DNA from: a virus | Reading direction: 5' to 3' (one strand) | Virus record (IMG/VR): IMGVR_UViG_3300029953_000012 | Coordinates: 36,201-100,200 of that record | Length of the DNA: 64,000 bases | Shown: positions 1 through 64,000 of the stretch, one piece after another | Position numbering within the stretch: the stretch's first letter is position 1 | Layout: every line of letters begins with the position of its first letter | Position numbers and translations under genes: made by a program | Notes under the pieces: generated by a model | What the model was told of the DNA's origin: nothing | Seen by the model: only the letters and a program-made list of their open reading frames with translations | Database searches by the model: none

Positions 1-2
1 GT

Positions 3-1151
3 TCTAAAATTAGCAAGCCATATATTTATACTCAGTTTTTCCCACTGCCATTTGACAAGTATATTACTTTTCATTCTGATAACGTAGGAACTGCTAAGAA
101 TTATGATTATATTCAAGATGTTATTAATATTTTATTACCCGTTTTAAATAAAGAAAACATTAAAATCGTTCAACTCGGTGCGGCGACCGATAGACAGTTC
201 TCTAATTGTGTTTCTTTACGTGGTAATACTAGCGTCAATCAAACCGCTTATATCATTCAAAATTCCATGTTGCATTTTGGGGTAGATGGATTTTCTACCC
301 ATATCGCGGCTAGTTTTGATATTCCACTAGTTAGTTTATTTTCTAATAATTTTGTAGGTTGTGATAAACCTTATTTTGGTTCTCCAGAAAAACAAGTTCT
401 GATAACGTCGTATGACCGAACCGAAAGTAAGAAACCTTCATTTGCCAATGACGAAATGCCTAAGAGTATTAATCTTATAAAGCCAGAAGAAATTGCGGCT
501 GCGGTTTTTAAATTACTTAAAATTAATTTCGAAATTCCTTTTGAAACTGTTTTTACAGGTAAAAAATATTCTAATATGATGATTCAGGAATCTTATCCAA
601 ATCACCGCCGCTCCCTATTTAAAGATGATTTATTGGTTGAAATTAGGGCTGATAAGGGTCAATTCAACGAGGAAGATATGTTTTATCAGTTAGCTCAGTA
701 CAAGAAATCCATCCTTGTTCTGGACAAACCCATTAATTTAAATGTCGTTCGTCAATTCCGCCCGCATGTTCAGATGATTGCTTTTAAAATCACCGAGATT
801 GATTATAGGCCATTTCTTTCAGAACTAGAGGCGTTGGGATGTAAATTGATGTTAATTTCAGACCTTCCCACCGAAACCATTAACTCACTCAAGATAAAAT
901 ACTACGATATTGGTATGATTCAGCCATTTAATAATGTTTTGGATGACAAAATTAACGAATTAAAAAAAGATGCGGATAATCTTTATTACCGCTCTTGTAA
1001 AATCACAGCCTCCAAGGATAAATTGTTTTCAAGCCAAGCGGGGGAAGAGAGTGATTTGCCCATGCAGAATCTTGATTCGTATCAAAAAGTTATTGATTTA
1101 CCCGTGTTTTGGAAAGAATTGGATTTTTATACCATCATTCGTAAGAAATAA
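3..1151 (+). CDS. Glycosyltransferase family 9 (heptosyltransferase-like) protein, 5'-truncated by the window edge
   Basis: The frame is open from base 3 (SKISKPYIY...KNYDYIQDVI...IVQLG...LRGNTSVNQTAYIIQNSMLHFGVDGFSTHIAASFDIPLVSLF). This matches the GT9 C-terminal pattern 'l.g.tsl.e.a.li..a.lfiG.DSg..HiAaa...P.v.lf'. The track start at 267 is internal. Confidence 0.75.
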   Translation, partial: SKISKPYIYTQFFPLPFDKYITFHSDNVGTAKNYDYIQDVINILLPVLNKENIKIVQLGAATDRQFSNCVSLRGNTSVNQTAYIIQNSMLHFGVDGFSTHIAASFDIPLVSLFSNNFVGCDKPYFGSPEKQVLITSYDRTESKKPSFANDEMPKSINLIKPEEIAAAVFKLLKINFEIPFETVFTGKKYSNMMIQESYPNHRRSLFKDDLLVEIRADKGQFNEEDMFYQLAQYKKSILVLDKPINLNVVRQFRPHVQMIAFKITEIDYRPFLSELEALGCKLMLISDLPTETINSLKIKYYDIGMIQPFNNVLDDKINELKKDADNLYYRSCKITASKDKLFSSQAGEESDLPMQNLDSYQKVIDLPVFWKELDFYTIIRKK

Positions 1152-1155
1152 ATAC

Positions 1156-1184
1156 TTGACTTTTTCCGAAAAGTGTTATATTCT
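1156..1184 (+). promoter_or_regulatory. sigma70-type promoter, probably giving a leaderless mRNA
   Basis: TTGACT (1156-1161), 17 nt, then TATTCT (1179-1184), with an overlapping TGnTATATT. The ATG is at 1191. Confidence 0.6.
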
Positions 1185-1190
1185 TAATTC

Positions 1191-1988
1191 ATGAGTGAAA
1201 TTGTTTCTGAAACCGTTGCCGAAATTAAACCAGAAGAAGTCGCAACAGATTTTGCCTCGACAGCCATGCCACCAAGATTATTTGCCCGAAATGGTCATGG
1301 TCTTATAAGAGATGGTAGTATTAAATATGTTTATGATTCTGATGGGTTAGTTAACTGGAGGGCTATGATTGACCCAAAATATCTCGCTATTAACAAATCA
1401 AATTTCGAGAAAAGACAACGCCCCATTCCTGATTCTATTATTGGTCTTGAAGACAAAGACCTTCTTATACTTTTGCCCGGAGTAAAAAAACTCTCTCAGG
1501 TCAGGGGATATGACTCAGTTACTTATTCTGTTGTTTCTCCATCAAAAGATTATGTTGTGGCAACGTGTGAAATAAATTGGATTCCTAATTACGAGACAGA
1601 AAACAAGTCAATAAAATTTAGTGCAATTGGTGATGCTAGTCCCGAAAATACCACAAGTTTTGGTAAGAATTATCTTGGCCCTATTGCTGAAAATCGTGCT
1701 TTTGTCCGCGCCGTGAGGAACTTTTTGAAGATTAATATTGTTTCACAAGAAGAATTAGGCCAAAACGCCATGTCCTCAGACTCCAACACTATCGACCCAA
1801 GTCTTGAAAGTATGTTGGCTGTAATGGACGCATTTGGAATTACGTTCGAGAAGATTAAGGCAACTTTAATTAAAGACGGATTCCCTGATGCAGATAAATT
1901 AGAGAGACTATCTGATATTCCTGCTATAACTAGATTTTCCTTGGTCGGTCGCATTAAGAAGAAAGCTAAAGAGAAGGCGGTAAGTTAA
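1191..1988 (+). CDS. Putative Rad52/Sak-like single-strand annealing protein
   Basis: Motif VVATCEI...FSAIGDASPEN...IAENRAFVRAVRNFLKINIVSQEEL resembles the Rad52-fold 'AEtRAk.RAlr.algi..vs.EEl' signature. Confidence 0.5.
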   Translation: MSEIVSETVAEIKPEEVATDFASTAMPPRLFARNGHGLIRDGSIKYVYDSDGLVNWRAMIDPKYLAINKSNFEKRQRPIPDSIIGLEDKDLLILLPGVKKLSQVRGYDSVTYSVVSPSKDYVVATCEINWIPNYETENKSIKFSAIGDASPENTTSFGKNYLGPIAENRAFVRAVRNFLKINIVSQEELGQNAMSSDSNTIDPSLESMLAVMDAFGITFEKIKATLIKDGFPDADKLERLSDIPAITRFSLVGRIKKKAKEKAVS

Positions 1989-1992
1989 TCAT

Positions 1993-2087
1993 AATCTTTC
2001 TGCGCTGCGTAAATATACGTTGGTAGAAGTGTGTTTCTAAAACACTCACAGAAAGAAAATATAAATTTACAAAACATACTTTACGCA
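1993..2087 (-). ncRNA. Putative pseudoknotted structured RNA, copy B (unknown family)
   Basis: The core GTGAGTGTTTTAGAAACACACTTCT (2049-2025) is 22/25 identical to 12311-12335. P1 pairs 2087-2073 with 2021-2006 and P2 pairs 2056-2047 with 2004-1995. G-U pairs indicate the minus strand. Confidence 0.6.
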
Positions 2088-2091
2088 TAGA

Positions 2092-2100
2092 TAATTACGC
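2092..2100 (-). promoter_or_regulatory. Late-promoter motif variant GCGTAATTA driving RNA copy B
   Basis: One mismatch to the recurring GTGTAATTA. It lies 4 nt upstream of the first paired base of the RNA. Confidence 0.5.
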
Positions 2101-2119
2101 ACAAAATTATGTTTGTGAA

Positions 2120-3052
2120 TTAAGATTTTACGAAATATGTCGGGGAATAGTTTATCAAACTCGAAGCTCTTGAAGCTGGAACAGTGACTGGATTCGAGAG
2201 TACAATGAGCGGAATGCAGTTCGTTATACTTTCACGGGCCTTCAACCCAAAGTTTACATCCTCATACTTACAGAAATTAAACGGCAAAGTTGTATTGTTA
2301 TAGAAAGCGTAACCACCGTTCGAGGAATAATAAAACTTGAAATTTGACGACCCATTAAATAAACTAATTAGTGAAGTTGCTTGGTCTGGGAAAATTGAAA
2401 GTTCGAACGCCTCATATTGCAATTTATTTAACTGAATTGAATAATTAGTATTTGTCCCATCTGTCGGTAAAATTGTTTTAATTTCCAACACGCTGGCTCC
2501 GTTGCTGTTTACGATGTAAGGATTACTGTTCAAGCCTTGATTATGCCATCCTTGATAATATCCAATGGCGGAACTATTAGCATCCCAAATATTGCATTGC
2601 GAACTAAAAAATGCGTTCTGATTCAATAAATAATAAAAATCATCATCCTTAATTAATTTAACCTTAATTTTCTCACCGAGTTGGTATGGATTATTGATTG
2701 GTGCGATGGCGTTGACCGAGTAGTTGACCGCTGTTCCAACATTAGTGTTTAGGTTTGCGTCTACCCTCTGTTGTGTCGCTGGGTTATTCTGCCAACCGCC
2801 CTGATAATTTATCCAAAGTGATTCTGGCCTCTTCACAACGATAACCATGTTTTTGTACTTATCACTCGTTAAAACGCGGTTGGAGGATTCCAATTTGCAG
2901 ATAACATATCTACTTAACAAATCCGCCTGATAGTCTTCTTGAAGACCGGGGTCGCCGTAATTAGCAATAACGGTTGCGTCATAAATAGCGTCTTTGGATT
3001 CCAAATTTCTATTCGTTGTAGTAAGATAATTAAATGTTGTATCGGTTGCCAT
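2120..3052 (-). CDS. Hypothetical virion (tail-tip) protein
   Basis: 310-aa ORF, last gene of the tail operon, rich in N/Y/S. Confidence 0.6.
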   Translation of the reverse strand: MATDTTFNYLTTTNRNLESKDAIYDATVIANYGDPGLQEDYQADLLSRYVICKLESSNRVLTSDKYKNMVIVVKRPESLWINYQGGWQNNPATQQRVDANLNTNVGTAVNYSVNAIAPINNPYQLGEKIKVKLIKDDDFYYLLNQNAFFSSQCNIWDANSSAIGYYQGWHNQGLNSNPYIVNSNGASVLEIKTILPTDGTNTNYSIQLNKLQYEAFELSIFPDQATSLISLFNGSSNFKFYYSSNGGYAFYNNTTLPFNFCKYEDVNFGLKARESITNCIPLIVLSNPVTVPASRASSLINYSPTYFVKS

Positions 3053-3054
3053 AA

Positions 3055-5025
3055 TTAAAATGTAATAATATTATCTACAGTGCCTCCGTCATAACTTCCT
3101 TGATAGGTTGAGTCTAATGGGTCTGTGTTCAAGATGTATGATAGGTCTGTCAAAGGAAAATACGAAATAACAGGAGAGGAATAAGGTAGCAATGCCCCAG
3201 TATTTAAATTAAATGACCTAGTTTGGTAAATGACTTGTTGGTTTGTGATTGTTTGAGAACCTCCAGAAATGATAACTGTTAATAGTCCAGAAACAGCCGA
3301 TGTATTATCAAGACCAGAACAGTTTATTTGAATCCCCATGTTTCCGTCCCCATAAAGACCAATTCCAGTTCCTGAGTAATATCCGGTATAATCAGTTAAT
3401 ACTTGATTTCCGCTTCCTAGATTAAAAGAAATGTCCCAAAATTGGTCAAACTGATAAAGCCCAGTTGTTTTATATAAAAATAAACCACTAGCATCATTTT
3501 CACTACCTTCAACATAAATAATTCCACCCATTAAATCATATACTATACCTCCAGTGAGGTCATAAAGAGGCTGAAGACCCAAACTATCTCCAGTCGCCCT
3601 CAGAAAACTAACATTAGGAGGGTATCCCGTTGAATATCCAAACCCTATATTTGTTATTTCAAGACCCGTCACATAATAAAGGGTACCATCAAAATAAGTC
3701 TGGACAAGACCCGTAAGCCCTGCTGCTTGAGCATAAACAGCCCCAAGACCGTTTGCGAATTTGAATTGCGCGGTTTGATATCCCGATAAATCAGGAACGC
3801 TGTAGCAGCCTCCTCCGGTTCCAAGAATAAAATTTGGGGGTTGTTGATACCCTTTTCCGCTAGAAATCCCAAAAAAGCCGCTTACGACCATAAAATTTGC
3901 TATACCAGTATTATAAATACCGCTTAAAAGAACAGGTTTTAGATATAAAATACCACTTGCTCCTGAAATTGGGCTTCCTCCAGTAAAAGAAACCGGAATT
4001 GTACCCGTACACCCAGAACTGAAAAGAAAACTCTGTAATTGATTTTGAATACCCGTTACATAATAATATTGTGAAAATTCTGCCGTCGGTGGAACAGCGT
4101 ATTCTCCAGAAGCCATTATATTAACTCCAGTTATATATTGAGATAAATATACACCAGTTTCAATTGGGTTAAGGGGTTGAAATACAATACTTAATAACGA
4201 ATTATTAGATATTCCAATATAGGTATGATTGCTGTATTTATAACCCAAATTATAGTTCAACGGATTATCTACATAAACAAATTGATTGCCGCTCCAATAT
4301 CCATTAAATAAAGACGTTTGAGTATAAACGTTTTCGGTAGACGGCGTTAATAATAAAATAGATTGGCTAAGTACGCCTCCGCGATAAGAACTTGAATTAA
4401 CCCCAATATTACCAAAAGTTGTTGGTAAAGAAATGTAAAAATTATTTTGGTATTCAAATAAAGATGGGTCAGCATCTGGCAAAAGGAGATAATTATTACC
4501 GGAATTCGCCACAAGCCCAGTATTATAATTATTGGTTAGCAATGTCTGATTAGAACTTAAAAACTGCAAACTAGGAGGATTTATTGGGAAAACCGTATCG
4601 GAAATGAGAGTCCCAGTTAAAGTCTGGTAATATTCATAGACTGGGTTAAAAGTTAAAGAATAATTTATTTGTTGTGAAGATAAACTCAAATCACATACGA
4701 CATTTGAAGAATTAGCTTGTATAGTTACCTGATTTAACTTTGTAAATGATATATTTTCTTGACCAAAAATACCATTAACTAAATAATTTAAAACTCCACT
4801 TTGATAATACCCAGAGATAGAATTTGCATCTATGGTATTATATGTGCAGACTGGACTTTTTGCAGATAATATACCACCAGAAAAGATAAAAGAAAACACT
4901 CCGCTACCTGTATCATAAAAATTAAAATTTATAATACCAGTATCTGAGACCCTTATCCCAGTGAGACAAAAACTAAAATGACTCACTTGAGGTAAAAATA
5001 CCGAACTTGTTCCCGTAAACTGCAT
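3055..5025 (-). CDS. Ser-Gly/Thr-Gly-rich tail-tip/baseplate protein
   Basis: Start revised to MQFTG at 5025, 1 nt after the upstream TAA. It contains 'V.I...G.GY..pP.v.f' repeats typical of phage tail-tip proteins. Confidence 0.65.
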   Translation of the reverse strand: MQFTGTSSVFLPQVSHFSFCLTGIRVSDTGIINFNFYDTGSGVFSFIFSGGILSAKSPVCTYNTIDANSISGYYQSGVLNYLVNGIFGQENISFTKLNQVTIQANSSNVVCDLSLSSQQINYSLTFNPVYEYYQTLTGTLISDTVFPINPPSLQFLSSNQTLLTNNYNTGLVANSGNNYLLLPDADPSLFEYQNNFYISLPTTFGNIGVNSSSYRGGVLSQSILLLTPSTENVYTQTSLFNGYWSGNQFVYVDNPLNYNLGYKYSNHTYIGISNNSLLSIVFQPLNPIETGVYLSQYITGVNIMASGEYAVPPTAEFSQYYYVTGIQNQLQSFLFSSGCTGTIPVSFTGGSPISGASGILYLKPVLLSGIYNTGIANFMVVSGFFGISSGKGYQQPPNFILGTGGGCYSVPDLSGYQTAQFKFANGLGAVYAQAAGLTGLVQTYFDGTLYYVTGLEITNIGFGYSTGYPPNVSFLRATGDSLGLQPLYDLTGGIVYDLMGGIIYVEGSENDASGLFLYKTTGLYQFDQFWDISFNLGSGNQVLTDYTGYYSGTGIGLYGDGNMGIQINCSGLDNTSAVSGLLTVIISGGSQTITNQQVIYQTRSFNLNTGALLPYSSPVISYFPLTDLSYILNTDPLDSTYQGSYDGGTVDNIITF

Positions 5026-5026
5026 T

Positions 5027-8000
5027 TTAGTTGTATGTTCCTTTGATTCTTGCCCCAATTTTATTAAGGATAGTCTCTGGTTTTGGTAAAACTTTCGGTC
5101 TATCTGCAAAAATCAAGTCTGTTTTTACTCCATTATCAGATACACTTAACGTAAGGGACTGTAGTCCAGCAGCCGGTGTTAAATAATTAATAAATGCCCC
5201 AAACTGACTAGGAGGACCAGCCAAAGTTAAACTAACCTCCTTAGTGGGTGTAGTTAAATTGTAGTTGTTGAGATTTTTAACATATTCATAATATGCATCT
5301 GGCGTATTAATAATACTACTTCCTGTCCCATCCAAAACCGTTATATAGGGTCTGATTTGACTAGTTAATGGGTCAAGAATTGGGTCTAGTAGATTATCTA
5401 CGGTATTTTGGACAAACTTAAACGAAGAAGTATTATTTCCTGTTTGGTTAACTGGTGTACCAAATACTTGAGCAAAAGCTGGAATACGAAATTCAGTTGT
5501 TATATCTGATGTCATAATCCCAGAATAATTAGCAATACCACTTGGAAAAGATTGTATCGGATATACGATTTGATTAAAAACAGTAGTATTATCTAACACT
5601 AAATTACCCAAATTCAAATCGGCATAATAATAGTCTCCATTTTCATCAAAAGTCGGATAGATGTTTCGATTAGGATTTTTGGTTATTGTAATGTCAAGGC
5701 ATCTCGAATTTATACCATAAATAACACCAGTATTAAAACCTTCTAACATTATGTTATTTTTATCTTCTATAATAACGCATCCAGTTTGTTGGGTTGTTAA
5801 AGGAGGATTAAATATCTGACTAAATCCAGAAGCCCCAGATTGAATATTTCTACACATTTCATCTAATAAAGAAATAGAACAAATACTTGGTGTTTCTGTT
5901 GTATCTTTCCTATATTGGGCCTCAAATAATTTCTGGGTATAAGCCTGAAGCACCTGATTGTTATTTACGCTAACTGGTTGGGGGGCAAAAACTAATTCTA
6001 TGTTAGGGTGATTTAATGTATCTGGAATAATTATGAGATGTAATTTCTTACATTCTTTTTTCTCAATAAAATGAAGGGTAGTATAAGTTGTCCAAATTTG
6101 GTCTGCGATGCCAGAAAAATTAACCGCATCACTTTGAATAAATTCTGCTACACTGGATAGGTCTGCAATAACTTTTGGTTTAAAATAATCTAGTTTCCAA
6201 TCTTGTAATGTAGCATTGGTATCTGTTAAAATTTTAGAAACGCTCGGGTCCAAAGAATAATTATCAGCACATGGGTCTCCTAAATTATAAGATAAACCAG
6301 CTTGAAAATAAATAGGTAAAGTTCCCCAACGATTATCTAATGTCGAACTCCATAATCCGGTTGGTAATCTACCGGGATAATCAGAATATCCCGGTGGAAT
6401 AAATGGAAAATATTTATTGCTTCCACTATAATAAACACCTGATGAACCCGGAGTGACAACATAGCCAGAGTATAACATTACATCAACGTATGGAGTATGT
6501 CTAACATCCAAATAGCGTTGGGTTTCTGGAATAAAAGAACTCTGTATCCTATTGTAAACTAGTCCACTTGCGCCATAAAATCCAGCCGTAGGAGAAATAT
6601 CGGTTAAAGTATCTATTGATGAAAATGGAGCTTCTATTAGTGGTCCCTGTGTAATAACTCCGTATTTATACATAGCTTCAGCAGCTATTTTTTCCCAAGT
6701 AGTTATATCGGATTTCAAATCCTCGTAATAATACCCCAAAAATACACGGAAATATTTCTGGTCACTATTGATATTAGCAATTCCATCGTGTTCTGCGTCT
6801 TTAAAATTTTCAAGGACAATATTTGTTTTAAGTTCTGAATCTGTGATTTCCATTATTGGGAACAGACCCAAGGCTGCAAAGTTCGCACGACAATATGCAT
6901 TTTCCAAAGGCCAAAAAGTGTCGGCGGTATTATCGGATGGTGTCCAGTTAATTTGGGTAGTAGCAACCCCGTCTAAATCCCAAGCATTAAATAAACATCT
7001 TTGAGCAACAAATAATTCCCTTAATGTTTCATCAAAGTTACTTAAAGCAATCGCTGCGTCCAAATCACTATAACTTCTACCATCCAATCTAGCAAAATTG
7101 GCAAAATATCCATCAGTGAACCAACTTGAGCCTTGTGCATCTACCCCAGAATCAAACCATGGAATTTCTAATCCAGTTCTTTGAAATGGTGTTCCATAAA
7201 TATTAATATCATTAACCATCCCGGTATAAATCTGATTTAATGAACAAGGATGAAGAGGAGTAATACCCACAAATTTTTTAACGCTTTTCTCTACCGTCTT
7301 TTCTGTTACCGGATAACTATTGTCACAAATAACAGACTGAATAAAAGTATTATCCAGAGATGTTTTTGATTTAAAATTTAATATAGCTGTATTGCCTCCA
7401 CTAGTTATACTGCCAGAAGAATTAATTTCAAAATATTGACCAACCGAACTAGTCGGGTCGGCGATTTGAGTTATAGCCGTTATATCAATTGGATTTTGAA
7501 GATTTATACCCACAAAAGTTCTTCCGCTGGTATAGAAGGTGTATGCTAAGTCAGACATCCAACTTTGTAAAACTTCTCTCAGGCTACCATTATAACTAGT
7601 TCTATAAACATAATCTGAATCTCCCGTGCCCGATGGAAAACTTCCCGCGAATTGAATGCCGTTTAATCTCAACGCCGAAATAAGTTCAATAAAACTATAA
7701 TTAATATTTGGAGCCGAATTACATCTTTCTTCCGTGGCGGCATCTGTTCCTAAAATAAGATATCCTCCATTTAAGTCAAATTGATTTAATACTTGTCCAT
7801 TTTGAGCCGGTATAATAATGTTTTGTTCCCACGTATTAAAAACATTGGTCGGAGTGTAATAAACGTTTTGCATTAAGTCAAAAGTATTTCCATTATTACC
7901 AGCATAACACGCGAAATTAATGTCTCGATAAGCAAATCCCGTTCCGGTGAATGCAGAACCAGTATATTCACAACTTAAACAGGATACTGGAAGTTGTAAT

Positions 8001-8455
8001 TGACAACTAACGGAATGTGGATATGTATAACCCTGTTTCCTAAAAAGACCCACATATATTTTATCCAAAAGAACAGAATAATCTTTAAAAGTTACATTAA
8101 GAATCTTCTGTCCGGCCTCTATTGCAAAGTCATATGAGTATAGAAGGAAGTTCTTCAACTCAAACCCATCTAAATTAATATCAAACCATATTTCATTAGA
8201 CAATCCTCCTACACCTCCGTCGCAATGCAAATCCGTCTCTCGGATATCAAAGTATGCTGCCGATTGAGAAAATGTGGAGGTTTCTAAAACACAACTTATC
8301 GTAATTTCTGTGGGTTTCTGGTCGAATCCAAGAGTTGTAGATGCGTTATAAATCCAAGAATTAAAGGCTTGGGATGGTACCCAGTTCTGTGCGACAAATC
8401 TGTTATTACCACCTTGTGGTGTTATAGTTATTCCTTTTAATATTTGAATGGACAT
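5027..8455 (-). CDS. Large tail-tip/baseplate hub-like protein
   Basis: 1142 aa, downstream of the tape measure. The pattern 'YNGSLREVLQSWMSDLAYTFY' resembles hub (Tal/gp27-like) proteins. Confidence 0.5.
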   Translation of the reverse strand: MSIQILKGITITPQGGNNRFVAQNWVPSQAFNSWIYNASTTLGFDQKPTEITISCVLETSTFSQSAAYFDIRETDLHCDGGVGGLSNEIWFDINLDGFELKNFLLYSYDFAIEAGQKILNVTFKDYSVLLDKIYVGLFRKQGYTYPHSVSCQLQLPVSCLSCEYTGSAFTGTGFAYRDINFACYAGNNGNTFDLMQNVYYTPTNVFNTWEQNIIIPAQNGQVLNQFDLNGGYLILGTDAATEERCNSAPNINYSFIELISALRLNGIQFAGSFPSGTGDSDYVYRTSYNGSLREVLQSWMSDLAYTFYTSGRTFVGINLQNPIDITAITQIADPTSSVGQYFEINSSGSITSGGNTAILNFKSKTSLDNTFIQSVICDNSYPVTEKTVEKSVKKFVGITPLHPCSLNQIYTGMVNDINIYGTPFQRTGLEIPWFDSGVDAQGSSWFTDGYFANFARLDGRSYSDLDAAIALSNFDETLRELFVAQRCLFNAWDLDGVATTQINWTPSDNTADTFWPLENAYCRANFAALGLFPIMEITDSELKTNIVLENFKDAEHDGIANINSDQKYFRVFLGYYYEDLKSDITTWEKIAAEAMYKYGVITQGPLIEAPFSSIDTLTDISPTAGFYGASGLVYNRIQSSFIPETQRYLDVRHTPYVDVMLYSGYVVTPGSSGVYYSGSNKYFPFIPPGYSDYPGRLPTGLWSSTLDNRWGTLPIYFQAGLSYNLGDPCADNYSLDPSVSKILTDTNATLQDWKLDYFKPKVIADLSSVAEFIQSDAVNFSGIADQIWTTYTTLHFIEKKECKKLHLIIIPDTLNHPNIELVFAPQPVSVNNNQVLQAYTQKLFEAQYRKDTTETPSICSISLLDEMCRNIQSGASGFSQIFNPPLTTQQTGCVIIEDKNNIMLEGFNTGVIYGINSRCLDITITKNPNRNIYPTFDENGDYYYADLNLGNLVLDNTTVFNQIVYPIQSFPSGIANYSGIMTSDITTEFRIPAFAQVFGTPVNQTGNNTSSFKFVQNTVDNLLDPILDPLTSQIRPYITVLDGTGSSIINTPDAYYEYVKNLNNYNLTTPTKEVSLTLAGPPSQFGAFINYLTPAAGLQSLTLSVSDNGVKTDLIFADRPKVLPKPETILNKIGARIKGTYN

Positions 8456-8474
8456 AAATTTTATTTATATATTA

Positions 8475-10535
8475 TTATATAAAAAAACCAACAGAATCAG
8501 TTGCTGTATTATATAGACTGAAAGCAAATTGCGGGTCAACGTAATTCCCGCTGCACGTTCTGCATCTTGGGTATTGAAAATAATCTAATCCTTTATATTG
8601 TCTTAAGCCGTTTATCCACACTTGAGAACTAAAACCCGACACCCCGCTAATATAAGAACCACTTCCAGAAAATTCAACAAAAGTTCTAATTAAACCTAAA
8701 TATTGAGGAATGAACTTGATTTCCAAAAAATCTCCTGAAGGGTCATTTATATCGCCTAAATCATTGCCAGAAACTGAAATATAAGATGAATTTGTGAAAA
8801 AGGTATATATTGGACCATTAAATTCAAATCCTGTTTCTGTCCATTGACCCGTCGGAACAGAACTTGGTACTCCAGAAGCTGTATAAAGTGTTGAAAATGC
8901 AGTATAAATCCATTCAGAACCATTATAAGTTATACTTCCAGCGTTATTAGAAGCTTCATATTCCAATGAACCACCAACTCCTGTTCCGTTTATATAGTAA
9001 GTTCCATTAAACGCTGCTGAACCACCAACGCCTCCGCTTACATTTAGAATATTTTGACTCTGGACTGAATAGTTCAATCCACTAGCCATTTTTTGCCCAT
9101 TTAAATATATATCTGAAGCAAAATTAGCAAGAGACATACCACTAACGCCCGTTATATTAACAAAATTACTACCTGTAGTACCAGTTTGGATATATCCGGT
9201 ATTATACGGCATGGTGTAAGTGGCTGGATAAATATCATACTGTAAAATATCATTTCCATCAAACCCTATAATTAAATTATTAAATGCCACACTAAAATCT
9301 ACTCCGCTTGTTTCTGCCAAGCCGTTGCCATAAATTTGGACCACTGAATTCGAACTGGGATATTGAAGATTAGTTGGTTGGAAACCGACATTAGTGTTAA
9401 ATGGAGAATAGGTATAAATTTCTACTATATCACCAGAAGTAAAACCTTGAGGGAAATAATAATCAAATAAAATTCCACTTGCTGCTTGAGTAGAATTATA
9501 TCCAAAAGAAATTCCGCTATTATATACCGTCCCACTTATTATTTCAGATAATGGAATTAATACTTTACCCACTTGTATTAAACCAGAAATACCAGAATCT
9601 ACATAAACATATCCTGTCCCACCACCAACCAATGGATAAGGAGTTTGGACTTGAGTTGTTGAAATTAACCCACTTTCATAAATTCCTGACCAAATTGAGC
9701 CAGTAATTTGGGTTTCTGTGTAATTAATAGGCGTGGAAGTGGTAACATAGCCAGTGACAAAAGCGCAATTAATACAACCACCCATGAAACTGTTATTTAA
9801 TAAACCGCTAAATAAGTAGGCTTCGTTTATTTTACCAGAATAACCAGTAAGACTTGTGGAATAAGATAATGCTCCTCCAATTGTCAAATCAACAACATTT
9901 ATAATTTGACTTCCTTCGTCATAGCCCTTAGAATAAAAAATATTGTCAGCGACACTAAATAATCCAAAATTTACAAATCTATTTCCTAAAACACTAAAAT
10001 AAGCGAAATCTCCAAACCCAATCTCTTTTGTAATCGTGTAAGCATAATCTGGTGTTTGTAAAAATAATCTATTAGATGGCGTTATGCCTAATATGGCACC
10101 AGAAACAGAACTTGTTTGAATTAATAATTGATTTTTGGTTCCGGTATAATTACATCCACTATAACCGAGATAAAGAATTATCGAAAAATCCTCGGTAAAA
10201 ATATCGGAAATTTGGTAAAAGTAATTTCCGGTTAGGTTTCCGCTTGTTTGAGAACCCACTCCATTGTATATCATTGGCAGGGCATCATTGTAAGGGAAAG
10301 ATGTGGAAGATGAAGATGAGTCATCTAAAACACTTCCACCAGCATCAGTAATAGGAGAATCTTCTGGGTCGTAAATTTGATTGCCGCTACTAAACACAAA
10401 ATAATGATAGCCCGTTGGATAAATTTGGTTCCAGACAATCAAACTATCTCCGCTAGAAAAGTCGTATAGACCCAACGCTGTGCCAGTGTTGATTCCTGTA
10501 GCCCCTAAACAATTTATAAATGGGAGAAATTTCAT
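8475..10535 (-). CDS. Virion protein with a LamG/concanavalin-like N-terminal domain
   Basis: 'LTIGG...YSGKINEAYLFSGLL' is LamG-like. Repeated 'IYxNG...GxDY' modules follow. Confidence 0.55.
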   Translation of the reverse strand: MKFLPFINCLGATGINTGTALGLYDFSSGDSLIVWNQIYPTGYHYFVFSSGNQIYDPEDSPITDAGGSVLDDSSSSSTSFPYNDALPMIYNGVGSQTSGNLTGNYFYQISDIFTEDFSIILYLGYSGCNYTGTKNQLLIQTSSVSGAILGITPSNRLFLQTPDYAYTITKEIGFGDFAYFSVLGNRFVNFGLFSVADNIFYSKGYDEGSQIINVVDLTIGGALSYSTSLTGYSGKINEAYLFSGLLNNSFMGGCINCAFVTGYVTTSTPINYTETQITGSIWSGIYESGLISTTQVQTPYPLVGGGTGYVYVDSGISGLIQVGKVLIPLSEIISGTVYNSGISFGYNSTQAASGILFDYYFPQGFTSGDIVEIYTYSPFNTNVGFQPTNLQYPSSNSVVQIYGNGLAETSGVDFSVAFNNLIIGFDGNDILQYDIYPATYTMPYNTGYIQTGTTGSNFVNITGVSGMSLANFASDIYLNGQKMASGLNYSVQSQNILNVSGGVGGSAAFNGTYYINGTGVGGSLEYEASNNAGSITYNGSEWIYTAFSTLYTASGVPSSVPTGQWTETGFEFNGPIYTFFTNSSYISVSGNDLGDINDPSGDFLEIKFIPQYLGLIRTFVEFSGSGSYISGVSGFSSQVWINGLRQYKGLDYFQYPRCRTCSGNYVDPQFAFSLYNTATDSVGFFI

Positions 10536-10552
10536 TTACCGTTTTCCTACTG

Positions 10553-10561
10553 TAATTACAC
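10553..10561 (-). promoter_or_regulatory. Late-promoter motif GTGTAATTA
   Basis: Exact copy, intergenic, 17 nt upstream of the ATG at 10535. Confidence 0.7.
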
Positions 10562-10562
10562 A

Positions 10563-12209
10563 TTAATAACCAAAGAAAAATCCCGAATTTCTTGTTGGGA
10601 CGCTTATAGTGTTACTACCAACAGCCTGTAGTGATAATAGACCCGCGCTAATACCATTATCCTGACCAATCCAAGTTTGAGTATGTGAAACATCAAATAC
10701 TCCAGTGGTGATTTCAGCATTAACTAAAAATGCGGTCACATTACTTTCAGAACCGGATTGAACGTAAGTAGAAGATATTCCCTGTAAATATCCACTCAAA
10801 ATACTAAGTCCACTGGCGGTATTATAGGTATTTCCTTCAAATGTAAATTTTTGTTTAGGTCTGGTTGCTGCTTGTAAATTTTGCACAACGTAGTCGCCTT
10901 CTATTGTAGCTCCAGCTAATAATTCATAAATCCATCTAGAAGGTTCTGAATCCATCGCATATTTCAAACTATCAAGACCCATAGGTTCAAATCCGTCTTC
11001 CATATTTAAGGATAATTTTAGTTCTGCCAATTGACTATTCTCGGTGACTTCTACATCACAATTAGGAGAAAAGTTAACAGCATTATTGTGATTACCCGAA
11101 AAAACAGGTGAACTTATAATTAAACCTGTTAAAAAGGTTCTCCAATTATTCCCACCGTTGGTATTTTTGAAGATTTGGATTTGATTTAGGCGATAGTCGA
11201 GAGGGCCGAACGTTCGAAAATCACCTTCTATCTTCCAATTTTCTGTATTGTTTAGAAAGTTTTGTGTGCAAGTCACGCTGTAATCTAGGAAACCTGAAGG
11301 ATTAGCTCCAGACACATATCCGACTTTAATATCAATAGTTGCCGCGCCAGAATCTACACTTGCATTATAAGTGTTCTTAATCCAATTCGTAGTGTTATAT
11401 CCAAACTCATTCTGTATGTCCGCCAACATTCCATAATTCAGATTATTAGTAATAATAGAATTAAGATTATTGTTTATGGGAGAACCTTGAATTTTTAAAT
11501 TATAATCCACCACCCTAAATTCTTCAGTTATACCGTCAGAAATTTCTAATGAAGTTTTTTTGACGAAAGGAGAAATAACTCCAGTATTATAAAGATAGTT
11601 CTCTGTAACTGAATAAATTGCTTCTGCACGATTAATATTTTCAGAGACAGATAATAATACCCCGGAACCCGAAGGGACAAGATAAGGAATACACGAGCCA
11701 AAAGCATCCTGACCCGTAAAAGTTTGAACAAATGAGATAGCGTTTTGAAAAGCGGGATTGGAATTTCTTACTCCTTGAGCACTGATTGAATGCAAAACTG
11801 AAACTGAACCATCTTCTCGTTCGGTGAAACTATAGGCGTTGCTAGGTTGTAAAATTCCTGATGGCATCGCCCATGATTTTAGTTTTATATTATACTTAAC
11901 GAATGAGCCTTGGAAATAAGTATTTTGGTCTAAACTAATAGACTCTACTGTAATTCCAGACCAGTTATATAGAACATTATTTTGGTCGTCTTGGACTAAT
12001 AAATCTTGGAACTGATTAGAAAAAATTCCGGTTAGATAATTTATTACTTGTCCTGTGTTTGTAATTCCTGTTACAAAACCTTGTAAATCAATGGCGGTTT
12101 CGTAAGAATATAAATATCCAAATTGTATAGGAATTTGTGAAAAATTACATAGGGGTGTCGGTGGCCCTAGGGTCACGCCGCCATAACTGATATAAATTCC
12201 AGTAGTCAT
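10563..12209 (-). CDS. Tail protein (distal-tail/baseplate region), distant paralog of 13174-14943
   Basis: 548 aa. 'YSFTEREDGSVSVLHSISAQG' resembles 'FSFATNADGNRNFNHALSFG' of the neighbouring gene. Confidence 0.55.
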   Translation of the reverse strand: MTTGIYISYGGVTLGPPTPLCNFSQIPIQFGYLYSYETAIDLQGFVTGITNTGQVINYLTGIFSNQFQDLLVQDDQNNVLYNWSGITVESISLDQNTYFQGSFVKYNIKLKSWAMPSGILQPSNAYSFTEREDGSVSVLHSISAQGVRNSNPAFQNAISFVQTFTGQDAFGSCIPYLVPSGSGVLLSVSENINRAEAIYSVTENYLYNTGVISPFVKKTSLEISDGITEEFRVVDYNLKIQGSPINNNLNSIITNNLNYGMLADIQNEFGYNTTNWIKNTYNASVDSGAATIDIKVGYVSGANPSGFLDYSVTCTQNFLNNTENWKIEGDFRTFGPLDYRLNQIQIFKNTNGGNNWRTFLTGLIISSPVFSGNHNNAVNFSPNCDVEVTENSQLAELKLSLNMEDGFEPMGLDSLKYAMDSEPSRWIYELLAGATIEGDYVVQNLQAATRPKQKFTFEGNTYNTASGLSILSGYLQGISSTYVQSGSESNVTAFLVNAEITTGVFDVSHTQTWIGQDNGISAGLLSLQAVGSNTISVPTRNSGFFFGY

Positions 12210-12219
12210 TCCTAATCAT

Positions 12220-12228
12220 TAATTACAC
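12220..12228 (-). promoter_or_regulatory. Late-promoter motif GTGTAATTA
   Basis: Exact copy, 10 nt upstream of the ATG at 12209. Confidence 0.7.
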
Positions 12229-12254
12229 TATTTTGTTATTTTTTTCTATTTTAT

Positions 12255-12263
12255 GTGTATAAT
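12255..12263 (+). promoter_or_regulatory. Promoter GTGTATAAT driving RNA copy A and the GIY-YIG gene
   Basis: Identical to the variant at 23605-23613 and contains TATAAT. It is back-to-back with the minus-strand motif at 12220 and 4 nt before the RNA structure. Confidence 0.6.
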
Positions 12264-12267
12264 ATTA

Positions 12268-12365
12268 TGTACAGATAATATGAGATTAGTTAGACCATTT
12301 TGGGCTTTTCGTGAGCGTTTTGGAAACGCACTTCTTCTCATAGAACTGTACAGCACGAAAGGCTT
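12268..12365 (+). ncRNA. Putative pseudoknotted structured RNA leader, copy A (unknown family)
   Basis: P1 pairs TGTACAG/CTGTACA and TATGAGA/TCTCATA (12268-12285 with 12336-12352). P2 pairs 12302-12313 with 12354-12365 (12 bp including G-U). P3 is GCGTTT/AAACGC. The structure ends 2 nt before the endonuclease ATG. Confidence 0.65.
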
Positions 12366-12367
12366 TT

Positions 12368-13177
12368 ATGAATAAAATATCGGGGATATACCAAATAATA
12401 AATACAAAAAATGGCAAATTTTACGTTGGAAGCTTAAAGGATTGTTACGCAAGAAAAGGGAGGCATTTTAGGCACTTAAAAAATAGAACTCATTATAATG
12501 ATTATTTACAAAGGTCTTTTGATAAATACGGGGAATCTTCGTTTGTATTTTTAGTCTTGGAAGAAGATATACCTGAAAATAGTTTGCTTTCTATAGAGCA
12601 ATTATATTTAGACGAAATATCTAAAGATAAACAACATTCTATGAATGCTGGTTTTATAGCTGGTAGAGTAGAAATGACAGACGAAATTAAACAAAAAATA
12701 AGAATAACAAGGATAGGGAAGAAAATGAGTGAAGTTACAAAAAAGAAACTTTCTGAATTGGGGTTGGGGGAAAAGAATCACTTTTTTGGGAAACACCATA
12801 CACAAGAATCAAAAAAGAAAATTGGTAAAAAGGGAGAAAAACATCCATTTTTTGGTAAACGTCATTCTGAAGCAAGTAAAAGAAAAATATCCAAAGCTAA
12901 TAAGGGAAGAGTCCTGTCGGTCTTGACTAGAAAAAATATATCTCTTGCTAAAAAAGGAGTTCCTCGTTCAAAAGAGGCTATAAGGAAAACACAATTAGCG
13001 ATAATGATTCCAATAAAACAATTAGACAAAATAACTGGAAATATTATTAAAATTTGGCCGTCTATGAAGGATGCATCAATATCATTAGGAATTAGCAATG
13101 GTTATACTGGCAATATTAGTAGAGCATGTTCAAAAATAAAACCATCTGCCTACGGTTTCAAATGGGAATACGCTTAA
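12368..13177 (+). CDS. Free-standing GIY-YIG homing endonuclease with NUMOD3 repeats and a C-terminal NUMOD1-like domain
   Basis: SGIYQIINTKNGKFYVGS...R...H...N.YLQRSF.KYG...E motif. Repeats 'HFFGKHHTQESKKKI' and 'HPFFGKRHSEASKRKIS'. C-terminus 'WPSMKDAS...ISRAC...SAYGFKWEY'. It is antisense to the tail operon and its stop overlaps the neighbour's stop in TTAA (13174-13177). Confidence 0.92.
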   Translation: MNKISGIYQIINTKNGKFYVGSLKDCYARKGRHFRHLKNRTHYNDYLQRSFDKYGESSFVFLVLEEDIPENSLLSIEQLYLDEISKDKQHSMNAGFIAGRVEMTDEIKQKIRITRIGKKMSEVTKKKLSELGLGEKNHFFGKHHTQESKKKIGKKGEKHPFFGKRHSEASKRKISKANKGRVLSVLTRKNISLAKKGVPRSKEAIRKTQLAIMIPIKQLDKITGNIIKIWPSMKDASISLGISNGYTGNISRACSKIKPSAYGFKWEYA

Positions 13178-14943
13178 GGATTATTTGCCGAAAGCCGCTT
13201 TTTCCAAGTATATACGTAATTGATTTCTACGACCAATTTTCCATCTGAGTTAAACGAGTAACGAGAAGATTCTAGAAACCAGTTTAACGTTAGATTAGGA
13301 GTATTCAATTGATTTAAAAAAGTTGTCCCTCCGTACTGATATAGAGCCGTCAAGTAATTCGCCAAAGGAATCCCGTTTATAGTAGAAAAATTTCCAGATG
13401 GAAGAGCGAATTGATTACTCTGTTTTCCTAACTGAGTATTAAAACTGATGGAGATTTCCCCTTTCTCTGTTTGATAAGCGTAAGATAGGACTGATAAATT
13501 GTTTGGCCTATTTACAATTTTAAATTCATTTACAATATCCACGGGTTTTTTATTTGAAATTTTCACATCCAACACATTAAACTCCAACCCATTTACGGTA
13601 ACAAAATAAGAAGGGTTGTTTGAATATTCGAACTTACAAGACCCCCTAGTTTTTATATTGGGCCACGTAAATTCCCGTGAAACCATGTTCATTTCTGGCA
13701 ACTCCGAGTCAATAACAGAAAAATTATTAGTGTAGTAGTTACTAATAGTTGTTGGACTAATCCCGGTTGTGTTATTCATTAGTGTCTGAAAATATCCCGA
13801 ATTATTTATAATACGGTTTACTGTATAATCAAAAGTATGTGATGCCTCAATAAGATTGTAAGTTCCTATCTTAAATTCTATCAATTGGGCAGTAATTGTT
13901 CCGTCTCCAGAAAATGTTGGATTGTTGGTAAACGATGTTTCGTAAGAGGCCGACAGACTTCTAGCATCATAAGTCTTAATGGTCTTCACTGGCGTATTTA
14001 TTAGTGGGAGTAAACCAGAATTACTTATAACTAAATATTGACTATCTTGGTTAATCACGCCGCTATTATAAAATCCACTATAAATATTAACACATCTGCC
14101 ATAAGAGTTAGATAGGTAATAATCTAATGTAGTTTCTGCCACCGCGAAATTGATTTTCCCAAAGGTAGAAGTTCTCTCTGAAACTTGGATAACACCATCC
14201 GTGCCCATCTCCAGAGAGTTAGTCAGGTTATAGATTATACCAGAACCATCGAAAGGTAGTTCCTCTCTCTTACGCGAAAAGGAATATTGGTTTTTAAATA
14301 GGTCTACTGACTCAGTATAGTAGTTTCTGAATATACCAGTATTTCCTACTCCACTTATCTGGTTGACCATAGTATATAGGCCGAATGAAGTTCCAGTATC
14401 TCCAGCGAAAATCCCGCTGGCTATCTGAGCCGCCAAAGCCCTTCTTCCCGTGGCTGTATTCGTACCAGAAATACCCGTTCTAATTCCGAAAGATAAAGCA
14501 TGATTAAAGTTTCTATTTCCATCAGCATTAGTAGCAAACGAAAAATCTTCCTTGAAGTCTAGAATCGTTGTTCCAAAATTTATGAAAAAACCCGTATCCA
14601 AACCTTCATAATAATTCCCTGTTAGTTCAGGAAACATTGATACAATATTAGTTACTGGGGAATGTACTTCCACCGTAACATTAAATTTAGATGCCTTTAA
14701 AGAGTCCGACGGGAAAGCGTATGTGTTTTGTGTTTGGAATACGGTAGTATTAATATCCCCGCTATAAACTTGCAAAAATTGCTGTTGTATTTGACTTTGA
14801 ATTGTCTGAGCAGAAACCAGATAATCCGTGCTATAAATTTCAAAACTATAAACAGAGACATCCTTTAAAGCAATAGAATTAGCTAAAAATTGCCTCGAAA
14901 CTTGCACTCCCAAAGAACCCGTTACCAAGCCAGAAATATTCAT
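13174..14943 (-). CDS. Tail protein immediately downstream of the tape measure
   Basis: 589 aa. Called from position and SG/TG-rich composition. Confidence 0.55.
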   Translation of the reverse strand: MNISGLVTGSLGVQVSRQFLANSIALKDVSVYSFEIYSTDYLVSAQTIQSQIQQQFLQVYSGDINTTVFQTQNTYAFPSDSLKASKFNVTVEVHSPVTNIVSMFPELTGNYYEGLDTGFFINFGTTILDFKEDFSFATNADGNRNFNHALSFGIRTGISGTNTATGRRALAAQIASGIFAGDTGTSFGLYTMVNQISGVGNTGIFRNYYTESVDLFKNQYSFSRKREELPFDGSGIIYNLTNSLEMGTDGVIQVSERTSTFGKINFAVAETTLDYYLSNSYGRCVNIYSGFYNSGVINQDSQYLVISNSGLLPLINTPVKTIKTYDARSLSASYETSFTNNPTFSGDGTITAQLIEFKIGTYNLIEASHTFDYTVNRIINNSGYFQTLMNNTTGISPTTISNYYTNNFSVIDSELPEMNMVSREFTWPNIKTRGSCKFEYSNNPSYFVTVNGLEFNVLDVKISNKKPVDIVNEFKIVNRPNNLSVLSYAYQTEKGEISISFNTQLGKQSNQFALPSGNFSTINGIPLANYLTALYQYGGTTFLNQLNTPNLTLNWFLESSRYSFNSDGKLVVEINYVYTWKKRLSANNP

Positions 14944-14946
14944 ATA

Positions 14947-17900
14947 TTATTGTACCTTTGCTGGCAGCGGCTGATTACTAGTTACACTCTTAATTAAATC
15001 CAGTATCCCTGCCGCATTTGGAGTAACTGTAATATTAATTGGTGCCAAACCTTTAGACAATATCTCTGCCGCTGCCGTCATCAATTTTGCGGCTGTCATT
15101 AAATCAACTGCTCCCGTTTGCAAATTCTTAAATCCTTCCTGATTTTTCTGGAGTTCATCCTGTCTATTATCTTTCGTGGCAGTAAGATTTTGTTTATCCA
15201 AAATACTTTGTGGAGTTTGATTTCCAAATTGTTTCTGAGTAAGACTAGAAGCAGATTTTGATGCCAAGTCGTCGTTATATTTTAGATATGCCAATCCCGC
15301 ACTACTCTTAGTTAAATTGCGCTCAATCATCTGCCTCTGGGCTTCTCTGTCCTTCTGATACTTAGCCTCTAATTCTGGAGAATCTTTACCCAAGGCAGAA
15401 TAACTTTGGTTTCCTAATCCTCCTTTATAACCATATAAATAGCCGTTTCTATTAATGGTGTGTTCAGGTAAAATTCTGTTTTGGAAAATATTACTTTTTG
15501 TTTGGTTAAAATAGTTATTGGCGTCCTTATCGGTTAGGGCTTTTTCTATTCTGGCACTTTTTGAATGCATACCCGTCGCGTGTTCGTAATTTTGATTAAA
15601 TACTTCGTCGGTAGAAGTCCTATATTTGTCTCCATACTTTTTGATAAAATTCATTCTATCATCAAGTCTTTTGCCGCGAACTTCTTCTGTTTCAATTTGG
15701 GAACCGTATTGCATCCTTTCACTATTTTTATCAACCAAATATCTTCCCGCCATAGCTACATAGCTTAATGGACTCTTGCTAACCCCTAATAAGCCAAGAC
15801 CCATATTACCAATTCCTTCTGAATAGTGTCCTTGTTTAAAATCGTCATATGATTCCTTAGCAGCAAATCCGACTCCTACCGCTCCTAACGCAGTACCTCC
15901 CACTCTGGCAAATTTACCAAGTTTACCAGCGTTTTTCCATCCAGAAAGTGGGTTTAGAGAATCTGCTAATGAGCCAAATTTAAGTGAAAAAGCCTCCTTT
16001 ACTCCACTAGAGGTTGAAGAAACGTTTTTTGCTAATGAATCACGTAAAGAAACTCTTCTTGCTATTTCAGTGTCATAAGCTGTTCCACTGCCATAACGTA
16101 AAGGTTCTACTTTAAGTGATTTTCCAATTTTTTGAGATTCTTGACTATTTATGGTTGAAATTCTATCATTCAAAACTCCTTCACGAGCAGAATTTCCTAA
16201 TAATAAATTCCTAGCTCTTGTATATTCCCTTAAGGCTGTTTTTCCTCCCTTTAGAGAAGAGGTATTAACTTGACCAGCGAGTATATCATAATGTTCTGGA
16301 AGAAGACCTTTTTCTTGACCACCAAGATATGTTTGTTTAATATATTCCGGCATTCTTTCCTGACGAACCTTAAGAATCTTATCATAGGCATCCTGCATTC
16401 TTTTTTCATAAATAGCTTTATTTGACGCTAAAGTTTTAAGTTCTGCTTTGGCGTCTTCAATAGGACTAAAAGCGGTTCCTGTTGGTGCGGCAAGTTTAGA
16501 ATTCGAATTTATAGCGAAATTAGATTGTTTCTCTAATGTTGGAATACCAAAATTTCCTTTAATTTCTTGAGCTACTTTTGAGGCAGCTTTTTCTCCAGCA
16601 GCAATCGCAGACTCACCAGCTTGAGCCGTTTTAGGATTTATAATTGCTTCTTTAAGTCCTTTAAATTCTGTTACTAATTCCTTTGTGGCTTCTCCCCCTC
16701 CACGACCCTTGAACATTGCCCCAATAGATAAAATTAATGCACCCGCAGATAACATAGCCCCACCAGACGGAATGGCGTTCATTCCCAATGTTTGATACCA
16801 CTTAGCAGGGGGTGGTGTCGGAGGAGGTGTAGAATTATCTGTTCCGTTAGGAGTATATTTATTAGACTCGGCGGTTTTAGCGTCTTCTGACTTTTGAATT
16901 AAGTCCTGAAAAGTTTTAAAATTAGTACCTAGTGTTTCAAGACTATGAGAAAAAATATCCAAATCACCAGAAGCGCGTTTTACTGAGGTATCCAATGGAC
17001 TAATATCCAAACCACTTTGTCCTCCGGGTATAGGGCTATTAATATCCAAAGATGGCGTATTAACCCCCTTATACTTTCCAAAAGTTCTATCGAATGACCT
17101 TTCATCACTATTAGCAAATTGCTGTAAACCAGAACCAGCGTAAATATAATTATAAGCCGCTCTTGAACCAGCTTGAGCAGTGTCATACAAACCTCGTATT
17201 TGAGGATTATTATAATCTCTCTCGTCAGAAGGTATGAAATTAAGCAAATCTCTAGCTGCCTCACCTCGGCGTATGGTGCTGCGACTGTGAGTCATTGTAT
17301 ATTCATCTCGGCGAAGTTCTATACGAGCACTTCTAGCACCCCCACGAGCCAATTCATCAATACCTTTAATACCATCCGCTAGTTCGCTAAATCTGGCAGT
17401 CTTAATCTCAGCAAGTAAGTCATACAAAGCCTTAGTTTGTTCTTCGGCGTTCTTTTCTGCAATAGTCTTGGATTCAAGAAGGATATTACCGATATCTTCG
17501 GTTTTGCTTGAAAGTGCGCTGCTTAAAGAACTCTGTAAACCACTAAATTGAACGGGTTTAAACATCTCATTTCCCGTTTCTCCAACAGTAGCTCCAGCCC
17601 CCAAAAAGTTCTTAATAAAAGAATCTTTGTCCGTTACTCCACTGAGAATATTTTGTGGGTTTTTGGAAAACTCAGATAACCTCGAAGCAAGATATTCATT
17701 TTGTCTTTGTTTGTCTGGTAATAACGTAGCAAGACCGGAGGCGTCTGTTGAATTTGTCAAAGTTGGACGAATAAATTCTTGAGTAACCTTTTGTAGACTT
17801 TCGCTAATAGATTTTTTGCCAGCAATATTATTTAATGACGAATCTCTCTGAAATTGGTCATTTAAGTCTTGGATTTTCAACGCATAACGCTGTTGAATTG

Positions 17901-20900
17901 TTGACGAGTCAGAAGTAGTTAAAGATGATAATTCGTTTTGTTTTCCACCTTTGTAAGTAGCCAAGGAAGCGGTTCTATAAGTTGACTCCGCGCCCGCCAC
18001 ACCAGATGCTAAATTGAAATTGGATATTAATGCACCTTTGGAAATAACATTTTGAAGTTCTTGGTTGTACTTTTGGCGGATTGCCATTTCTTGAATGTTA
18101 ATTTCATTAAGAGCCTTGATATGTCTATCCCATTCGTCAACTCCAACACCTTTTGGAATTTTAAATTTATTAATCTCGTAAGAAAGTTGTTTAAATAATT
18201 GAGCGGCAGATTGGGTTCCTAAATCTGTATAGATAGGATTTTTAACCGCTTCACTCATATAAGAACTTATGTCATTATCATTCAAAGCCCCTTTCTTCAT
18301 TCTGTCCGAAAACCCTTGAGGCATTAAATCAGAGTCCATAACCCTTTGACCAATTGCTACTGCTGCTTGACTTAATGTATTCTGTTTCTCTAATATGTCT
18401 GTCGGGTTTGTTCCTCCAAAAAGACCAGTATCAGTAGCAAAAATTCCACCCGCCCTAGACTCAGCGAAACTATGACCGGCAATAGAATTATTAGCCACCA
18501 TTTGGGCTAAATTCATTCGTATTTCAGTTTCGCTCTTGTCGGCGGATTGTGTGTTGATAGCCTGACTAAGAATATTCCTCTTTTCTTCCGATGTTCCTGC
18601 TCCTTCTAGTTTTTGAACGATTTCTGCACCGCCACCTTTTCCAGAGGCATCAGGATTTATTCCCGCTAAAGCTATTAGAGATTTGGAATACTTACTCTGA
18701 AGGGATTGGTATTCATCAAGGGTGACGGCTGTATCATTTGCTGCGGCTTTTAATTTATCAAAAGAATCAAGAACGTCATTACCCGCGCTTGATAGATTTT
18801 CAGCCCTCGTACTTGCCAAATCATAGGCTCTTTCAAAAGTCCCGAATTTAGAAGCAGTAATAGATAATGCATTTGACAAAGAATTTGCCGCTACTCCAGC
18901 GGCGGTGATTACTCCCAATTTATTTGGGAAAGTTAATAATAATTGACTAGCAGTTACTATTCCATTAGAAAACTCTTCTAAACCTTTTGAAGCATCAACG
19001 GCACCAAAGTTTTTTGAAAAACTAGCCGCCTGTTCTATTGCCATGGGCGCGGCAATCATACCATATATAGAACCGCTACTTATTTTTCCAGATATTCCAG
19101 AAACTCTTTGCCTATAGTTTTGGTATTCAGCATTTTGAGCAGCTTGAACGGTCGGGTCTTTTGAAAACGAACTGTTTTTAGATTTTATAGCATCAGCTAA
19201 TTTATCTACGTCATTATATTCTTGACCATTATATTTAGTAGAACCTTCAACTTGAATATTCTTTTGAAGAATGGCAAATTGTTCGTTAGTTTTTCTAATT
19301 AACTCGATTTGTTTTTCGTATCCGAAAGAAAGGGAGTTTAATATTCCTCCCATCTTATTTCCTAAAACACCCTGTAAAGAACCTAAAATTAAAGAATCGG
19401 TAATACCGAAATTCGGAACAAATCCACCTCCCATGTTTTTAACATCTGTTTGTCCAATTGTAGCGTGTTGATTTATTGCATCCTGTGGGCTATTCTGATA
19501 AGATTTATCATATACCATGGCTCCTAATGGATTGTTGGTGGAAACGGCTTCTGGAGAAAATCCGATAGTAGCAGAAGAAGAATTTTCTCTTATTAATGCT
19601 TTTCTAACGGCTTCTCGTTCGTAAAACCACTCTAAAATTTCTTTTCCTGCCAGTCTCTTATCCCCCACAACAATTTGTGCATTTGGATTTTTTGACATTG
19701 CAAGATAACTTGATAGTTCTATATCAGAACCCAATTTAGTAGTATATCTATATGCTCCATAATTTTGATTTTTTCTTTCTGCTGAAGCTTGCAATCCCCT
19801 TTTGTTGGCATAAACTCCCCTCTTAACAATATTTTGATTTTGGGTGTCCCAAATATGATATGGTTCGCTTGGGTCTGGCATTGCTGCATTTGGAACAGAA
19901 AAACCACCAGCAGGAGTTACCGATATATTTGCACCAATTTCTTTTCCAACAGCACTTACTATATTAGCTGAGAAAGCTTGATTAACATTTCCTTCATATA
20001 CCCTTTGCATTACTCCACTAGAAAGTTCTGTTAGAGCTTGTCTTTTTAATTGTACTCCTTTAGCTCCACCAATAGAATTAGCCTCATTAAGAAGGGCGAT
20101 ATATTTTTCCATCAATCCATTATTCTGAGAAAGAACTTGTCCAATTCCCTGTTGAATCATTTTCTGTTTTTCGGCTGGTTCGTTATAACCTAATTCAGTT
20201 TTTCCAGAAGCGATAGCGAACGCCCCGAATCCTTTTGTAATTTTAGCAATCAAAGCCGCTGCTATTTGAATACCGGGACCAGAAATAATATCTCCAAGAC
20301 CTTTCGCAAAACCTTGACCAATACTTTTACTAATCTTATCCCCCGTGTCGGATTTTTCAGTAATTGAATCTAGACTGTCTGCGATTTTTTGTATTTGACT
20401 ATTAAAAGAGTCTAACTGACTTTTTGCTCCACTACCCATACTTACATTTCCTAAAGACGAAACTAGTTTTGTGAATGTTAAAACTGTGGTATTAAGTTTG
20501 GAAGCGATAGTATCATTAAGAGATACCATACGTTGTTCGATAAGACCAGTTGATTGACCGGCAGCAATTACAGCCTTGTCGTAAATAGAAAATCCATGTC
20601 CCAAATCATTTAAAGAAGCCTTTAAAATGTTAACTTGATAAACACCACCAACAGCTTCTGTGACGAATGACTTTTGAGCATAATTAAGGTTATTGTATTG
20701 AGACGCGAGATTCTTTAAAATACTAATTAAAGGAAGAACTTGTCCTGCCGCATTTTTTGTTTGCACTCCAACGGCTTCCAAATCGTTTATAACTTCTGGT
20801 CTTCCTAACCTTGTAAAAATAGACTTGAAAGCGTTACCAATAACGGCACCACCACGAGCCGTAGCGGTCTGGACAGCGGTAACTAATCCCAATAATTGAT

Positions 20901-21585
20901 TAAACTGAACTCCAGCTTCTGTTGCAGTAGAACCGACACGACCAATGGCTTTTGCCAAGTCTTGTGCGCTAACAGCAAATTTAGTATCAACGGCGGTTAA
21001 TCTGCTAACAATATCATTAGCAGAAAGTCCTTCTTTACTAAAGGCGTTAATAGCCGCCGTAATTGCATTAACGGAATCAGCAGCGTCTAATCCTGAAATT
21101 CTCATTAACTGCATGGCTGCGGTCATACGATTAGCTGTCTCGGTAGCACTAACACCGTGACGAGCAAATTCCAACGCCACCTTACTAGCTGTTTGGAATG
21201 TCTGTCCAGTTTGTGCGGCGGCTTTAAACATATTAGCCGAAAACTGGTTAAGCCCGCTAGAACCAAGTTTTAAGATTGTATTTATATTTGCTAGACTCTG
21301 TTCAACCTCAATGGTAGAAGATACCATTTTTTTGAAGGCGTTATATACCAAATAAATACTTCCTGCTGATGCTCCGAAGGCTAACACACGAGCATTAGCG
21401 GCTGACATGGACTTTTGGAAATCTGAAGATTGGCCAGTTATCTTGCCCAATGGTTGCGAAGCCGCGTTCATCCCAGCACTAATATTCTGGGATAAACTTG
21501 CTCCTATCTTTTTTGCACTTGCATTAGCTGTAGCTTCATCAAAATGAGGCACAACCAACACGCCCAATTGCATTAAATCTGCCAT
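14947..21585 (-). CDS. Tail tape measure protein (TP901-type core)
   Basis: 2212 aa, Ala/Gly-rich and helical. 'VDTKFAVSAQDLAKAIGRVGSTA...GNAFKSIFTRL' is the TP901-family TMP core. Confidence 0.93.
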   Translation of the reverse strand: MADLMQLGVLVVPHFDEATANASAKKIGASLSQNISAGMNAASQPLGKITGQSSDFQKSMSAANARVLAFGASAGSIYLVYNAFKKMVSSTIEVEQSLANINTILKLGSSGLNQFSANMFKAAAQTGQTFQTASKVALEFARHGVSATETANRMTAAMQLMRISGLDAADSVNAITAAINAFSKEGLSANDIVSRLTAVDTKFAVSAQDLAKAIGRVGSTATEAGVQFNQLLGLVTAVQTATARGGAVIGNAFKSIFTRLGRPEVINDLEAVGVQTKNAAGQVLPLISILKNLASQYNNLNYAQKSFVTEAVGGVYQVNILKASLNDLGHGFSIYDKAVIAAGQSTGLIEQRMVSLNDTIASKLNTTVLTFTKLVSSLGNVSMGSGAKSQLDSFNSQIQKIADSLDSITEKSDTGDKISKSIGQGFAKGLGDIISGPGIQIAAALIAKITKGFGAFAIASGKTELGYNEPAEKQKMIQQGIGQVLSQNNGLMEKYIALLNEANSIGGAKGVQLKRQALTELSSGVMQRVYEGNVNQAFSANIVSAVGKEIGANISVTPAGGFSVPNAAMPDPSEPYHIWDTQNQNIVKRGVYANKRGLQASAERKNQNYGAYRYTTKLGSDIELSSYLAMSKNPNAQIVVGDKRLAGKEILEWFYEREAVRKALIRENSSSATIGFSPEAVSTNNPLGAMVYDKSYQNSPQDAINQHATIGQTDVKNMGGGFVPNFGITDSLILGSLQGVLGNKMGGILNSLSFGYEKQIELIRKTNEQFAILQKNIQVEGSTKYNGQEYNDVDKLADAIKSKNSSFSKDPTVQAAQNAEYQNYRQRVSGISGKISSGSIYGMIAAPMAIEQAASFSKNFGAVDASKGLEEFSNGIVTASQLLLTFPNKLGVITAAGVAANSLSNALSITASKFGTFERAYDLASTRAENLSSAGNDVLDSFDKLKAAANDTAVTLDEYQSLQSKYSKSLIALAGINPDASGKGGGAEIVQKLEGAGTSEEKRNILSQAINTQSADKSETEIRMNLAQMVANNSIAGHSFAESRAGGIFATDTGLFGGTNPTDILEKQNTLSQAAVAIGQRVMDSDLMPQGFSDRMKKGALNDNDISSYMSEAVKNPIYTDLGTQSAAQLFKQLSYEINKFKIPKGVGVDEWDRHIKALNEINIQEMAIRQKYNQELQNVISKGALISNFNLASGVAGAESTYRTASLATYKGGKQNELSSLTTSDSSTIQQRYALKIQDLNDQFQRDSSLNNIAGKKSISESLQKVTQEFIRPTLTNSTDASGLATLLPDKQRQNEYLASRLSEFSKNPQNILSGVTDKDSFIKNFLGAGATVGETGNEMFKPVQFSGLQSSLSSALSSKTEDIGNILLESKTIAEKNAEEQTKALYDLLAEIKTARFSELADGIKGIDELARGGARSARIELRRDEYTMTHSRSTIRRGEAARDLLNFIPSDERDYNNPQIRGLYDTAQAGSRAAYNYIYAGSGLQQFANSDERSFDRTFGKYKGVNTPSLDINSPIPGGQSGLDISPLDTSVKRASGDLDIFSHSLETLGTNFKTFQDLIQKSEDAKTAESNKYTPNGTDNSTPPPTPPPAKWYQTLGMNAIPSGGAMLSAGALILSIGAMFKGRGGGEATKELVTEFKGLKEAIINPKTAQAGESAIAAGEKAASKVAQEIKGNFGIPTLEKQSNFAINSNSKLAAPTGTAFSPIEDAKAELKTLASNKAIYEKRMQDAYDKILKVRQERMPEYIKQTYLGGQEKGLLPEHYDILAGQVNTSSLKGGKTALREYTRARNLLLGNSAREGVLNDRISTINSQESQKIGKSLKVEPLRYGSGTAYDTEIARRVSLRDSLAKNVSSTSSGVKEAFSLKFGSLADSLNPLSGWKNAGKLGKFARVGGTALGAVGVGFAAKESYDDFKQGHYSEGIGNMGLGLLGVSKSPLSYVAMAGRYLVDKNSERMQYGSQIETEEVRGKRLDDRMNFIKKYGDKYRTSTDEVFNQNYEHATGMHSKSARIEKALTDKDANNYFNQTKSNIFQNRILPEHTINRNGYLYGYKGGLGNQSYSALGKDSPELEAKYQKDREAQRQMIERNLTKSSAGLAYLKYNDDLASKSASSLTQKQFGNQTPQSILDKQNLTATKDNRQDELQKNQEGFKNLQTGAVDLMTAAKLMTAAAEILSKGLAPINITVTPNAAGILDLIKSVTSNQPLPAKVQ

Positions 21586-21614
21586 AAACTCTTATTCCTG
21601 TGTGTTGTTACCAC

Positions 21615-21623
21615 TAATTACAC
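21615..21623 (-). promoter_or_regulatory. Late-promoter motif GTGTAATTA
   Basis: Exact copy overlapping the stop of the upstream gene, 29 nt before the TMP ATG. Confidence 0.65.
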
Positions 21624-22478
21624 AGTTTCTTGTTGATTTCTCTTACCAATATTTAAAGAATAATGAAGGTCATACCAAGCAGCTACGTCTTTGATTTTTG
21701 CATCAAGGTTCAAATCTGGAGGACTTCCCTTGGTATTTTCACGGACGTTTAGATTACGTGTGCCCAAAGAAAACAGATAACTCTGATGATGGGACATTGA
21801 AGATATGGACTTATTTAAGAACTTACTTATATCGTTTTTTACATAAGTTAATTTATTGAGAAACATTGGTAAAGATGCTATACCTTTAAGATTGTCTTCT
21901 GAAAACTTTTTGTATTGTTCGGATAAAGAAGCGCCTAATTCATTGATATTAGTAGGCTCCCATAGTTGAAAATCTTCATATGTTTTTTCAACATGTTCGG
22001 TTAATTCTGAATCCTTGTAAAAGGACAGGTAAATTACATAATCATTTACGTCATCATCAATTAAGTCTTCGATATTCCTTCCCAGAACCTGCTTTCTCTC
22101 AAATAAGATTTCTGAAAGTTGTTTTTTTCTTTCGTTGATGATTTTTTCAATAATAGGACGCTGTTGGTAAATAAGATTGGGAAGATTTCTCTCGTTATCT
22201 GAAATTTCGTATTTTAATTGAAGGATTTGTTCTTCTTTATCTTTAGACCACTCCTCATTATCAATGGCTGTTTTTAGTAAGTAGGATTCGTGAGGAACAC
22301 CTTCTTTTTCGTAATAATAGAATAGTTCAGTTCTTTTTTTTAAAATTGAATGGCTGTCTTTATCCGAAAAGTGTTTGATGTATAAAGAAGACTTAGGGTC
22401 ATAACTAAAACCATCAAGAATTTCAAAATAAATTAATTTTAAAACGTCAATTTCTGAGATATTGATGACCTGAGACAC
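21618..22478 (-). CDS. Putative tail assembly chaperone
   Basis: Charged helical protein directly upstream of the TMP. Positional call. Confidence 0.45.
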   Translation of the reverse strand: MSQVINISEIDVLKLIYFEILDGFSYDPKSSLYIKHFSDKDSHSILKKRTELFYYYEKEGVPHESYLLKTAIDNEEWSKDKEEQILQLKYEISDNERNLPNLIYQQRPIIEKIINERKKQLSEILFERKQVLGRNIEDLIDDDVNDYVIYLSFYKDSELTEHVEKTYEDFQLWEPTNINELGASLSEQYKKFSEDNLKGIASLPMFLNKLTYVKNDISKFLNKSISSMSHHQSYLFSLGTRNLNVRENTKGSPPDLNLDAKIKDVAAWYDLHYSLNIGKRNQQETV

Positions 22479-22480
22479 AT

Positions 22481-23299
22481 TTAAGCAGCCTTGGCTTCAA
22501 CCACTTCGGTCGTTACTGGCGGAATTTCTTTTTCTTCCTTAATTGCATACTCGGTTACGCTAAGATTATAGTTTTCTTCAGCAGATTTAAAGTCGTCAAG
22601 TTTGACTTCTGTTCCTACGGTTTGCCAAAAAGATACAAAATATGAGAGTTTCTTTATAACTTCATTCATAAATGGGTCACTTTTTTCCTCAATTTCATCA
22701 AGAGTTTTCATTCTAGCATCGAAGTCACCCTCACCGAAAACCGGCTTATATCCCTTATCATCCAAATCGACTAAACTAATATTCAATATCCAAAATTCTA
22801 TCGTTTCAGCCCTACTCTTAGCTTCGGCGGTATTAGAGAAAATTTCCGAATAGTTGTTTTGAATATCGCGGATGGTTTTGTTAATTTCATTTAACTCAAA
22901 AATAATAGCCGCTCGACGTTCAGTTTGAAAGTCGGTAAGTGGAGATTTCATGGCAAAGTACTCTTCCTGAAGTTTTACGTAAGTATCTCGTAATGATTGC
23001 ATTAACCGCTTCTCATCTTCACTCAATGGACCACCATCATTAAGATAACGCTTCGACACTAGAGAATGAGGTAGGAGTCCTTCTTTGAGAAAATAACTTA
23101 GTCTTTTGGCGTAAAATATTTCAGCCTCTTTATACTTTTTGCGGTCGGGTTTAAGAACGGCAATTTTAAAAGGTTTATTTTTTTTGACAGTCTTGATAAC
23201 TTCGATAGTCTCGCCATTTTCAATGCGGGTTTCTGGGACTTTTTCCTCGATTTCCTTTAGTACTGTCGATTCGTAGATGTATTTTTGAACTTTTTCCAT
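22481..23299 (-). CDS. Putative tail assembly chaperone
   Basis: Charged coiled-coil protein between the tail tube and the TMP. Positional call. Confidence 0.45.
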   Translation of the reverse strand: MEKVQKYIYESTVLKEIEEKVPETRIENGETIEVIKTVKKNKPFKIAVLKPDRKKYKEAEIFYAKRLSYFLKEGLLPHSLVSKRYLNDGGPLSEDEKRLMQSLRDTYVKLQEEYFAMKSPLTDFQTERRAAIIFELNEINKTIRDIQNNYSEIFSNTAEAKSRAETIEFWILNISLVDLDDKGYKPVFGEGDFDARMKTLDEIEEKSDPFMNEVIKKLSYFVSFWQTVGTEVKLDDFKSAEENYNLSVTEYAIKEEKEIPPVTTEVVEAKAA

Positions 23300-23309
23300 A
23301 GTAGTAGTA

Positions 23310-23582
23310 TTATAGTATAATTGGGGTTGATGTGATAGTCTTTCGATAGATAATTCTTTTAGACGCTTCCTCTACGCGTTGCGCGTTGATAACGAAATCA
23401 AAATAACTTAAAAATTGAAGTATTTCTCTGAGGGTGTCGTTGGAAGAATCTAGAACTTTCTTGCGAATAGCAGCGTGTTTTTCATCGTCTAATTTTAAGT
23501 CCTCTACTAAACCAAGGTAGTATTTAAATAAAGCCTTAATTTCCTTTTCCATCTGTAATTTAATAATACAATCTTCAACCAT
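23310..23582 (-). CDS. Hypothetical protein
   Basis: 90-aa ORF with an AAGGA SD and an upstream GTGTATAAT motif (23605-23613). Confidence 0.6.
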   Translation of the reverse strand: MVEDCIIKLQMEKEIKALFKYYLGLVEDLKLDDEKHAAIRKKVLDSSNDTLREILQFLSYFDFVINAQRVEEASKRIIYRKTITSTPIIL

Positions 23583-23621
23583 AATTATTCCTTTATCCTA
23601 TATTATTATACACATTAAAAC

Positions 23622-23646
23622 AAAAAAACCCCGCCGAAGCGGGGTT
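23622..23646 (-). terminator. Rho-independent terminator after the major tail gene
   Basis: AACCCCGC-TTCG-GCGGGGTT followed by a T run, with a cUUCGg tetraloop. Confidence 0.9.
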
Positions 23647-23665
23647 GTAAATTTCACTATTACGA

Positions 23666-24577
23666 TTAAGCACCGTATGCAGGACCGAATCCAGTAATAT
23701 TGATACCAGTCTGAACATATCCACTGATAACTATATCAGTAAGGGTGGCAGAAACGTCTTCGGCGGAATAACTAAAGGACGCACTAACCTGACCAGCGGC
23801 GTTGCTGAACGAACGAGAATTAACCTTACCGTGAGGAAGGATGATGTTAATAGTTCCAATAGAAACACCTTGAGCCAAAACAGCATCAAGAATTGTTGGG
23901 TCAACGCCGTAACCTTCTACGGTCATACTTGTCTTGTAAGGAGCTTTAGTAGCGATAATGCTAATCAAATTACCCTGAGTAGCATTAGGGTTGTCACCCA
24001 AAGCGGAAAGATTTTCTGTTGGTAAATCATAGGAAAATTTAACAGATGTCGCAGCGACACCACTCAATAAGCCAGAACTTCCAACAGACATTGTAGTAAT
24101 AGGCGAAATAGCAAGAGGAGCAGCGCCAGCTACCAATCCAGTAGCTCCACTAGGCTGCACGATATAAGGATTACCAACACCAGCGAATCCAAGGTCAAAC
24201 ATACCAAGAGCACCCATTGAAATATCAAGACCCAAATTTGTAAGAACACCAGTCATTGAAAAACCATCAGGAGCCACGGTAATAACAATACCACCCGCAC
24301 CAGTGCCGGTTTGAGTAGCAGAAATTAAAGCGTTAATAACAGCAGCAGAAAGGGTTGTGATACCGGAACCTGAACCCAAATAACCCTTTAAACTAGATTT
24401 ACAAGTGGTTAATGCGGTTTGAGCTAAGTTTAATGAATTAAACGAACCGAATGAAGTAATAGCTTCAACCGGACGATTAACTTCGATGTTTGCGTGGTTG
24501 ATTGGGAGAACAACTGTTGTCCCACCATAAGTAAGACTACCACTTTGAGCGAAATATGCGATTCTATTTATTGCCAT
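23666..24577 (-). CDS. Major tail tube protein
   Basis: 303 aa, beta-rich with small residues, starting MAINRIAY. It has its own promoter variant (CTGTAAATA, 24609-24617) and terminator and lies upstream of the chaperones and TMP. Confidence 0.65.
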   Translation of the reverse strand: MAINRIAYFAQSGSLTYGGTTVVLPINHANIEVNRPVEAITSFGSFNSLNLAQTALTTCKSSLKGYLGSGSGITTLSAAVINALISATQTGTGAGGIVITVAPDGFSMTGVLTNLGLDISMGALGMFDLGFAGVGNPYIVQPSGATGLVAGAAPLAISPITTMSVGSSGLLSGVAATSVKFSYDLPTENLSALGDNPNATQGNLISIIATKAPYKTSMTVEGYGVDPTILDAVLAQGVSIGTINIILPHGKVNSRSFSNAAGQVSASFSYSAEDVSATLTDIVISGYVQTGINITGFGPAYGA

Positions 24578-24653
24578 AATGAAATTTTCCTATTTTAGTA
24601 TCTAGGTTTATTTACAGTAAAATTGTCGTCTTGGGAAATCATTATTTGATTTT

Positions 24654-25490
24654 TTATTGGTGTGTGGCCCATAGGGAGATAGAAAAATCTACGGTACTAA
24701 ATTGGCGAGTTGAATCGGTATATGACTCGCTATTTGGCATGTCAGTAATTGTTACCTTACGAACAAATGGGGAATACGCACCATAATAAGACGAACCAAA
24801 GTAATTATAATTAATTCCTGTATAATTTCCAAGGTAATCAAAACTTGTGCTCGCAATAAGGGGGAATTGTTTTAGTTTGAGGTTTTTTAATATATTACTT
24901 ATACCCACTCGTTGGTAGGCGTTTTGACATACTATGACGCCGCGAATCCTCATAAAATTATCATCTAGCCCAGCAAACGCAAGGTCTTTTGCTTCTTGTG
25001 TTTTTGGAATTAGAAATATAGCTGGCATGACTTTTTCACCTAATGGTACACCCGTCGCTTGTTGTGAATATTTTGGATTTGATGAAAATTTTGTATCCAT
25101 AACTACCTTGTAATCAAGTGAATCTGATAAATACACGTTAAAATCTTTTATAGAAAAATTTCCACTAATAATGGTTCCACTTGGTAAAGGATTACTAAAA
25201 CTTACATTTCCATCGTAATGGTTGATTTTAGAAAGCCCGCTGGTTCCAATACCCACAAATGTATTATTAAGATAAACACCGGACATAATATTAGCCCCCG
25301 AAATCGAAGTATCATTTACAAGTTGTAAATAACTACAAGAATAAGTATAATCTCCTATAAATTCATCATTATCAGGGAAAAAAAGTCCACTCTGGTTTGA
25401 GAAAGAGCTTCCTTGGGTAAGTATCTGATTATCAAGAAATAACATAAAACTTGATACGAGAAGGTTATCTAACATTGGTATCATAATCAA
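24654..25490 (-). CDS. Putative tail terminator/neck protein
   Basis: Position before the tail tube, 'MPAIFL' pattern, and a GTGTAAGTA motif at 25494-25502. Confidence 0.45.
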   Translation of the reverse strand: MIMIPMLDNLLVSSFMLFLDNQILTQGSSFSNQSGLFFPDNDEFIGDYTYSCSYLQLVNDTSISGANIMSGVYLNNTFVGIGTSGLSKINHYDGNVSFSNPLPSGTIISGNFSIKDFNVYLSDSLDYKVVMDTKFSSNPKYSQQATGVPLGEKVMPAIFLIPKTQEAKDLAFAGLDDNFMRIRGVIVCQNAYQRVGISNILKNLKLKQFPLIASTSFDYLGNYTGINYNYFGSSYYGAYSPFVRKVTITDMPNSESYTDSTRQFSTVDFSISLWATHQ

Positions 25491-25502
25491 TTATACTTAC
25501 AC

Positions 25503-26144
25503 TTATGCAAGGAATTTACTGGATGAATTATTAATTCTATTTCTGAAATTTTTTAGAATTTCCGTAATATAAGGTGTCGGAGAAAAATTTTCCTCAGAAT
25601 ACTGGTCTTTAATTTGAAATCCCGACTGAGACCTACTTCCCGACCAAGCCCTAACTATAAAATGGCTTAGAGCCGCTCCACCACCAAAATCACCATTTTC
25701 GACTGCAAAAGCCCACCCTACTCCATTATCACCCCAATTTAATTCAGTGGCTTCCGAAATTTCAGATTTAGTAGGATAATTGGTTATTTTGTAATCAATT
25801 ATATTTCTTTTGGTTGAACTTTTTTCGTAATCAATTTCTCCTAATAATTTTTCCAATTCTTCTGTTGGGTCTTGTCCCTGCCAAAATCCCAAAAATCCAA
25901 ATAAATTACCTTCTCCATTTGTTGTTCCGCTGATATTGGCAGTATCTGGGTCTGACGCCCCGGCTTTAAGTTCTTGTGTCACGGGATGCTCTAAGAAGTT
26001 TTTCATTAGGCTTTGTGACGCTCTACCAAATAAGTTTGCTACGATTAAGTTAGCCTTAACTTGGACTTGTGGCGCAAAAGCGACCCTTTCTTCTAAGGCT
26101 TTTTGAATGGCATTGCGGTCTATGCGGAAGTAGAGAAGGCTCAT
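25503..26144 (-). CDS. Putative neck/tail-completion protein
   Basis: Start revised to MSLLYF at 26144, 1 nt after the upstream TAA. Lies in the head-tail module. Confidence 0.45.
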   Translation of the reverse strand: MSLLYFRIDRNAIQKALEERVAFAPQVQVKANLIVANLFGRASQSLMKNFLEHPVTQELKAGASDPDTANISGTTNGEGNLFGFLGFWQGQDPTEELEKLLGEIDYEKSSTKRNIIDYKITNYPTKSEISEATELNWGDNGVGWAFAVENGDFGGGAALSHFIVRAWSGSRSQSGFQIKDQYSEENFSPTPYITEILKNFRNRINNSSSKFLA

Positions 26145-26145
26145 T

Positions 26146-26601
26146 TTAGATTTTGGGCTTGAGTTGGTACATTGTATAAGTACTTCCAAGAAAAATTCTA
26201 GCCTCGGAAATCCCCTCAAAAACAAAGTCTCTTCCATCAAAACTAAATTTATCAGTTATACCGCTTTCTATAAAAGCCTGAGCATCAGGTCTAACCTTTA
26301 TCCTCACTGCTCCTTCTGGTATAAAAACATTCGTTTCTTTTAATAGGTCGGCTTCACCTATTTTGGTTCTTTCATAATAACGAATAACTGCTGGATATAT
26401 ACCGCTGACAGGCGTATATTGATATTGTTGTTCTTCTGGTGCGTTTCCAAATCCGAACAGTCCAGATGGCTGTTGTGATGCGGGAATGGGTACTTTAATA
26501 GGTGTCTTCCATACCACGACATTTCTTGTAAAAGTTTGAAAGACATTATCGAATAAACCTGTAAGAATACCCTGTTCAGTTGATGTTACGAGACTTGACA
26601 T
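26146..26601 (-). CDS. Putative head-closure protein
   Basis: 151-aa beta-rich ORF in the head-tail module. Confidence 0.45.
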   Translation of the reverse strand: MSSLVTSTEQGILTGLFDNVFQTFTRNVVVWKTPIKVPIPASQQPSGLFGFGNAPEEQQYQYTPVSGIYPAVIRYYERTKIGEADLLKETNVFIPEGAVRIKVRPDAQAFIESGITDKFSFDGRDFVFEGISEARIFLGSTYTMYQLKPKI

Positions 26602-26610
26602 ACGTTTTCC

Positions 26611-27138
26611 TTAAATCGGACCCGGCCTTATATACCCATTCCATTCTACTCCTTCAAAATGTCCCGGAATACAATCATCTGATGCAACCTGTTGAGGCTG
26701 ACCATGATATGAGCGATAAAAATGAATTTGCATTTGTAATTCTTGAAGTGTGTCTTTTTTAAGAGCGGTAAGTGTTTTTAACAATTCCGATTTATTAACT
26801 TTTTCAATACTGAATTCTTGGTCAGTAGCCTTTAAGACCGAGTCAGTTATGACAGAATTCAACATATTCCTGATGTCTAAATTCGCCTGATATACAAGGT
26901 ACATCAACTTAAAAATCGACGCCGCATTACGTCCTATATACTTAGGATTTCCATTGTTATCAAGGCAGTTTCCGTGTCTGATTTCTAGAGTGGTTGGTTC
27001 GACCCAGAAATCTTCGTAGAGTAACAGGTTTAATTTTGAAACATTAGCCCTCAGAAAAAACGCAATCGCCGCAATAGAAGTCGTCGTAGGCATTCCCTGC
27101 TCAATCCAAATTTCATTTGCTAAATCTACAATCTTCAT
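26611..27138 (-). CDS. Putative head-tail adaptor
   Basis: 175-aa helical ORF in the head-tail module. Confidence 0.45.
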   Translation of the reverse strand: MKIVDLANEIWIEQGMPTTTSIAAIAFFLRANVSKLNLLLYEDFWVEPTTLEIRHGNCLDNNGNPKYIGRNAASIFKLMYLVYQANLDIRNMLNSVITDSVLKATDQEFSIEKVNKSELLKTLTALKKDTLQELQMQIHFYRSYHGQPQQVASDDCIPGHFEGVEWNGYIRPGPI

Positions 27139-27160
27139 ATATTTATACTAAATTAATTAT

Positions 27161-27583
27161 TTATTCGCTTATTCCACTACTACCGGATTGCCAACTATTA
27201 GCATATTCCCAAGCGTTACCATATTGCCCACTGGCACCCGACCAAATAGAGTATCCTAATCCCGGAGAAATAAAAACATAACCTTCACTAACGACATAAG
27301 AAAAACCGCTATTATTTACTGAAACGTTATATATTGCTTGAGTAACGGGTAGTTTTGCTGAACCAGAAGAGGTTAGGTTAACATACATCAGACCACTAAC
27401 AAAAGATGGGTCAATTGTAACATTTAATGGCATCAAAGATACATCAGAACCATAACCATAAAATATTTGACCTGTGGTATTATATCCCGATAAATTTATC
27501 ACATTTCCACTTTGGTCTGTGGCGATAACGGTTAGATTTAATGTCGTCCCCTGCTCTATTGAAATATCAAATGGATTTGCCAT
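27161..27583 (-). CDS. Small Ig-like virion protein (BppU-N-like)
   Basis: 'DISIEQGTTLNLTV...D.SGNVINLSGY...GQI' is a widespread phage structural motif. Confidence 0.6.
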   Translation of the reverse strand: MANPFDISIEQGTTLNLTVIATDQSGNVINLSGYNTTGQIFYGYGSDVSLMPLNVTIDPSFVSGLMYVNLTSSGSAKLPVTQAIYNVSVNNSGFSYVVSEGYVFISPGLGYSIWSGASGQYGNAWEYANSWQSGSSGISE

Positions 27584-27584
27584 A

Positions 27585-28757
27585 TTATGTGTTAGACGTT
27601 AAAAGACCATTGGTAAAAGTCATTGTTCCAGTTGCTCCACCCGTTTTAATATATGATATAGTAGTCGATTTACCAGAAACTCCCCCAATAGAATAACTGT
27701 TAGCATTTAATGAGGTAACGTTCCAACTACCCGAAATTATACCATTAAACCAATCAATTAAAACCAAAGAACCAGCTTTTAATTGTCTATTTTGCCAATC
27801 AATTGATTGATTACCAGATGAATCATAAGTTAAACGACTTTTCCAATCCAATGTCGTTTGTGTGCCAGTCTGTAGTCCAAAAGAAGATGATGTAGTAATA
27901 CCGCTGTATGCATTAATTGAAGAATCAATATTTAGTGGAAAATTAAAATATTGAGTTGCATTAAAGACTTTGGAACCACCAATGGATTCAAATCCATTTA
28001 AGTGAACAACAGTCGAGTCTTGAGCAACAATATTTCCATTTATATAAATTCCGCTAGTAAAATTTCCATCGCCGCTCACATCCAATGTATATTGAGGACT
28101 GTCATTAAAAAAACCAATATTATCATTATTACTTCCATCAATAGTTAATATATTAGTTAATGTTTGATAATCATAAAGTTGAAATTGGTTAGAAGAACCC
28201 CTAGCAACGAATGTATAGCCATTATTTCCGTTTGCAGATATGGTATAATTAGTGTCTCCTCCAGCGACGTTGTTGTTATACATAGCCCAACAACTATTAC
28301 CAGCTTGATACATATTCATACTGCCTCCAGTATATGAAGACGCTAAAAATAAAAATCCGCTATTTATATTGAAACGATTAAAATAACCATTTGCATGATT
28401 ATCAGCAATTTGTGTCGAATTAATATAATATCCCGTTGTACTATTAACCGAACCACTTACAGTTAAATTACCAGAAAGTGTTTGATTTCCTGTATTTAAA
28501 AGAAAACCGCTTGTTTCTATTATGGGTATTTGACTTAAAACGTAGGAGGTAGCTTGGTTAATTGCACTATCTAAAGTATTTTGACTAACAAAAACACCTG
28601 ATTCTTGATAATCATTTGGGTTAGTATTAAGCGGGTAAAAAGACCCAGTTAGAACACCCGTATTACCAGATAAATAACTCTGAACCAAAGAAATAATAAA
28701 ACCAGAAAGTTCAGATTGGTTTAGTTGTTTTAGCCTAATTGTCGAATCGAATGCCAT
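27585..28757 (-). CDS. Fibre-like virion protein with an N-terminal anchor shared with 41684-43936
   Basis: N-terminus MAFDSTIRLKQLNQSELSGF. Fibre motifs 'NIGF...PQYTLDVSG' and 'VVHLNGFESIGGSKVF'. C-terminus 'MTFTNGLLT'. Confidence 0.65.
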   Translation of the reverse strand: MAFDSTIRLKQLNQSELSGFIISLVQSYLSGNTGVLTGSFYPLNTNPNDYQESGVFVSQNTLDSAINQATSYVLSQIPIIETSGFLLNTGNQTLSGNLTVSGSVNSTTGYYINSTQIADNHANGYFNRFNINSGFLFLASSYTGGSMNMYQAGNSCWAMYNNNVAGGDTNYTISANGNNGYTFVARGSSNQFQLYDYQTLTNILTIDGSNNDNIGFFNDSPQYTLDVSGDGNFTSGIYINGNIVAQDSTVVHLNGFESIGGSKVFNATQYFNFPLNIDSSINAYSGITTSSSFGLQTGTQTTLDWKSRLTYDSSGNQSIDWQNRQLKAGSLVLIDWFNGIISGSWNVTSLNANSYSIGGVSGKSTTISYIKTGGATGTMTFTNGLLTSNT

Positions 28758-28765
28758 AATAAATG

Positions 28766-28774
28766 TAATTACAC
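28766..28774 (-). promoter_or_regulatory. Late-promoter motif GTGTAATTA
   Basis: Exact copy, 8 nt upstream of the ATG at 28757. Confidence 0.7.
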
Positions 28775-28807
28775 ATATACGGCATCAAAAACAGAATTAT
28801 CTAAAAC

Positions 28808-29164
28808 TTAAATATTTTTACCTTCATTTAAGATTCTTTGAACTGCTTCAGAGACTTTTGTATTAGAAGTTTGGGGTCTAGTAGGTGGTTTTTGCAACAA
28901 AGAAACATAATTGCGGAAAACTTTCATTAGTTCGTTACGAATACGTTCCGAACTTTCGACAATAATACTACCGTGTTGACGTGCGAAATTTTCCAAGTCA
29001 GAACGAGTCATATCTTTAAGTTTAGCTTCGAATTCAGCAATATCAGTAGTGCCGAATGGTGTGTTATCGCTGCTACCCCAAATTTGGTCTAGGGTCGTGA
29101 CTTCAAAGTTATTAACTTTGCCGTGGGTTTGTTTTAATGTTTCGAGTTTTTTTGTTTTTGGCAT
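28808..29164 (-). CDS. Hypothetical protein
   Basis: 118-aa ORF with TATAAT 7 nt upstream of the ATG. Confidence 0.6.
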   Translation of the reverse strand: MPKTKKLETLKQTHGKVNNFEVTTLDQIWGSSDNTPFGTTDIAEFEAKLKDMTRSDLENFARQHGSIIVESSERIRNELMKVFRNYVSLLQKPPTRPQTSNTKVSEAVQRILNEGKNI

Positions 29165-29172
29165 ATAACTTA

Positions 29173-30891
29173 TTATAGGGGAACTTGGGTATTTGTATAT
29201 GATTTTTCAAATTTTATTAAGCCGCAGTCGTAGATGCGTTGCCATCCATGGCTGCTCATATTCTCCCATTCAGTTTTACTAGCGTCGTAATTTAACAACT
29301 TATTAATTAAATACTTATGCCTAAATCCAAACTTATGATGGAGTTTCTTTTCCGGGGGGTGGAAATAAAAATAACTTGGTTCATTTTCTTTGGTTAATTG
29401 AAAGCCTAATTGGTAATAAAGATTCCCGACAGACCATCTTTTATCAGCAAAGGAGAAAACGTGATGTGGATGGTAATTTTTCTCAAAAAAAGATAATAAT
29501 TTAGATGCCCCGCCGCAGACATTAAAATGATTTATCCCCGAAAAGCGGGATAGTTCATAGTCGTTATCTCTAACCGAGAATGTCATTACGTTAACCAGCC
29601 GGTTTTTATAGAAAAGTCCCAAGAATATTCCCGAACCATAATCCTGTCCTTGGATATGGTATTTATCTAGAAATTTGTTTTTGGTATTAAAATCAATTAG
29701 TCGGACTTCACATTTACGCGCAAAAATACGTCTTTTGACTAGCCCCAAGTAGTGTTTGAGGCGACTGAAGACGATTTTAGGTTTGTCTAAGAGTTCATTC
29801 TCGAAGATTTGTATAACTCGTTTATCAACAGATTGTTTTAAAAAATTTAATTGGCCATTTGGTTCTTTAGAATTATATAGTTCTACGACCTTAATAATTA
29901 TATTTTTACTCGGTATATTAAATATTTTATCTTCTTGTGTAAATTCCACTTCACATTGATTAAGTAATTGATTTATTGAAAGTATTTTATTTTTTAATGG
30001 CTCATTAAATAATGAGGGATATTTATTTTTTAATATTTCAATAATTTCTAATACTTCTGGTTTTTCCCATTTGCGAGCCAATTTTAGTACTTCCATGGAA
30101 TTAATTTTATGAATGATTCTAGCGGCGTTGATGCCATTTATATTAAAGGTATATAGGTTCTTGTTTTTATGTTCTGGATGAATACTAGCTTTAATTTTGT
30201 CATTAAGAAAAGCTTCTACCGTTGACTTTATCCAAATGAGGAGTTTCTCCGTTCCTAAAATAGATATTCTAATACAATTTTCGGCTTGAGGACCGTTTAC
30301 AAAAATAGAACCATCTCCAGTAATAATCCCCGAAATATAAGCAAGATAATTGTCTAGGTTGTTTGATTCTTTTGGCGGTTCGAGATTATGACTCTTTTTG
30401 CCGGAATGGATATTCCAATTTTTATATAAGTCTTCTAACCATTTATCGGCTGAAGAAATTTCCAATCTAGATTTTTTATCTAAATAATGGTAGGTTTTTC
30501 CGCTTCTTTTGTCAAGAAATATTGCTTGTTTTTCAGTAGAGGAAATCATATAATTGGATTTGGCTAAACGATTAAATTCTTGCAGCAAAAATATGTCTTT
30601 CGTGTTAATGCCGAGGCATACTCTTCCAGCCCTGTTTCCTTTCTTGGGTGATAAATGCCCATCGCTTGCTATAATTCCACTAATACTACTATTAACCGTA
30701 TTTGGTACTTCAAAGAATAATTCGTCTTTTTGGTATTTCTTACAAACGCCCAAAAATGTTTGCCTTGCTTTTACGGCGTTATAATTTCTACCGGGGAGCA
30801 GTTTTACTATCTCCAGCAACGGAATAGTCTCATACTTATCAATAATAATCTTATCTTCTTCTGGTTTCCAAATGTTTCTCATACCTATCAT
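29173..30891 (-). CDS. Double-motif LAGLIDADG homing endonuclease fused to a Hef-like/GNAT-fold C-terminal region
   Basis: N-terminal Myb-like 'WKPEEDKII...LPGRNYNAVK'. LAGLIDADG motifs 'ISGIIASDGH' and 'YISGIITGDGSI'. C-terminus 'IFARKCEV...FLDKYHIQG...ELSRF...GGASKLL...SFADKRWS.GNLY..LGF...IYDCG'. Confidence 0.8.
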   Translation of the reverse strand: MIGMRNIWKPEEDKIIIDKYETIPLLEIVKLLPGRNYNAVKARQTFLGVCKKYQKDELFFEVPNTVNSSISGIIASDGHLSPKKGNRAGRVCLGINTKDIFLLQEFNRLAKSNYMISSTEKQAIFLDKRSGKTYHYLDKKSRLEISSADKWLEDLYKNWNIHSGKKSHNLEPPKESNNLDNYLAYISGIITGDGSIFVNGPQAENCIRISILGTEKLLIWIKSTVEAFLNDKIKASIHPEHKNKNLYTFNINGINAARIIHKINSMEVLKLARKWEKPEVLEIIEILKNKYPSLFNEPLKNKILSINQLLNQCEVEFTQEDKIFNIPSKNIIIKVVELYNSKEPNGQLNFLKQSVDKRVIQIFENELLDKPKIVFSRLKHYLGLVKRRIFARKCEVRLIDFNTKNKFLDKYHIQGQDYGSGIFLGLFYKNRLVNVMTFSVRDNDYELSRFSGINHFNVCGGASKLLSFFEKNYHPHHVFSFADKRWSVGNLYYQLGFQLTKENEPSYFYFHPPEKKLHHKFGFRHKYLINKLLNYDASKTEWENMSSHGWQRIYDCGLIKFEKSYTNTQVPL

Positions 30892-30892
30892 T

Positions 30893-30921
30893 ATTATAGG
30901 TCAAGTTTCTTGTTTCGTCAA
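30893..30921 (-). promoter_or_regulatory. sigma70 consensus promoter of the LAGLIDADG gene
   Basis: TTGACG (30921-30916), 17 nt, then TATAAT (30898-30893). Confidence 0.85.
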
Positions 30922-30931
30922 GTAAAAATAA

Positions 30932-30963
30932 TAAAAAAACGGTGGGCTATAAAACCCACCGTT
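30932..30963 (-). terminator. Rho-independent terminator after the major capsid gene
   Basis: AACGGTGGG-TTTTATAG-CCCACCGTT followed by a T run. Confidence 0.88.
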
Positions 30964-30982
30964 ACATTGAAAACATTGACGA

Positions 30983-32173
30983 TTATATCACGATGCCAAC
31001 GACCGAGCGGGCGTCGAGACACACGCGACCCTCTTCGAGAAATCCATAGAATCCAACTTTCTGGACTCTGGAACCGTACATGTCGAATTGACCATCGGGA
31101 AGAACTGAGAACGTTCCACCGGATTCAGCTTGAACTGCGACCGGGCGAACAAACGCACCGCGAGTATTATCAATACCAACAGCGATTTGCTGAGTGGTCG
31201 ATGAAGTCCAAGAAGCGGAACCAGTTGCGCTGTAGGTCGATGAACCTTGAACCTGAGTAGCAGCATTGCTAGAAGCAGCGAATTGGTTGAACAAAACGTT
31301 GTATTTCTGACTGTTACCGAATTCGACGAGTTCTACGAGGTTAACGCCGTAAATACTCTGCATACCAGCGTTTCTAAAAATCTCGTCGCGGAGGTTTTCG
31401 GAAAGGAATTGACCACGGATACCACCAATAGCGGTTGAATCGCTGGAAGTGGTGTTAATTGGGTTGTAAGCAAACGCACGAACCATCGCTTTGATTTCAG
31501 GAGCAACATACAGGTCAGTAATACCGTGTGAGTAAGGCTGAACTGGAGTGTTTGCGCTGTACGATTCGTTGATTCTCTTGATACGGAGAATAAGATTGTT
31601 TAAGTCAGCCAAAAGGAACTGACCGGCGTTAGTAGCCGCAATCGTGTGACCATAGGTACTGGTAGAAGACTGACCGGGACCAAGAATTGGGGTGTAGGCT
31701 TCAGCGAGAGACTTCAAAACGACAGCCCAAGCATTACGCTCCTGCTTAACCAAAACTTCGTTGACCATACGTTCAATGGCCTTGGAAACAACGTCCAAAC
31801 GGCTCTTGCGGGCGTATTTCTTGTTGAAAGATACAGCAGAGTCAAGGCGGTAAGTACCAATCTTGATTTCAGCCATACCAGAAACTTGTGAAGTAGGAAG
31901 ACCACCAGCTTGTGACTGACTCCAAATAGATACGTATCCAGTACCTTCATTGTAGAACAAATCGAGTGGAATAGATGGGTCTGAATCTTCGTCATATTCC
32001 ATATCACGATAGATTGTTGACGCCGTACCCGCAGTCATCAAGACTTTCTTAAGGACGGGGGCCAAGAAAGCAGCAATAGCTTCTGTGGCTTCACGGGCAA
32101 CCGACTGCTTGGAAGAACCCATGGCCTTGATAAGCTCAATTTGTTCTGGAGTGTTTTTAAGTTGGATTTGCAT
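30983..32173 (-). CDS. Major capsid protein
   Basis: 396 aa, following protease/scaffold and a decoration gene, with a strong terminator and highly expressed-gene codon usage. HK97-like features include 'DVVSKAIERMVNEVLVKQE', 'TDLYVAPE' and 'KVGFYGFLEEG'. Confidence 0.85.
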   Translation of the reverse strand: MQIQLKNTPEQIELIKAMGSSKQSVAREATEAIAAFLAPVLKKVLMTAGTASTIYRDMEYDEDSDPSIPLDLFYNEGTGYVSIWSQSQAGGLPTSQVSGMAEIKIGTYRLDSAVSFNKKYARKSRLDVVSKAIERMVNEVLVKQERNAWAVVLKSLAEAYTPILGPGQSSTSTYGHTIAATNAGQFLLADLNNLILRIKRINESYSANTPVQPYSHGITDLYVAPEIKAMVRAFAYNPINTTSSDSTAIGGIRGQFLSENLRDEIFRNAGMQSIYGVNLVELVEFGNSQKYNVLFNQFAASSNAATQVQGSSTYSATGSASWTSSTTQQIAVGIDNTRGAFVRPVAVQAESGGTFSVLPDGQFDMYGSRVQKVGFYGFLEEGRVCLDARSVVGIVI

Positions 32174-32208
32174 AAATGTTTTTCCTTTTTTTTATTTAAT
32201 TATTAATC

Positions 32209-32793
32209 TTAGTAAAGTCCCAATCTGATAAGAGCAGAACCATCTGCACCTGTTCCACCGAGAGCGATACCAATTTGTGGAAGAACTCCAGTATTTTGTA
32301 GCGCAACAATCGTTCCGCTCGTGCTACCATAAAGAGCCTGACCTCCTTGAACGTTACCAGTAAGACCAGAATAAAGGAAGGTACCACGGGTAACGATAGG
32401 AACCGTTTGACCGGAAATACAAGCTTCCAACTCAGCAGCCTTGCGAGGGTTATACTTAAGAGGAATGTTGTTTTCGTCCAATTCGCGGATATCAAACAGG
32501 GTAATACCGATTGGGTATTCGCCGACGAAACCAGAAGTATAACTGCCAGTACCATAATATGTAACATAAGCAGAAGTCCCGTAACGCAAAGCTTGAACGT
32601 TGTTCACGCTAAAATCACCATATTGGCCAAGAATATTCAATGGCTCTAGGTCATTTCTCCAACCCCCGCTGGCTGGAATAGCAACAAGAGTTCCCTTGTT
32701 AACAATTTGGCCTGAACTTGTCTGGCCCGAAAACGTGTAAAGATTCAATACATCTTTCTCGTTATAATCTCTCAATGGTCTTAGTAATGGCAT
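32209..32793 (-). CDS. Putative capsid decoration/cement protein
   Basis: 194 aa between scaffold and MCP, AGGAG SD, 'GQTVPIVTRG' motif. Confidence 0.6.
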   Translation of the reverse strand: MPLLRPLRDYNEKDVLNLYTFSGQTSSGQIVNKGTLVAIPASGGWRNDLEPLNILGQYGDFSVNNVQALRYGTSAYVTYYGTGSYTSGFVGEYPIGITLFDIRELDENNIPLKYNPRKAAELEACISGQTVPIVTRGTFLYSGLTGNVQGGQALYGSTSGTIVALQNTGVLPQIGIALGGTGADGSALIRLGLY

Positions 32794-32822
32794 ATTTTTT
32801 TTCTCCTGTTGTTTCTGTTAAT

Positions 32823-34424
32823 TTATTTCGTTGGTGTGATAATAAAACCTTCTTCCGCAAATGCGGTCTTAAATTTTTCTTTTAGTCCCTGTGCTACGGC
32901 ACTTGAACTATTTGGCAAACCGCCCTTCGTGACATTAGCATTATCCAAAGCACCTTCTACGGCTGATGCAATCGCTTCCGTTGAGGCATTGGCACCCTTT
33001 TTACCGTCTTTGTCATTAGCAGCCTTGTCAGCAGCATCTTTATCAGCCTTAACCTTAGCTTCGGCGTCTTCCATATCTTTCTTTTTCTTGGATGCTTCTG
33101 CTTCATCCATATCAGCTTTAGCTTTCTTAGCAGCAGCAATAGCGGACTTAGAATATGGCTTCAAAAGAGTCTCAGCCTTGGTTTTCCATGAAGCATAAGC
33201 TTCGGCAGTTGAAATATTCTTCAAATCATCAGCAACAATCGTAGCTACTTCATCAGGCAATTCATAAGAAGCGACCGTTTCGCTCATACGAGTATTAAAG
33301 GCATCAACTTTATCACGGTCGGCCTTTTCCTTAGCCATCGCATCCAAAGATGCCTTCATTTCGTCAAGTTTCTTATTAAGTTCTTGAGCAGTAGCCTGAA
33401 CTTGTTGTGCCGCTTGAGCTTGTTGCGCCTTTTCTTCAGTAAAGGTCTTACTAGCCTTTGAAAGTTCTGACTGAATGAACTCAGCGACAGCCGAAGCCGA
33501 ACACTGTTTTAAATTTTCATCCGTAATGTCTGTGATTGAATTAATTTTCATAATAGCTGTTCTTTCTCTTTTTACATTGATTTGTTGTGTTTGTGAAATA
33601 CTTTCTGCAATTGTTGTGATATTTTTTTTATTTAGGTCTTCAGAGGCAACAGATTCCGCCTTTGCTTCAGGTTCTTTTTGGTCAACATTAGTTGCAATAC
33701 CCTTAACTTCTGCGGCTGGTTTTTCAGTTAAACCAATACCCATGGCTATTACATTTTCATTAGGCATACGATAATAGTTTTTATTATCTTTACAACCAGA
33801 ACCACCAGAAGACTTTAGGTATTTGTCAATTTTCTTTAAAAATTCTGGGTCTTTAATGATTTTTCCTTCTGATAAGTTTTTGTCTCCCGGTTCTAATTCT
33901 ACAACATCATAACCAGAGAATCCAAGTTCCCAACTAGCCGATACTTTGCGATAATTATCTGAGTCTTGGTCACTTGAATCTTCTACAAGGTCACACAAAT
34001 CGCCATTTACCGCTCTCCATAAAACACCACCCAAAGTTATATTAAAAGGAATATCTTTACCTCTTACGTCGTCTTCTGTAAGAATTTTGTTAGTATGAAA
34101 CTCACTTAAAGAAGCAGTTAAAATAACACCAATGACCTTCTGTCTATTATGTTCTGTGTCGATAAATTTGTTGATAAATGTCTTGTAGGTGGCAAGAGCA
34201 ATCTCAGTATTAATGATATCGCCGTTCTTGTTTCCACGGTTAACAACACAAGCATCGAAAGCGACAGGAAGAAGGTCTATGTTACGAAGTGTATCAATAT
34301 TAGGAACAAATTTAGAAAGTTCATCCATTGAAGCAATAGCGAGTAGTTTGTCCTTTTCTTCGGAAACTACGGGACGAATTACTGACGCAAATATATTATG
34401 AAATGGTAACTCTTTTGGTGACAT
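32823..34424 (-). CDS. Prohead protease fused to scaffold
   Basis: N-terminal 'NKNGDII...FINKFIDTEHN...IG...SASWE' protease-like motifs. The C-terminal half is an Ala/Lys/Glu coiled coil. Confidence 0.75.
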   Translation of the reverse strand: MSPKELPFHNIFASVIRPVVSEEKDKLLAIASMDELSKFVPNIDTLRNIDLLPVAFDACVVNRGNKNGDIINTEIALATYKTFINKFIDTEHNRQKVIGVILTASLSEFHTNKILTEDDVRGKDIPFNITLGGVLWRAVNGDLCDLVEDSSDQDSDNYRKVSASWELGFSGYDVVELEPGDKNLSEGKIIKDPEFLKKIDKYLKSSGGSGCKDNKNYYRMPNENVIAMGIGLTEKPAAEVKGIATNVDQKEPEAKAESVASEDLNKKNITTIAESISQTQQINVKRERTAIMKINSITDITDENLKQCSASAVAEFIQSELSKASKTFTEEKAQQAQAAQQVQATAQELNKKLDEMKASLDAMAKEKADRDKVDAFNTRMSETVASYELPDEVATIVADDLKNISTAEAYASWKTKAETLLKPYSKSAIAAAKKAKADMDEAEASKKKKDMEDAEAKVKADKDAADKAANDKDGKKGANASTEAIASAVEGALDNANVTKGGLPNSSSAVAQGLKEKFKTAFAEEGFIITPTK

Positions 34425-34433
34425 AATCCTTTG

Positions 34434-34442
34434 TAATTACAC
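34434..34442 (-). promoter_or_regulatory. Late-promoter motif GTGTAATTA
   Basis: Exact copy, 9 nt upstream of the ATG at 34424 (capsid operon). Confidence 0.7.
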
Positions 34443-34461
34443 AAATTTTTGATATTTGGTA

Positions 34462-36210
34462 TTAACAACCTATCACTCCCGAAGGACACGCTGCCGTCCA
34501 AGTAAGTATACTATTAAATATTGGAAATAAACTACCACCCTGTCCAGTTAGATAATTATATTCTAAAGAACTTGAATTAATAATTTTAGTAGTTGGAGAG
34601 TTGTTGCTGCCACCAGTTTGTATGGTTGGGATGAAATATCCTGAACCACTTAATCCAGATAACAGACAATCAAAAAATGGTACTACATTTATATAATCAG
34701 CATTAGGACCAACGCTATAAGTAGTTGAAATTGTCACTGGGTCAATATATCCAAGAATATAACTTCGAACGTATTGTATGGCTCCAATCCCTAAATTAAT
34801 ATAAAACTGTGGAAATTGATAAGACGTTGTAATAGAACCCCCACGATAACCACTCGAAAAATAAGAACGGGATTGTACACCACTATAAACTTTCGGTGTT
34901 GGAGTTGAAGATGTAGAAACGTCTCCTGTGTTTGGATATTCGACGGAACTTGTGGAACTTCTTATATTATATGGATTTTGATACCAATAATTAGAGTTTT
35001 GATAATACGCTCCAGAAGTACTATTTCCGCTAACTAGGATATTAAAAGGTAAAATACCAGAATTCTGAGGTAGTGTTTTCCCAGCAGTATTCCAAGGTTT
35101 ATATAGTCCAGTTGGACATTCTCCTCCGGTTGTACTTACTAAAAATTGAGTATTATCATCAGAAACATAAGCAGAAAAAGAACCACCAATATCATAAATA
35201 CAAGAAGGTTCTAATGGAATGCCTAACGATGGGATAAAAGATTCCCCATATAAATTAGAAGTAGTAAAAGAACCATAAACGTAATCATATTGCTGTAATC
35301 TCCAATTATTATTTGGAGCAGAAATGGTTTGATTGTTTTGGGCCATTGTGCTATCTATAATTAATTTTATTCCCGGATTAGTGATATTAGAAACAAATCC
35401 CAAAGTACTCCAATTTGCATCTGGAGGATGAGGAATTCCAGTATAAATTCCAGTTTGTATCCCGGTGTTAAAAGTTATATTTAATTGATAAGTTACCGTC
35501 ATCACATCTCCAGAATTTACAGAAAAGTTTCCGGTGATTCTTGCGAAAGCCGCAGACGCATCACACAGTTTTAGTCTTGTCCTTGTACCAGCACTACTTC
35601 CATATTGATTATTTATTTGTTCTGGGAGACCTTGTAAAAGTGAATAATAGCTAGCTATCTGAGAACAATCCTTGCCAGTTACGTGGGAACCATCTTCAGC
35701 CAAGGAATACGCTATTTCTGAGCAACTACATAATCCAGTTAGCGTAGTATAAGAAAGGTCTGTATAACCAGAAACATAAGGTCTACCGGGACTAACCATT
35801 ATCTCTTTAAAATTATAAGTTGAATTAAAAATATCACCCGTTATATCTGGCAAACCCCATTGTCTAATTAAACTTATTGTGTTTGACGCCGGATTAGCGT
35901 AATTACCACAACCAGCAGCTAAAAATCCTCCTGTAGTATAAAACCCAGAATCTAAATATTGAAATCCAGAAACCCCACTCATTAATCCAGTAGTAGCTGG
36001 GTAAACGCCACTTCCAGTAGAATTGACTCCAGTTCCCGTTCCTAAACTTAAATATCTAAAGCAGTCAGCAAACGCAAAATAGTAAGGATATAGTGTTCCC
36101 GAATTTGTGATAAAATTATCAATATAGTTCGACGTTCTTAATAATTCCCCGCTTTTATTGTAAACATCGACTTTGAACTGACCGCCTAAATTTAAGTGAT
36201 TAACAGGCAT
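34462..36210 (-). CDS. Virion protein, paralog of 36212-38713
   Basis: Start revised to MPVNHL at 36210. N-terminus 'GQFKVDVY...DNFITNSGTLYP...FADCFRYLSLGTG'. Confidence 0.6.
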   Translation of the reverse strand: MPVNHLNLGGQFKVDVYNKSGELLRTSNYIDNFITNSGTLYPYYFAFADCFRYLSLGTGTGVNSTGSGVYPATTGLMSGVSGFQYLDSGFYTTGGFLAAGCGNYANPASNTISLIRQWGLPDITGDIFNSTYNFKEIMVSPGRPYVSGYTDLSYTTLTGLCSCSEIAYSLAEDGSHVTGKDCSQIASYYSLLQGLPEQINNQYGSSAGTRTRLKLCDASAAFARITGNFSVNSGDVMTVTYQLNITFNTGIQTGIYTGIPHPPDANWSTLGFVSNITNPGIKLIIDSTMAQNNQTISAPNNNWRLQQYDYVYGSFTTSNLYGESFIPSLGIPLEPSCIYDIGGSFSAYVSDDNTQFLVSTTGGECPTGLYKPWNTAGKTLPQNSGILPFNILVSGNSTSGAYYQNSNYWYQNPYNIRSSTSSVEYPNTGDVSTSSTPTPKVYSGVQSRSYFSSGYRGGSITTSYQFPQFYINLGIGAIQYVRSYILGYIDPVTISTTYSVGPNADYINVVPFFDCLLSGLSGSGYFIPTIQTGGSNNSPTTKIINSSSLEYNYLTGQGGSLFPIFNSILTWTAACPSGVIGC

Positions 36211-36211
36211 A

Positions 36212-38713
36212 TTAAGCTGACCAAATAAAATCAAAATAAATCTGCATACCATTCTGGGAACTTAATCCCGGAAATGCTCCGCCCCGAATTGGAGAATAAG
36301 TGTTACCCCCGACTCCTGTAAAATTATTATTTCCCGAGGCGTAATTTGGGAGAAGTCTATAGCCGCCAGTAAAATTATTTCCTGTATAATATTCTAAGTG
36401 ATGAATCTTTCCAGAAGGCGCACACAAATTAGTTGGTACGAAACCCGATGTTGCATTTGCTGCCGCAACAATACTCGCTATTCCTGTCACTGTTGAGGCT
36501 GTTATCTGATGAGAAGAATTCACGGTAATAGACACGCTTCCAATCGTATAAGTACCCGCGCCCGCCGAAGAAAGAATAGATGTTCCAACAGAACCCGTTA
36601 CATTACCTACTAACTGAAAACCACTTTGACTAATATAATTATTTGTATCAGAATAAACGTAACCAGTGTAAAAAGTCGGATACCAATATTGAAGTCCTGT
36701 TATAGCCAAACCTATTTTGGAACCCGGATAAGGCCAGCAAAGTAATCCGGTTTCACCCGTTGGGTTCGGTAATGTTCTTATTCCTTGGTCGCCTGAAAAA
36801 CCACTCCATACTGGATTATCAAGAAGACAACAATCATAAGGTAAACCAGTAAATCCAGAATAAGGAGTTATAATTCCGTAAACTGCTCCATATCCATATG
36901 TCCCCGTACTATAACTTCCAGTTAGATTAGACGGGATATTTACCCCGCTGAATATAATTCCCGATTGTGCTAAATTACCGTCTCCCGGAGCGGCTGGGTC
37001 TATATAGCCCGTCCAAGGATAGTTAGTATATAATCCAGTAGTATTACCGGCGTTGTAACCACCCATAAATCCAGTTACATTCAATAGTCTTTGAATAGGA
37101 CTTCCAGATGCACCGCTTACGCCCTGTCCGGTTATACTAAATACGGCTTGATAAACTCCAGTACCACGATTTGTTAAATAAATTTCTGGGATAATACGAT
37201 AATGTGGCATATTAGCTGCTCTTCCAGAGGTATCAAAAAACAAATATTCCATATAAGGATAATTTGGAATTGTTTGTAAAGAACCTATATTAGTTAATCC
37301 GTTTATATTAGCTAAAACCAACGAACCATAACGAGCATTCCATCCTAATGCTTGGATTGGAGATATTCTGGATGATTTTGTGGCCTTTTGAATTCTTCCC
37401 CCCGTAATTGTAGGAGGAATTCTGCGAAGTGCAGTAGAAAATACGGCTGGTTGTCCATAATTAGGAATAGTACTACTAAATAAACTACCACCGGGAGATG
37501 CGTAATCTATAGTCTGTCCAGTTGCATTAACGAAACTTTGACTATTATATTGAAATGTACTACTTATAACTAAACCCGTATATCCAGAAATATTTGGTAA
37601 ATTAGATAAATGTAAATTTTCGTTTGTGGCGGTTAAAACAGGAGGGTTTACATAACTTAACTGAACTGACGAATTAGGTACTGAATCTCCCGAATAATAA
37701 AAAGTATTTTCATCTGCTGGTGCTCCCGGATTAGAGACGTTGGTAATTGCCGCACTTGGATTTGTGGCTCCGGTATAGGATGTATATTCTGAATAATTAG
37801 CGCATAGACCATAAGAATTATAACCATCGTATTCCGCCGAATTACCAAAATGTCCTATACTATCATATTTAGATACCGCATATTGAGAAATGTCAGGTGA
37901 TAAATAGAAGTATAAATTATAAGCATTTACCAAATTTGGTTCAAGCATTGCTCCATGGTCAGTGACAACACAGCCGCCATAATTATCAACACACTGAATA
38001 CCGGGAAATAATTGCCTATAAATTCCACTCAGGTTAGCCCAACCACTTACTAATGTTGTATCGACTCCTCCAACAATGGCGTTTCCTGTATTAAAGTAGC
38101 CATTACCACTTACGCCAGTTGGAAAATAAACATAAGGTTGAGCGTAATCATTAAAATTCAAAGAAAGCATGTAATAAATCGTCGCATTATATCCAGAAGC
38201 AATAAACACAGATTGATTTACGCAACTAAATGGATAACATCCTGTTGGGTCAGAACCACTCGAAGGGGAAACCATAAATGAGTCGATTTCTAATCCAGTT
38301 CCTCCAATTGCACCAGTTCCTGATGGGAGATTCCATGCCCTAAAAAGATTAACTCCACTTGGAGTAAACTGAGTTCCACAAGCCGAACTTCCAATTAATC
38401 CAGAAGCATAAAATGGCCATCCCATATAACTTCCTGTCTGATAATTCCCATCCTGTGTCTGGAAGGTATTTATTGGCGTTGCTCCGCTATAAAATCCAGT
38501 ATAACTTTGAAGACCATTGGTTTGTTCTGTAAATTGACCGCTACCAATAGATAAAAACATAAAACATCTAGCGAATGGATAAGTAAAAGGGTAAAGAACT
38601 CCCGTGTTGGTAATGTCGTTATCAAACCAATCGGTTGTTTCCATTAGTGTTTTACCACTAAAGATTTCGACTTTATACCGACCCTTCATACTGCATTTTA
38701 TATTGCTTTTCAT
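36212..38713 (-). CDS. SG/TG-rich virion protein (collar/fibre-attachment-like N-terminus)
   Basis: N-terminus 'GRYKVEIF...DNDITNTGVLYP...FARCFMFLSIGSG'. Upstream motif GTGTATTAT at 38746-38754. Confidence 0.6.
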   Translation of the reverse strand: MKSNIKCSMKGRYKVEIFSGKTLMETTDWFDNDITNTGVLYPFTYPFARCFMFLSIGSGQFTEQTNGLQSYTGFYSGATPINTFQTQDGNYQTGSYMGWPFYASGLIGSSACGTQFTPSGVNLFRAWNLPSGTGAIGGTGLEIDSFMVSPSSGSDPTGCYPFSCVNQSVFIASGYNATIYYMLSLNFNDYAQPYVYFPTGVSGNGYFNTGNAIVGGVDTTLVSGWANLSGIYRQLFPGIQCVDNYGGCVVTDHGAMLEPNLVNAYNLYFYLSPDISQYAVSKYDSIGHFGNSAEYDGYNSYGLCANYSEYTSYTGATNPSAAITNVSNPGAPADENTFYYSGDSVPNSSVQLSYVNPPVLTATNENLHLSNLPNISGYTGLVISSTFQYNSQSFVNATGQTIDYASPGGSLFSSTIPNYGQPAVFSTALRRIPPTITGGRIQKATKSSRISPIQALGWNARYGSLVLANINGLTNIGSLQTIPNYPYMEYLFFDTSGRAANMPHYRIIPEIYLTNRGTGVYQAVFSITGQGVSGASGSPIQRLLNVTGFMGGYNAGNTTGLYTNYPWTGYIDPAAPGDGNLAQSGIIFSGVNIPSNLTGSYSTGTYGYGAVYGIITPYSGFTGLPYDCCLLDNPVWSGFSGDQGIRTLPNPTGETGLLCWPYPGSKIGLAITGLQYWYPTFYTGYVYSDTNNYISQSGFQLVGNVTGSVGTSILSSAGAGTYTIGSVSITVNSSHQITASTVTGIASIVAAANATSGFVPTNLCAPSGKIHHLEYYTGNNFTGGYRLLPNYASGNNNFTGVGGNTYSPIRGGAFPGLSSQNGMQIYFDFIWSA

Positions 38714-38756
38714 TAAAATTCCTTTTACCTAGTTTATTATATGATATAATACACTT

Positions 38757-39497
38757 TTATGGACCGACACTATATCCCACCAATGAAAAGGAAAGGTTTC
38801 CGCTGTCATTACCGGAAAATGGAATTACATAAAGGCCGGTACCTATAGAATATCCCAAAAAAGAAAAAACTATTTGGCCAGAATCTTGGTTTAATGGCCA
38901 AAACCTTCCGCTTACCTCGTTATTAAAAGAAATACTTTCAATATCGTAATGATTAATATTTCCACTAAATTGGGTATTAAAATACATCGGGTCGGCATTG
39001 GAAGAAATATCTCCCGAAAATCCAACCAAACAAAAGATAATATCAAAAGATTCTCCAGTTAATTTTCCACTAAATAAATTATATTCTGAAATGCTGTCAT
39101 AATGAACGCCGGTTTGCAATCCAGAAAATGAAGTATAATTAATTATATTATCTTTTAATTGTGGGTAAATTGTTCCATAGAATTTATCTCCAAAAAAGAC
39201 ACTATCACTATTAGCACCAAAATTTCCAGAAAAAGCTGTGGATACAGTCGTATAATGTAACCCCTCAACAACTGCTCCATATGAATCAGCCCAAATATAA
39301 AACCCAAATCTACTATGAGAATTTAATAAGGCGTCAAGAATTATTGTTCCACCATAGGGATAATACCAATTAAAATCCGCTATAGTACCAGAAGCTCCGT
39401 TTCCCGCATTTAAAATAGAAGAGTTTAAGGAGGTTGGAATTATTCCGGTATTAGGCTGTTGGAAAAAGGAAAAAAGGCTAAAAGCGCCGAAGGACAT
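38757..39497 (-). CDS. Repeat-containing hypothetical virion protein
   Basis: 246 aa with 17-18-aa D-x7-FSG repeats and a GGAGG SD. Confidence 0.55.
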   Translation of the reverse strand: MSFGAFSLFSFFQQPNTGIIPTSLNSSILNAGNGASGTIADFNWYYPYGGTIILDALLNSHSRFGFYIWADSYGAVVEGLHYTTVSTAFSGNFGANSDSVFFGDKFYGTIYPQLKDNIINYTSFSGLQTGVHYDSISEYNLFSGKLTGESFDIIFCLVGFSGDISSNADPMYFNTQFSGNINHYDIESISFNNEVSGRFWPLNQDSGQIVFSFLGYSIGTGLYVIPFSGNDSGNLSFSLVGYSVGP

Positions 39498-39509
39498 AGT
39501 TACGCCTCC

Positions 39510-41639
39510 TTATTTCTTACTCGCAAGAAGAAGTGCGGCCATATAATTTTCGACTTGATGAATAGACCCAATACTTAATACTTCTTTAACGCGTTCTGGA
39601 TTTTTATCAACGGGGCTTTCGCAATATTCTTTAACTACGCTAGACCAATTATTACTTTCTTCGTTCGCGACAATCACCGTCAAGATTTCGTTGGCTACAC
39701 TTTCTTGAAGTTCATTTAATTTTTTGACTTTATATTTCTTTTTAAGAAACGAACAAATATCTTTTTCGGCGGCTTGGGCTAAGAGCATGTTTTCAGCAAG
39801 TTTTTTAACACTAAATTGTATTGTTTCACTTGCTTTTGACCCCATTGGAGTTATTTTTTTTGAAGTTTGAGGCCCAGTGGAACCCTGTGGCCTACCTGCT
39901 GATGGCACATTACCTTTTGGACCACTATCGTCATCTCCACCTTGTTGTGGGGGTGGTATAAGTGGAATATAAAGTTGATTTGCTCGATTTTCTTTATAGA
40001 CTTCTTGGGCGGGTACCATTTGGTCTACCTCTGGAAGTCTATTGTCATCGATGGCCGTAATCGCCTGTTCTGGTGTCAAAATCCCCATTGAAGCCAATTG
40101 AGTATAAATTTTCGCATAAGAAACGTCATCTCGGAATTGGTCATCGTCATAATATGGAGTAGGATAACTCTTGAAATTCAACGACTTAGCAATACGTTTA
40201 ACTTCTGGAATTAAGAAATTTTCAAGGAATGCCTTTTTAGCCTGTTCCAACCTCTTAACAAACACTTCTACCTTCTTTTGCTGATTAGCAAATTTTTCTC
40301 CACCCAAGAATATGTTATTTAAGCCAATGTTAATATCCTTATCAATAATTTCATACTTCTTGGGGTCAAGTAATTCCGCAATGTTAGGAATAATGAACTT
40401 GGCCTCGGTCGTATAGTCGGCTACCAAAACTCTTCCAACTGATTGATTAGAAAATATTTTTTTAAGAGCTTCTTGATTTTTTTGATTAATACCACCCTTG
40501 TCTGGGTCAGTACCGCAAGTTACTAACAGAACAATTTGTTGCATTGTCCTAGTAATAGCCATATCAATACGGCGCATTTCTATTTTGGCGTTAATATCCT
40601 CCAGAACTGGAAAACCCATAGGAACGGCGAATGGTTCATAGTCTTGTTTCTTGTAGAAAACTATTTTAACCTTCTTGGTGTCTAATGGAATATAAACACT
40701 ACGCACACCAGCCCTGATTTGGTCTTGAGTGAATTTAGGAAGTGAATTATAAACCTCAATGTCTTCTTCGGTCTGAAGATTTCTTAAGCGCGAGACTTCA
40801 TATTCAGTCAAAACCTTATAGTAAATACCATACGAAAAATTAGCAGTACCCAACATATTTATGTCGGCGGGGTTTAGAATAATATATCGAGCGGGCATTT
40901 TCATCGGCTCAACCTCTAATTTAATGTCTCCTTCCTCAAGTAGCGGGTTATTATCTCCACTTTTATTCTTGGGATAACCAGTTGGATATCCCATGTGATT
41001 GTCGGGGGCTTCCATCGGAGCTTTCATCGGTTGGTTCTGGTCTAGCACTGGGTCTCCTACACTCGTCTTTTTGGTAGATGCTAGACTTTGAACAATTTTT
41101 TTAACGTCTCCGGGTTTGACATCAGCATCAAAACGATAGATAAAAACATTACCACTTCTGTAATATTCGCGATAAAAGCAGTCTTGAAGTTGCCAAATAC
41201 CAATTTTGTTAAAAAGAGCTTCAAAGAACGCTCTTGATTGTTTGTTTCCGCCTGTCCATAAGATATCATCGATACTAAACTCACCCATTAAATCTATTAT
41301 GTTTCGGAATAAGCTGAAATTCCAGTAACATTTTTGGCAAAGAATCACGGCATCGCGAATGTCAACAGCACTATTCCCATATATTGCGCTAGAATTCCTG
41401 TACGGGGTTAAACCATTTTCAATATTAGTAAATCTATTGGTTCTCTCTACAGAACCCGCAATGTCACGACGTACTGTTGTATTATTTGTCACCCCTTCCC
41501 AATCCGACGCGGTAGAAACCATCTCTGGTAGTGCGGATTTACTTTTTACGGGTTTGGCGACTTTTTTCGACTCCAATGAGGAAGGAGGTCCAACCGTCGC
41601 CCCAAGTTGATGAAGTTCCTTTAATTTTTTCTTTGCCAT
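39510..41639 (-). CDS. Portal protein
   Basis: 709 aa downstream of the terminase. Motifs 'YWNFSLFRNIIDLMGEFS', 'REYYRSGNVFIY', 'KQDYEPFAVP..FPVL.DI..K' and 'GRP' in the C-terminal tail. Confidence 0.8.
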   Translation of the reverse strand: MAKKKLKELHQLGATVGPPSSLESKKVAKPVKSKSALPEMVSTASDWEGVTNNTTVRRDIAGSVERTNRFTNIENGLTPYRNSSAIYGNSAVDIRDAVILCQKCYWNFSLFRNIIDLMGEFSIDDILWTGGNKQSRAFFEALFNKIGIWQLQDCFYREYYRSGNVFIYRFDADVKPGDVKKIVQSLASTKKTSVGDPVLDQNQPMKAPMEAPDNHMGYPTGYPKNKSGDNNPLLEEGDIKLEVEPMKMPARYIILNPADINMLGTANFSYGIYYKVLTEYEVSRLRNLQTEEDIEVYNSLPKFTQDQIRAGVRSVYIPLDTKKVKIVFYKKQDYEPFAVPMGFPVLEDINAKIEMRRIDMAITRTMQQIVLLVTCGTDPDKGGINQKNQEALKKIFSNQSVGRVLVADYTTEAKFIIPNIAELLDPKKYEIIDKDINIGLNNIFLGGEKFANQQKKVEVFVKRLEQAKKAFLENFLIPEVKRIAKSLNFKSYPTPYYDDDQFRDDVSYAKIYTQLASMGILTPEQAITAIDDNRLPEVDQMVPAQEVYKENRANQLYIPLIPPPQQGGDDDSGPKGNVPSAGRPQGSTGPQTSKKITPMGSKASETIQFSVKKLAENMLLAQAAEKDICSFLKKKYKVKKLNELQESVANEILTVIVANEESNNWSSVVKEYCESPVDKNPERVKEVLSIGSIHQVENYMAALLLASKK

Positions 41640-41655
41640 ATTCTTATAATAGCGA

Positions 41656-41664
41656 TAATTACAC
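41656..41664 (-). promoter_or_regulatory. Late-promoter motif GTGTAATTA
   Basis: Exact copy, 16 nt upstream of the portal ATG. Confidence 0.7.
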
Positions 41665-41683
41665 TAAATAAATGATATTAATT

Positions 41684-43936
41684 TTATTGATATGGATTAG
41701 CATATGTACCGTAAAATGCCGAATATCCAGTCTCATCAGGGAATCTTATTATCGAATAGACATTGGCTGTTCCAGAATTTGGAAAGGAATACGCGTTAGA
41801 TGGCCATTTTATTTGTTTTAAAACTCCCGTTACCGTAACAGAACTTAAATTAAAAAGCTGTGATGAAGTTCCATTATTCTGTGGTACGTTTATATTTCGC
41901 ACCTTTATTATTAATGATTGTCCAGTGGCGAAATTGTCGCCCGAAATAGTTATGGAAACTGGGTTAACTCCAGCCGCTGCACCAGATGACCCACTTGATA
42001 TCTGTAGTGAGTACATGTCGTAATTCGCGGGGTCCAATAAAACTCCACTACTAGCAGAACCAATACCGTTCCCATATACCAAACTAAAGAAATTTTCAGG
42101 TCTCAAAGTCGTTGGCACACCCGCCGCTCCTTGAGGGCCAGTAGCTCCACCCGACGCTAAAATTTGCCATGGTACACTCGGAGGCGCGATACCACTTATA
42201 TTAGATACGCCGGTATTAATATAACTTGAACCTGACTGTACAACTATTGAATTAGGAATATACACATTCGGTAGTCCAGAATAAGTTCCCGAAAAATGAT
42301 TGGATATCGAACCCGCTGCTCCAGTTGCCCCCGTTGGCCCTACAGGACCAGTTGCGCCGATGGTACCGGATTGACAAAGCATCTGCCAAGGAACATTAGG
42401 GGGGTAAATTCCGCTAATAGTAGTTCCTGTATTGATAAAGGATGACCCCGAAGAGAATACTATATTATCATTGTAGTATGTGGTACCAGAAGCAAAGTTT
42501 CCTTGAAAATTATTACTTAATGTGCCAACTGCGCCAGAAGCTCCTGATGGTCCTCCCGCTGGTAATGGAATCCAAGGCTGAGTTATTCCATTCGCTAATT
42601 GGAACTGAATATAAATATTATTACCGACGCCAGAATATGTATATCCAACGACATCCGCACCATTTTCTCCTGTTGCTCCAACTGGTCCTATATTACCAGT
42701 TGGACCTATATTTCCACTTGGTCCAATTGGTCCTTGAATTCCCGCAGGACCAGCTTGCGAAGAGAAAATAGCATTACCAACCACAACAGCAAACCCAGTA
42801 GATGTTGATGAACTCAAAATCATTGAATCTGTCGTCGTATCTTGACCTAATGTATAAAGTACAAACCCATATTGATACTGACTCTGTGCCGCGAAGCTAG
42901 TGGTAAAAGAAATCTGTGTCCTATAAGGATTATTGACTAAGTTATAGTAAACCACGCTATTAGTCGTTTCTACAAATAAACTTGGGGTAGTATTAGAGTT
43001 ATAAAATCCAGTTGCGGTACCGCTCGGAAAAAAGACTGGCCTCCAGTAACCTGTGTTATAAGCGTCTTCGTAATAGTTAATTTTATTTCCGGCTTGGAAC
43101 GGAAGGGACTGTCCAGAGAAAAACCCAGACATAATAGTAATATCTCCAGATGTCAATGTGTGAGTATTTAATCCACTAGAATTTAAGGTATAACTCATCC
43201 CGCGCATCAGAGTAATATCTGGGAAACTATTACCACTAAAATAAGGATTGATAATTACTTGACTTGGAAAACCAGAGTCGGGAGGATTAGCGCCAGAAGT
43301 ATAAGATGTACCCGATTGTTGGAAATTAAGAGTAACACCTCCGGGCATACCCTGTGGTCCAGCTATTAAAGAAATCGGCGCACCCAACCCCTGATAGTTA
43401 CTAAATTGAGGAAGAATATAATTACCACTTTGGAAAAACCCAGTAACTGAAGTACCAGTAGCTCCACTTAGTCCTTGAAAATTAAAACCAGTTGATGTAT
43501 TATTAGATAGGTAAAAAGAAAGTATATGACTGGTAGTGTTATAAGTAATTCCAGTAACACTTATGCCTGTCGCACCTGTCGGCCCCTGCACCCCAGACAA
43601 ACCCTGTAATCCACTTGGCCCCTGAATAAAAACATAGTCACCATTAAAAGAAAAAACATATCCACCAACGTCTATATATGCCCCGCTTCCAGAAGTATAA
43701 GCATTAAAACTCGTATTGCCAAAATTTATTCCAGAACCAGAAGCCAAACTTAGTTCATTAGCGAATATTTGAGCATAAGGATATAACGATGACCCAATAT
43801 TGTAAACCCCTGAACCAGAAGGAATTAGATTACCAGAGATATTTTGAAATGGAAATAGTGCAAGAATCCCAGACACGAAACCAGATAATTCTGATTGGTT
43901 TAATTGCTTTAGCCTAATTGACGAGTCATATGCCAT
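41684..43936 (-). CDS. Collagen-like fibre protein
   Basis: Several Gly-X-Y runs, two tandem CBM5/12-like modules, N-terminus MAYDSSIRLKQLNQSELSGF. Upstream motif GTGTAATAC at 43948-43956. Confidence 0.8.
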   Translation of the reverse strand: MAYDSSIRLKQLNQSELSGFVSGILALFPFQNISGNLIPSGSGVYNIGSSLYPYAQIFANELSLASGSGINFGNTSFNAYTSGSGAYIDVGGYVFSFNGDYVFIQGPSGLQGLSGVQGPTGATGISVTGITYNTTSHILSFYLSNNTSTGFNFQGLSGATGTSVTGFFQSGNYILPQFSNYQGLGAPISLIAGPQGMPGGVTLNFQQSGTSYTSGANPPDSGFPSQVIINPYFSGNSFPDITLMRGMSYTLNSSGLNTHTLTSGDITIMSGFFSGQSLPFQAGNKINYYEDAYNTGYWRPVFFPSGTATGFYNSNTTPSLFVETTNSVVYYNLVNNPYRTQISFTTSFAAQSQYQYGFVLYTLGQDTTTDSMILSSSTSTGFAVVVGNAIFSSQAGPAGIQGPIGPSGNIGPTGNIGPVGATGENGADVVGYTYSGVGNNIYIQFQLANGITQPWIPLPAGGPSGASGAVGTLSNNFQGNFASGTTYYNDNIVFSSGSSFINTGTTISGIYPPNVPWQMLCQSGTIGATGPVGPTGATGAAGSISNHFSGTYSGLPNVYIPNSIVVQSGSSYINTGVSNISGIAPPSVPWQILASGGATGPQGAAGVPTTLRPENFFSLVYGNGIGSASSGVLLDPANYDMYSLQISSGSSGAAAGVNPVSITISGDNFATGQSLIIKVRNINVPQNNGTSSQLFNLSSVTVTGVLKQIKWPSNAYSFPNSGTANVYSIIRFPDETGYSAFYGTYANPYQ

Positions 43937-43955
43937 AATCCCTTAAGGTATTACA

Positions 43956-45839
43956 CTATAATAAAGTTGGTTCGAATGTGTTATTTTCTTCTGGCATATT
44001 TTGTAGGTCATAAAATTGTTTGAGTGCCCAACAACCCAACATTAATGTTGTGTATGAGTCCTTTCTCATTCTACTTGATGTGTTATTTCTCTTCATAACT
44101 TGTGGAAGGTCAAAACTTTGTGTTCCTTTGGCGGTAGTCTTTACTTCAATAGAAGCACATTGATATTTCTGCTGCTTAAGAAGAAACTCTTGGTCATCAA
44201 TCATTTGTATAAGACCACCACTCTTTCTTTCTGAGTCGGTGGCCTTCTTTTCAATTTCTTCAACACCAGTAAGAGACAAATCTATCTCAGAAGCAATTGC
44301 CTTATCGAACGCCGAGACATCTGATTTTATACCAGCGCCAAACCAAATCTTCTTATAGTCAATACATCCTTGTAAATATTCATTGCCCTTTCGAATGAAA
44401 TCAGTAGTAAAATATTGTGTAAAAACAATCTTATGAATTGTGCGGTTGTAATCTCTACGGGCATTTTTTAGTTCTTTCTCAAGTTCTACTCCATCTTTTT
44501 CTGGATAAAATTCGAAAATCTTAAGTTCGATTCCTGCCTTCTTAAATAATTCGTGTTCATTACATGATTCAATAAATTGATATCCGGCATAATCGATACA
44601 AATCATATGAATATCAAAAGAAGTATACAAATAAAAGAAATACTTGATATGGTCTTTCAAGTCTCTTCCGAATTTGGCATAATTATGGACCACGGTACCG
44701 CCCACCTTGCCTTCCTTGAATTTATCATTGTCCGCTTCTATGATTGTCATAGAGAAATTATCAGAAGTAGCAGAATTAGACCAGTTGGGGTCAATGGAAG
44801 CAATATACTTCTTTCCTTTTTCTCCTCTCAAAAGAAGCGTTGGAGTTTCTCCGTCTGGAATGGTGCATTCCATCATCTTTTTCATTGAATAGTAACTATC
44901 ACTTCCATCGATGAATTGCGCCCCATATTCGCGTTTGAAATTAGCCGAACTTGAATTTTCACTTTGAGCTAATTCGATAATAGACTTTTCCATTCTATCA
45001 GCAGGAACAGAATCCCAAGCCATTTGACTCACAAAATATTTAGCACCCTCTTCTGGCATATCAGGGCTATAAATCTCTTTTACAAACTCACTATACTTTT
45101 CATAAAGATATTCACAAGTATAACTGGCAGACGAAAGAGCTATAAACTTCGCGTTGTTTTTAAAATTCATTCTTTCTTCTTCCTTCAAAACACCCCTTCT
45201 TATTAATTCTGTTTCCTTGGCTCGAATAATTTGGCGTTCTTTAATATCTTGAGGAGCCACCAAGTACGGAATCAAAACCTTTTCGACCATGTCTTTATTC
45301 ATCAACAAGAATTCGTCAATGATAAGAATGTTGGCACGGAAACCACGAATCTTTTCGCCGTTAAGAGGAATGGCTGTAATTTCTCCACCGTTAACCAGCC
45401 AACTAAATTGGTCATTTCTTTTGCTTTTAACTCCCATGGCCTGAAATAATAATTGAGCATCAGGATTATCACATATCTTTTCTATATAATTAAAAATAAG
45501 ACGTGCTGTACGGAATGTCGGACCAGCTATAAGAATCATTGAACCGGGAAAGAAAATACACTGAAGCAGACAATACACGGCGGCAATATAGCTCTTACCA
45601 CAACCACGACCCCAAACACAAAGGGAGTAATTTGCGTCCATTAGACCTTTGATATTTATTATTTGGTCTGGATAAAGCTTGATACCAGCAATCATATCCG
45701 CCGTAAATCCAAGGTTATAAAAAAGGAATTTAGCCAAAGTAATTCTGGCAGTATTCTCATCCATTTCTCCATGGATGTTTAATATTTCTTTATTTATATC
45801 TGCTTTCTTTTTTCTGTATTTTTCGGGATAAAAAATCAT
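43956..45839 (-). CDS. terL: Terminase large subunit
   Basis: Walker A 'GRGCGKS', 'IRGFRANILIIDEF' Walker B, coupling motif 'LSSA', and RNase H-like nuclease acids 'SIDP...SD' and 'RKDSY'. Confidence 0.92.
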   Translation of the reverse strand: MIFYPEKYRKKKADINKEILNIHGEMDENTARITLAKFLFYNLGFTADMIAGIKLYPDQIINIKGLMDANYSLCVWGRGCGKSYIAAVYCLLQCIFFPGSMILIAGPTFRTARLIFNYIEKICDNPDAQLLFQAMGVKSKRNDQFSWLVNGGEITAIPLNGEKIRGFRANILIIDEFLLMNKDMVEKVLIPYLVAPQDIKERQIIRAKETELIRRGVLKEEERMNFKNNAKFIALSSASYTCEYLYEKYSEFVKEIYSPDMPEEGAKYFVSQMAWDSVPADRMEKSIIELAQSENSSSANFKREYGAQFIDGSDSYYSMKKMMECTIPDGETPTLLLRGEKGKKYIASIDPNWSNSATSDNFSMTIIEADNDKFKEGKVGGTVVHNYAKFGRDLKDHIKYFFYLYTSFDIHMICIDYAGYQFIESCNEHELFKKAGIELKIFEFYPEKDGVELEKELKNARRDYNRTIHKIVFTQYFTTDFIRKGNEYLQGCIDYKKIWFGAGIKSDVSAFDKAIASEIDLSLTGVEEIEKKATDSERKSGGLIQMIDDQEFLLKQQKYQCASIEVKTTAKGTQSFDLPQVMKRNNTSSRMRKDSYTTLMLGCWALKQFYDLQNMPEENNTFEPTLL

Positions 45840-46753
45840 AGTTGATTTATGTCATATAATAATTGTAGGTCTACTTTTCTAACTTGTTCGTCAACTGAGA
45901 AAAGTTTTTGAATAACTTCGCTGGCCTTTTTCCTATTGTCTACGAATAAAAATTGTAAGTCATCATATTTTTGCATTAGTTCTCTAATATTATGGTAGAC
46001 TAATTCTACTGGTATTTTAATTTTGCCGTATACTTGTCTTTGTTTTGGATATTCTTCCAATGTATTAAATGCGCTTTCTACCAAAACAATCAAATAAGCA
46101 CCAGCCTCTTTTGCGCGAACTATTTCTCTTTCAAAACGCTCATATCCTCCAGTTAATGTACCCCACGCATCCCCCAAACTCTTTCTCTCGATATAAATAT
46201 TAGAATTAGTCATGCGGTAGTCTCCAAAAGATAGAGTATCTTTTCTCGTTTGATTATCAAATTTCAAAGGCGTCTGTTCTCTGGAATCAGTGAAGATTAC
46301 CTTCTTAGATACATCTTTAAATTTAGAACTATCAAACCCGCCCTGAGAAAATCTATTAATCAAACCTAATTCATTGCACAATTTTTTATATCCTCCTAAT
46401 TTTTCATTGATGTATCTTATTCCGGGCATCATCAATGTTCGCAACTCAATTTGAGATGGAGCATAAATAAGTGATTTTTTTTGTTTTCTTTTAATTAAGA
46501 ATTCACGAACATAAAGTTTTTTAACTTCCAAATCAACCGAACCGAACCACCGTTTGAAATTATCTTTTGAATTAAAATCAGTATTAAAATAGTGCTCCTT
46601 GTTTTTGTAAAGAATAATGGATTTATCATAAGCATCAAAACGCGGAAAGTATTTTTGATAATACTCGCATTGGGTAATTTTATGAGACCTAAGATGCTTA
46701 TGAAAAAGCGTATCAGAGTCAAAAGTTTGAACACATAATTTGCAGGAAATCAT
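45836..46753 (-). CDS. C2H2 zinc finger plus ERCC4 (XPF/Mus81-type) nuclease
   Basis: Start revised to MISCKLC at 46753. CxxC-x12-HxxxH finger. 'DSREQ...GDY...IERKS..D' is the ERCC4 signature. Confidence 0.85.
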   Translation of the reverse strand: MISCKLCVQTFDSDTLFHKHLRSHKITQCEYYQKYFPRFDAYDKSIILYKNKEHYFNTDFNSKDNFKRWFGSVDLEVKKLYVREFLIKRKQKKSLIYAPSQIELRTLMMPGIRYINEKLGGYKKLCNELGLINRFSQGGFDSSKFKDVSKKVIFTDSREQTPLKFDNQTRKDTLSFGDYRMTNSNIYIERKSLGDAWGTLTGGYERFEREIVRAKEAGAYLIVLVESAFNTLEEYPKQRQVYGKIKIPVELVYHNIRELMQKYDDLQFLFVDNRKKASEVIQKLFSVDEQVRKVDLQLLYDINQL

Positions 46754-46754
46754 T

Positions 46755-46949
46755 TTATGTTTTTCTTCCATTTGCAGTACACCATAATTGATATAGAGGA
46801 TGTAGCGGCGTTGGTCGGCCAAGACCTTCAAAATATTCCGGCTTACTATTTGGAAAATCCCTGACGGCATGAGCCATGAATGAAGCGCAAGTGCTATAAT
46901 TACCACTACATCGGCAGTTACCACATTCGTATTTATGTTTCTGTTTCAT
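46755..46949 (-). CDS. Small Cys-rich protein
   Basis: 64 aa. Its start overlaps the upstream stop (TAATG) and its stop is 1 nt before the ERCC4 ATG, so it is coupled on both sides. Confidence 0.55.
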   Translation of the reverse strand: MKQKHKYECGNCRCSGNYSTCASFMAHAVRDFPNSKPEYFEGLGRPTPLHPLYQLWCTANGRKT

Positions 46950-48055
46950 TAGTCCTTTATATAATCATCTTTATTCAAACCTAGAATCAGAGCACGTACT
47001 TCTGCCATATTCATTAATTTTTCAGCTTCATTACGGTTATTCTCCTGTTCTAATTCACCGAGTTTTAAAAGTTTAATACGATTTTCTTCAAATCTCCAAG
47101 CTTGAACTAAATTCAAGATAGAAGCATTCTCCTGAATCTGTTTTGATAATCTCTTACTCCTCTTTTCCTTCAAATCATCCAATAAATCATTAATTCTTTT
47201 TAAACATTGGTCCTGCTCAGTTCCGGCTTTACCTATGGCCTCTACCAATGACATAGAAAGTTTTTGGTCCCCACCAGAGTTTTGGATTGTTTCCTGCTGG
47301 CGTTGCATTCCCTCACTTCGTCTTTGTATGCTAATAGCGCGAACTCCTTGATTAGCCAATTCGATATATTGGTCAATTTCTTCTTGGGTTAAATCAGGTT
47401 TGTCATAAGTATATCTAATAAAAGCATCTTCACACGAATTGCGGTCTTCCTCACTTTCATAAGTATTCATTTGGCGAATAAAACGAAAAGTATGAAGATA
47501 ATTAATTAACATTTCAAGACCCTTCTTTTGTTTGCTTGTTAATTTATCTTTGTCAAGAGAACCGTTAACGTATTTATTGGTGCGTCTTAATACTTTATCA
47601 AGAGTGTTTGGCGGGATATATTCTCCAGATGGAATGTCGTCATTTCCAGCCGAATTAAAAATTACCTTAGTATCTAAAGTTTTTATAAATTCATTTACAG
47701 CACGTACTTCGGCATTAAGATTAGAAAGAAGATTATTATTAAAAATAATTTTAGCAATTTCCAATGCGTTCATTGTCGCCACATTGTTAGTAATAAATGC
47801 CTGATGTTCGTCGCTCAATTTAATAACAGAAGTCTTACTGGGAATTTCATGTACGCCTTTGGCTTTCAGATTAAATTTCGCGAGAGTGGTTTTTATGGCT
47901 CGTCCGAACCCACTTCTGCCATCGTAGTTCATTCCCGGAAAAAGGTGTTCGGTGATTTCTTTTAATCCCGGTGGATTTGACGGAGTACGATTCCAGAAAT
48001 CTAATATTTGTTTATCTTGTTCGACTGTTAAGACTATATTTTCTTTTGGGTCCAT
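46949..48055 (-). CDS. Hypothetical helical protein, candidate terminase small subunit
   Basis: 368 aa with an HTH-like N-terminus and coiled-coil C-terminus, upstream of terL. The function is a positional guess. Confidence 0.35.
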   Translation of the reverse strand: MDPKENIVLTVEQDKQILDFWNRTPSNPPGLKEITEHLFPGMNYDGRSGFGRAIKTTLAKFNLKAKGVHEIPSKTSVIKLSDEHQAFITNNVATMNALEIAKIIFNNNLLSNLNAEVRAVNEFIKTLDTKVIFNSAGNDDIPSGEYIPPNTLDKVLRRTNKYVNGSLDKDKLTSKQKKGLEMLINYLHTFRFIRQMNTYESEEDRNSCEDAFIRYTYDKPDLTQEEIDQYIELANQGVRAISIQRRSEGMQRQQETIQNSGGDQKLSMSLVEAIGKAGTEQDQCLKRINDLLDDLKEKRSKRLSKQIQENASILNLVQAWRFEENRIKLLKLGELEQENNRNEAEKLMNMAEVRALILGLNKDDYIKD

Positions 48056-48056
48056 A

Positions 48057-48743
48057 TTACTCTAGTCCATGTTCTTGAATATATTGACGAGCCTTTTCTT
48101 GAATAGATTTTGTTAATTCTTTAATATGTCTATATCCCGGAGAACGCCCTTTTTCGTTACTTACAAAATTTAAACTTTTAGCTACCTCTTCTTCTTCTTT
48201 ATTGTCTATATAAAGACCCTTATATACCTTATATTCTATTGGTTTTAGAATCTTTTTCATTATAATATGAAGTTTTTCCTCATTACTAATTGAATAATGA
48301 GAGGAATCTTTTATTTCGTGGACTTCATTGGAATGATTTTCTATTGAAAGGGGGAGCTTTACGAAGGTCGCCGGTTGTTTATTTTTTTTCCAATGAGCGT
48401 ATAGAGGACAGGCTTCGCATTGTTCCTTGTAAATTTTACACCCATCCTCCCCAATGGACGCATCACACCTCAAACAGGGTCTGGCATAATTAGTATAGTT
48501 GTTCCTTACTAGATTTTTAATTTGATTTGTAATTATACGATTAACCCAAGGCTTTAGTGGTTTTGAATCATCGTACTGGTCCCATTTATTCCAAAGATGT
48601 ATTAGAACAATCTGGCTAACATCTTGGAAGTCCATACTGGCTAATGAAGTAAGCGTCCATCGGTGTTTGTGCTTTATTATTTCATCCTGAATTTCGGGAA
48701 TTAATTTCTCGAAATTATTAATATCGATTGGAGTCTTTTTCAA
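48057..48743 (-). CDS. Phage-encoded sigma70-family (ECF-like) sigma factor with a Cys-rich insertion
   Basis: Region 2 'DFQDVSQIVLIHLWNKWDQYD..KPLKPWVNRIITNQIKNLVR'. Insert CLRC-x7-C-x6-CEAC. Region 4-like 'LKPIEYKVY...EEVAKSL'. Confidence 0.8.
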   Translation of the reverse strand: MKKTPIDINNFEKLIPEIQDEIIKHKHRWTLTSLASMDFQDVSQIVLIHLWNKWDQYDDSKPLKPWVNRIITNQIKNLVRNNYTNYARPCLRCDASIGEDGCKIYKEQCEACPLYAHWKKNKQPATFVKLPLSIENHSNEVHEIKDSSHYSISNEEKLHIIMKKILKPIEYKVYKGLYIDNKEEEEVAKSLNFVSNEKGRSPGYRHIKELTKSIQEKARQYIQEHGLE

Positions 48744-48748
48744 GAGGT

Positions 48749-49192
48749 TTAGCCTTTAATTTCTATCGACTCGCCCTGTCTAAGAGAAGCTCCTTCTTTT
48801 AAAATTTCTTTTATAACATTTGGGTCGGAAGAAAAACGTCCTATACGAGCCGGTTCTTTATATCCCTGTGGTAATCCTCCCCCCGCCGCTACTACCGATG
48901 CGATACTCTCTTGATTTCTTTCCAATCCTACAACAGAAATATCAATATTATTTAAATCAATACCAAGTTCGGATAAACTGTTAACGCGGTCAGCACGAAT
49001 ACTGTTATCGTCATCATCTCCCCCTCGTCCGATTGCTACTGGAGTAAATGTATTCTGTTGGGCTGCTTTGGCGTTTTGTGACGGTGGTTTTGAGTCAATA
49101 GACGTTAATGACGTTCCGCACGACCCGCAAAATTTCGAGTCGATGGTTGTTTTTTTACCGCAGTTATGGCAATATTTCTCTAAGGCGTTCAT
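48749..49192 (-). CDS. Zinc-ribbon protein
   Basis: 'YCHNCG...KFCGSCG' double CxxC. TGTATAAT lies 7 nt upstream of the ATG. Confidence 0.75.
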   Translation of the reverse strand: MNALEKYCHNCGKKTTIDSKFCGSCGTSLTSIDSKPPSQNAKAAQQNTFTPVAIGRGGDDDDNSIRADRVNSLSELGIDLNNIDISVVGLERNQESIASVVAAGGGLPQGYKEPARIGRFSSDPNVIKEILKEGASLRQGESIEIKG

Positions 49193-49249
49193 ATGACTTA
49201 TTATACAATTAATTCGTATAGTTAATAGATATTTTTGATATAATAAAAC

Positions 49250-49702
49250 ATGCCCATTCTTTTTAAGTCACTCAGCCAGAACGAAAAGGTCGAATTTTTC
49301 ATTCATTGTCAAGAGTTAATGCTTAAATACCACCCCAAAAGTTCTTTTGTTATTAGAGAGGGTAGCTTGGATAAGGCTTTAGAAGTTTTTCAAGACAATA
49401 TTAATAAATATCAGGGCTATTATTACTCTAATGATAATATTTGCGTTCTATGGAACAAGATTGCCATTTCTGACCCTATTAATGTCAAGCGGGTAATTAA
49501 AGAATCTGCCTATCAGCCTCCTAGCGAGCATTATTCTGGTGTCTCAATAGACTTCGCGACCTTTAAGAATATTACAGACGTAAAAGAATTTATAATTAAA
49601 AACGACGAAGAAAGAATAAAGTACGTCCTTTTTATTAAAGAAGGTAAACCTAAAATTTACAAAAAAGATGAAATAATCAATCGTCTTCCGGCGAGTAGAT
49701 AA
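49250..49702 (+). CDS. Hypothetical protein
   Basis: 150-aa ORF with an extended -10 TGATATAAT (49236-49244) 5 nt before the ATG, so probably leaderless. Confidence 0.6.
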   Translation: MPILFKSLSQNEKVEFFIHCQELMLKYHPKSSFVIREGSLDKALEVFQDNINKYQGYYYSNDNICVLWNKIAISDPINVKRVIKESAYQPPSEHYSGVSIDFATFKNITDVKEFIIKNDEERIKYVLFIKEGKPKIYKKDEIINRLPASR

Positions 49703-49820
49703 AAATATAATTCGCGGGTTTGTTATTCGGGTCTACACCAGCCAGTTTCTGCCAAACTTTGTGTTCTGGCGTGTCCCACCATCTCATTAAATACAACTCC
49801 TCTGGGGTCATTATTATCAT
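49677..49820 (-). CDS. Possible 47-aa small protein (MIIMTPEELYLMRWWDTPEHKVWQKLAG...)
   Basis: Read manually. It starts 6 nt after the phoH stop and fills the gap; it is below the ORF-track cutoff. Confidence 0.35.
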   Translation of the reverse strand: MIIMTPEELYLMRWWDTPEHKVWQKLAGVDPNNKPANYIFIYSPEDD

Positions 49821-49826
49821 TGATTA

Positions 49827-50537
49827 TTAGAATTTTATTTTTCCAGTCTTTTTCATTATAAACCTAACAAAACCCGAGCGGACAATATCTTTTTCCTCAT
49901 TCATTCCAAAGGTAAAAATACCATTTTCTTTACTTTCAGAATCCGACAATAAATCAAACATTTTCTTAAAACCAGATTTACTTCCTATATCATTTTGGTT
50001 AATACTATCTCCAATAAAGAATATTTTTGTATGTTCTCCGCACCGACTAAGTAGAAGTAATATATCATCATAAGTAAGTGAAGCGGCTTCGTCAACTATG
50101 ATAGAGGCAGACGTAATTGATAAACCACGAGCAAATCCTAATGGAAGGCAATTGAGTTTATTTTCTTTGGTTAACCTATCTATCTCAGATTTAGAAAGTA
50201 GTTCAGATAATTTATCAAAAAATATTTGATTGAATGGTAGCATTTTTGAGGCAATATCTCCGGGAATGTAACCGATACCAAAAGAAGAAGATTCTACTGG
50301 ATTTCTTACATAGATTATTTGGTTAATTTTGTTTTGATATAAAAGCTTTAGAGAAATTAATACCGCTAAATACGATTTTGATGTACCCCAAATTCCATTT
50401 ATATAAATGCATTTGCACTCTTTGGATAATCCCGTTTTTATTATTTCTAATTGTTTTTCATTATAAGTAAACCTTTCTTTAATGATTGGGTTTTCTGAAG
50501 ACTGGCGGGATTGCTGTTTTTTATTTTTAGTACTCAT
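49827..50537 (-). CDS. phoH: PhoH-family ATPase
   Basis: 'GIWGTSKSY' (variant Walker A), 'VRNPVES...GYIPGD', 'LPLGFARGLS...IIVDEA', 'LLSRCGE..K.FFIGD..QND'. Confidence 0.9.
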   Translation of the reverse strand: MSTKNKKQQSRQSSENPIIKERFTYNEKQLEIIKTGLSKECKCIYINGIWGTSKSYLAVLISLKLLYQNKINQIIYVRNPVESSSFGIGYIPGDIASKMLPFNQIFFDKLSELLSKSEIDRLTKENKLNCLPLGFARGLSITSASIIVDEAASLTYDDILLLLSRCGEHTKIFFIGDSINQNDIGSKSGFKKMFDLLSDSESKENGIFTFGMNEEKDIVRSGFVRFIMKKTGKIKF

Positions 50538-50572
50538 ATATTAAAGACCGCGAACTAACCAAATGTTAATCC

Positions 50573-50581
50573 TAATTACAC
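50573..50581 (-). promoter_or_regulatory. Late-promoter motif GTGTAATTA
   Basis: Exact copy upstream of phoH. Confidence 0.65.
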
Positions 50582-50607
50582 TAGATATCAATAATAATTT
50601 TAATATT

Positions 50608-52476
50608 TTATTGAGTGAATTCGGAACTTACTAATCCCACGTTTACTAGATTTGTAAAAGCTAAAATATCATTTGGAGAAACGGGGATAGAAATATCACT
50701 AATATCATTACCAGTATTTGATGTCAATGGCGCGTTGACCAATCGTTTTCTAAATTGACCAGATGAATAATTCGTTATTAAAAATGATGCAATTGGTGAA
50801 GAAACAGAATTTGTTATAGCGTAACTAATAGTTAAAGTCCCACGACCGCCATAAGTATTTGTCCAACAAGACGTAATTGATATTGGATTTTCTATTACAA
50901 GTAACTGACCACTAAATATCCCACCTTGAAATACGTCTGCCTTTAAAGTGTTTGGATAATAAGTATTAGTCGCATTTTGAATAGGATTAGTTCCTTGCCC
51001 ATTCCAGTTGGCAAACCAAGTCAGCATTGAAACATTATTATAAATATAGGCATCCAACCCTCCGTAATTATTAAAGTAATTTCCTGTTACTACGGTATTC
51101 GTCGTATTATAAAGTAAAAGTGCTTCAGTATTTGTGCCTACTGCCCCTAAATAAGCTGAGGACATGTTATTTCTAATCGTTACATTATTTAGGTTTGTGG
51201 AAGTTAATCCTAAAATATGAATTCCAATTGAGTTTTGACTGCCAGAATAGAAAATTGTATTATCATGGATATTTAAATTATTTTCAAGATAAGAAGTTGT
51301 GGAATTTATAAAAATACCTTTAAAAACATTAACCATGTAATTATTACAGATTTCCCAGTCCTGCCAAGCATTAGACTCAGAGTAAATTCCAACTGCGGCA
51401 GAAGCGAGAGCGATTTGGTTAATATCACGAATATAATTTCCGTCTACCTTAAAACCTTTGATAAACCCAAAATTACAAATAAAATTAAAATATCCCGGAG
51501 TCATTAATCCTCCTGTCGTATCTGTCGTAACTGAAGTGTCCATGGAACAGTTTTTAATCTCACCGCCCAACAGCCAGCCATTTGTAACGGTTAGAGTGTC
51601 TGGTATGGAAAGTACTGGTGGTGAATTATTTGAAGCATTGCCGTTAAAACCATATCCACCCATACTAAGAAAATCCACTCCAGCATTAGGAGCCATAACC
51701 ATATTAGCACAAGAACCCAAAATGCAACCATCAATTAAAGCATGATGAACAGCGTTCGTTTGTACTGAGCCATAAAAATTACCGCCATAAGTCCAAATAT
51801 TAAGTATAAACTGTTCTTGATTTGTAATAGCTAATCCCCAGTTAATTACTTCGACGTTCTTAATCGTAGCATTATCACCAGTTAAAGTAACTGCTCTATA
51901 ATAAGTGTTACTCCAAGCTTGATTTTGCTCATTCATGTCAATAGTAAGATTCTCAACCATCATATTACTACGACCAAGTGGCAGATACCCAACATTCCCA
52001 CCAATAATATCATTATTATAACCACCAGCACCGGGGTCACGCTGGATAATTGTTTTGTTTCGTCCAGCCCCATCAATATCATAACCAGTCTGCATAACCA
52101 GTCCATTAGTGTCATGAAATGTACCGGCATTTAAATGGATTTTCGTATTAATTGGAAAAAAATTAGTCCAAGGAAATAAACCGTCAAATGTTACAGCATT
52201 AGTGGCTATATAAGGATTTGCCTGACTACCGTTGCCAGAGCCATTAATACCAACAGGAGAAATCCATATTTCATTAGCATTAGTTGCACTTTTTGTAAAC
52301 CAATTAAATAAATTAGCCGAAGTAATTTGGTAGGTTATAGAATTGCTAGCTTCCAAAAACGTCTCGTTGCCATTTAAAACGCCCGTTATTGGATAATTCG
52401 TCCAATTAAGACCAAAACATGTCCCTGTTACTAGAAAAGTCACCGCCATTACAAAGAAAAATCTTTTAATATTCAT
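50608..52476 (-). CDS. Signal-peptide-bearing right-handed beta-helix (pectin-lyase-like) protein
   Basis: MNIKRFFFVMAVTFLVTGTCFG signal. 'IWISP.G..GSG.GSQANPY', 'IHLNAGTF', 'IDGAGRNKTII', 'VENLTID'. Upstream motif GTGTAATAT at 52485-52493. Confidence 0.75.
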   Translation of the reverse strand: MNIKRFFFVMAVTFLVTGTCFGLNWTNYPITGVLNGNETFLEASNSITYQITSANLFNWFTKSATNANEIWISPVGINGSGNGSQANPYIATNAVTFDGLFPWTNFFPINTKIHLNAGTFHDTNGLVMQTGYDIDGAGRNKTIIQRDPGAGGYNNDIIGGNVGYLPLGRSNMMVENLTIDMNEQNQAWSNTYYRAVTLTGDNATIKNVEVINWGLAITNQEQFILNIWTYGGNFYGSVQTNAVHHALIDGCILGSCANMVMAPNAGVDFLSMGGYGFNGNASNNSPPVLSIPDTLTVTNGWLLGGEIKNCSMDTSVTTDTTGGLMTPGYFNFICNFGFIKGFKVDGNYIRDINQIALASAAVGIYSESNAWQDWEICNNYMVNVFKGIFINSTTSYLENNLNIHDNTIFYSGSQNSIGIHILGLTSTNLNNVTIRNNMSSAYLGAVGTNTEALLLYNTTNTVVTGNYFNNYGGLDAYIYNNVSMLTWFANWNGQGTNPIQNATNTYYPNTLKADVFQGGIFSGQLLVIENPISITSCWTNTYGGRGTLTISYAITNSVSSPIASFLITNYSSGQFRKRLVNAPLTSNTGNDISDISIPVSPNDILAFTNLVNVGLVSSEFTQ

Positions 52477-52499
52477 TATACCTTATATTACACTATTTT

Positions 52500-55400
52500 T
52501 TATTGTGATATAAAAGTATGGACTATTAAAGTACTTATGGTTACTTTTCCGCCACCACCGCCACTGCTGCCTCCACCAGACGTAGTCCAAGTTCCTGAGT
52601 TCCAGTTAAATACTGTCGAGGTATTGTTCGTTAGAGTTATCACTGCCCCAGATAGAGAATTCTCGTATATGAAATCGTTGCTAGGCCCGGAATTATAAAT
52701 TATAATCTGAGAATTGACGGGAATAGCGTTAGAATCATTGTTGATGATTACTAACGGTCTATTCGGGGAAGTTAAATAATATTTTGAACCCAAAGCATAA
52801 CTGACATAGTTTGTGGAAATTCCATTTGTTCCTACTATACCACCGCTGTTACTTATCTCAGTCCAGTAGTTATTGTTCGTGGAAATAGAAGGATAGTTTA
52901 TTTGAAAATAATTGCTGGAAAGTATAGTGTTTCCAGAATTCGTAGGAACAACATTATTAGTGTATGTGACGCCATTGGTCATATACGTATAAACAATTGC
53001 CTTGTACACTAGATTAGTAATCAGCGAAGAGTCACATGTTAAACCGTAATTGTACAGGGCTGGAGCTACTATGACACTGTTTGAACCGGGAGAATTGAAC
53101 TGGCTATAATTATTATTGCTGATGAATATATTAGTCGTCCAGCCGTAGGTTAACCACAAGGTTTCAATTGGATTAGCTATATTCGTACTTTGCATCGTAT
53201 TACCAGTGACGTATATATTCTCTGAGTGACTTATATCCAGAGACGGATTAAGAGATGTAAGGCTAGGAAATGAAGATACAGCAATGTCAGCATTCACGAA
53301 AAGGTTGCTTGTAATTAAGATGTTTGATTGACAGGTAAAGGCAGTTTCTGCACTGTCAGAACCAGTGACGATAGCGATATCATTATTTCCAGAATTAAAG
53401 AAATAGTTGTTAGATACCACGCAATTAACCAAGTGATTGAGATTAAGGAAGATATTACCGCCCGCAGGATTTGTATAGTAGCAGTCGTTATTAATGAAAT
53501 AGAAGAATGGTATATTACTATAACTAGCTGAGAATCCAATAGAGCATTCGCCAAAACAATTAGTTATAAGGCAATTTTCCAAATAATTAGGTATAGTACA
53601 TCTGTTTCCATACCATTCAATTGGAGCCAATACATCATTGAATGTGCAATTTGTAATAATCATATTAGCACCAGCATTAGCGCAGTCTGCTCTACAATCA
53701 TAAAACGTGGTATTAATATAAGTAAAGACATTAGCGTTAGTTGAACCGTCTGGATTCTTTAATACTTCGCCCTGCCATCCTTGCCACAACATATTAGTAG
53801 ACAAAACGCTAAAATCAGTACTATTCCAATTAGGAACATTTGTAGTCCATTGGAATGTCGCCACAAAAGCATCGTGGGTAACATCCCATCCAAATCCATC
53901 CACTTGATTTTGTCCACCAACACCATAACTATTATTCCTAAAGTTATCCTCCGTAGCCACATTAGGAATTCCACCATCAATATTAATCCCTGTAAATATA
54001 AGAGGAGTATTTGTCCCTACTAAATTTGTCGGTGTAAATTCATCAAACATGAATCCTCTTTGTGGAGAATTCGTTCCAGATGGAAAAATTCCCGGACCTT
54101 CACTACCCATGGCAACAGGTTCTGATATTCTAGCTCCTTGACCTATTAGATGAGTAAGATTAGTTCCATCACCCAGAATCGTAAATCCACCCTGACTCAG
54201 ATGAACTCCATACCAGTTATATGTAACATCTTGATTCGTGGCTAGAATTAGATAATTTCCAGTAGGGATGTATAGAATGCTAGAACCAGTATTATTTGTA
54301 TATAAAGCAGTGAGTGCAGTGTTAAATGCAGATTCATTATCATGGCCTAACGTAGCGAAAGTATGAGTCAAAGTGTTGGAGCATACCTTGGAAAGATAGA
54401 GGTTTGTTCCATTAACCACGTTGGTAACGGTAGCTACAAGGTCTAAATACCCGTTGGTATAGATATTAAAGCTATTCGTTCCAAAAGGAGTAATTGGTCC
54501 TGCGTTGAATACTTCAATGGCGTCTCCAATAACACTATTCGAGATGATATTTGTTGTAGTTACCAAATTTAAATTGGAAGTTGTATTGACGTAAAATTGA
54601 ACTGCGTCTCCTAACGCTCCATAGTTAGTTACATTAATACTTAATGAAGGAGAGTTTGATAAATATTGCAACGAAGCCGTGTATATTACTCCGGGACTGG
54701 CAGAATTATTTGTCTCGTTAAAAGAATCAATCTGAATAGTATTGGCACCCGAATTAACATACAGTACGTTTGTATATCCTGAGATATACCCTGAAGCATC
54801 TCCCTCATTAGTGAAAGTCACTGAAGCTGAGTTAGCTCCAATAGTTACTCTGCATAATCCGGGATTCCCTAAATATCCGTATCCACCGTTAACTATAATT
54901 CTGTAGTATCCACTATTCGTAAAATTAAGCGTATTCTGTATGCTGCTATACTGATTTACTAAAGTCCAAGAATACTGTCCTCCATACTGTTGAGAGTAAT
55001 CTGACTGATTATAACCACCATTTGCTCCAAAATAAGGATTTCCTGCTGTAGTTGCTATGGCTACGAAGTTACTGCTTTGCAATGTTTTAATAGAATTAGT
55101 GCCTACTCCAGCGAATACCGTAGGATTATTTAAATTAGTTCCAGTTAAATTTAATTGTTGAAGTATCCATGCAAACTGATTCGATACGGTATTTAGTCTG
55201 GATAAAGTTACCCAATTAGTACATTCAGTATATGCTAAAGTAAGATTAGTCTGCATCGAATATAATACTGGAAATGTAAAAGTACCCGGAAAAATAGATT
55301 CAGAATATCCACTGCTTAATCCATGAAGTGCTATATTATTAGTTACAACACTCTGTTCAAAGGCATTATAAAAATTTAACATAGGTACTGACGACTCAGA

Positions 55401-57473
55401 ATAATACCCAGTAAAAAACTCTGTTAATACAGTAGATTCAGTCAGCGTGTTGTTCCACCATGTACGCGGGTAAGCATAATAATCCCAAGGATTATAAGGT
55501 ATCTGGTCTGGATTGCCCTGACATCCTGCCTCAAATACTCCTTTGCTTTGCAAGAATTTTATTCTATCAATCAAACCGTTTACTTCAGGAATTATTAATA
55601 AAGGATTTTTCTGGGCGTAATCAGTCAATAATAAATCATACCCATACGACCCGAGATTTGTAGTCATACTGCTCCAATTTACCCAATTATTAGAAATGGA
55701 GGCATTATAGGAAGATGACGTTGGGAGTACGGGTTGACCATATACACATACTTGCATGTGTAAATTACTAGGGAGTTTACCAAAATTAGTTGGCGCACTA
55801 TTTAAACTAGCATAGGCTAAACCGGACACAATGGCATTAGTATCACCTAACTGAGTTACCTTATTAGCTACGTTAGTTAATAAATAACAATATTCTCCTG
55901 AATAAGAAATAGGCAAACCCGGATTACCAACCCAAGCATCACCTGTTGATTTAAATGGAGTATTTAAAGATACTTCGGCAGCATTAGTAGAGAATGAAGA
56001 ATCATCAATAGGATATATACCATAATACCTAGAGAAAGACTTATACGTTAACGCGTAGTTAACATCAGGAGGACTTGAAGTGTCACAATTATACACTTTA
56101 TTAGCCAACCAAGTGCTTAAATTAGTATTTGACTGTGACCAAGTTAATACAATTCCACTATATGAACCCAATCCAGCAGCATCATAAACTCCATTAGTCG
56201 GATTAACTAACTGCCCTCCAAAATAACCCCACCAATTAGTATCAACTAAGATTCCATTAATCACCTGATTAGTCATCTCTAATATCCTTGTGGGAACTAC
56301 TATATTATAATTATGAGGATAACTGCCGAATCCTTCAGTATAATTTGAATTGATTATTCCCAGTGCGGCCTCATACTTAATTTCTGACCCTGAAAATAAA
56401 TATGACCCACTGTAAGTACTAGTCCAGTGATTCCTCCACCAGTACAGATAACCTTGTCTGGTAGGTCCGTCTATTCTCGTCCAAGGATAGAAATCACCTA
56501 TTGCAAAATTAGCATAGATACTTTTTACACTCGGGTTTAAATTGTATGGCAAGGAAGATAAAGAAACTCCAGAATTATAAGGTATATAATCTCCATCTTC
56601 ATCAGGATATACCCATCTAACCCCCTGAGATTCCAAGAAATTCAAAACCCCATACCAAACATCCATATATGGCCACCCAGTAAAATCAACTTCTCTTGTT
56701 CCTTGTATTGTTGCTGTAATATTTGTTGGCAGTACTCCATTTAATAGATTACTGCTCTGTATGGCGTATGATGTTGCGTTGTTTTGTAAATCTACTACTC
56801 GATAAATAGTTCCGGGATACGAATTAGTCTGAGAAGGTAAAATGATTGGTACGGGTCTTCCTTCTAACTCTGACAAATAATAACTGAGGTCAGAAGAGCA
56901 TTGTAGTAATCCTCCACCTAAGGAATTGGTAGCAGCCACGACGGCGTCCAAGTTAGTATAACTACCTAAAGAACCGTGAATTTGATTAGTAAAACAATCC
57001 CAAATCAGGTTTGCTGGTGGAGAAATTAGTGTCCAATAAGCATTTGTAGCTGACCAATTTTGGTTAGTAAGTAATGATAGAGTAACATATCTTCCTACTA
57101 TTGGAGTGAATCTTATTGATGTCTGACTCTCTATCACACTTCCTGCATTGAATGCCCCATTAGAAAAGTTAGCATCATAGGGAACCCATTGAGTTCCTAC
57201 TAAATTAGTAGCCGGAGAACTATTTCCTACATAAACATTGACAACACCTATAGGATTAGTTTGCCATGTAGTATTTACATTGTTTGGCCACATAGGAGTA
57301 TATGAATAGTTGGTACCTGAAGTAAATACTCCTACTATAGTATTAGTACCTCCCATATCAAGAGTATACTCATTAACGGCATTAGTAATGACTGCTGAAT
57401 AAGGCAAGATGCTGGACTCAACACTGATACAAAAAAACAGTAGACTTAAAAAGATGGCTAAGAGTTTGGTCAT
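52500..57473 (-). CDS. Large signal-peptide-bearing multidomain carbohydrate-active protein (DUF4838-like plus beta-helix)
   Basis: Start revised to MTKLLAIFLSLLFFC at 57473. 'WYGVLNFLESQGVRWVYP...GDYIP' and 'Y...R..WN......L.EFFTGYY' are DUF4838-like. 'INVTNYGALGD...LYIPTGNY' is pectate-lyase-3-like. Confidence 0.65.
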   Translation of the reverse strand: MTKLLAIFLSLLFFCISVESSILPYSAVITNAVNEYTLDMGGTNTIVGVFTSGTNYSYTPMWPNNVNTTWQTNPIGVVNVYVGNSSPATNLVGTQWVPYDANFSNGAFNAGSVIESQTSIRFTPIVGRYVTLSLLTNQNWSATNAYWTLISPPANLIWDCFTNQIHGSLGSYTNLDAVVAATNSLGGGLLQCSSDLSYYLSELEGRPVPIILPSQTNSYPGTIYRVVDLQNNATSYAIQSSNLLNGVLPTNITATIQGTREVDFTGWPYMDVWYGVLNFLESQGVRWVYPDEDGDYIPYNSGVSLSSLPYNLNPSVKSIYANFAIGDFYPWTRIDGPTRQGYLYWWRNHWTSTYSGSYLFSGSEIKYEAALGIINSNYTEGFGSYPHNYNIVVPTRILEMTNQVINGILVDTNWWGYFGGQLVNPTNGVYDAAGLGSYSGIVLTWSQSNTNLSTWLANKVYNCDTSSPPDVNYALTYKSFSRYYGIYPIDDSSFSTNAAEVSLNTPFKSTGDAWVGNPGLPISYSGEYCYLLTNVANKVTQLGDTNAIVSGLAYASLNSAPTNFGKLPSNLHMQVCVYGQPVLPTSSSYNASISNNWVNWSSMTTNLGSYGYDLLLTDYAQKNPLLIIPEVNGLIDRIKFLQSKGVFEAGCQGNPDQIPYNPWDYYAYPRTWWNNTLTESTVLTEFFTGYYSESSVPMLNFYNAFEQSVVTNNIALHGLSSGYSESIFPGTFTFPVLYSMQTNLTLAYTECTNWVTLSRLNTVSNQFAWILQQLNLTGTNLNNPTVFAGVGTNSIKTLQSSNFVAIATTAGNPYFGANGGYNQSDYSQQYGGQYSWTLVNQYSSIQNTLNFTNSGYYRIIVNGGYGYLGNPGLCRVTIGANSASVTFTNEGDASGYISGYTNVLYVNSGANTIQIDSFNETNNSASPGVIYTASLQYLSNSPSLSINVTNYGALGDAVQFYVNTTSNLNLVTTTNIISNSVIGDAIEVFNAGPITPFGTNSFNIYTNGYLDLVATVTNVVNGTNLYLSKVCSNTLTHTFATLGHDNESAFNTALTALYTNNTGSSILYIPTGNYLILATNQDVTYNWYGVHLSQGGFTILGDGTNLTHLIGQGARISEPVAMGSEGPGIFPSGTNSPQRGFMFDEFTPTNLVGTNTPLIFTGINIDGGIPNVATEDNFRNNSYGVGGQNQVDGFGWDVTHDAFVATFQWTTNVPNWNSTDFSVLSTNMLWQGWQGEVLKNPDGSTNANVFTYINTTFYDCRADCANAGANMIITNCTFNDVLAPIEWYGNRCTIPNYLENCLITNCFGECSIGFSASYSNIPFFYFINNDCYYTNPAGGNIFLNLNHLVNCVVSNNYFFNSGNNDIAIVTGSDSAETAFTCQSNILITSNLFVNADIAVSSFPSLTSLNPSLDISHSENIYVTGNTMQSTNIANPIETLWLTYGWTTNIFISNNNYSQFNSPGSNSVIVAPALYNYGLTCDSSLITNLVYKAIVYTYMTNGVTYTNNVVPTNSGNTILSSNYFQINYPSISTNNNYWTEISNSGGIVGTNGISTNYVSYALGSKYYLTSPNRPLVIINNDSNAIPVNSQIIIYNSGPSNDFIYENSLSGAVITLTNNTSTVFNWNSGTWTTSGGGSSGGGGGKVTISTLIVHTFISQ

Positions 57474-57475
57474 AA

Positions 57476-58849
57476 TTACCACGAATTTGTCAACATGGCT
57501 GGCGTGGTTGATAAGTAGGTAATTCCGCATTTACTTCCGGGTTGAAGAACGAAGTAATCGTCGCCCGCAAGTGATTGGTAAACCGCCACACCGTTCTTTG
57601 AAACACTGTACGCTGCCGCATCGCTAAAATAGCATTCCAACGCAACAGGTGCATTGTTCGTGAAATTGAATGTTGACGCTCCAACGGTGACAGCAACTGG
57701 AATATGAGCGGTGTATGACGCAATTCCATTCGTTACCTGAATGCTGCCATTTAGTGTCAAGGTAATAGGAAGAGAATATCCTAATCCTCCGCTAGTAACA
57801 TAACTAACATTAGTATTCCCTCCAGTTAATAATAAATTGTATGCAGAAGTTCTAATCAACGCCATTTCATTAACCGTTGAATCACCCGGAGTATTGACAC
57901 TTGACCAAGTAATTGGACAAGTGCTTGCAAGTTGAAATCCTCCCCAGTAACTGCTAACATTGAATCCGTAAGGTGCGCCTATACTATAATTATTGAGAGA
58001 AGGGAATGATAAACCTCCGTTAAATGTAGTATATGACCCAGTAGCTCCAATATTAATATTACCGCCGCTATTAATTCCTAAATTAATATCTAAATTTGTA
58101 TCTACAGATAGGAACGTATTTGACCCAGAAGCACTTAAAACTGAGAAATAAAGAATATCACTTGAAGCAGCCCATAAAATATCATTAGTATAGAGAGAGT
58201 TAGTAATGGATAAACTAGGAAAAATACTGCCTCCACCTCCACCGCTCGCCGCTATCATATTTGTTCTCTGGCCTGTAGAACTATTCGTAACGCTGGTTAT
58301 GGTCACATTCGCACCCGCAATCAAAATGTCGTGCTGCCAATTAGTCAACCCACTAGCATCTCCAATTATCGGAGAAAGAAGAACAAAATTAGTAGCCGTA
58401 ACATTAGAGAAGGTTGCATTTGAAACTACTGTTAAACTATTTATGGTGGTATTTCCAGTGAGGGTTGCGTTTGTGATGCTAGCGCCAGACACAAGGTTGG
58501 AGGATACACCGGCTGTCAAGGCAGTCGTTGCGCTGGTTGCCGAGGTCGCATTGCCAATGAAGGTGCCAGTGATATTATTTCCAGAATTTGTCAACGTGAC
58601 TGCTCCAGCATTATTATTAGTAATTCCACTGGTGGAATTGCTTACAATGAGGTTCTGATTAATCCAATTCAATAGATTACTGGACATAATTAGATGGTTT
58701 TGGGTATTATTTGAATTTCCAATCAAAAATGTTTCACTGCCAGTTAAGTTTGTTACCTGCGAATAAGTTAGCCAAGACCCCGCGAACGAAGTCTGATAGA
58801 ATAATAAAATACTGGCTATAAAAGAGAATAGGGATGTTAATTTTTTCAT
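57476..58849 (-). CDS. Signal-peptide-bearing fibre-like protein
   Basis: Start revised to MKKLTSLFSFIASILLFYQTSFAG at 58849. Fibre motifs 'GTFIGNATSATSAT', 'GDASGLTN' and 'LIAGANVTIT'. Confidence 0.65.
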   Translation of the reverse strand: MKKLTSLFSFIASILLFYQTSFAGSWLTYSQVTNLTGSETFLIGNSNNTQNHLIMSSNLLNWINQNLIVSNSTSGITNNNAGAVTLTNSGNNITGTFIGNATSATSATTALTAGVSSNLVSGASITNATLTGNTTINSLTVVSNATFSNVTATNFVLLSPIIGDASGLTNWQHDILIAGANVTITSVTNSSTGQRTNMIAASGGGGGSIFPSLSITNSLYTNDILWAASSDILYFSVLSASGSNTFLSVDTNLDINLGINSGGNINIGATGSYTTFNGGLSFPSLNNYSIGAPYGFNVSSYWGGFQLASTCPITWSSVNTPGDSTVNEMALIRTSAYNLLLTGGNTNVSYVTSGGLGYSLPITLTLNGSIQVTNGIASYTAHIPVAVTVGASTFNFTNNAPVALECYFSDAAAYSVSKNGVAVYQSLAGDDYFVLQPGSKCGITYLSTTPAMLTNSW

Positions 58850-58902
58850 TTTTAATATGTTATAAAAAAACTCCAATCAAAATAATCATGAATTTACTCA
58901 TA

Positions 58903-59031
58903 TTAGAAAGTACCGACACTGAGGGGGAACCCTCCGGTATTTGTATAGATAATTCCGTGCGTCAACGCGGAGTTCGTGCAAACGTACTGTAGTCCGGCGA
59001 TGCGACTGAGGATGGCGAGGGGTTTGGTCAT
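58903..59031 (-). pseudogene. Short GC-rich ORF, probable remnant of another TN-rich secreted gene
   Basis: MTKPLAILSRIAGLQYVCTNSALTHGIIYTNTGGFPLSVGTF. It starts 1 nt after the upstream stop, its N-terminus resembles MTKLLAI of 52500-57473, and its h-region is broken. Confidence 0.35.
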
Positions 59032-59032
59032 G

Positions 59033-61798
59033 TTACCAGATAACCGGGGTGGCGTTTGTGGTAAGATTAGCCATAACAAAACTGATGATTTGCTTGGCGT
59101 AATAAAGATGCCCTGCCGCATTCGGATGCGGTCCGTTGCCGGAGTAATAAGTGTAGGCCGTTCCCGAGCCGGGGACTAAATAGCTTCCCTGAATCCATGA
59201 GTCCGCCGCGTTTGGCTCTGGAAGAAGCACCGGCAATCCACACGTCGCCGCCGCATTGCTAATAATCAGGTCGGATGGCGCTTCCGAACCAACAGGGGAA
59301 GTGATTCCAGGGAATGGCGCAATGACGATTTGCTTGCAGTTTGGCAGAAAAGATTTGGTCAATAAATAAACGTTGGTCGCCGCCGCGTACAAACCATTTG
59401 TGGGGTCGTTTATGCCTTCCGCCCAAATAATGAAACTCGGGTGAAAGTTCAGAATACAGTTTGTTAGCCGCTGAATGATTGGAAGCCCGACCACTTGACC
59501 ATTGTAAATATTGGTCGCAATGTAACCCGTCCCGCCTTCCGCTTGAGGCACTAAGTTTATCCCTTGAGGCATCAGAGTATCCTGTAATATCGAAGGGTAA
59601 GCATCAGGACCGTCAGCACCCGAAGAACTACCGACCCCCGCAGTGATGCTGTCCCCCCCAATAATGCCGGTCGAATAGGGTTTTTGAACTGAAACAAAGG
59701 AGTTTGTCACCGGCTCAAACATTCCCACGATTGTTCCTCCCACTCCATGCACTTCAATGTGGTGAAATCCAAAGTTCGGCCACGTCAAAACTAATGAGAG
59801 AATATTCCCGCTTTGGGGCGTCAGAGTGACCCAATTTTTCTGGACTTCGGGAAGTGTGTCACTATTAAACCAATAAGGGCCGGAATACAGAAGCAGACCC
59901 AGACTATTGCCGATAAATTGCGTTTCACCCCTTAAATCGTGATTTTGTGGCGCGTATGGAGCACCCGGTGGACCCACATCAGACCAACCCGTTAGGCCAT
60001 TAACCGCGCCAAACGCAAGATAGTTTGTTAGATAACCACACCAGTACGAAAAATATGGTGAATTTGTCAGGCTTAAATTTCCTCCGTAAGTATTGCCGCT
60101 GATTGTATAACCAAACCAGTTTGTATTCCCAAAATAACCGTATGTGGTATAGCTCGCGTTCGTTTGTACCACCGTTACCGTTACACCGTTTTGTTGGCCT
60201 AATTGTCCAACAAGGTTATAGCCGCTCAAGTTCGTCAACCCGCCGCCGTTGCCACTCACGTTCAGCAAAACAGCATTCGTTATTACCAGCGTGCCTATTC
60301 CTCCCACCAGAGCGCCCGCGTTCACATTTGTAAGCCCGTTGCCGTTGCCGGTGAAGGTGCCATTAAAACTACCATTAAGGTTGGCCACACTATTTGTAGG
60401 GATAAATAGCTCAGGCCAATTAGCCATCATTGCTGCTTTAATTCTTTGAGCGATATTATAATGACCTTCGACATTAGGATGCGGAAAAGCTGAACCATAA
60501 TAAGGGTCAGTAAGTGTAATGGCGGTACCGTTTACAATTGAACCTACATTAGCATTACCCGTTATTAGTGCTGGACTAGTATAGTCAATAAATTGATTTG
60601 AAGAAGTTATAAACCCAGAAGCCAAACCAGCGGCTCTTATAATCTGAGTAGCTAACCAAGTATTATCTCCCGGATTTGACTGTTGACCTAAAGGCATTTC
60701 ACCGCCAAGTAATCTATTTTGATTTGGGAATAAGGCGACAATATTTGTCATAGCCATATAACAATAGGTATAAAGAGTATTGTTTGTTAGGATACTATTA
60801 GTTGCATAACCCCCATCATTAGAAAGGGAAATTATCATATATTTAGGATTTAAAGTTTGCATATCCACAATTCTTCCCCACAAATTCGTTCTTGGTCCTG
60901 ATGGGTCAGTATTTACCCAACCAGTACCACCTTCTCCCATATTATTAATCCAAATATTTTTACAATCAGGGTCGATATTCAAATAATCAAAATAAGAACC
61001 ATTACCGTTAGGTGCTCCAGTTCCTTCTGTTACACTATCACCCCATACATAAACGGGTGTTTTTGGTAGCAACGGTTCAATGGCAAATTGTACTGGGGTT
61101 TCAATCCCGATACAAGTACTGATATTTTTAATTATCACTGTATGCCAATTAGTTGTATTTAAAGTGACTGTAGTTAGCCATTCTAATGCACCATCGCTTG
61201 GTATAGCATAAGAGTATGGATTGTTGTCGGCGTACTGTACAATTCCATCTACAATTATCATAGGTGTGCAATTCCCAGTAGGAAAATGGTCTATTGCGAA
61301 AACATTTCCATAAAATCTAAAACCTAGTGAAATCTGAGATATATCCTCAAGACCTACACCAACAAATTGTAGATATCCAGTTATGGCATTTGTATTTGGA
61401 TAATAAACTCCATTTTTTCCATTTCCCGGCCCTCCATAAACAAACCATCCATAAGAACCCAAAATAGTAAATGGATTTGTGGCTAAATTATATGGTGTGA
61501 TATAATACTCGGTCCAACCAGACGGAATAGTGGATGTCGCGTTGGTGACAATTGAAACTATTTCGGGGGAATAAGAAGGTAAACCAGTTAAAATCAAATT
61601 AGTTGACTTGTTTTGTACCGCCCAAGTACTTAAATTTCCTCCAGTGATTTGTTCTGTATTCGTACCGCTCGCAACTAAAAATGTCTCGTTACCATTTAAA
61701 GAACTTACCACTGGATAGTTCGTCCAAATACCCCCAAAACATATTCCCGTTAAAAACAAGGTGGCAAAGATTGTTGAAAAAATTTTTCTTATATTCAT
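59033..61798 (-). CDS. Signal-peptide-bearing protein with two SGNH/GDSL esterase domains
   Basis: Start revised to MNIRKIF at 61798 (the track's GTG start is the promoter motif). Domain 1: WGDSVTEG/GEGGTGW/SND/HPN..GH. Domain 2: GGDSITAG/AEGGTGY/GIND/HPN..GH. Confidence 0.8.
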   Translation of the reverse strand: MNIRKIFSTIFATLFLTGICFGGIWTNYPVVSSLNGNETFLVASGTNTEQITGGNLSTWAVQNKSTNLILTGLPSYSPEIVSIVTNATSTIPSGWTEYYITPYNLATNPFTILGSYGWFVYGGPGNGKNGVYYPNTNAITGYLQFVGVGLEDISQISLGFRFYGNVFAIDHFPTGNCTPMIIVDGIVQYADNNPYSYAIPSDGALEWLTTVTLNTTNWHTVIIKNISTCIGIETPVQFAIEPLLPKTPVYVWGDSVTEGTGAPNGNGSYFDYLNIDPDCKNIWINNMGEGGTGWVNTDPSGPRTNLWGRIVDMQTLNPKYMIISLSNDGGYATNSILTNNTLYTYCYMAMTNIVALFPNQNRLLGGEMPLGQQSNPGDNTWLATQIIRAAGLASGFITSSNQFIDYTSPALITGNANVGSIVNGTAITLTDPYYGSAFPHPNVEGHYNIAQRIKAAMMANWPELFIPTNSVANLNGSFNGTFTGNGNGLTNVNAGALVGGIGTLVITNAVLLNVSGNGGGLTNLSGYNLVGQLGQQNGVTVTVVQTNASYTTYGYFGNTNWFGYTISGNTYGGNLSLTNSPYFSYWCGYLTNYLAFGAVNGLTGWSDVGPPGAPYAPQNHDLRGETQFIGNSLGLLLYSGPYWFNSDTLPEVQKNWVTLTPQSGNILSLVLTWPNFGFHHIEVHGVGGTIVGMFEPVTNSFVSVQKPYSTGIIGGDSITAGVGSSSGADGPDAYPSILQDTLMPQGINLVPQAEGGTGYIATNIYNGQVVGLPIIQRLTNCILNFHPSFIIWAEGINDPTNGLYAAATNVYLLTKSFLPNCKQIVIAPFPGITSPVGSEAPSDLIISNAAATCGLPVLLPEPNAADSWIQGSYLVPGSGTAYTYYSGNGPHPNAAGHLYYAKQIISFVMANLTTNATPVIW

Positions 61799-61825
61799 AT
61801 AGATATAATACACTGATTTTGATTT

Positions 61826-62086
61826 TTAATTGACATTTATGATTGGATTGCCATTTCCATCCAAGATATACTGTCCATTATCATCAATAGAAAACGCCCC
61901 CACAAACAAAAAGCCTTTTTTAATGAATTCGCGGTCCCATCTCTGGATAAGATATGATGCATCAATAGAATTCACAAAAGAATAATAAGAAGCCGCTTCT
62001 TGGGCAAAAGATGGCCAATCTGCTGCTACAAAAAAAAACTCATGCAGCCTTGTTTCGAAATCTTGGAATGTCCCAGAAATATACAT
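61826..62086 (-). CDS. Small protein, paralog of 62090-62320
   Basis: MYISGTFQDFETRLH...RWDREF.K.G. Confidence 0.6.
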   Translation of the reverse strand: MYISGTFQDFETRLHEFFFVAADWPSFAQEAASYYSFVNSIDASYLIQRWDREFIKKGFLFVGAFSIDDNGQYILDGNGNPIINVN

Positions 62087-62089
62087 ATT

Positions 62090-62320
62090 TTACCCATTCG
62101 TAGGAATAGATAAGGCGGGGGTTGAATAATATTTTTCACTATTAAGAATGGTTTCGCCTATCTTCTGGAATTCGTTATTCCATTTTTTAAGTTGGGCGGC
62201 GGTAATTTGGCCCGAATACCCCGACCCTTCGACTAAAAATCCTGTTGTGAAATCACTCTGGCCTGTTGGCAACTGGTGAAGCCTTTTCTCGAAATCCACG
62301 ATTGAACCTGTGATATACAT
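62090..62320 (-). CDS. Small protein, paralog of 61826-62086
   Basis: Start revised to MYITGSIVDFEKRLH at 62320, 11 nt after GTGTAAATA (62332-62340). Confidence 0.6.
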   Translation of the reverse strand: MYITGSIVDFEKRLHQLPTGQSDFTTGFLVEGSGYSGQITAAQLKKWNNEFQKIGETILNSEKYYSTPALSIPTNG

Positions 62321-62473
62321 TTTTTCAAGGGTATTTACACATATTAACGCGGGATTGACATTTAAAGTATAATTAGGAGAACTATACAAGGCAAAAAAGA
62401 TGATTTTCGTATAATTAGATTTAGATTTTGATATTTTTTATGTAATTAGAATTTTCGACCGATTGGAATAGGG

Positions 62474-63076
62474 TCATCCCGGAATTTTTGTCTCTTGATT
62501 TCTCAAAACCCCCAAAGCCTCCCTAGATTTCAGAAATTGCGGGGAGAACGAAGGCTTAAGATTCCGGTAGTGGTTAATTTGGCTTACCTCCCCTAGATTA
62601 TTTAAATCGAAATCATTTATAGGACGGATTAAACGAATTTCCCAAACCTTACCATAGTTTTCCCAAGTCATTTCGGGAAGGAATAGTGATTCAAGGTAAA
62701 CCTTTAATTCTTTGGTTTTTAGGCCAATTTTGCTTTTGAATTTAGTCTTGTCGGCGAGGCGTTTCCTAAGATTATGAGGGATTTTTGTCCAAGGCTGTTT
62801 GTTATAGATTTTAATATAAGCTAAAAGATAAGGTTTGATTTTTTCTTTGTTTTTTAAATACCGTTCCGACAAATATTTGGTTTTTTTTAGTTTGGTTTCT
62901 AAATCTTGGGTTTTGTATTTTATTTGTTGTTTTGTTTTCGTACAAGTGATACAGTAGCAGGCCATACCATCAGGACAAGACATTTGAATTCTAAATGAAT
63001 CATATGCCATTTCTTTTTGACAACAAGTACAAATTTTAAATAAAACAAATTGTTTAGGTTGTTTTGGTTTGGACAT
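62474..63076 (-). CDS. Degenerate HNH-type endonuclease with an N-terminal Zn finger
   Basis: 'LESLFLPEMTWENYGKVWEIRLIRP...NHYRNLKP' aligns with the neighbour, but the catalytic DH is replaced by RL. Confidence 0.7.
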   Translation of the reverse strand: MSKPKQPKQFVLFKICTCCQKEMAYDSFRIQMSCPDGMACYCITCTKTKQQIKYKTQDLETKLKKTKYLSERYLKNKEKIKPYLLAYIKIYNKQPWTKIPHNLRKRLADKTKFKSKIGLKTKELKVYLESLFLPEMTWENYGKVWEIRLIRPINDFDLNNLGEVSQINHYRNLKPSFSPQFLKSREALGVLRNQETKIPG

Positions 63077-63614
63077 ATGTATCACTTTTCTTTAGGTTGT
63101 CTGATGCCCACAAGGGCTGTAAATTAGTATAATGATTAATAGCTAGTAAGTCTTCTTGTTTGGTAACATCAAATAATGAACAAGGTTTTATATGGTCCAC
63201 GTGCCACATTTTTCCATAATTTTCCCAGTTCATACCATCTACAAATCTAGCTTCCAAATGATTTTTTAATTCTGTATTATTACAACCAACTAATTTATTT
63301 TTACCTTTATAATGTTTTTTAGTTGGGTTATTAATAGCTTGTTTGAGGAATTTTCCTAGTCTTAACCTTAGAGATTTACGAATTCTTTTTATACCAGAAA
63401 GGTTTTTAGCTCTTTTTCTGTAATATTCTCTTCGAGCAAGATATCGTCTAACACTCGCAAGTGTTTTTATACTCAAATTAATCATACATCCCTCACATTC
63501 AGATTCAGGTTTCCAATAACTCCAACGATAGTAATAAGAATTTTTTTTTCTTTTCCCTAATCTTTCTTTTTTAAGGCATTTTGGACAGTAATCAAATAAT
63601 AGTAATTGTTCCAT
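63054..63614 (-). CDS. HNH endonuclease
   Basis: 'LEARFVDGMNWENYGKMWHVDHIKPCSLFD...NHYTNLQPLWASDNLKKS'. TATAAT lies 5 nt before the ATG. Confidence 0.85.
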   Translation of the reverse strand: MEQLLLFDYCPKCLKKERLGKRKKNSYYYRWSYWKPESECEGCMINLSIKTLASVRRYLARREYYRKRAKNLSGIKRIRKSLRLRLGKFLKQAINNPTKKHYKGKNKLVGCNNTELKNHLEARFVDGMNWENYGKMWHVDHIKPCSLFDVTKQEDLLAINHYTNLQPLWASDNLKKSDTYVQTKTT

Positions 63615-63912
63615 ATCATATTATATAATAACCCCCTAATTTTATGAAAAAATACTTTTAAAAATTTTACATTGTCGTCCATTTTTTGCTCGAATGGATT
63701 GAATGACCTCCAAAAAGTTAATAGAATTTGACATTTTACTTCGGTAGCAAAATAGGTTTGTCCATTTTTTGGTCTCGTTAATATTACTTTCTCCTAAATT
63801 CTTCGGGGAGAGCTAGATATTACCCGTGGGGCGCTGCGGCGACGATTAGTTTTTCTAATTTTTCAAGATATTCGGGGGGGGTTATTAGTTGGCATGATAC
63901 TTGTTTTATGGC

Positions 63913-63943
63913 AATAAGAAAGCCTGATAGTTTCCTATCAGGC
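63913..63943 (-). terminator. Rho-independent terminator for a transcript entering from the right
   Basis: GCCTGATAG-GAAA-CTATCAGGC followed by TTTCTTATT, with a GNRA tetraloop. Confidence 0.7.
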
Positions 63944-64000
63944 ATGTTTTAAAATAATACGGTTTACAACGACATTAAATTTTCTTCATCGTCGCGCAAT

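What the first reader, a model, noticed from the sequence alone, without database searches (positions are those of the whole stretch)
1990..2100. Orphan second copy of the pseudoknot RNA between convergent operons (copy B), with no nuclease gene behind it
Seen in sequence, minus strand: GCGTAATTA, 4 nt, then TGCGTAAA-GTATGTT ... TCTTTCTGTG-AGTGTTTTAGAAACAC-ACTTCT-ACC-AACGTAT-A-TTTACGCA-G-CGCAGAAAGA-TT-ATG. The 25-nt core is 22/25 identical to copy A. P1 and P2 differ in sequence but keep the pairing, the single-G linker, the promoter spacing and the terminal ATG. That ATG opens only MINLPPSL*, antisense to the end of the recombinase gene. Inference: either the scar of a lost endonuclease cassette, or an independently retained small RNA. 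Intact pairing and promoter argue for selection at the RNA level, possibly acting in trans or as antisense to 1191-1988.
Basis: partly seen in the sequence, partly recalled or inferred. Interest (0 to 1): 0.82.

Follow-up and report, generated by a model that had tools for sequence, protein, structure and literature searches.

The report
Cargo-less nuclease leader RNA module
Between two converging genes, this uncultured peat phage carries a complete copy of a promoter plus folded leader RNA that elsewhere drives selfish nuclease genes, but here no nuclease follows, so it is either an empty relic or an RNA with a job of its own.

Summary
On the minus strand, 2119-1990 is a full second member of an RNA family absent from Rfam. 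It has a -35-like TTCACA, GCGTAATTA, a 4-nt spacer, helices P2a/P2b, P1 and P3, the invariant ACUUCU, a one-base linker and an ATG.

A model built from copy A alone finds copy B at 48.7 bits (E 5e-9); nothing else in the 100-kb genome matches. I found 7 independent loci in peat and groundwater phages. On a structure-blind alignment, 184 of 184 pair cells are paired and 13 of 23 pairs show compensatory changes.

Five loci sit directly before nuclease genes (three GIY-YIG, two Endonuclease VII/HNH-type). Copy B and L064 have none, and no nuclease remnants.

Copy B is a 131-nt insertion. In about 72 of 80 relatives the two flanking genes meet with a gap of -14 to +20 nt, and none carries the leader.

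A sister strain (L066) keeps the module with changes that preserve or improve pairing and a consensus promoter.

Best reading (0.5): a nuclease expression cassette that has lost its cargo. Rival (0.33): an autonomous RNA module kept by selection.

No transcript evidence exists and no trans target was found. This scan had already reported the family at copy A.

The parts
2114..2119 (-). -35-like TTCACA, starting directly after the stop codon of gene 2120-3052. This is the 5' edge of the inserted module.
   Evidence: The same hexamer lies 16-17 nt before the TAAT(T/A)(A/T) box in B, L066, L064, L068 and L070.
2092..2100 (-). Promoter-like GCGTAATTA, one mismatch from the phage's recurrent GTGTAATTA. 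In strain L066 it is exactly GTGTAATTA.
   Evidence: 8 exact copies in the window, 7 of them on the minus strand: 6 lie 8-35 nt before a gene start (the 10553 copy has none within 110 nt)..
2073..2087 (-). P2 5' strand: P2a TGCGTAAA 2087-2080 and P2b GTATGTT 2079-2073.
   Evidence: Duplex with 2006-2021 is -14.9 kcal/mol, z -4.7. P2a columns are 100% paired in 8 sequences, and 5 of 7 pairs are compensatory.
2057..2072 (-). Loop L1 (TTGTAAATTTATATTT). It contains a second promoter-like TTGTAAATT, which is GTGTAAATT in L066.
2047..2056 (-). P1 5' strand, TCTTTCTGTG, pyrimidine-rich.
   Evidence: Pairs with 1995-2004. The P1 columns are 100% paired and 7 of 10 pairs are compensatory.
2025..2046 (-). 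Conserved core: A, the P3 hairpin GTGTTT-TAG-AAACAC, then ACTTCT, which is invariant in all members.
   Evidence: The second P3 pair is seen as A-U, U-A, C-G, G-C and G.U.
2006..2021 (-). P2 3' strand: AACGTAT, a bulged A, then TTTACGCA.
1995..2005 (-). Linker G (2005) and the purine-rich P1 3' strand CGCAGAAAGA. This strand occupies the ribosome landing zone just before the ATG.
1990..1992 (-). ATG at the family's canonical place, 2 nt after P1. It opens only 8 codons, antisense to the end of 1191-1988.
1985..1988 (.). TTAA holding the stop of gene 1191-1988. A second TTAA at 2120-2123 holds the stop of gene 2120-3052. In the nearest relative a single TTAA serves both genes.
1191..1988 (+). 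Converging gene of 265 aa, from a large phage family with no named domain. 'Recombinase' is not verified.
2120..3052 (-). Last gene of the minus-strand block, 310 aa. An ortholog with 70% identity occurs in relative L090.
12255..12367 (+). Copy A of the module: GTGTATAAT, a 4-nt spacer, P2, P1, P3, a G linker, then TTTT-ATG.
12368..13177 (+). GIY-YIG + NUMOD3 homing endonuclease gene behind copy A.

Best explanation
Copy B is a complete but cargo-less copy of a portable expression module. In a small group of peat and groundwater phages this module heads free-standing nuclease genes.

The module consists of a promoter, a leader RNA and a start codon. In the leader, a 5'-terminal helix (P2) and an RBS-covering helix (P1) cross each other around an invariant hairpin (P3) followed by ACUUCU.

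The module was inserted into the spot where the stop codons of two converging genes normally touch. The most likely history is that a nuclease cassette landed there and its ORF was later lost, or was never copied completely. This left 131 nt running exactly from the -35-like box to ATG+1.

In loci that have a nuclease, P1 most likely throttles translation by hiding the ribosome landing zone. At copy B there is nothing left to throttle. If the promoter fires, it makes a folded RNA that runs antisense into the last codons of gene 1191-1988.

Shown: family membership, the fold, the insertion, and the absence of an ORF. Inferred: the former presence of a nuclease, transcription, and translational repression by P1.
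For: Membership:
- A model from copy A alone finds copy B at E 5.5e-9.
- Model R2 scores A and B at 109 and 105 bits, with nothing else in the genome.

Fold:
- 184 of 184 cells are paired and 13 of 23 pairs have changes on both sides. Slid controls give 42-60% pairing, all on a structure-blind MAFFT alignment.
- The P2 duplex has z from -3.5 to -7.3 in every member.

Cargo elsewhere:
- GIY-YIG+NUMOD3 follows A, L067a and L067b.
- Endonuclease_7 follows L068.
- An endonuclease/EndoVII/HNH PHROG match follows L070.
- In each case the ATG lies 2-8 nt after P1.

Insertion:
- In about 72 of 80 relatives the two converging genes are -14 to +20 nt apart.
- The nearest relative, L090, has the orthologous 310-aa gene overlapping by TTAA.
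- No leader occurs in those 80 loci or in 5 whole relative records.

Precedent: nuclease cassettes that abut a converging stop codon are seen at A, L067b and L070.

Known analogy: RBS-sequestering structures before T-even homing endonuclease genes (PMC2988022).
Against: - No trace of a nuclease ORF remains.
- A random deletion would rarely remove an ORF so cleanly while leaving every helix, both promoter boxes and the ATG intact.
- A second cargo-less member (L064) also lacks remnants.
- None of the 80 relatives has a nuclease at this junction, so the junction is not a known hot spot.
- The L066 allele keeps the module despite a 24% divergent patch over its 5' part. That hints at constraint.
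Confidence: 0.5

Rival explanations
1. The promoter-plus-leader is an autonomous functional RNA module, and nucleases merely borrow it as an expression platform. Copy B is then a stand-alone RNA gene kept by selection. Possible roles are a late antisense or insulator transcript at the boundary between the plus-strand and minus-strand gene blocks, a protective 3' structure for the minus-strand operon, or a decoy for whatever factor recognises the invariant P3-ACUUCU core.
For: - The insert's edges coincide exactly with the conserved edges of the module, from TTCACA to ATG+1.
- Two of 7 loci are cargo-less with no debris.
- In L064 the leader heads a 570-nt ORF-free structured stretch, and its P1 is followed by a T-run. 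The same core is thus paired with a different downstream arrangement.
- Nucleases of unrelated folds share the leader, which implies the leader moves as a unit.
- The L066 allele has the consensus promoter, G.U changed to A-U, and a U.C mismatch changed to G-C. Its P2 is -18.8 versus -14.9 kcal/mol.
- The lineage keeps this junction gapless, so a useless 131 nt should be purged.
Against: - There is no transcript evidence. RNA contigs lie only inside 1300-1632.
- No terminator is predicted downstream.
- No specific trans pairing with the copy A mRNA was found (z -2.0).
- L066 and the window are identical outside one patch, so persistence may simply reflect recency.
- The module is absent from all nearer relatives.
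- Five of 7 loci are nuclease-linked.
Confidence: 0.33
2. The leader is a sensor, like a riboswitch or a protein-binding operator. A conserved core would be joined to interchangeable output parts: RBS-hiding in most members and terminator-like in L064. Copy B would be a member that has lost its output gene.
For: - Single-stranded positions are invariant (A/G before P3, and ACUUCU), and the P3 stem sequence is conserved beyond what pairing needs.
- The P1+P3 and P2+P3 conformers are close in energy.
- L1 of L067a, L067b and L068 carries a look-alike of the P1 3' strand that can pair with the P1 5' strand.
- L064 has a T-run directly after P1.
Against: - Only 7 loci are known.
- No ligand or protein partner is known.
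- There is no match to any Rfam riboswitch.
- The T-run in L064 lies in a 31% GC genome and may be chance.
Confidence: 0.08
3. It is only a terminator or a chance hairpin cluster between converging operons.
For: It lies between converging genes, which is where terminators are expected.
Against: - No G+C-rich stem followed by a T-run exists on either strand in 1989-2119.
- Homology to copy A has E 5.5e-9.
- The covarying helices are shared with 6 other loci that sit 5' of genes.
Confidence: 0.02
4. The stretch encodes the 40-residue peptide 2088-1966.
For: An ATG-initiated 40-codon ORF spans the element, and a 40-codon ORF also spans copy A.
Against: - The two ORFs read the shared core in different frames and give unrelated peptides.
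- In other members the frame from the same ATG stops after 3-8 codons (read from the sequences).
- Variation follows base pairing, not codons.
Confidence: 0.02

Closest known systems
RBS-sequestering RNA structures before T-even phage homing endonuclease genes (I-TevI, I-TevII, I-TevIII, segB, Aeh1 mobE; review PMC2988022)
   Same: A phage promoter and a stable RNA structure covering the ribosome binding region sit immediately before a selfish nuclease gene. The presumed purpose is to keep nuclease translation low or late.
   Different: - Those are simple, unrelated hairpins, and the late promoter lies inside the hairpin so that late transcripts escape repression.
- Here the promoter lies upstream of the whole structure.
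- The fold has three covarying helices, two of which cross.
- The core is conserved across nuclease families.
- At copy B there is no nuclease at all.
The uncatalogued nuclease-leader RNA family reported by this scan at copy A (notes e1-6028056, e1-6028066)
   Same: Copy B has every RNA and promoter feature of that family. I re-derived the family independently.
   Different: Copy B, like L064, lacks the downstream nuclease ORF. It is an insertion at a converging junction rather than an antisense cassette between two genes on the same strand.
Defunct or decaying homing endonuclease genes in phages (e.g. T4 I-TevIII, title of PMC2790892)
   Same: Loss of a selfish nuclease after fixation is the expected end of the homing cycle.
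   Different: Known cases keep a truncated ORF. Here the ORF is gone without residue while the regulatory module is intact.
Cis-antisense RNA next to a homing endonuclease gene in cyanophage S-PM2 (Millard et al. 2010, listed in the references of PMC10690425; details from my own knowledge)
   Same: A phage non-coding transcript associated with a nuclease locus and antisense to a neighbouring gene.
   Different: That RNA was detected experimentally and has no known shared fold. For copy B the antisense transcription is only inferred from orientation.

Membership tests
Nuclease-leader pseudoknot RNA family (uncatalogued; 7 loci) | Promoter-like xTGTAAxxx box followed by a 4-nt spacer before P2a | tested here: met
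   GCGTAATTA + TCTA + TGCGTAAA. All 8 sequences share this layout.
Nuclease-leader pseudoknot RNA family (uncatalogued; 7 loci) | P3 hairpin GNGUUU-NNN-AAACNC followed by ACUUCU | tested here: met
   Positions 2045-2025.
Nuclease-leader pseudoknot RNA family (uncatalogued; 7 loci) | P1 (10 bp or more) and P2a/P2b helices crossing each other, with a 1-2 nt linker between P2a-3' and P1-3' | tested here: met
   P1 is 10 bp with one G.U, P2a is 8 bp, P2b is 7 bp, and the linker is G.
Nuclease-leader pseudoknot RNA family (uncatalogued; 7 loci) | Start codon 2-8 nt after P1-3' | tested here: met
   TT-ATG at 1994-1990.
Nuclease-leader pseudoknot RNA family (uncatalogued; 7 loci) | Nuclease ORF opened by that start codon | tested here: not met
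   The ORF has 8 codons, and tblastn finds no remnant. L064 also fails this feature, so it may not be a defining one.
T-even homing-endonuclease translational hairpins | Structure pairs the ribosome binding region of the nuclease mRNA | tested here: inconclusive
   P1-3' covers -3 to -12 before the ATG.
T-even homing-endonuclease translational hairpins | Late promoter placed inside the structure so that late transcripts escape repression | tested here: not met
   The promoter-like box lies 4 nt upstream of the first helix. Description taken from PMC2988022.
Intrinsic terminator | G+C-rich hairpin followed by a T-run | tested here: not met
   None on either strand in 1989-2119.
Any Rfam 15 family | Covariance-model match | tested here: not met
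   No hit at gathering threshold in the window. Best E is 0.72 at copy B and 1.6 at copy A.
Miniature transposable element | Target-site duplication plus terminal inverted repeats | tested here: not met
   TTAA flanks both sides, but both are needed as stop codons. No terminal inverted repeat was seen on reading the ends.
Cis-antisense regulatory RNA | Detected transcript overlapping the target gene on the opposite strand | not testable with these tools
   Only assembled RNA contigs were available, and none covers 1990-2100.

The most novel reading that the evidence does not exclude
The promoter-leader unit is a free-living structured RNA, and nucleases of different families have repeatedly captured it. 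Its conserved pseudoknotted core would be recognised by a phage or host factor or by a small molecule. Copy B would then be a working stand-alone copy, for example a decoy that titrates the factor controlling the nuclease behind copy A, or a late antisense or insulator RNA at the early/late boundary.
Probability: 0.15. Interest if true: 0.8.

Novelty: new variant of a known kind. Interest (0 to 1): 0.55.

Why it matters
Structured leaders that restrain homing endonuclease genes are known only as unrelated hairpins in T-even phages. Here a single conserved, pseudoknotted, strongly covarying RNA is shared by nuclease genes of unrelated folds in uncultured soil and groundwater phages. The family also includes complete copies with no nuclease.

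If the cargo-less copies are relics, they mark where selfish nucleases have come and gone. They would also show that the regulatory part outlives the gene.

If they are kept by selection, the leader is a new phage RNA with a role of its own, and nucleases are its passengers rather than its owners.

Either way, copy B gives a natural control. It has the same fold and the same promoter type but no ORF, which makes the function of the fold directly testable.

Tried and rejected
- Rfam: no match at gathering or E-value thresholds.
- INPHARED phage records: no DNA or protein match.
I therefore could not fetch the contexts of the 60-69% identical homologues of gene 1191-1988.
- Sequencing runs: the phage is in more than 20 peat metagenomes. 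The two DNA runs I laid were letter-identical, showed no joint or insertion at 1990, and did not bridge the element. RNA contigs lay only at 1300-1632, so there is no evidence either way on transcription.
- L061 looked like a relative of copy A's promoter but is an ordinary TTGACA-17-TATAAT promoter.
- Pattern hits L065, L069 and L074-L087 are chance matches inside coding regions.
- Bacterial genomes hold no member.
- 60 loci encoding GIY-YIG relatives hold no further member.
- Nuclease remnants were sought by tblastn at copy B and after the L064 leader; none was found.
- The junction is not a nuclease hot spot. No nuclease sits there in 80 relatives, and extra ORFs there have no nuclease domains.
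- Trans pairing of the copy B RNA with the copy A leader and nuclease start gave z -2.0 and a gappy duplex, which is not convincing.
- Peptide reading rejected.
- Terminator reading rejected.
- Transposon-like ends were not seen.
- The covariance-model alignment from model R1 mis-registered L064 and P2b of copy B. I counted pairs on MAFFT alignments instead.

Full report

The 25-nt core at 2049-2025 matches copy A (12311-12335, plus strand) at 22 of 25 positions. Two of the three differences are the two sides of one P3 base pair, and the third is in the loop.

A covariance model built from copy A alone (R1, helices P2+P3) finds copy B at 48.7 bits, E 5.5e-9. The next best hit in the 64-kb window scores 19.6 bits. 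In the whole 100.2-kb, 36% GC contig there are only these two copies.

The two 40-codon ORFs that span A and B read the core in different frames and give unrelated peptides. The conservation is therefore not at the protein level.

The copy is a true orphan. The ATG at 1992-1990 opens 8 codons, and 1 nt separates it from the TTAA that carries the stop of the converging gene 1191-1988.

**2. Is there a family?**

Two pattern scans built on the core found further members whose flanking helices were not part of the pattern.

| Locus | Source |
|---|---|
| L064 | IMG/VR contig, 42 kb |
| L066, L067, L068, L070 | peat and Hainich groundwater metagenome contigs |
| second copy in L067 (6039-6169) | found by model R2 at 64 bits; its core differs from the pattern |

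L065, L069 and L074-L087 are chance hits in coding DNA. Bacterial genomes hold none.

On a structure-blind MAFFT alignment of the 8 sequences (7 independent loci plus the L066 allele of copy B), I counted helices P2a, P1 and P3:
- 184 of 184 cells are paired.
- 13 of 23 pairs have changes on both sides.
- When partners are slid by 1-3 columns, pairing falls to 42-60%.

P2 as a whole (P2a+P2b) is far stronger than shuffles in every member, with z from -3.5 to -7.3. G.U pairs in P3 and P1 point to selection on RNA, not DNA.

All members also share a promoter-like xTGTAAxxx box and exactly 4 nt before P2a. B, L066, L064, L068 and L070 share a -35-like TTCACA 16-17 nt before the TAAT(T/A)(A/T) hexamer.

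The same GTGTAAT-type box stands just before ordinary genes in this phage and in L067 and L070. Rfam 15 has no matching family.

**3. What follows the leader elsewhere?**

| Locus | Downstream ORF |
|---|---|
| Copy A | GIY-YIG + NUMOD3, 269 aa |
| L067a, L067b | GIY-YIG/NUMOD3 type |
| L068 | Endonuclease_7 |
| L070 | matches PHROG endonuclease, endonuclease VII and HNH families |
| L064 | no ORF for about 570 nt |

In the five nuclease loci the ATG lies 2-8 nt after P1-3'. In several, the nuclease's stop abuts or overlaps the stop of a converging gene.

In L064, P1 is followed by a T-run and then by a hairpin-rich stretch (z -3.8). tblastn with seven nuclease-type proteins (five lie directly behind a leader) and a 325-aa neighbour ORF of L068 finds no remnant there or at copy B.

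So five of seven loci are nuclease leaders and two are cleanly cargo-less.

**4. The locus of copy B in relatives**

Gene 1191-1988 belongs to a large phage family: 1934 hits, no Pfam domain, and only weak leads to Sak/Rad52-like proteins.

I fetched 80 IMG/VR loci encoding relatives at 46-63% identity. In about 72 of them the next gene converges with a gap of -14 to +20 nt, most often -4 or 0.

The nearest relative, L090, has the orthologous 310-aa gene (70% identity). The two stops share one TTAA.

None of the 80 loci contains the leader. None of five whole relative records of 53-163 kb does either. None of the 80 junctions has a nuclease.

Copy B is therefore a lineage-specific 131-nt insertion (1989-2119) into a junction that normally has no spacer. 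It is flanked by TTAA on both sides, and each TTAA now serves one gene. The insert runs exactly from the -35-like TTCACA to ATG+1, which is the whole conserved module and nothing else.

**5. A second allele**

L066 is a 1.8-kb peat contig. It is identical to the window over 1465-2071 and 2395-3260 but carries 23 substitutions clustered in 2072-2165, a patch that is 24% divergent.

The patch covers the C-terminal 15 codons of gene 2120-3052, the -35 box, the promoter box and the P2 5' strand.

Within the module:
- The promoter becomes the consensus GTGTAATTA.
- The first P2b pair changes from G.U to A-U.
- A U.C mismatch next to P2b becomes G-C, and P2 strengthens from -14.9 to -18.8 kcal/mol.
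- The 8-nt P2a arm and TTCACA are unchanged.

One pair-preserving change in 15 helix positions, against 18 changes in the 65 neighbouring positions, gives p of about 0.05. This is suggestive only.

The patch must come from a more distant phage that also carried this module at this junction. Whether that phage had a nuclease is unknown.

The laid DNA runs were clonal and gave no further variation. RNA contigs lay only inside 1300-1632.

**6. How it most likely works**

In this phage most genes lack Shine-Dalgarno sequences (19 of 64 have one). Initiation should therefore depend on an open region before the start codon.

P1-3' is purine-rich and lies at -3 to -12, while P1-5' is pyrimidine-rich. 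P1 thus occludes the landing zone. This is the same logic as the RBS-sequestering structures of I-TevI, segB and mobE (PMC2988022).

P2 pairs the very 5' end of the transcript with the strand next to P1-3'. The conformers P1+P3 and P2+P3 share no nucleotides and have similar energies. They may form a pseudoknot or may alternate; I could not decide which.

At copy B this machinery has no gene to act on. Transcription from its promoter would yield a folded RNA that continues antisense into the end of 1191-1988. No terminator is predicted.

**7. Weighing the readings**

For a cassette origin:
- The module is nuclease-linked in five of seven loci.
- It is absent from relatives and inserted at a stop codon, just as the nuclease-bearing cassettes are.

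Against a purely neutral relic:
- The ORF is removed without residue while all helices, both promoter boxes and the ATG survive.
- A second clean orphan exists (L064).
- The L066 allele is conserved.
- The lineage is intolerant of spacer at this junction.

My probabilities are:

| Reading | Probability |
|---|---|
| Cargo-less nuclease cassette (relic, possibly still transcribed) | 0.50 |
| Autonomous RNA module kept by selection | 0.33 |
| Sensor-type element | 0.08 |
| Terminator or chance | 0.02 |
| Peptide | 0.02 |

Action in trans has no support.

**8. Novelty**

RBS-hiding leaders of phage homing endonucleases are a known kind. What is new is a conserved, covarying, crossing-helix RNA shared across nuclease families, with complete cargo-less copies.

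This scan had already reported the family at copy A (notes e1-6028056, e1-6028066). I re-derived it independently and added three results:
- the insertion analysis of the copy B junction,
- the L066 allele,
- the -35 box and the second cargo-less locus.

A literature search found no prior description.

Noticed in passing
L064:9900-10470 (minus strand): About 570 nt without any ORF in three frames follow directly after the L064 leader. The stretch is richer in G+C hairpins than the 31% GC phage around it, folds with z = -3.8, and contains two repeated hairpin + TATTTGCTGT-N2-GCAAAT units. It has no Rfam match. It may be a long non-coding RNA or a structured 5' UTR of the MazG-like/sigma-factor operon.
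   Followed up: partly
window 2072-2165 versus L066: Two otherwise identical strains differ by a 94-nt patch with 23 substitutions. The patch changes 5 of the last 15 residues of the 310-aa protein. The L066 version is closer to relative L090. This looks like a short recombination tract next to the module.
   Followed up: partly
window 2310-2332 (L066 lacks it): L066 has a 23-nt deletion inside gene 2120-3052 that shifts the frame. This is either a defective variant or an assembly error.
   Followed up: no
first base of P2a in each member (window 2088-2086; 12267-12269): Six of 8 sequences have ATG exactly where the transcript should start. It opens mini-ORFs of 3-8 codons over the P2 5' strand in A, L067a, L067b and L070, but 40 codons in B and L066. 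This could be a leaderless leader peptide or could be chance in AT-rich DNA.
   Followed up: no
L067:3052-3080, L067:6068-6090, L068 loop L1: Loop L1 of three members shares TATAATAA(A/G)TAAAGA. It contains a perfect -10 hexamer and a look-alike of the P1 3' strand that can pair with the P1 5' strand. This is a possible alternative hairpin or internal promoter, and it is absent from copies A and B.
   Followed up: partly
window 1985-1988 and 80 related loci (L090-L169): Across this phage group, the gene homologous to 1191-1988 and the first converging structural gene almost always overlap or abut at their stop codons, often on a shared TTAA. This is an unusually rigid, gapless boundary between the plus-strand and minus-strand gene blocks.
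   Followed up: yes
window 1191-1988: This is a very widespread phage protein family (1934 hits at E <= 0.001) with no Pfam or PHROG assignment. Protein-atlas neighbours hint weakly at Sak/Rad52-type single-strand annealing proteins.
   Followed up: partly
L070:1-666 and L068:4572-7078: The contigs carrying leaders are crowded with nuclease-type ORFs. L070 has an ORF with an AP2 domain (Pfam) and, by eye only, a LAGLIDADG-like GLVDGDG motif just upstream. L068 has two Endonuclease_7 ORFs in tandem plus a third, 325-aa ORF whose C-terminus looks HNH-like by eye (no Pfam hit).
   Followed up: partly
window 1156-1184: TTGACT-17-TATTCT, a sigma-70-like promoter, lies just before gene 1191-1988. 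This suggests host-polymerase (early) expression of the gene that copy B faces.
   Followed up: no

Follow-up and report, generated by a model that had tools for sequence, protein, structure and literature searches.

A leader RNA of about 100 bases, which precedes a homing endonuclease gene in a phage genome, is supported by sequence comparison as a real, selected and uncatalogued structure with crossing helices. The DNA that we analysed, called the window here, is a 64,000-nucleotide stretch of a 100.2-kb IMG/VR virus record, in which the leader with its promoter-like motif and start codon (12255-12370) is flanked by two tail-module genes of the minus strand; the gene for the tape measure protein lies at 14947-21585. 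Three distinct versions of the leader RNA were obtained: copy A before the endonuclease gene, copy B elsewhere in the window, and one version in a second phage. The leader's most likely role, to which we give about even chances, is that of a cis-acting translation throttle that hides the ribosome site, within a portable module of promoter, leader and start codon.

In copy A, the leader comprises the entire span between the promoter motif and the endonuclease ATG. Reading of the sequence at 12255-12370 bore out the initial annotation, which had described helices P1, P2 and P3, the crossing of P1 and P2, a promoter 4 nt upstream, and a structure that fills the 5' leader up to the start codon with P2 covering the purine-rich AAAGG stretch. 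The helices occupy 12268-12365 of the plus strand, and the features are as follows.

12255-12263, plus strand: promoter-like motif GTGTATAAT, a variant of GTGTAATTA, followed by 4 nt and then P1
12268-12285, plus strand: P1 5' arm, made up of P1a (12268-12274), a 4-nt internal loop and P1b (12279-12285)
12286-12301, plus strand: L1 linker, 16 nt, unconserved apart from its U-rich 3' end
12302-12313, plus strand: P2 5' arm, pyrimidine-rich
12314-12335, plus strand: invariant A, P3 hairpin and J3/1 (ACUUCU)
12315-12329, plus strand: P3 hairpin, 6 bp (12315-12320 with 12324-12329) and a 3-nt loop
12336-12352, plus strand: P1 3' arm, made up of P1b (12336-12342), GAA and P1a (12346-12352)
12353-12367, plus strand: invariant single G linker, P2 3' arm (12354-12365, which has the AAAGG) and UU
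12368-13177, plus strand: cargo gene for a GIY-YIG and NUMOD3 homing endonuclease of 269 aa, from Pfam, PHROGs and the translation

P1a (12268-12274 with 12346-12352) and P1b (12279-12285 with 12336-12342) each consist of 7 bp, and P2 (12302-12313 with 12354-12365) of 12 bp including 3 G.U pairs. P2 spans AAAGG and stops 2 nt short of the ATG at 12368. The strand order is P1(5')-P2(5')-P3-P1(3')-G-P2(3'), which makes P1 and P2 cross. The promoter motif lies 4 nt 5' of P1 and 38 nt 5' of the P2 5' arm. As a single sequence, copy A folds in an ordinary way (MFE z = -1.7), and its two nested alternatives are near-equal in energy, at -18.2 kcal/mol for P1+P3 versus -17.0 kcal/mol for P2+P3; the two are almost isoenergetic in copy B also. 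In the two-layer folding heuristic that we used for pseudoknot significance, the MFE layer consumed the loop bases. Since the single-sequence fold is unremarkable, the significance of the structure must come from comparison between copies.

A covariance model built from copy A and the second-phage version (contig L063) matches the window at 1989-2089 on the minus strand with 47.9 bits (E ~4e-8). The second copy that had been annotated about 10 kb away is therefore real, including the C-G to U-A change that it was said to carry in P3 relative to copy A. Its features are the following.

2092-2100, minus strand: promoter-like motif GCGTAATTA, 4 nt ahead of P1
1989-2089, minus strand: copy B, from the covariance-model match, the helices and the sequence
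2087-2081 with 2012-2006, minus strand: P1a
2079-2073 with 2021-2015, minus strand: P1b
2056-2047 with 2004-1995, minus strand: P2
2045-2040 with 2036-2031, minus strand: P3
1992-1990, minus strand: AUG, which opens just 8 codons

All four helices of copy B differ in sequence from those of copy A, yet all of them pair. An exact-pattern scan of viral contigs recovered L062 and L063, both with the P2/P3 core seen in copy A, and a pattern scan placed the phage of these two contigs in three metagenome contigs; identical leader copies are found across five contigs and several samples. The similarity seen when copy A is aligned with L063 extends from the promoter motif to ATGA. Identity amounts to 51 of 52 positions in the core and 25 of 53 in P1 with L1, and both halves of P1 pair in each of the two versions though the bases differ. 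The window phage and the second phage have no common ORF of at least 80 aa except a pair of GIY-YIG genes (43% match over 91 aa), and the unit they share comprises the promoter motif, the leader and the ATG, ~115 nt in all. Because the two phages otherwise share no protein beyond this distant GIY-YIG match, the module is either mobile or independently retained. A further AUG lies near the 5' end of the leader, where its UG forms the first two bases of P1a (window 12267-12278, plus strand; window 2088-1969, minus strand; L063:7861), and it is placed where other genes of the window phage start. It reads for 3 codons in copy A and for 40 codons in copy B, where the frame crosses the whole leader and is in frame with the terminal AUG; in L063 it is UUG, and it is thus not conserved as an ORF.

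The genes that follow the leader differ between versions. In copy A, the AUG is where the GIY-YIG domain truly begins, and the endonuclease gene is oriented opposite to all its neighbours. The L063 leader precedes a 44-aa HTH-like ORF whose PHROG matches are to a D5-like regulator and, weakly, to an HNH endonuclease; this ORF has no similarity to the window endonuclease, and a search for longer relatives found none. The second phage's GIY-YIG gene (G001/G002, L063:6143-7180) lies ~780 bp upstream of the leader module and is without such a leader. Copy B is located in a 131-nt gap between two convergent genes, and its 8-codon frame abuts the stop of the plus-strand gene 1191-1988, so that there is no room for cargo. 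That gene has no Pfam or PHROG match and has 1934 homologues at E <= 1e-5, with 50-69% identity and similar length, and its product is a widespread uncharacterised phage protein. The module is thus present in unrelated phages with differing cargo. The initial annotation had proposed a new cis-acting RNA class that travels with free-standing homing endonucleases. What stands of this proposal is an RNA that is real, selected and uncatalogued; the association with endonucleases was not supported in the form proposed, as only one of the three versions directly precedes such a gene, tabulation of downstream genes gave an endonuclease (copy A), the HTH-like ORF (L063) and none (copy B), and a covariance-model search (model R2) of 47 viral records with related GIY-YIG genes gave no match. 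The leader's link to homing endonucleases is therefore loose.

Several side observations concern the genes around these modules. Near-identical relatives of the window endonuclease (P0001, P0002) occur on other contigs; one endonuclease variant has V for G at residue 6 of the GIY motif and one is frameshifted after about residue 118, which fits ongoing population decay or assembly errors. Another relative, P0003, is 43% identical, and the 194-kb contig encoding it also seems to hold a homologue (P0145) of window gene 1191-1988. A 572-aa protein encoded at window 29173-30891 (minus strand) has a LAGLIDADG_3 domain and strong C-terminal matches to homing/HNH endonuclease PHROGs. This second mobile-nuclease-like gene is on the same strand as its neighbours and is without the leader RNA. 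A 62-nt direct repeat, 85% identical between window 28699-28760 and 43878-43939, spans the 5' ends of genes 27585-28757 and 41684-43936 (tail-fibre-like) and corresponds to a shared N-terminal module. L063 encodes rIIA- and rIIB-like genes (L063:678-2762 and L063:4351-5436).

Comparison of the three distinct versions provides the main evidence for the structure. Standard pairs fill 96.8% of the pair cells, and 12 of the 32 pairs have changed on both sides (four in P1a, four in P1b, three in P2 and one in P3), counts that rest on three sequences with P1b of copy B imperfectly aligned. The observed pairing values were reached by 0 of 500 shuffles, and slid controls, in which partners were shifted by 1-3 columns, were 39-57% paired with 1-4 doubly changed pairs. 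The covariation check envisaged in the initial annotation thus showed compensatory change beyond the shuffled background. The alignment was built on a structure without P2, so the compatible changes seen in P2, three double and two single, cannot be put down to fitting; RNAalifold independently predicted P2 together with P3. The geometry is constant across versions, with a 1-nt A between P2 and P3, a 1-nt G between P1 and P2, and a P2 3' arm that ends 2-3 nt before the AUG, while J3/1 measures 6-9 nt and P1 13-14 bp plus the internal loop. About ten unpaired bases are invariant, namely the A, ACUUC, the G and U-R-G in the P3 loop. Judged by these comparisons, the four helices are maintained by selection. 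Chance complementarity or a decaying, functionless relic could account for the ordinary single-sequence MFE, the tiny family of three distinct versions, the one orphan copy and the endonuclease variants with a frameshift or G6V. It would leave unexplained the doubly changed pairs that no shuffle matched, the core kept in two unrelated phages and the identical copies in five contigs from several samples, and we consider it scarcely credible.

The same pairs indicate at which level the element acts. As DNA, it could be an operator for the endonuclease or the HTH protein, a homing site or a cruciform. I-TevI, which binds an operator overlapping its own late promoter, is a precedent for such autorepression (PMC2988022), P3 is a DNA palindrome, and the core sequence is strongly conserved. 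The inverted repeats, however, lie 60-80 nt apart and covary instead of being fixed, and the cargo proteins are unrelated. Moreover, the three versions contain 7 G.U cells, which would be A.C mismatches on the opposite strand, and 0 A.C cells. The structure thus belongs to the ATG-bearing strand, as for RNA and not for duplex DNA, and a DNA-level element is very unlikely.

The initial annotation had matched the leader to no known family, and this still holds: Rfam 15 (4227 models) gave 0 matches in the window at gathering scores, and at E up to 10 over copies A and B the best scores were noise, at 14-19 bits against thresholds of 43-211 and from unrelated families. Further members of the family were sought in sequence collections by exact patterns. 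Five patterns run against viral contigs found true members only in L062/L063, the matches L064-L069 being due to chance; the pattern scan of metagenome contigs found only the L062-type phage, and L077 and L078 in the species genome collection are local chance matches. A loose pattern returned 50 loci, of which the best had a model score of 20.6 bits (E 0.8) with P2 not formed. Among INPHARED cultured phages, neither the two phage regions nor the leader had relatives at the DNA or protein level. In the window, a model match at 30649-30787 (12.5 bits, E 1.6) was dismissed as weak and inside an ORF. A tRNA-like reading of P3, which would have a 7-nt anticodon-like loop if two U-A pairs opened, was discarded because ARAGORN finds no tRNA and there is no cloverleaf. 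A terminator reading was likewise rejected, as the U-run after P2 is missing in copy B and the terminator scan was negative there.

The variable cargo raises the question of whether the RNA functions independently of the downstream ORF, as a self-cleaving ribozyme, a regulatory or antisense RNA, or the RNA partner of a protein. Copy B, the orphan, has retained every helix, and transcription from it would enter the conserved convergent gene in antisense orientation; different copies have different cargo, the core sequence is very highly conserved, and the order P1-P2-P3-P1'-P2' is that of HDV-like ribozymes. In these ribozymes the strands follow as P1(5')-P2(5')-P3 hairpin-P1(3')-P2(3') with P2 abutting P3, and HDV-like and theta ribozymes occur in phages and in mobile-element leaders. 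Their P1, however, has 6-7 bp, whereas that of the leader has 13-14 bp and is interrupted by an internal loop; the P3 of the leader, 6 bp with a 3-nt loop, differs as well. The leader also lacks P1.1, P4 and the J4/2 catalytic cytidine, and in all three versions P1(3') and P2(3') are joined by a single G. The leader matches none of the HDV-type models of Rfam and, with E relaxed to 10, still none of its ribozyme or sRNA models; nothing found favours self-cleavage of the leader RNA. HEARO/IscB omega RNA is a structured RNA near a nuclease ORF too, in that case of the HNH type; it is much larger, acts as a guide RNA and is in Rfam, whereas the leader has no match and precedes GIY-YIG and NUMOD3 cargo. 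An autonomous RNA would further have to be reconciled with the position of the structure, which in all three versions ends 2-3 nt before an AUG followed by A, with the copy A AUG as the true start of the GIY-YIG domain, and with the missing conserved terminator (copy B has no U-run after P2). We regard an autonomous role as rather unlikely.

The promoter motif places the leader in the context of gene expression in these phages. GTGTAATTA is present in 8 exact copies in the window, versus 1.05 expected (9-mers at 9718, 10553, 12220, 21615, 28766, 34434, 41656 and 50573), 7 of which are on the minus strand and immediately ahead of genes. Motifs of this type lie 4-30 nt before many start codons in the window phage and in the unrelated G001, where close variants are found 3-11 nt before many ATGs (L079-L083). 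This suggests a common promoter type and many leaderless or near-leaderless mRNAs in both phages. Against the very short or absent leaders of other genes, the structured leader of 104 nt stands out as an exception that needs a regulatory reason. Two promoter-like motifs stand back to back in window 12220-12263, 26 nt apart: the one at 12220-12228 faces the tail gene 10563-12209, which has no relatives among the viral contigs, and the other faces the endonuclease cassette. Downstream of the minus-strand motif at 23605 comes a short leader of the ordinary kind, not another copy of the RNA. In this stretch (window 23590-23660, minus strand), an intrinsic-terminator-like hairpin with a U-run directly precedes the motif variant GTGTATAAT; next come a short leader with AAGGA and the 90-aa gene 23310-23582, which makes this a clean terminator-promoter junction within the minus-strand block. 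The window also encodes a sigma-70 region 2 protein (48057-48743, minus strand; Pfam 6.1e-9), a candidate reader of the GTGTAATTA motif.

As a throttle, the leader would work as follows. Transcription would start a few bases past the promoter motif, so that the RNA would begin inside or at the foot of P1. P1 would shut the 5' end around a loop that carries the pyrimidine-rich P2 5' arm and P3, and the newly made P2 3' arm would pair with this P1-closed loop. Pairing of P2 would bury about -14 to -3 relative to the AUG, including the Shine-Dalgarno-like purines, and would thereby hold ribosome loading of the cargo gene low; such low output would suit a nuclease or a DNA-binding protein that is harmful in excess. 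We infer that P1 and P2 form simultaneously, as a pseudoknot, rather than in turn, and that the effect of the leader is reduced translation. The throttle reading is favoured by helices retained through compensatory change far above the shuffled and slid controls, by a P2 3' arm that carries a purine stretch and always ends just ahead of the AUG, and by a long structured leader that stands out among leaders of 4-30 nt.

It also has precedent in the homing endonuclease genes of T-even phages, where RNA structures sequester the ribosome site of I-TevI, I-TevII, I-TevIII, segB and Aeh1 mobE (PMC2988022). As in those leaders, a cis RNA beside a promoter of late type base-pairs across the ribosome-binding region of the endonuclease gene, which limits translation there (PMC2988022), and a helix that covers this region right before the start codon is found in all versions of our leader. 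The orientation of the copy A endonuclease gene opposite to its neighbours recalls T4 segD. The T-even leaders are simple gene-specific hairpins, whereas four helices, two of them crossing, are present here. Their late promoter lies inside the hairpin, so that late transcripts are without the 5' arm; in our leader no late promoter lies within the structure, the promoter motif being 5' of all arms. Unlike in T-even phages, one sequence family here spans unrelated phages, and its members include an orphan and a leader whose downstream ORF is not an endonuclease.

Other observations sit less well with the throttle. Copy B has every helix but no cargo, and a pure throttle would thus have no target there. 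The near-identical P2/P3 core and the roughly ten invariant unpaired bases exceed what masking needs. SD-like motifs precede ORFs at 27% versus a 16% background in G000 and at 13% versus 12% in G001, and AGGA-type sites are present before some structural genes; given this weak Shine-Dalgarno use in both phages, AAAGG may not be the true ribosome site. In addition, with a single G and a 6-9-nt J3/1 to span P1, the full pseudoknot is predicted to be strained, and P1 and P2 may therefore alternate instead of coexisting.

Such alternation is the basis of a signal-responsive switch, in which the ribosome site would be free in the P1+P3 state and masked in the P2+P3 state. The choice between them would fall to a ligand, to temperature, to the timing of folding during transcription or to a protein, which could be the cargo protein acting in autoregulation. 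In copies A and B the two nested states differ little in energy, covariation retains both, and the full pseudoknot looks sterically strained, while the invariant unpaired bases and near-invariant core resemble a binding pocket. The pairing of a U-rich arm with a purine stretch recalls fourU thermometers. Like preQ1-II/III and SAM-II/V riboswitches, the leader has conserved unpaired core bases and a pseudoknot 3' strand that holds ribosome-binding purines just before the start codon; unlike them, it has much longer helices, non-metabolic cargo and no sequence or covariance-model match. The T4 gene 32 leader, a 5' mRNA pseudoknot that serves as an autogenous translational operator, forms a small H-type knot that lies well upstream of the ribosome site and provides a nucleation site for gp32, whereas in our leader the ribosome site is covered by the knot. 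No nucleotide is common to P1 and P2, in contrast to the overlapping helices of usual riboswitch platforms, and no Rfam riboswitch family matches. The cargo genes are not only non-metabolic but mutually unrelated, so that no common protein effector is apparent. On this evidence, we consider a switch rather unlikely. A broader proposal, that the promoter-leader-AUG unit is a new mobile class of structured RNA, either catalytic or a switch that senses a ligand or protein, which moves between unrelated phages and persists free of cargo, is possible, though we hold it doubtful.

Phages that harbour homing endonucleases must be able to tolerate the expression of these selfish genes, and to our knowledge the only restraints on the genes known so far are the gene-specific hairpins of T-even phages. 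Here, a crossing four-helix RNA is conserved in sequence and structure between phages without other common genes. Since it is carried with its own promoter and start codon, the leader is a candidate portable expression-control module. This object of ~100 nt bears on how a cassette is kept harmless, on possible sensing, and on the retention of an orphan copy.

Follow-up and report, generated by a model that had tools for sequence, protein, structure and literature searches.

Four adjoining late genes of an uncultured tailed phage encode fibre-like, predicted sugar-acting proteins that probably mature outside the cytoplasm

The window analysed here, a stretch of 64,000 nucleotides from the 100,200 bp genome of an uncultured tailed phage, contains a cassette of four adjoining minus-strand genes (P0001-P0004) at positions 50608-61798; all features described below are on the minus strand. 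The best-supported starts place P0001 at 50608-52476 (MNIKR...), P0002 at 52500-57473 (MTKLL...), P0003 at 57476-58849 (MKKLT...), and P0004 at 59033-61798 (MNIRK...), and these starts agree with those of homologues and with the position of an upstream motif. This promoter-like motif, of the form AGTGTAWTW, lies 9 nt upstream of the P0001 ATG (AGTGTAATA, 52486-52494) and 7 nt upstream of the P0004 ATG (AGTGTATTA, 61806-61814), and the GTG of the longest P0004 ORF falls inside the latter copy. It also precedes the portal, fibre, and PhoH-like genes, in line with an earlier proposal, made from the sequence alone, that two cassette genes carry a late-promoter motif. The cassette is positioned upstream of the packaging genes and apart from the tail module, and no recognisable lysis genes adjoin it. 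Leaderless tail-tip and fibre genes are present elsewhere in the window (2120-14943, 27585-28757, and 41684-43936). Replication genes and a sigma factor are encoded by the phage itself, and no integrase is present among the 25 listed of 42 Pfam families matched in proteins of up to 720 aa.

P0001 (622 aa, assigned from the ORF and its homologues) consists of a 22-aa signal peptide (MNIKR...CFG, 52411-52476, from the heuristic given below and homologues), a module shared with P0003 and P0004 (52297-52410, from pattern and alignment), a right-handed beta-helix domain (51037-52275, residues ~68-480), and a C-terminal part. In the AF2 model the beta-helix has a pLDDT of mostly 70-90, and the C-terminal ~140 aa are poorly modelled. 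Foldseek matches the fold to polysaccharide lyases, glycosidases, and phage tailspikes (E 6e-5 to 4e-3), the tailspikes matched in the PDB being those of HK620, Sf6, and CBA120. AF2 and Foldseek together confirm the beta-helix cargo proposed for this gene, and P0001 is the only one of the four proteins predicted to have the right-handed parallel beta-helix body of a tailspike or depolymerase. Among its beta-helix homologues (P0006-P0008 and P0010) the leader and linker differ from protein to protein, but a leader is always retained. A Patescibacteria MAG is the recorded source of one beta-helix homologue. The public gene call for P0001 begins at M10 and clips the leader.

P0003 (P0012; 457 aa) has a 23-aa signal peptide (MKKLT...SFA, 58781-58849, heuristic) and a W-L-T-Y-S variant of the shared module (58652-58780, pattern and alignment), followed by a low-charge, fibre-like body with one G-D-A-S-G-L-T-N motif and a C-terminal globular part; it had no Pfam, PHROG, or PDB match. 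In P0004 (P0011; 921 aa), a 22-aa signal peptide (MNIRK...CFG, 61733-61798, heuristic), for which family alignment places the cut 2-3 residues ahead of the W, and the shared module (61613-61732, pattern and alignment) precede two SGNH domains separated by a short fibre-like segment with GLTN motifs. PF13472 matches two stretches of the protein (E 4.3e-13, 50.6 bits against a cut-off of 32.9), with GDS at 258 and 720 and HPN..GH at 445 and 896 (numbered in the 926-aa frame). The Pfam match, GDS block, and D/H-x-x-H block of an SGNH/GDSL hydrolase are thus all present, and the tandem SGNH cargo anticipated for the cassette is confirmed. No full-length homologue of P0004 was found. Directly upstream of it lie an 86-aa protein (MYISGTFQDFETRLH..., 61826-62086) and a tandem paralogue of that protein (MYITGS..., 62090-62317). 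The small family of the 86-aa protein is also found directly upstream of a leader-plus-module gene at three other loci (L001, L005, and L008).

P0002 (1657 aa from MTKLL, from the ORF and its homologues), which starts 5 nt after the P0003 stop, has its own 20-aa signal peptide (MTKLL...VES, 57414-57473, heuristic and homologues) and is without the shared module. A DUF4838 match (PF16126, 55377-55904; E 1.3e-9, 38.1 bits against a gathering score of 26.6) confirms the DUF4838-like domain previously suspected in this gene. Over its first ~900 aa the protein is homologous to secreted DUF4838 proteins of bacteria, which are ~950-990 aa long and 28-66% identical to it in this part (34-49% for most). 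DUF4838 is carried by 47 homologues, and ~40 bacterial DUF4838 homologues have leaders, some of them on contigs of up to 4.6 Mb. In comparison to the homologue P0044, the P0002 leader is identical at 5/20 positions and the next 60 aa at 36/60. P0002 resembles the bacterial proteins in having a leader, but differs from them in its ~750-aa C-terminal extension, its phage-like composition, and its location in a phage late cassette. The extension has putative beta-helix-like repeats; checks on the beta-helix that had been proposed there yielded no confirmation.

Signal peptides were recognised heuristically, by a basic n-region, a hydrophobic h-region of 7-15 residues, a polar c-region, and small residues at -3 and -1. 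Among the 77 non-overlapping ORFs of at least 70 aa in the whole genome, four have a Sec-type leader and all four adjoin one another; none of the other 73 pass the same filter. P0001-P0004 each have a basic n-region, a hydrophobic core of 11-15 residues, and small residues at -3/-1, which is the architecture of a Sec/signal peptidase I signal peptide, and the proposal of four consecutive genes with classical signal peptides is thus upheld. The cores end in Gly/Thr/Ser-rich c-regions and, by their length, would be too short for a stable membrane anchor. A lipobox for signal peptidase II was not found, the c-region Cys being preceded by T, I, or F and missing in many members of the leader-plus-module family described below. 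Similarly, no C-terminal sorting domain of type IX secretion (TIGR04183/TIGR04131 type) was matched in NCBIfam or Pfam at E up to 0.1. Mean identity across the family is 0.15 in the leader versus 0.55 in the module, such that the leader drifts in front of a conserved mature N-terminus; a targeting peptide that is discarded behaves in this way, and a structural element does not. Judged from sequence features, Sec export is the best reading and appears well supported, as the sequence-only reading had held: textbook leaders are confined to the four genes and are retained, though drifting, in every full-length homologue, and the spacing of the mature N-terminus from the cut site is conserved. Because all four proteins start with Sec-like leaders, these fibre-like, apparently sugar-acting products of late genes probably mature outside the cytoplasm.

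The module shared by P0001, P0003, and P0004 is ~40 aa long, begins 2-4 residues after the predicted cut, and has 16 invariant columns across the three copies (in P0004, W-T-N-Y-P ... N-G-N-E-T-F-L ... Q-I-T ... N-L-x-x-W). It is modelled as a beta-hairpin followed by a helix. Neither its regular expression nor its DNA pattern has a match elsewhere in the genome (0 expected by chance), so that the claim of one post-leader module common to three genes holds and the module is unique to them in this genome. A leader-plus-module profile, searched against 1.84 billion representatives, found ~19 protein clusters. This survey of relatives bears out the proposed signal-plus-module architecture: the module is N-terminal in all ~19 clusters, the cargo varies, and a hydrophobic leader lies ahead of the module in 18/19. 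In three of these 18 the called start falls inside the leader and the basic n-region is missing. P0031, the sole cluster without a hydrophobic stretch before the module, may have a miscalled start. In the family alignment the invariant W lies 2-4 residues past the best cut site, and similarity among members is limited to the first ~60 aa, with the exception of one mosaic pair in which the N-terminal cassette and a C-terminal knob are common and a ~120-aa insertion lies between them.

Wherever the context of a family member could be read, it is that of a phage, and these phages fall into two unrelated lineages (36% and 60% GC). L001 is syntenic with the phage studied here (TerL 70%, portal 71%) and has one small leader-plus-module gene at the same locus, so that the copy number of the cassette ranges from one in L001 to four large genes here. 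In the 60% GC lineage (L002/L006) a terminase homologue lies 2.7 kb from the gene, which shares an operon with this terminase and a 917-aa protein. The family was found in metagenomic records only, and its absence from cellular genomes is based on the representative-protein search. The module had previously been labelled virion-anchor-like and likened to an 'isqLp...' N-terminus of phage fibres, a resemblance that profile and fold searches for a known virion-binding anchor domain did not reproduce: there was no PHROG or Pfam match, and a BFVD fold search gave a best E of 0.05. Its ESM look-alikes are viral, with scores below 0.9.

Leader-bearing late proteins are present in other phages. In the cultured Cellulophaga phage phi10:1 (NC_021802), gp091-gp094 start with Sec leaders and are annotated in GenBank as structural from MS/MS, and the leader-bearing set includes a pectate lyase (gp095) and a 'tail fiber protein'. 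The premise that tailed-phage fibres are free of signal peptides is thus too strong. Both phages have consecutive late genes that each encode a Sec leader and include a beta-helix/pectate-lyase enzyme and a fibre. However, the cassette proteins are without sequence similarity to those of phi10:1 (no match in the phage collection), the phi10:1 genes are at the distal end of the tail operon whereas the cassette is upstream of the packaging genes, and the phi10:1 proteins have no shared post-cleavage module. Additionally, the phi10:1 leaders end with the Bacteroidota +1 Gln, and few members of the leader-plus-module family do.

A short common N-terminal module before unrelated enzymes is also found in CBA120 TSP1-4, G7C gp63.1/gp66, and the multi-depolymerase phages of Klebsiella. 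The enzyme types are likewise similar (beta-helix glycanase and SGNH deacetylase), and the P0001 fold matches tailspikes. In contrast, multi-tailspike proteins have no signal peptide and are assembled in the cytoplasm, and the cassette module has no detectable homology to their anchor domains. Phage late proteins that use Sec before lysis include Lys44 of fOg44 and the SAR endolysins P1 Lyz and R21, and LysA of Ms6, with its chaperone Gp1, is a further example of a Sec-exported endolysin (PMC6116005). Unlike these, the four cassette proteins are much larger and fibre-like, and no peptidoglycan-hydrolase domain, as in a secreted endolysin of the Lys44 kind, was found in P0001-P0004. Genes with host-type Sec leaders in Porphyromonas gingivalis phages have similarly been read as using host secretion (Matrishin et al. 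2023, PMC10367356), but those phages are temperate, the leader genes are of unknown function or encode capsid or spanin proteins, and no fibre/depolymerase proteins or shared module are described there. The novel element of the cassette is the module that three of its proteins have in common behind the cut site.

Overall, it is likely that the locus is a late-transcribed accessory cassette whose four fibre-like, glycan-acting proteins are sent out through the host Sec pathway. A less likely possibility is that at least the three module proteins, and perhaps all four, are receptor-binding or depolymerase appendages of the virion, matured in the periplasm and docking by the module onto virions built in the cytoplasm when the compartments mix at lysis. 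Multi-spike phages such as CBA120 and G7C fix several spikes to one site by a common N-terminal module, and a single N-terminal module on differing enzymatic cargo is what is observed here. Fibre-shaft motifs (G-x-G-L-T-N) in P0003 and P0004, a low-charge, N/S/T-rich composition like that of the leaderless fibre proteins, the upstream motif in common with the portal and fibre genes, the shared operon with the terminase and 917-aa protein in the 60% GC lineage, and the structural annotation of phi10:1 gp091-gp094 are all consistent with virion parts. Against this, a full leaderless tail-tip and fibre set is already encoded elsewhere, the cassette is apart from the tail module and varies from one to four copies, P0002 has a leader but not the module, and the module matches no known anchor domain by profile or fold; MS detection in a virion preparation is, moreover, compatible with co-purification.

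It is very unlikely that there is no export at all and that the hydrophobic N-terminus is an uncleaved anchor or structural element, either holding the protein at the cytoplasmic face or inside of the inner membrane or becoming buried in an oligomer. AF2 does give the leader as a confident helix, and SAR endolysins have N-terminal hydrophobic segments that can stay uncleaved (PMC6116005). However, the cores span just 11-15 residues, the c-regions after them break helices and contain A-x-G/A-x-A sites, identity is 15% in the leader versus 55% in the module, and bacterial DUF4838 homologues have ordinary leaders at the same place. It is scarcely to be expected, finally, that the genes are morons, that is, host-type surface or secreted proteins without a lytic role, such as adhesins or nutrient-acquiring glycanases that benefit the infected or lysogenised cell. 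The membership of the P0002 N-terminal 900 aa in a large bacterial family, the beta-helix homologue under a Patescibacteria MAG, and the differences in the locus among relatives would agree with this, but the phage has its own replication genes and sigma factor and no integrase among the 25 listed of 42 matched families, two of the genes share their upstream motif with structural genes, the leader-plus-module family is found only in metagenomic records with all readable contexts phage, and the composition is like that of the phage's fibre proteins and unlike that of the bacterial homologues.

For the likely reading, a Sec-exported late accessory cassette, the following sequence of events is proposed. 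The shared motif suggests that promoters of the AGTGTAWTW type would drive transcription of the cassette together with that of the portal and fibre genes, which would give very short leaders on the transcripts. Each protein would then be translocated through SecYEG by its type-I signal peptide, as the sequence strongly suggests, and signal peptidase I would remove this peptide by cutting behind a site that resembles A-x-G/A-x-A, such that the mature N-terminus of three of them would start 2-4 residues before the invariant Trp. Comparison with relatives shows that the leader and ~40-aa module form a transferable N-terminal unit, joined by recombination to unrelated cargo. P0002 is probably a captured bacterial secreted DUF4838 enzyme that has retained its own leader. 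The proteins would fold in the periplasm or outside the cell, probably as oligomers. There the beta-helix glycanase/lyase, the DUF4838 enzyme, and both SGNH esterases could act on glycans in the envelope or capsule of the infected cell, and lysis would free the proteins together with the progeny. The module may be a common handle for a shared partner, whether virion or envelope, or for oligomerisation. A rather doubtful extension is that of an extracytoplasmic assembly branch, in which Sec-exported, periplasm-matured fibres and enzymes are plugged onto finished virions at lysis by the ~40-aa module as a docking element and the cassette is exchanged between lineages. The socket may include the small upstream protein or the C-terminal tail encoded by the upstream gene (G-x-Y-L-L-D-x-x-G-N-P-I).

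Glycosylation or oxidation, which had been offered as the reason for export, is not supported, since counts of Cys and N-x-S/T exceed neither the expectation from composition nor those in the phage's leaderless fibre proteins. The composition of the cassette proteins offers nothing to explain a need for export.

Tailed-phage assembly is, by the textbook, entirely cytoplasmic. If the cassette proteins act at the envelope, secreted enzymes would be deployed before lysis on the surface of the phage's own host, in a receptor-destroying or matrix-clearing role; if they are virion parts, some of the host-recognition gear would be made outside the cytoplasm and would join the particle only afterwards. 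Both alternatives alter the annotation of receptor-binding proteins and depolymerases in metagenomic phages, and they are relevant to depolymerase expression because removal of the leader or a periplasmic route would be needed. The cultured Cellulophaga phages provide a direct experimental handle. Gene callers already clip one of the cassette leaders, that of P0001.

The four consecutive minus-strand genes at 50608-61798 each encode a protein that opens with a predicted Sec-type signal peptide (leader), as the sequence-only reading had proposed. The best-supported ATG codons are at 52476 for P0001 (50608-52476), 57473 for P0002 (52500-57473), 58849 for P0003 (57476-58849), and 61798 for P0004 (59033-61798), and homologues open at a methionine equivalent to the chosen starts. 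The P0003 stop and the P0002 start are 5 nt apart, and the longest P0004 frame opens with a GTG located within a promoter-like motif. All four leaders have one or two basic residues, a hydrophobic core of 11-15 residues, and small residues at -3/-1; when a filter on n-region, core, and -3/-1 residues was applied to the 77 non-overlapping genome ORFs of at least 70 aa, only these four passed. Isoforms lacking the leader were rejected, there being no in-frame methionine close to the cut sites. A lipoprotein signal was rejected, as the c-region cysteine of several members is outside a lipobox context, and type IX secretion was rejected because the C-terminal domain is absent (NCBIfam). In the public annotation P0001 is called (as P0005, 613 aa) from Met10, within the hydrophobic core, with the n-region clipped (52449-52476); therefore, automated annotation would miss this leader.

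Comparisons with homologues indicate that the leaders are real. All full-length homologues of the P0001 beta-helix (P0006-P0008 and P0010) open with a Sec-like leader, and they differ in both leader and linker. Leaders are also present in the bacterial DUF4838 homologues of P0002; between P0002 and its closest relative, P0044, 5 of 20 leader residues are identical, as against 36 of the next 60, starting at an equal position. Across the family defined by the leader and the module described below, mean identity is 15% in the leader and 55% in the first 17 module residues. A drifting leader before a conserved stretch is the signature expected of a disposable targeting peptide ahead of a constrained mature end. 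Sec export of the four proteins is therefore strongly suggested, on sequence grounds, by the beta-helix, DUF4838, and leader-module comparisons. P0010 (NCBI MDE2105596.1) is a partial protein of 991 aa that has long fibre-like repeats as well as a Sec-like leader, and its beta-helix is the same as that of P0001 (35% identity). It is filed under a Patescibacteria MAG on a 4.6-kb contig, which may be phage DNA binned into the MAG.

After the predicted cut, P0001, P0003, and P0004 continue with a common module of ~40 aa, which was confirmed, with 16 columns invariant across the three copies. Its pattern is W-(T/L)-(N/T)-Y-(P/S)-x8-E-T-F-L ... Q/H-(I/L) ... N-L-x-x-W, and its DNA counterpart is present at two places in the window, with zero occurrences expected by chance. 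An AF2 model from a 20-sequence alignment (pLDDT 66-92 across residues 1-66) has a helical leader and a loop with an invariant Trp, followed by a beta-hairpin (T-F-L-x-G / x-Q-I-T) and then a helix. The module had also been likened to the N-terminus of phage fibres. However, it has no match in Pfam, PHROGs, or NCBIfam, a fold search of BFVD gave nothing below E 0.05, and its ESM Atlas look-alikes, which are viral, are all sub-threshold and below a meaningful level; that likeness thus found no support in these searches.

The cargo behind the module differs from gene to gene, in agreement with the initial assignments of beta-helix, fibre-like, and tandem SGNH proteins. Residues ~68-480 of P0001 are modelled as a right-handed beta-helix (AF2, pLDDT mostly 70-90), with Foldseek matches to GH136, rhamnogalacturonan lyase, AlgE4, RbmB, and the tailspikes of HK620, Sf6, and CBA120 (E 6e-5 to 4e-3). 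P0003 is fibre-like and of low charge, with no family match. P0004 has two SGNH domains (PF13472, matched over two stretches; GDS at 258 and 720, HPN..GH at 445 and 896), between which lies a short segment bearing G-x-G-L-T-N fibre motifs. For P0002, the proposed DUF4838 domain is present, and homology to a large bacterial family of ~950-990 aa, some members of which are on contigs of up to 4.6 Mb, covers the first ~900 residues of the protein; the proposed C-terminal beta-helix found no match by hhalign against the P0001 family or in PDB sequence searches.

A leader-module profile was searched against 1.84 billion representative proteins, and about 19 of the 22 matches are real. In all of these (84-921 aa) the module is N-terminal, and a hydrophobic leader precedes it in every case except P0031. 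The called starts of P0019, P0021, and P0029 fall within the leader, leaving out the basic n-region. Pairwise likeness ends after about 60 residues, and the 157-aa protein of locus L001 is 72% identical to P0015 over the leader and module and 96% over the C-terminal knob, with ~120 extra residues between them in P0015. The leader and module therefore behave as a portable N-terminal cassette. All family members are from metagenomes and none has an NCBI genome name; their absence from cellular genomes refers to the representative-protein search only.

At the DNA level, the correctly spaced pattern (TGGACNAAYTWYCC-N25-GANACNTTYYT) was found in one IMG/VR contig and five true metagenome loci, the other three of the eight metagenome matches being chance. 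A looser pattern gave 12 further IMG/VR matches, all rejected as chance (stops or leaderless), and no relatives were found in IMG/VR by P0001 or P0027 alone. P0021, P0027, and P0039 come from long contigs (188, 70, and 50 kb, respectively), and the contexts described here are those of the other loci. L009 is this phage again, from a different sample. L001 is syntenic with this phage (portal 71%, TerL 70%) and has, between a PhoH-like gene and a ~90-aa gene, a single small leader-module gene in place of the four large genes of this phage. In L002 and L006 (58-60% GC), the leader-module gene follows a 917-aa gene within an operon of overlapping genes and lies 2.7 kb from a protein matching Streptomyces phage terminases (E 3e-10). 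At least two unrelated lineages of phage therefore carry the cassette.

A family of ~75-95 aa (M-Y-x-[ST]-G-x-[FI]-x-D-[FY]-E-x-R-L-H...), with no match in Pfam, PHROG, or NCBIfam, is always directly upstream of the leader-module gene(s). It is a tandem duplicate in this phage (61826-62086 and 62090-62317, minus strand) and occurs at L001:10276-10557, L005:1246-1494, and L008:135-416, L005 and L008 having the same pairing as L001. Additionally, the gene immediately upstream of the leader-module gene ends in G-x-Y-(I/L)-L-D-x-x-G-N-P-I-...-V-stop in two unrelated lineages: in the 86-aa protein of this 36% GC phage (61826-61880, minus strand) and in the 917-aa protein of the 60% GC phage (L002:7161-7226, plus strand; L006:642-707). 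A loose regex for G-x-Y-(I/L)-L-D-x-x-G-N-P-I found no other such C-terminus in the genome and loci, and hhalign of the two proteins was limited to those 11 motif columns. Complex prediction for residues 23-100 of P0004 (as P0011) with the 86-aa protein scored 0.00, which carries no weight either way.

The expected late-promoter motif is present at two of the four genes. AGTGTAWTW has nine copies in the window, eight on the coding strand, and seven (12221, 38747, 41657, 43949, 50574, 52486, and 61806, all minus strand) are 7-36 nt upstream of starts. The genes behind them encode the portal, a 750-aa fibre, 833-aa and 548-aa structural proteins, a PhoH-like protein, P0001, and P0004. This distribution supports predicted co-regulation with structural genes, and not timing as such. 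The gap of 7-9 nt at P0001 and P0004 implies that their mRNAs would be nearly leaderless.

Glycosylation or oxidation had been suggested as the reason for export. However, N-x-S/T is as frequent as composition predicts, D/E-x-N-x-S/T hardly occurs, and Cys content (0.6-1.3%) is like that of other genes; this rationale was therefore rejected as unsupported. The four proteins share a low-charge, N/S/T-rich make-up with the leaderless fibres of this phage. Overall, the probable reading is that the four genes form an accessory, glycan-acting cassette whose products are exported by Sec. That the exported proteins then dock onto virions after lysis is a more specific and bolder version. Varied enzymes behind one N-terminal handle, fibre-shaft motifs, and structural-type regulation would fit such docking, and there is a cultured precedent in Cellulophaga phage phi10:1, in which gp091-gp094, among them a 'pectate lyase' and a 'tail fiber protein', open with Sec leaders and carry an MS/MS-based annotation as structural proteins. 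Nevertheless, docking is rather unlikely, as the phage already encodes, elsewhere, a full complement of tail-tip and fibre proteins without leaders, the cassette lies far from the tail genes and is variable in copy number, and P0002 has a leader without the module. Sec-exported phage endolysins are known (PMC6116005), as are leader-bearing genes in Porphyromonas phages (PMC10367356); a description of leader-bearing fibres as a class was not found in the literature searched. To these the window adds a conserved post-cleavage module and a conserved small upstream neighbour.

The window covers bases 36201-100200 of one 100,200-bp contig recorded as viral. Among its other genes are those for the large terminase (43956-45839), a weakly matched portal (39510-41639), and a tape measure of 2212 aa (14947-21585). 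Genes for replication and for a sigma factor are also present, together with a large set for sugar nucleotides and glycosyltransferases. No near relative was found among 50,697 deposited phages. With regard to the host, TerL is just ~23% identical to Firmicutes phage terminases, the portal gave no match, and no tRNAs were found. Upstream of the cassette are overlapping Cys-rich paralogues of 203 and 186 aa (62474-63085 and 63054-63614, minus strand; 39% identity over ~70 aa) with no family match. Outside the window, a 98-aa protein (G000:C1:104-400 of the whole-genome record) has a sub-threshold match to the Acb2/Tad1 hairpin domain (PF24729; E 3.8e-5, 24.2 bits against a cut-off of 27), and two neighbouring giant genes (G000:C1:23861-33393, minus strand), distant from the tail module, encode leaderless proteins of 1586 and 1587 aa with low charge and fibre-like composition. 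Two further leaderless fibre-like proteins (27585-28757 and 41684-43936, minus strand; compare L001:1032-3473) have another common N-terminal module, M-A-[FY]-D-S-[ST]-I-R-L-K-Q-L-N-Q-S-E-L-S-G-F, and the phage thus has shared N-terminal handles of two classes, a cytoplasmic one and another that follows a leader.
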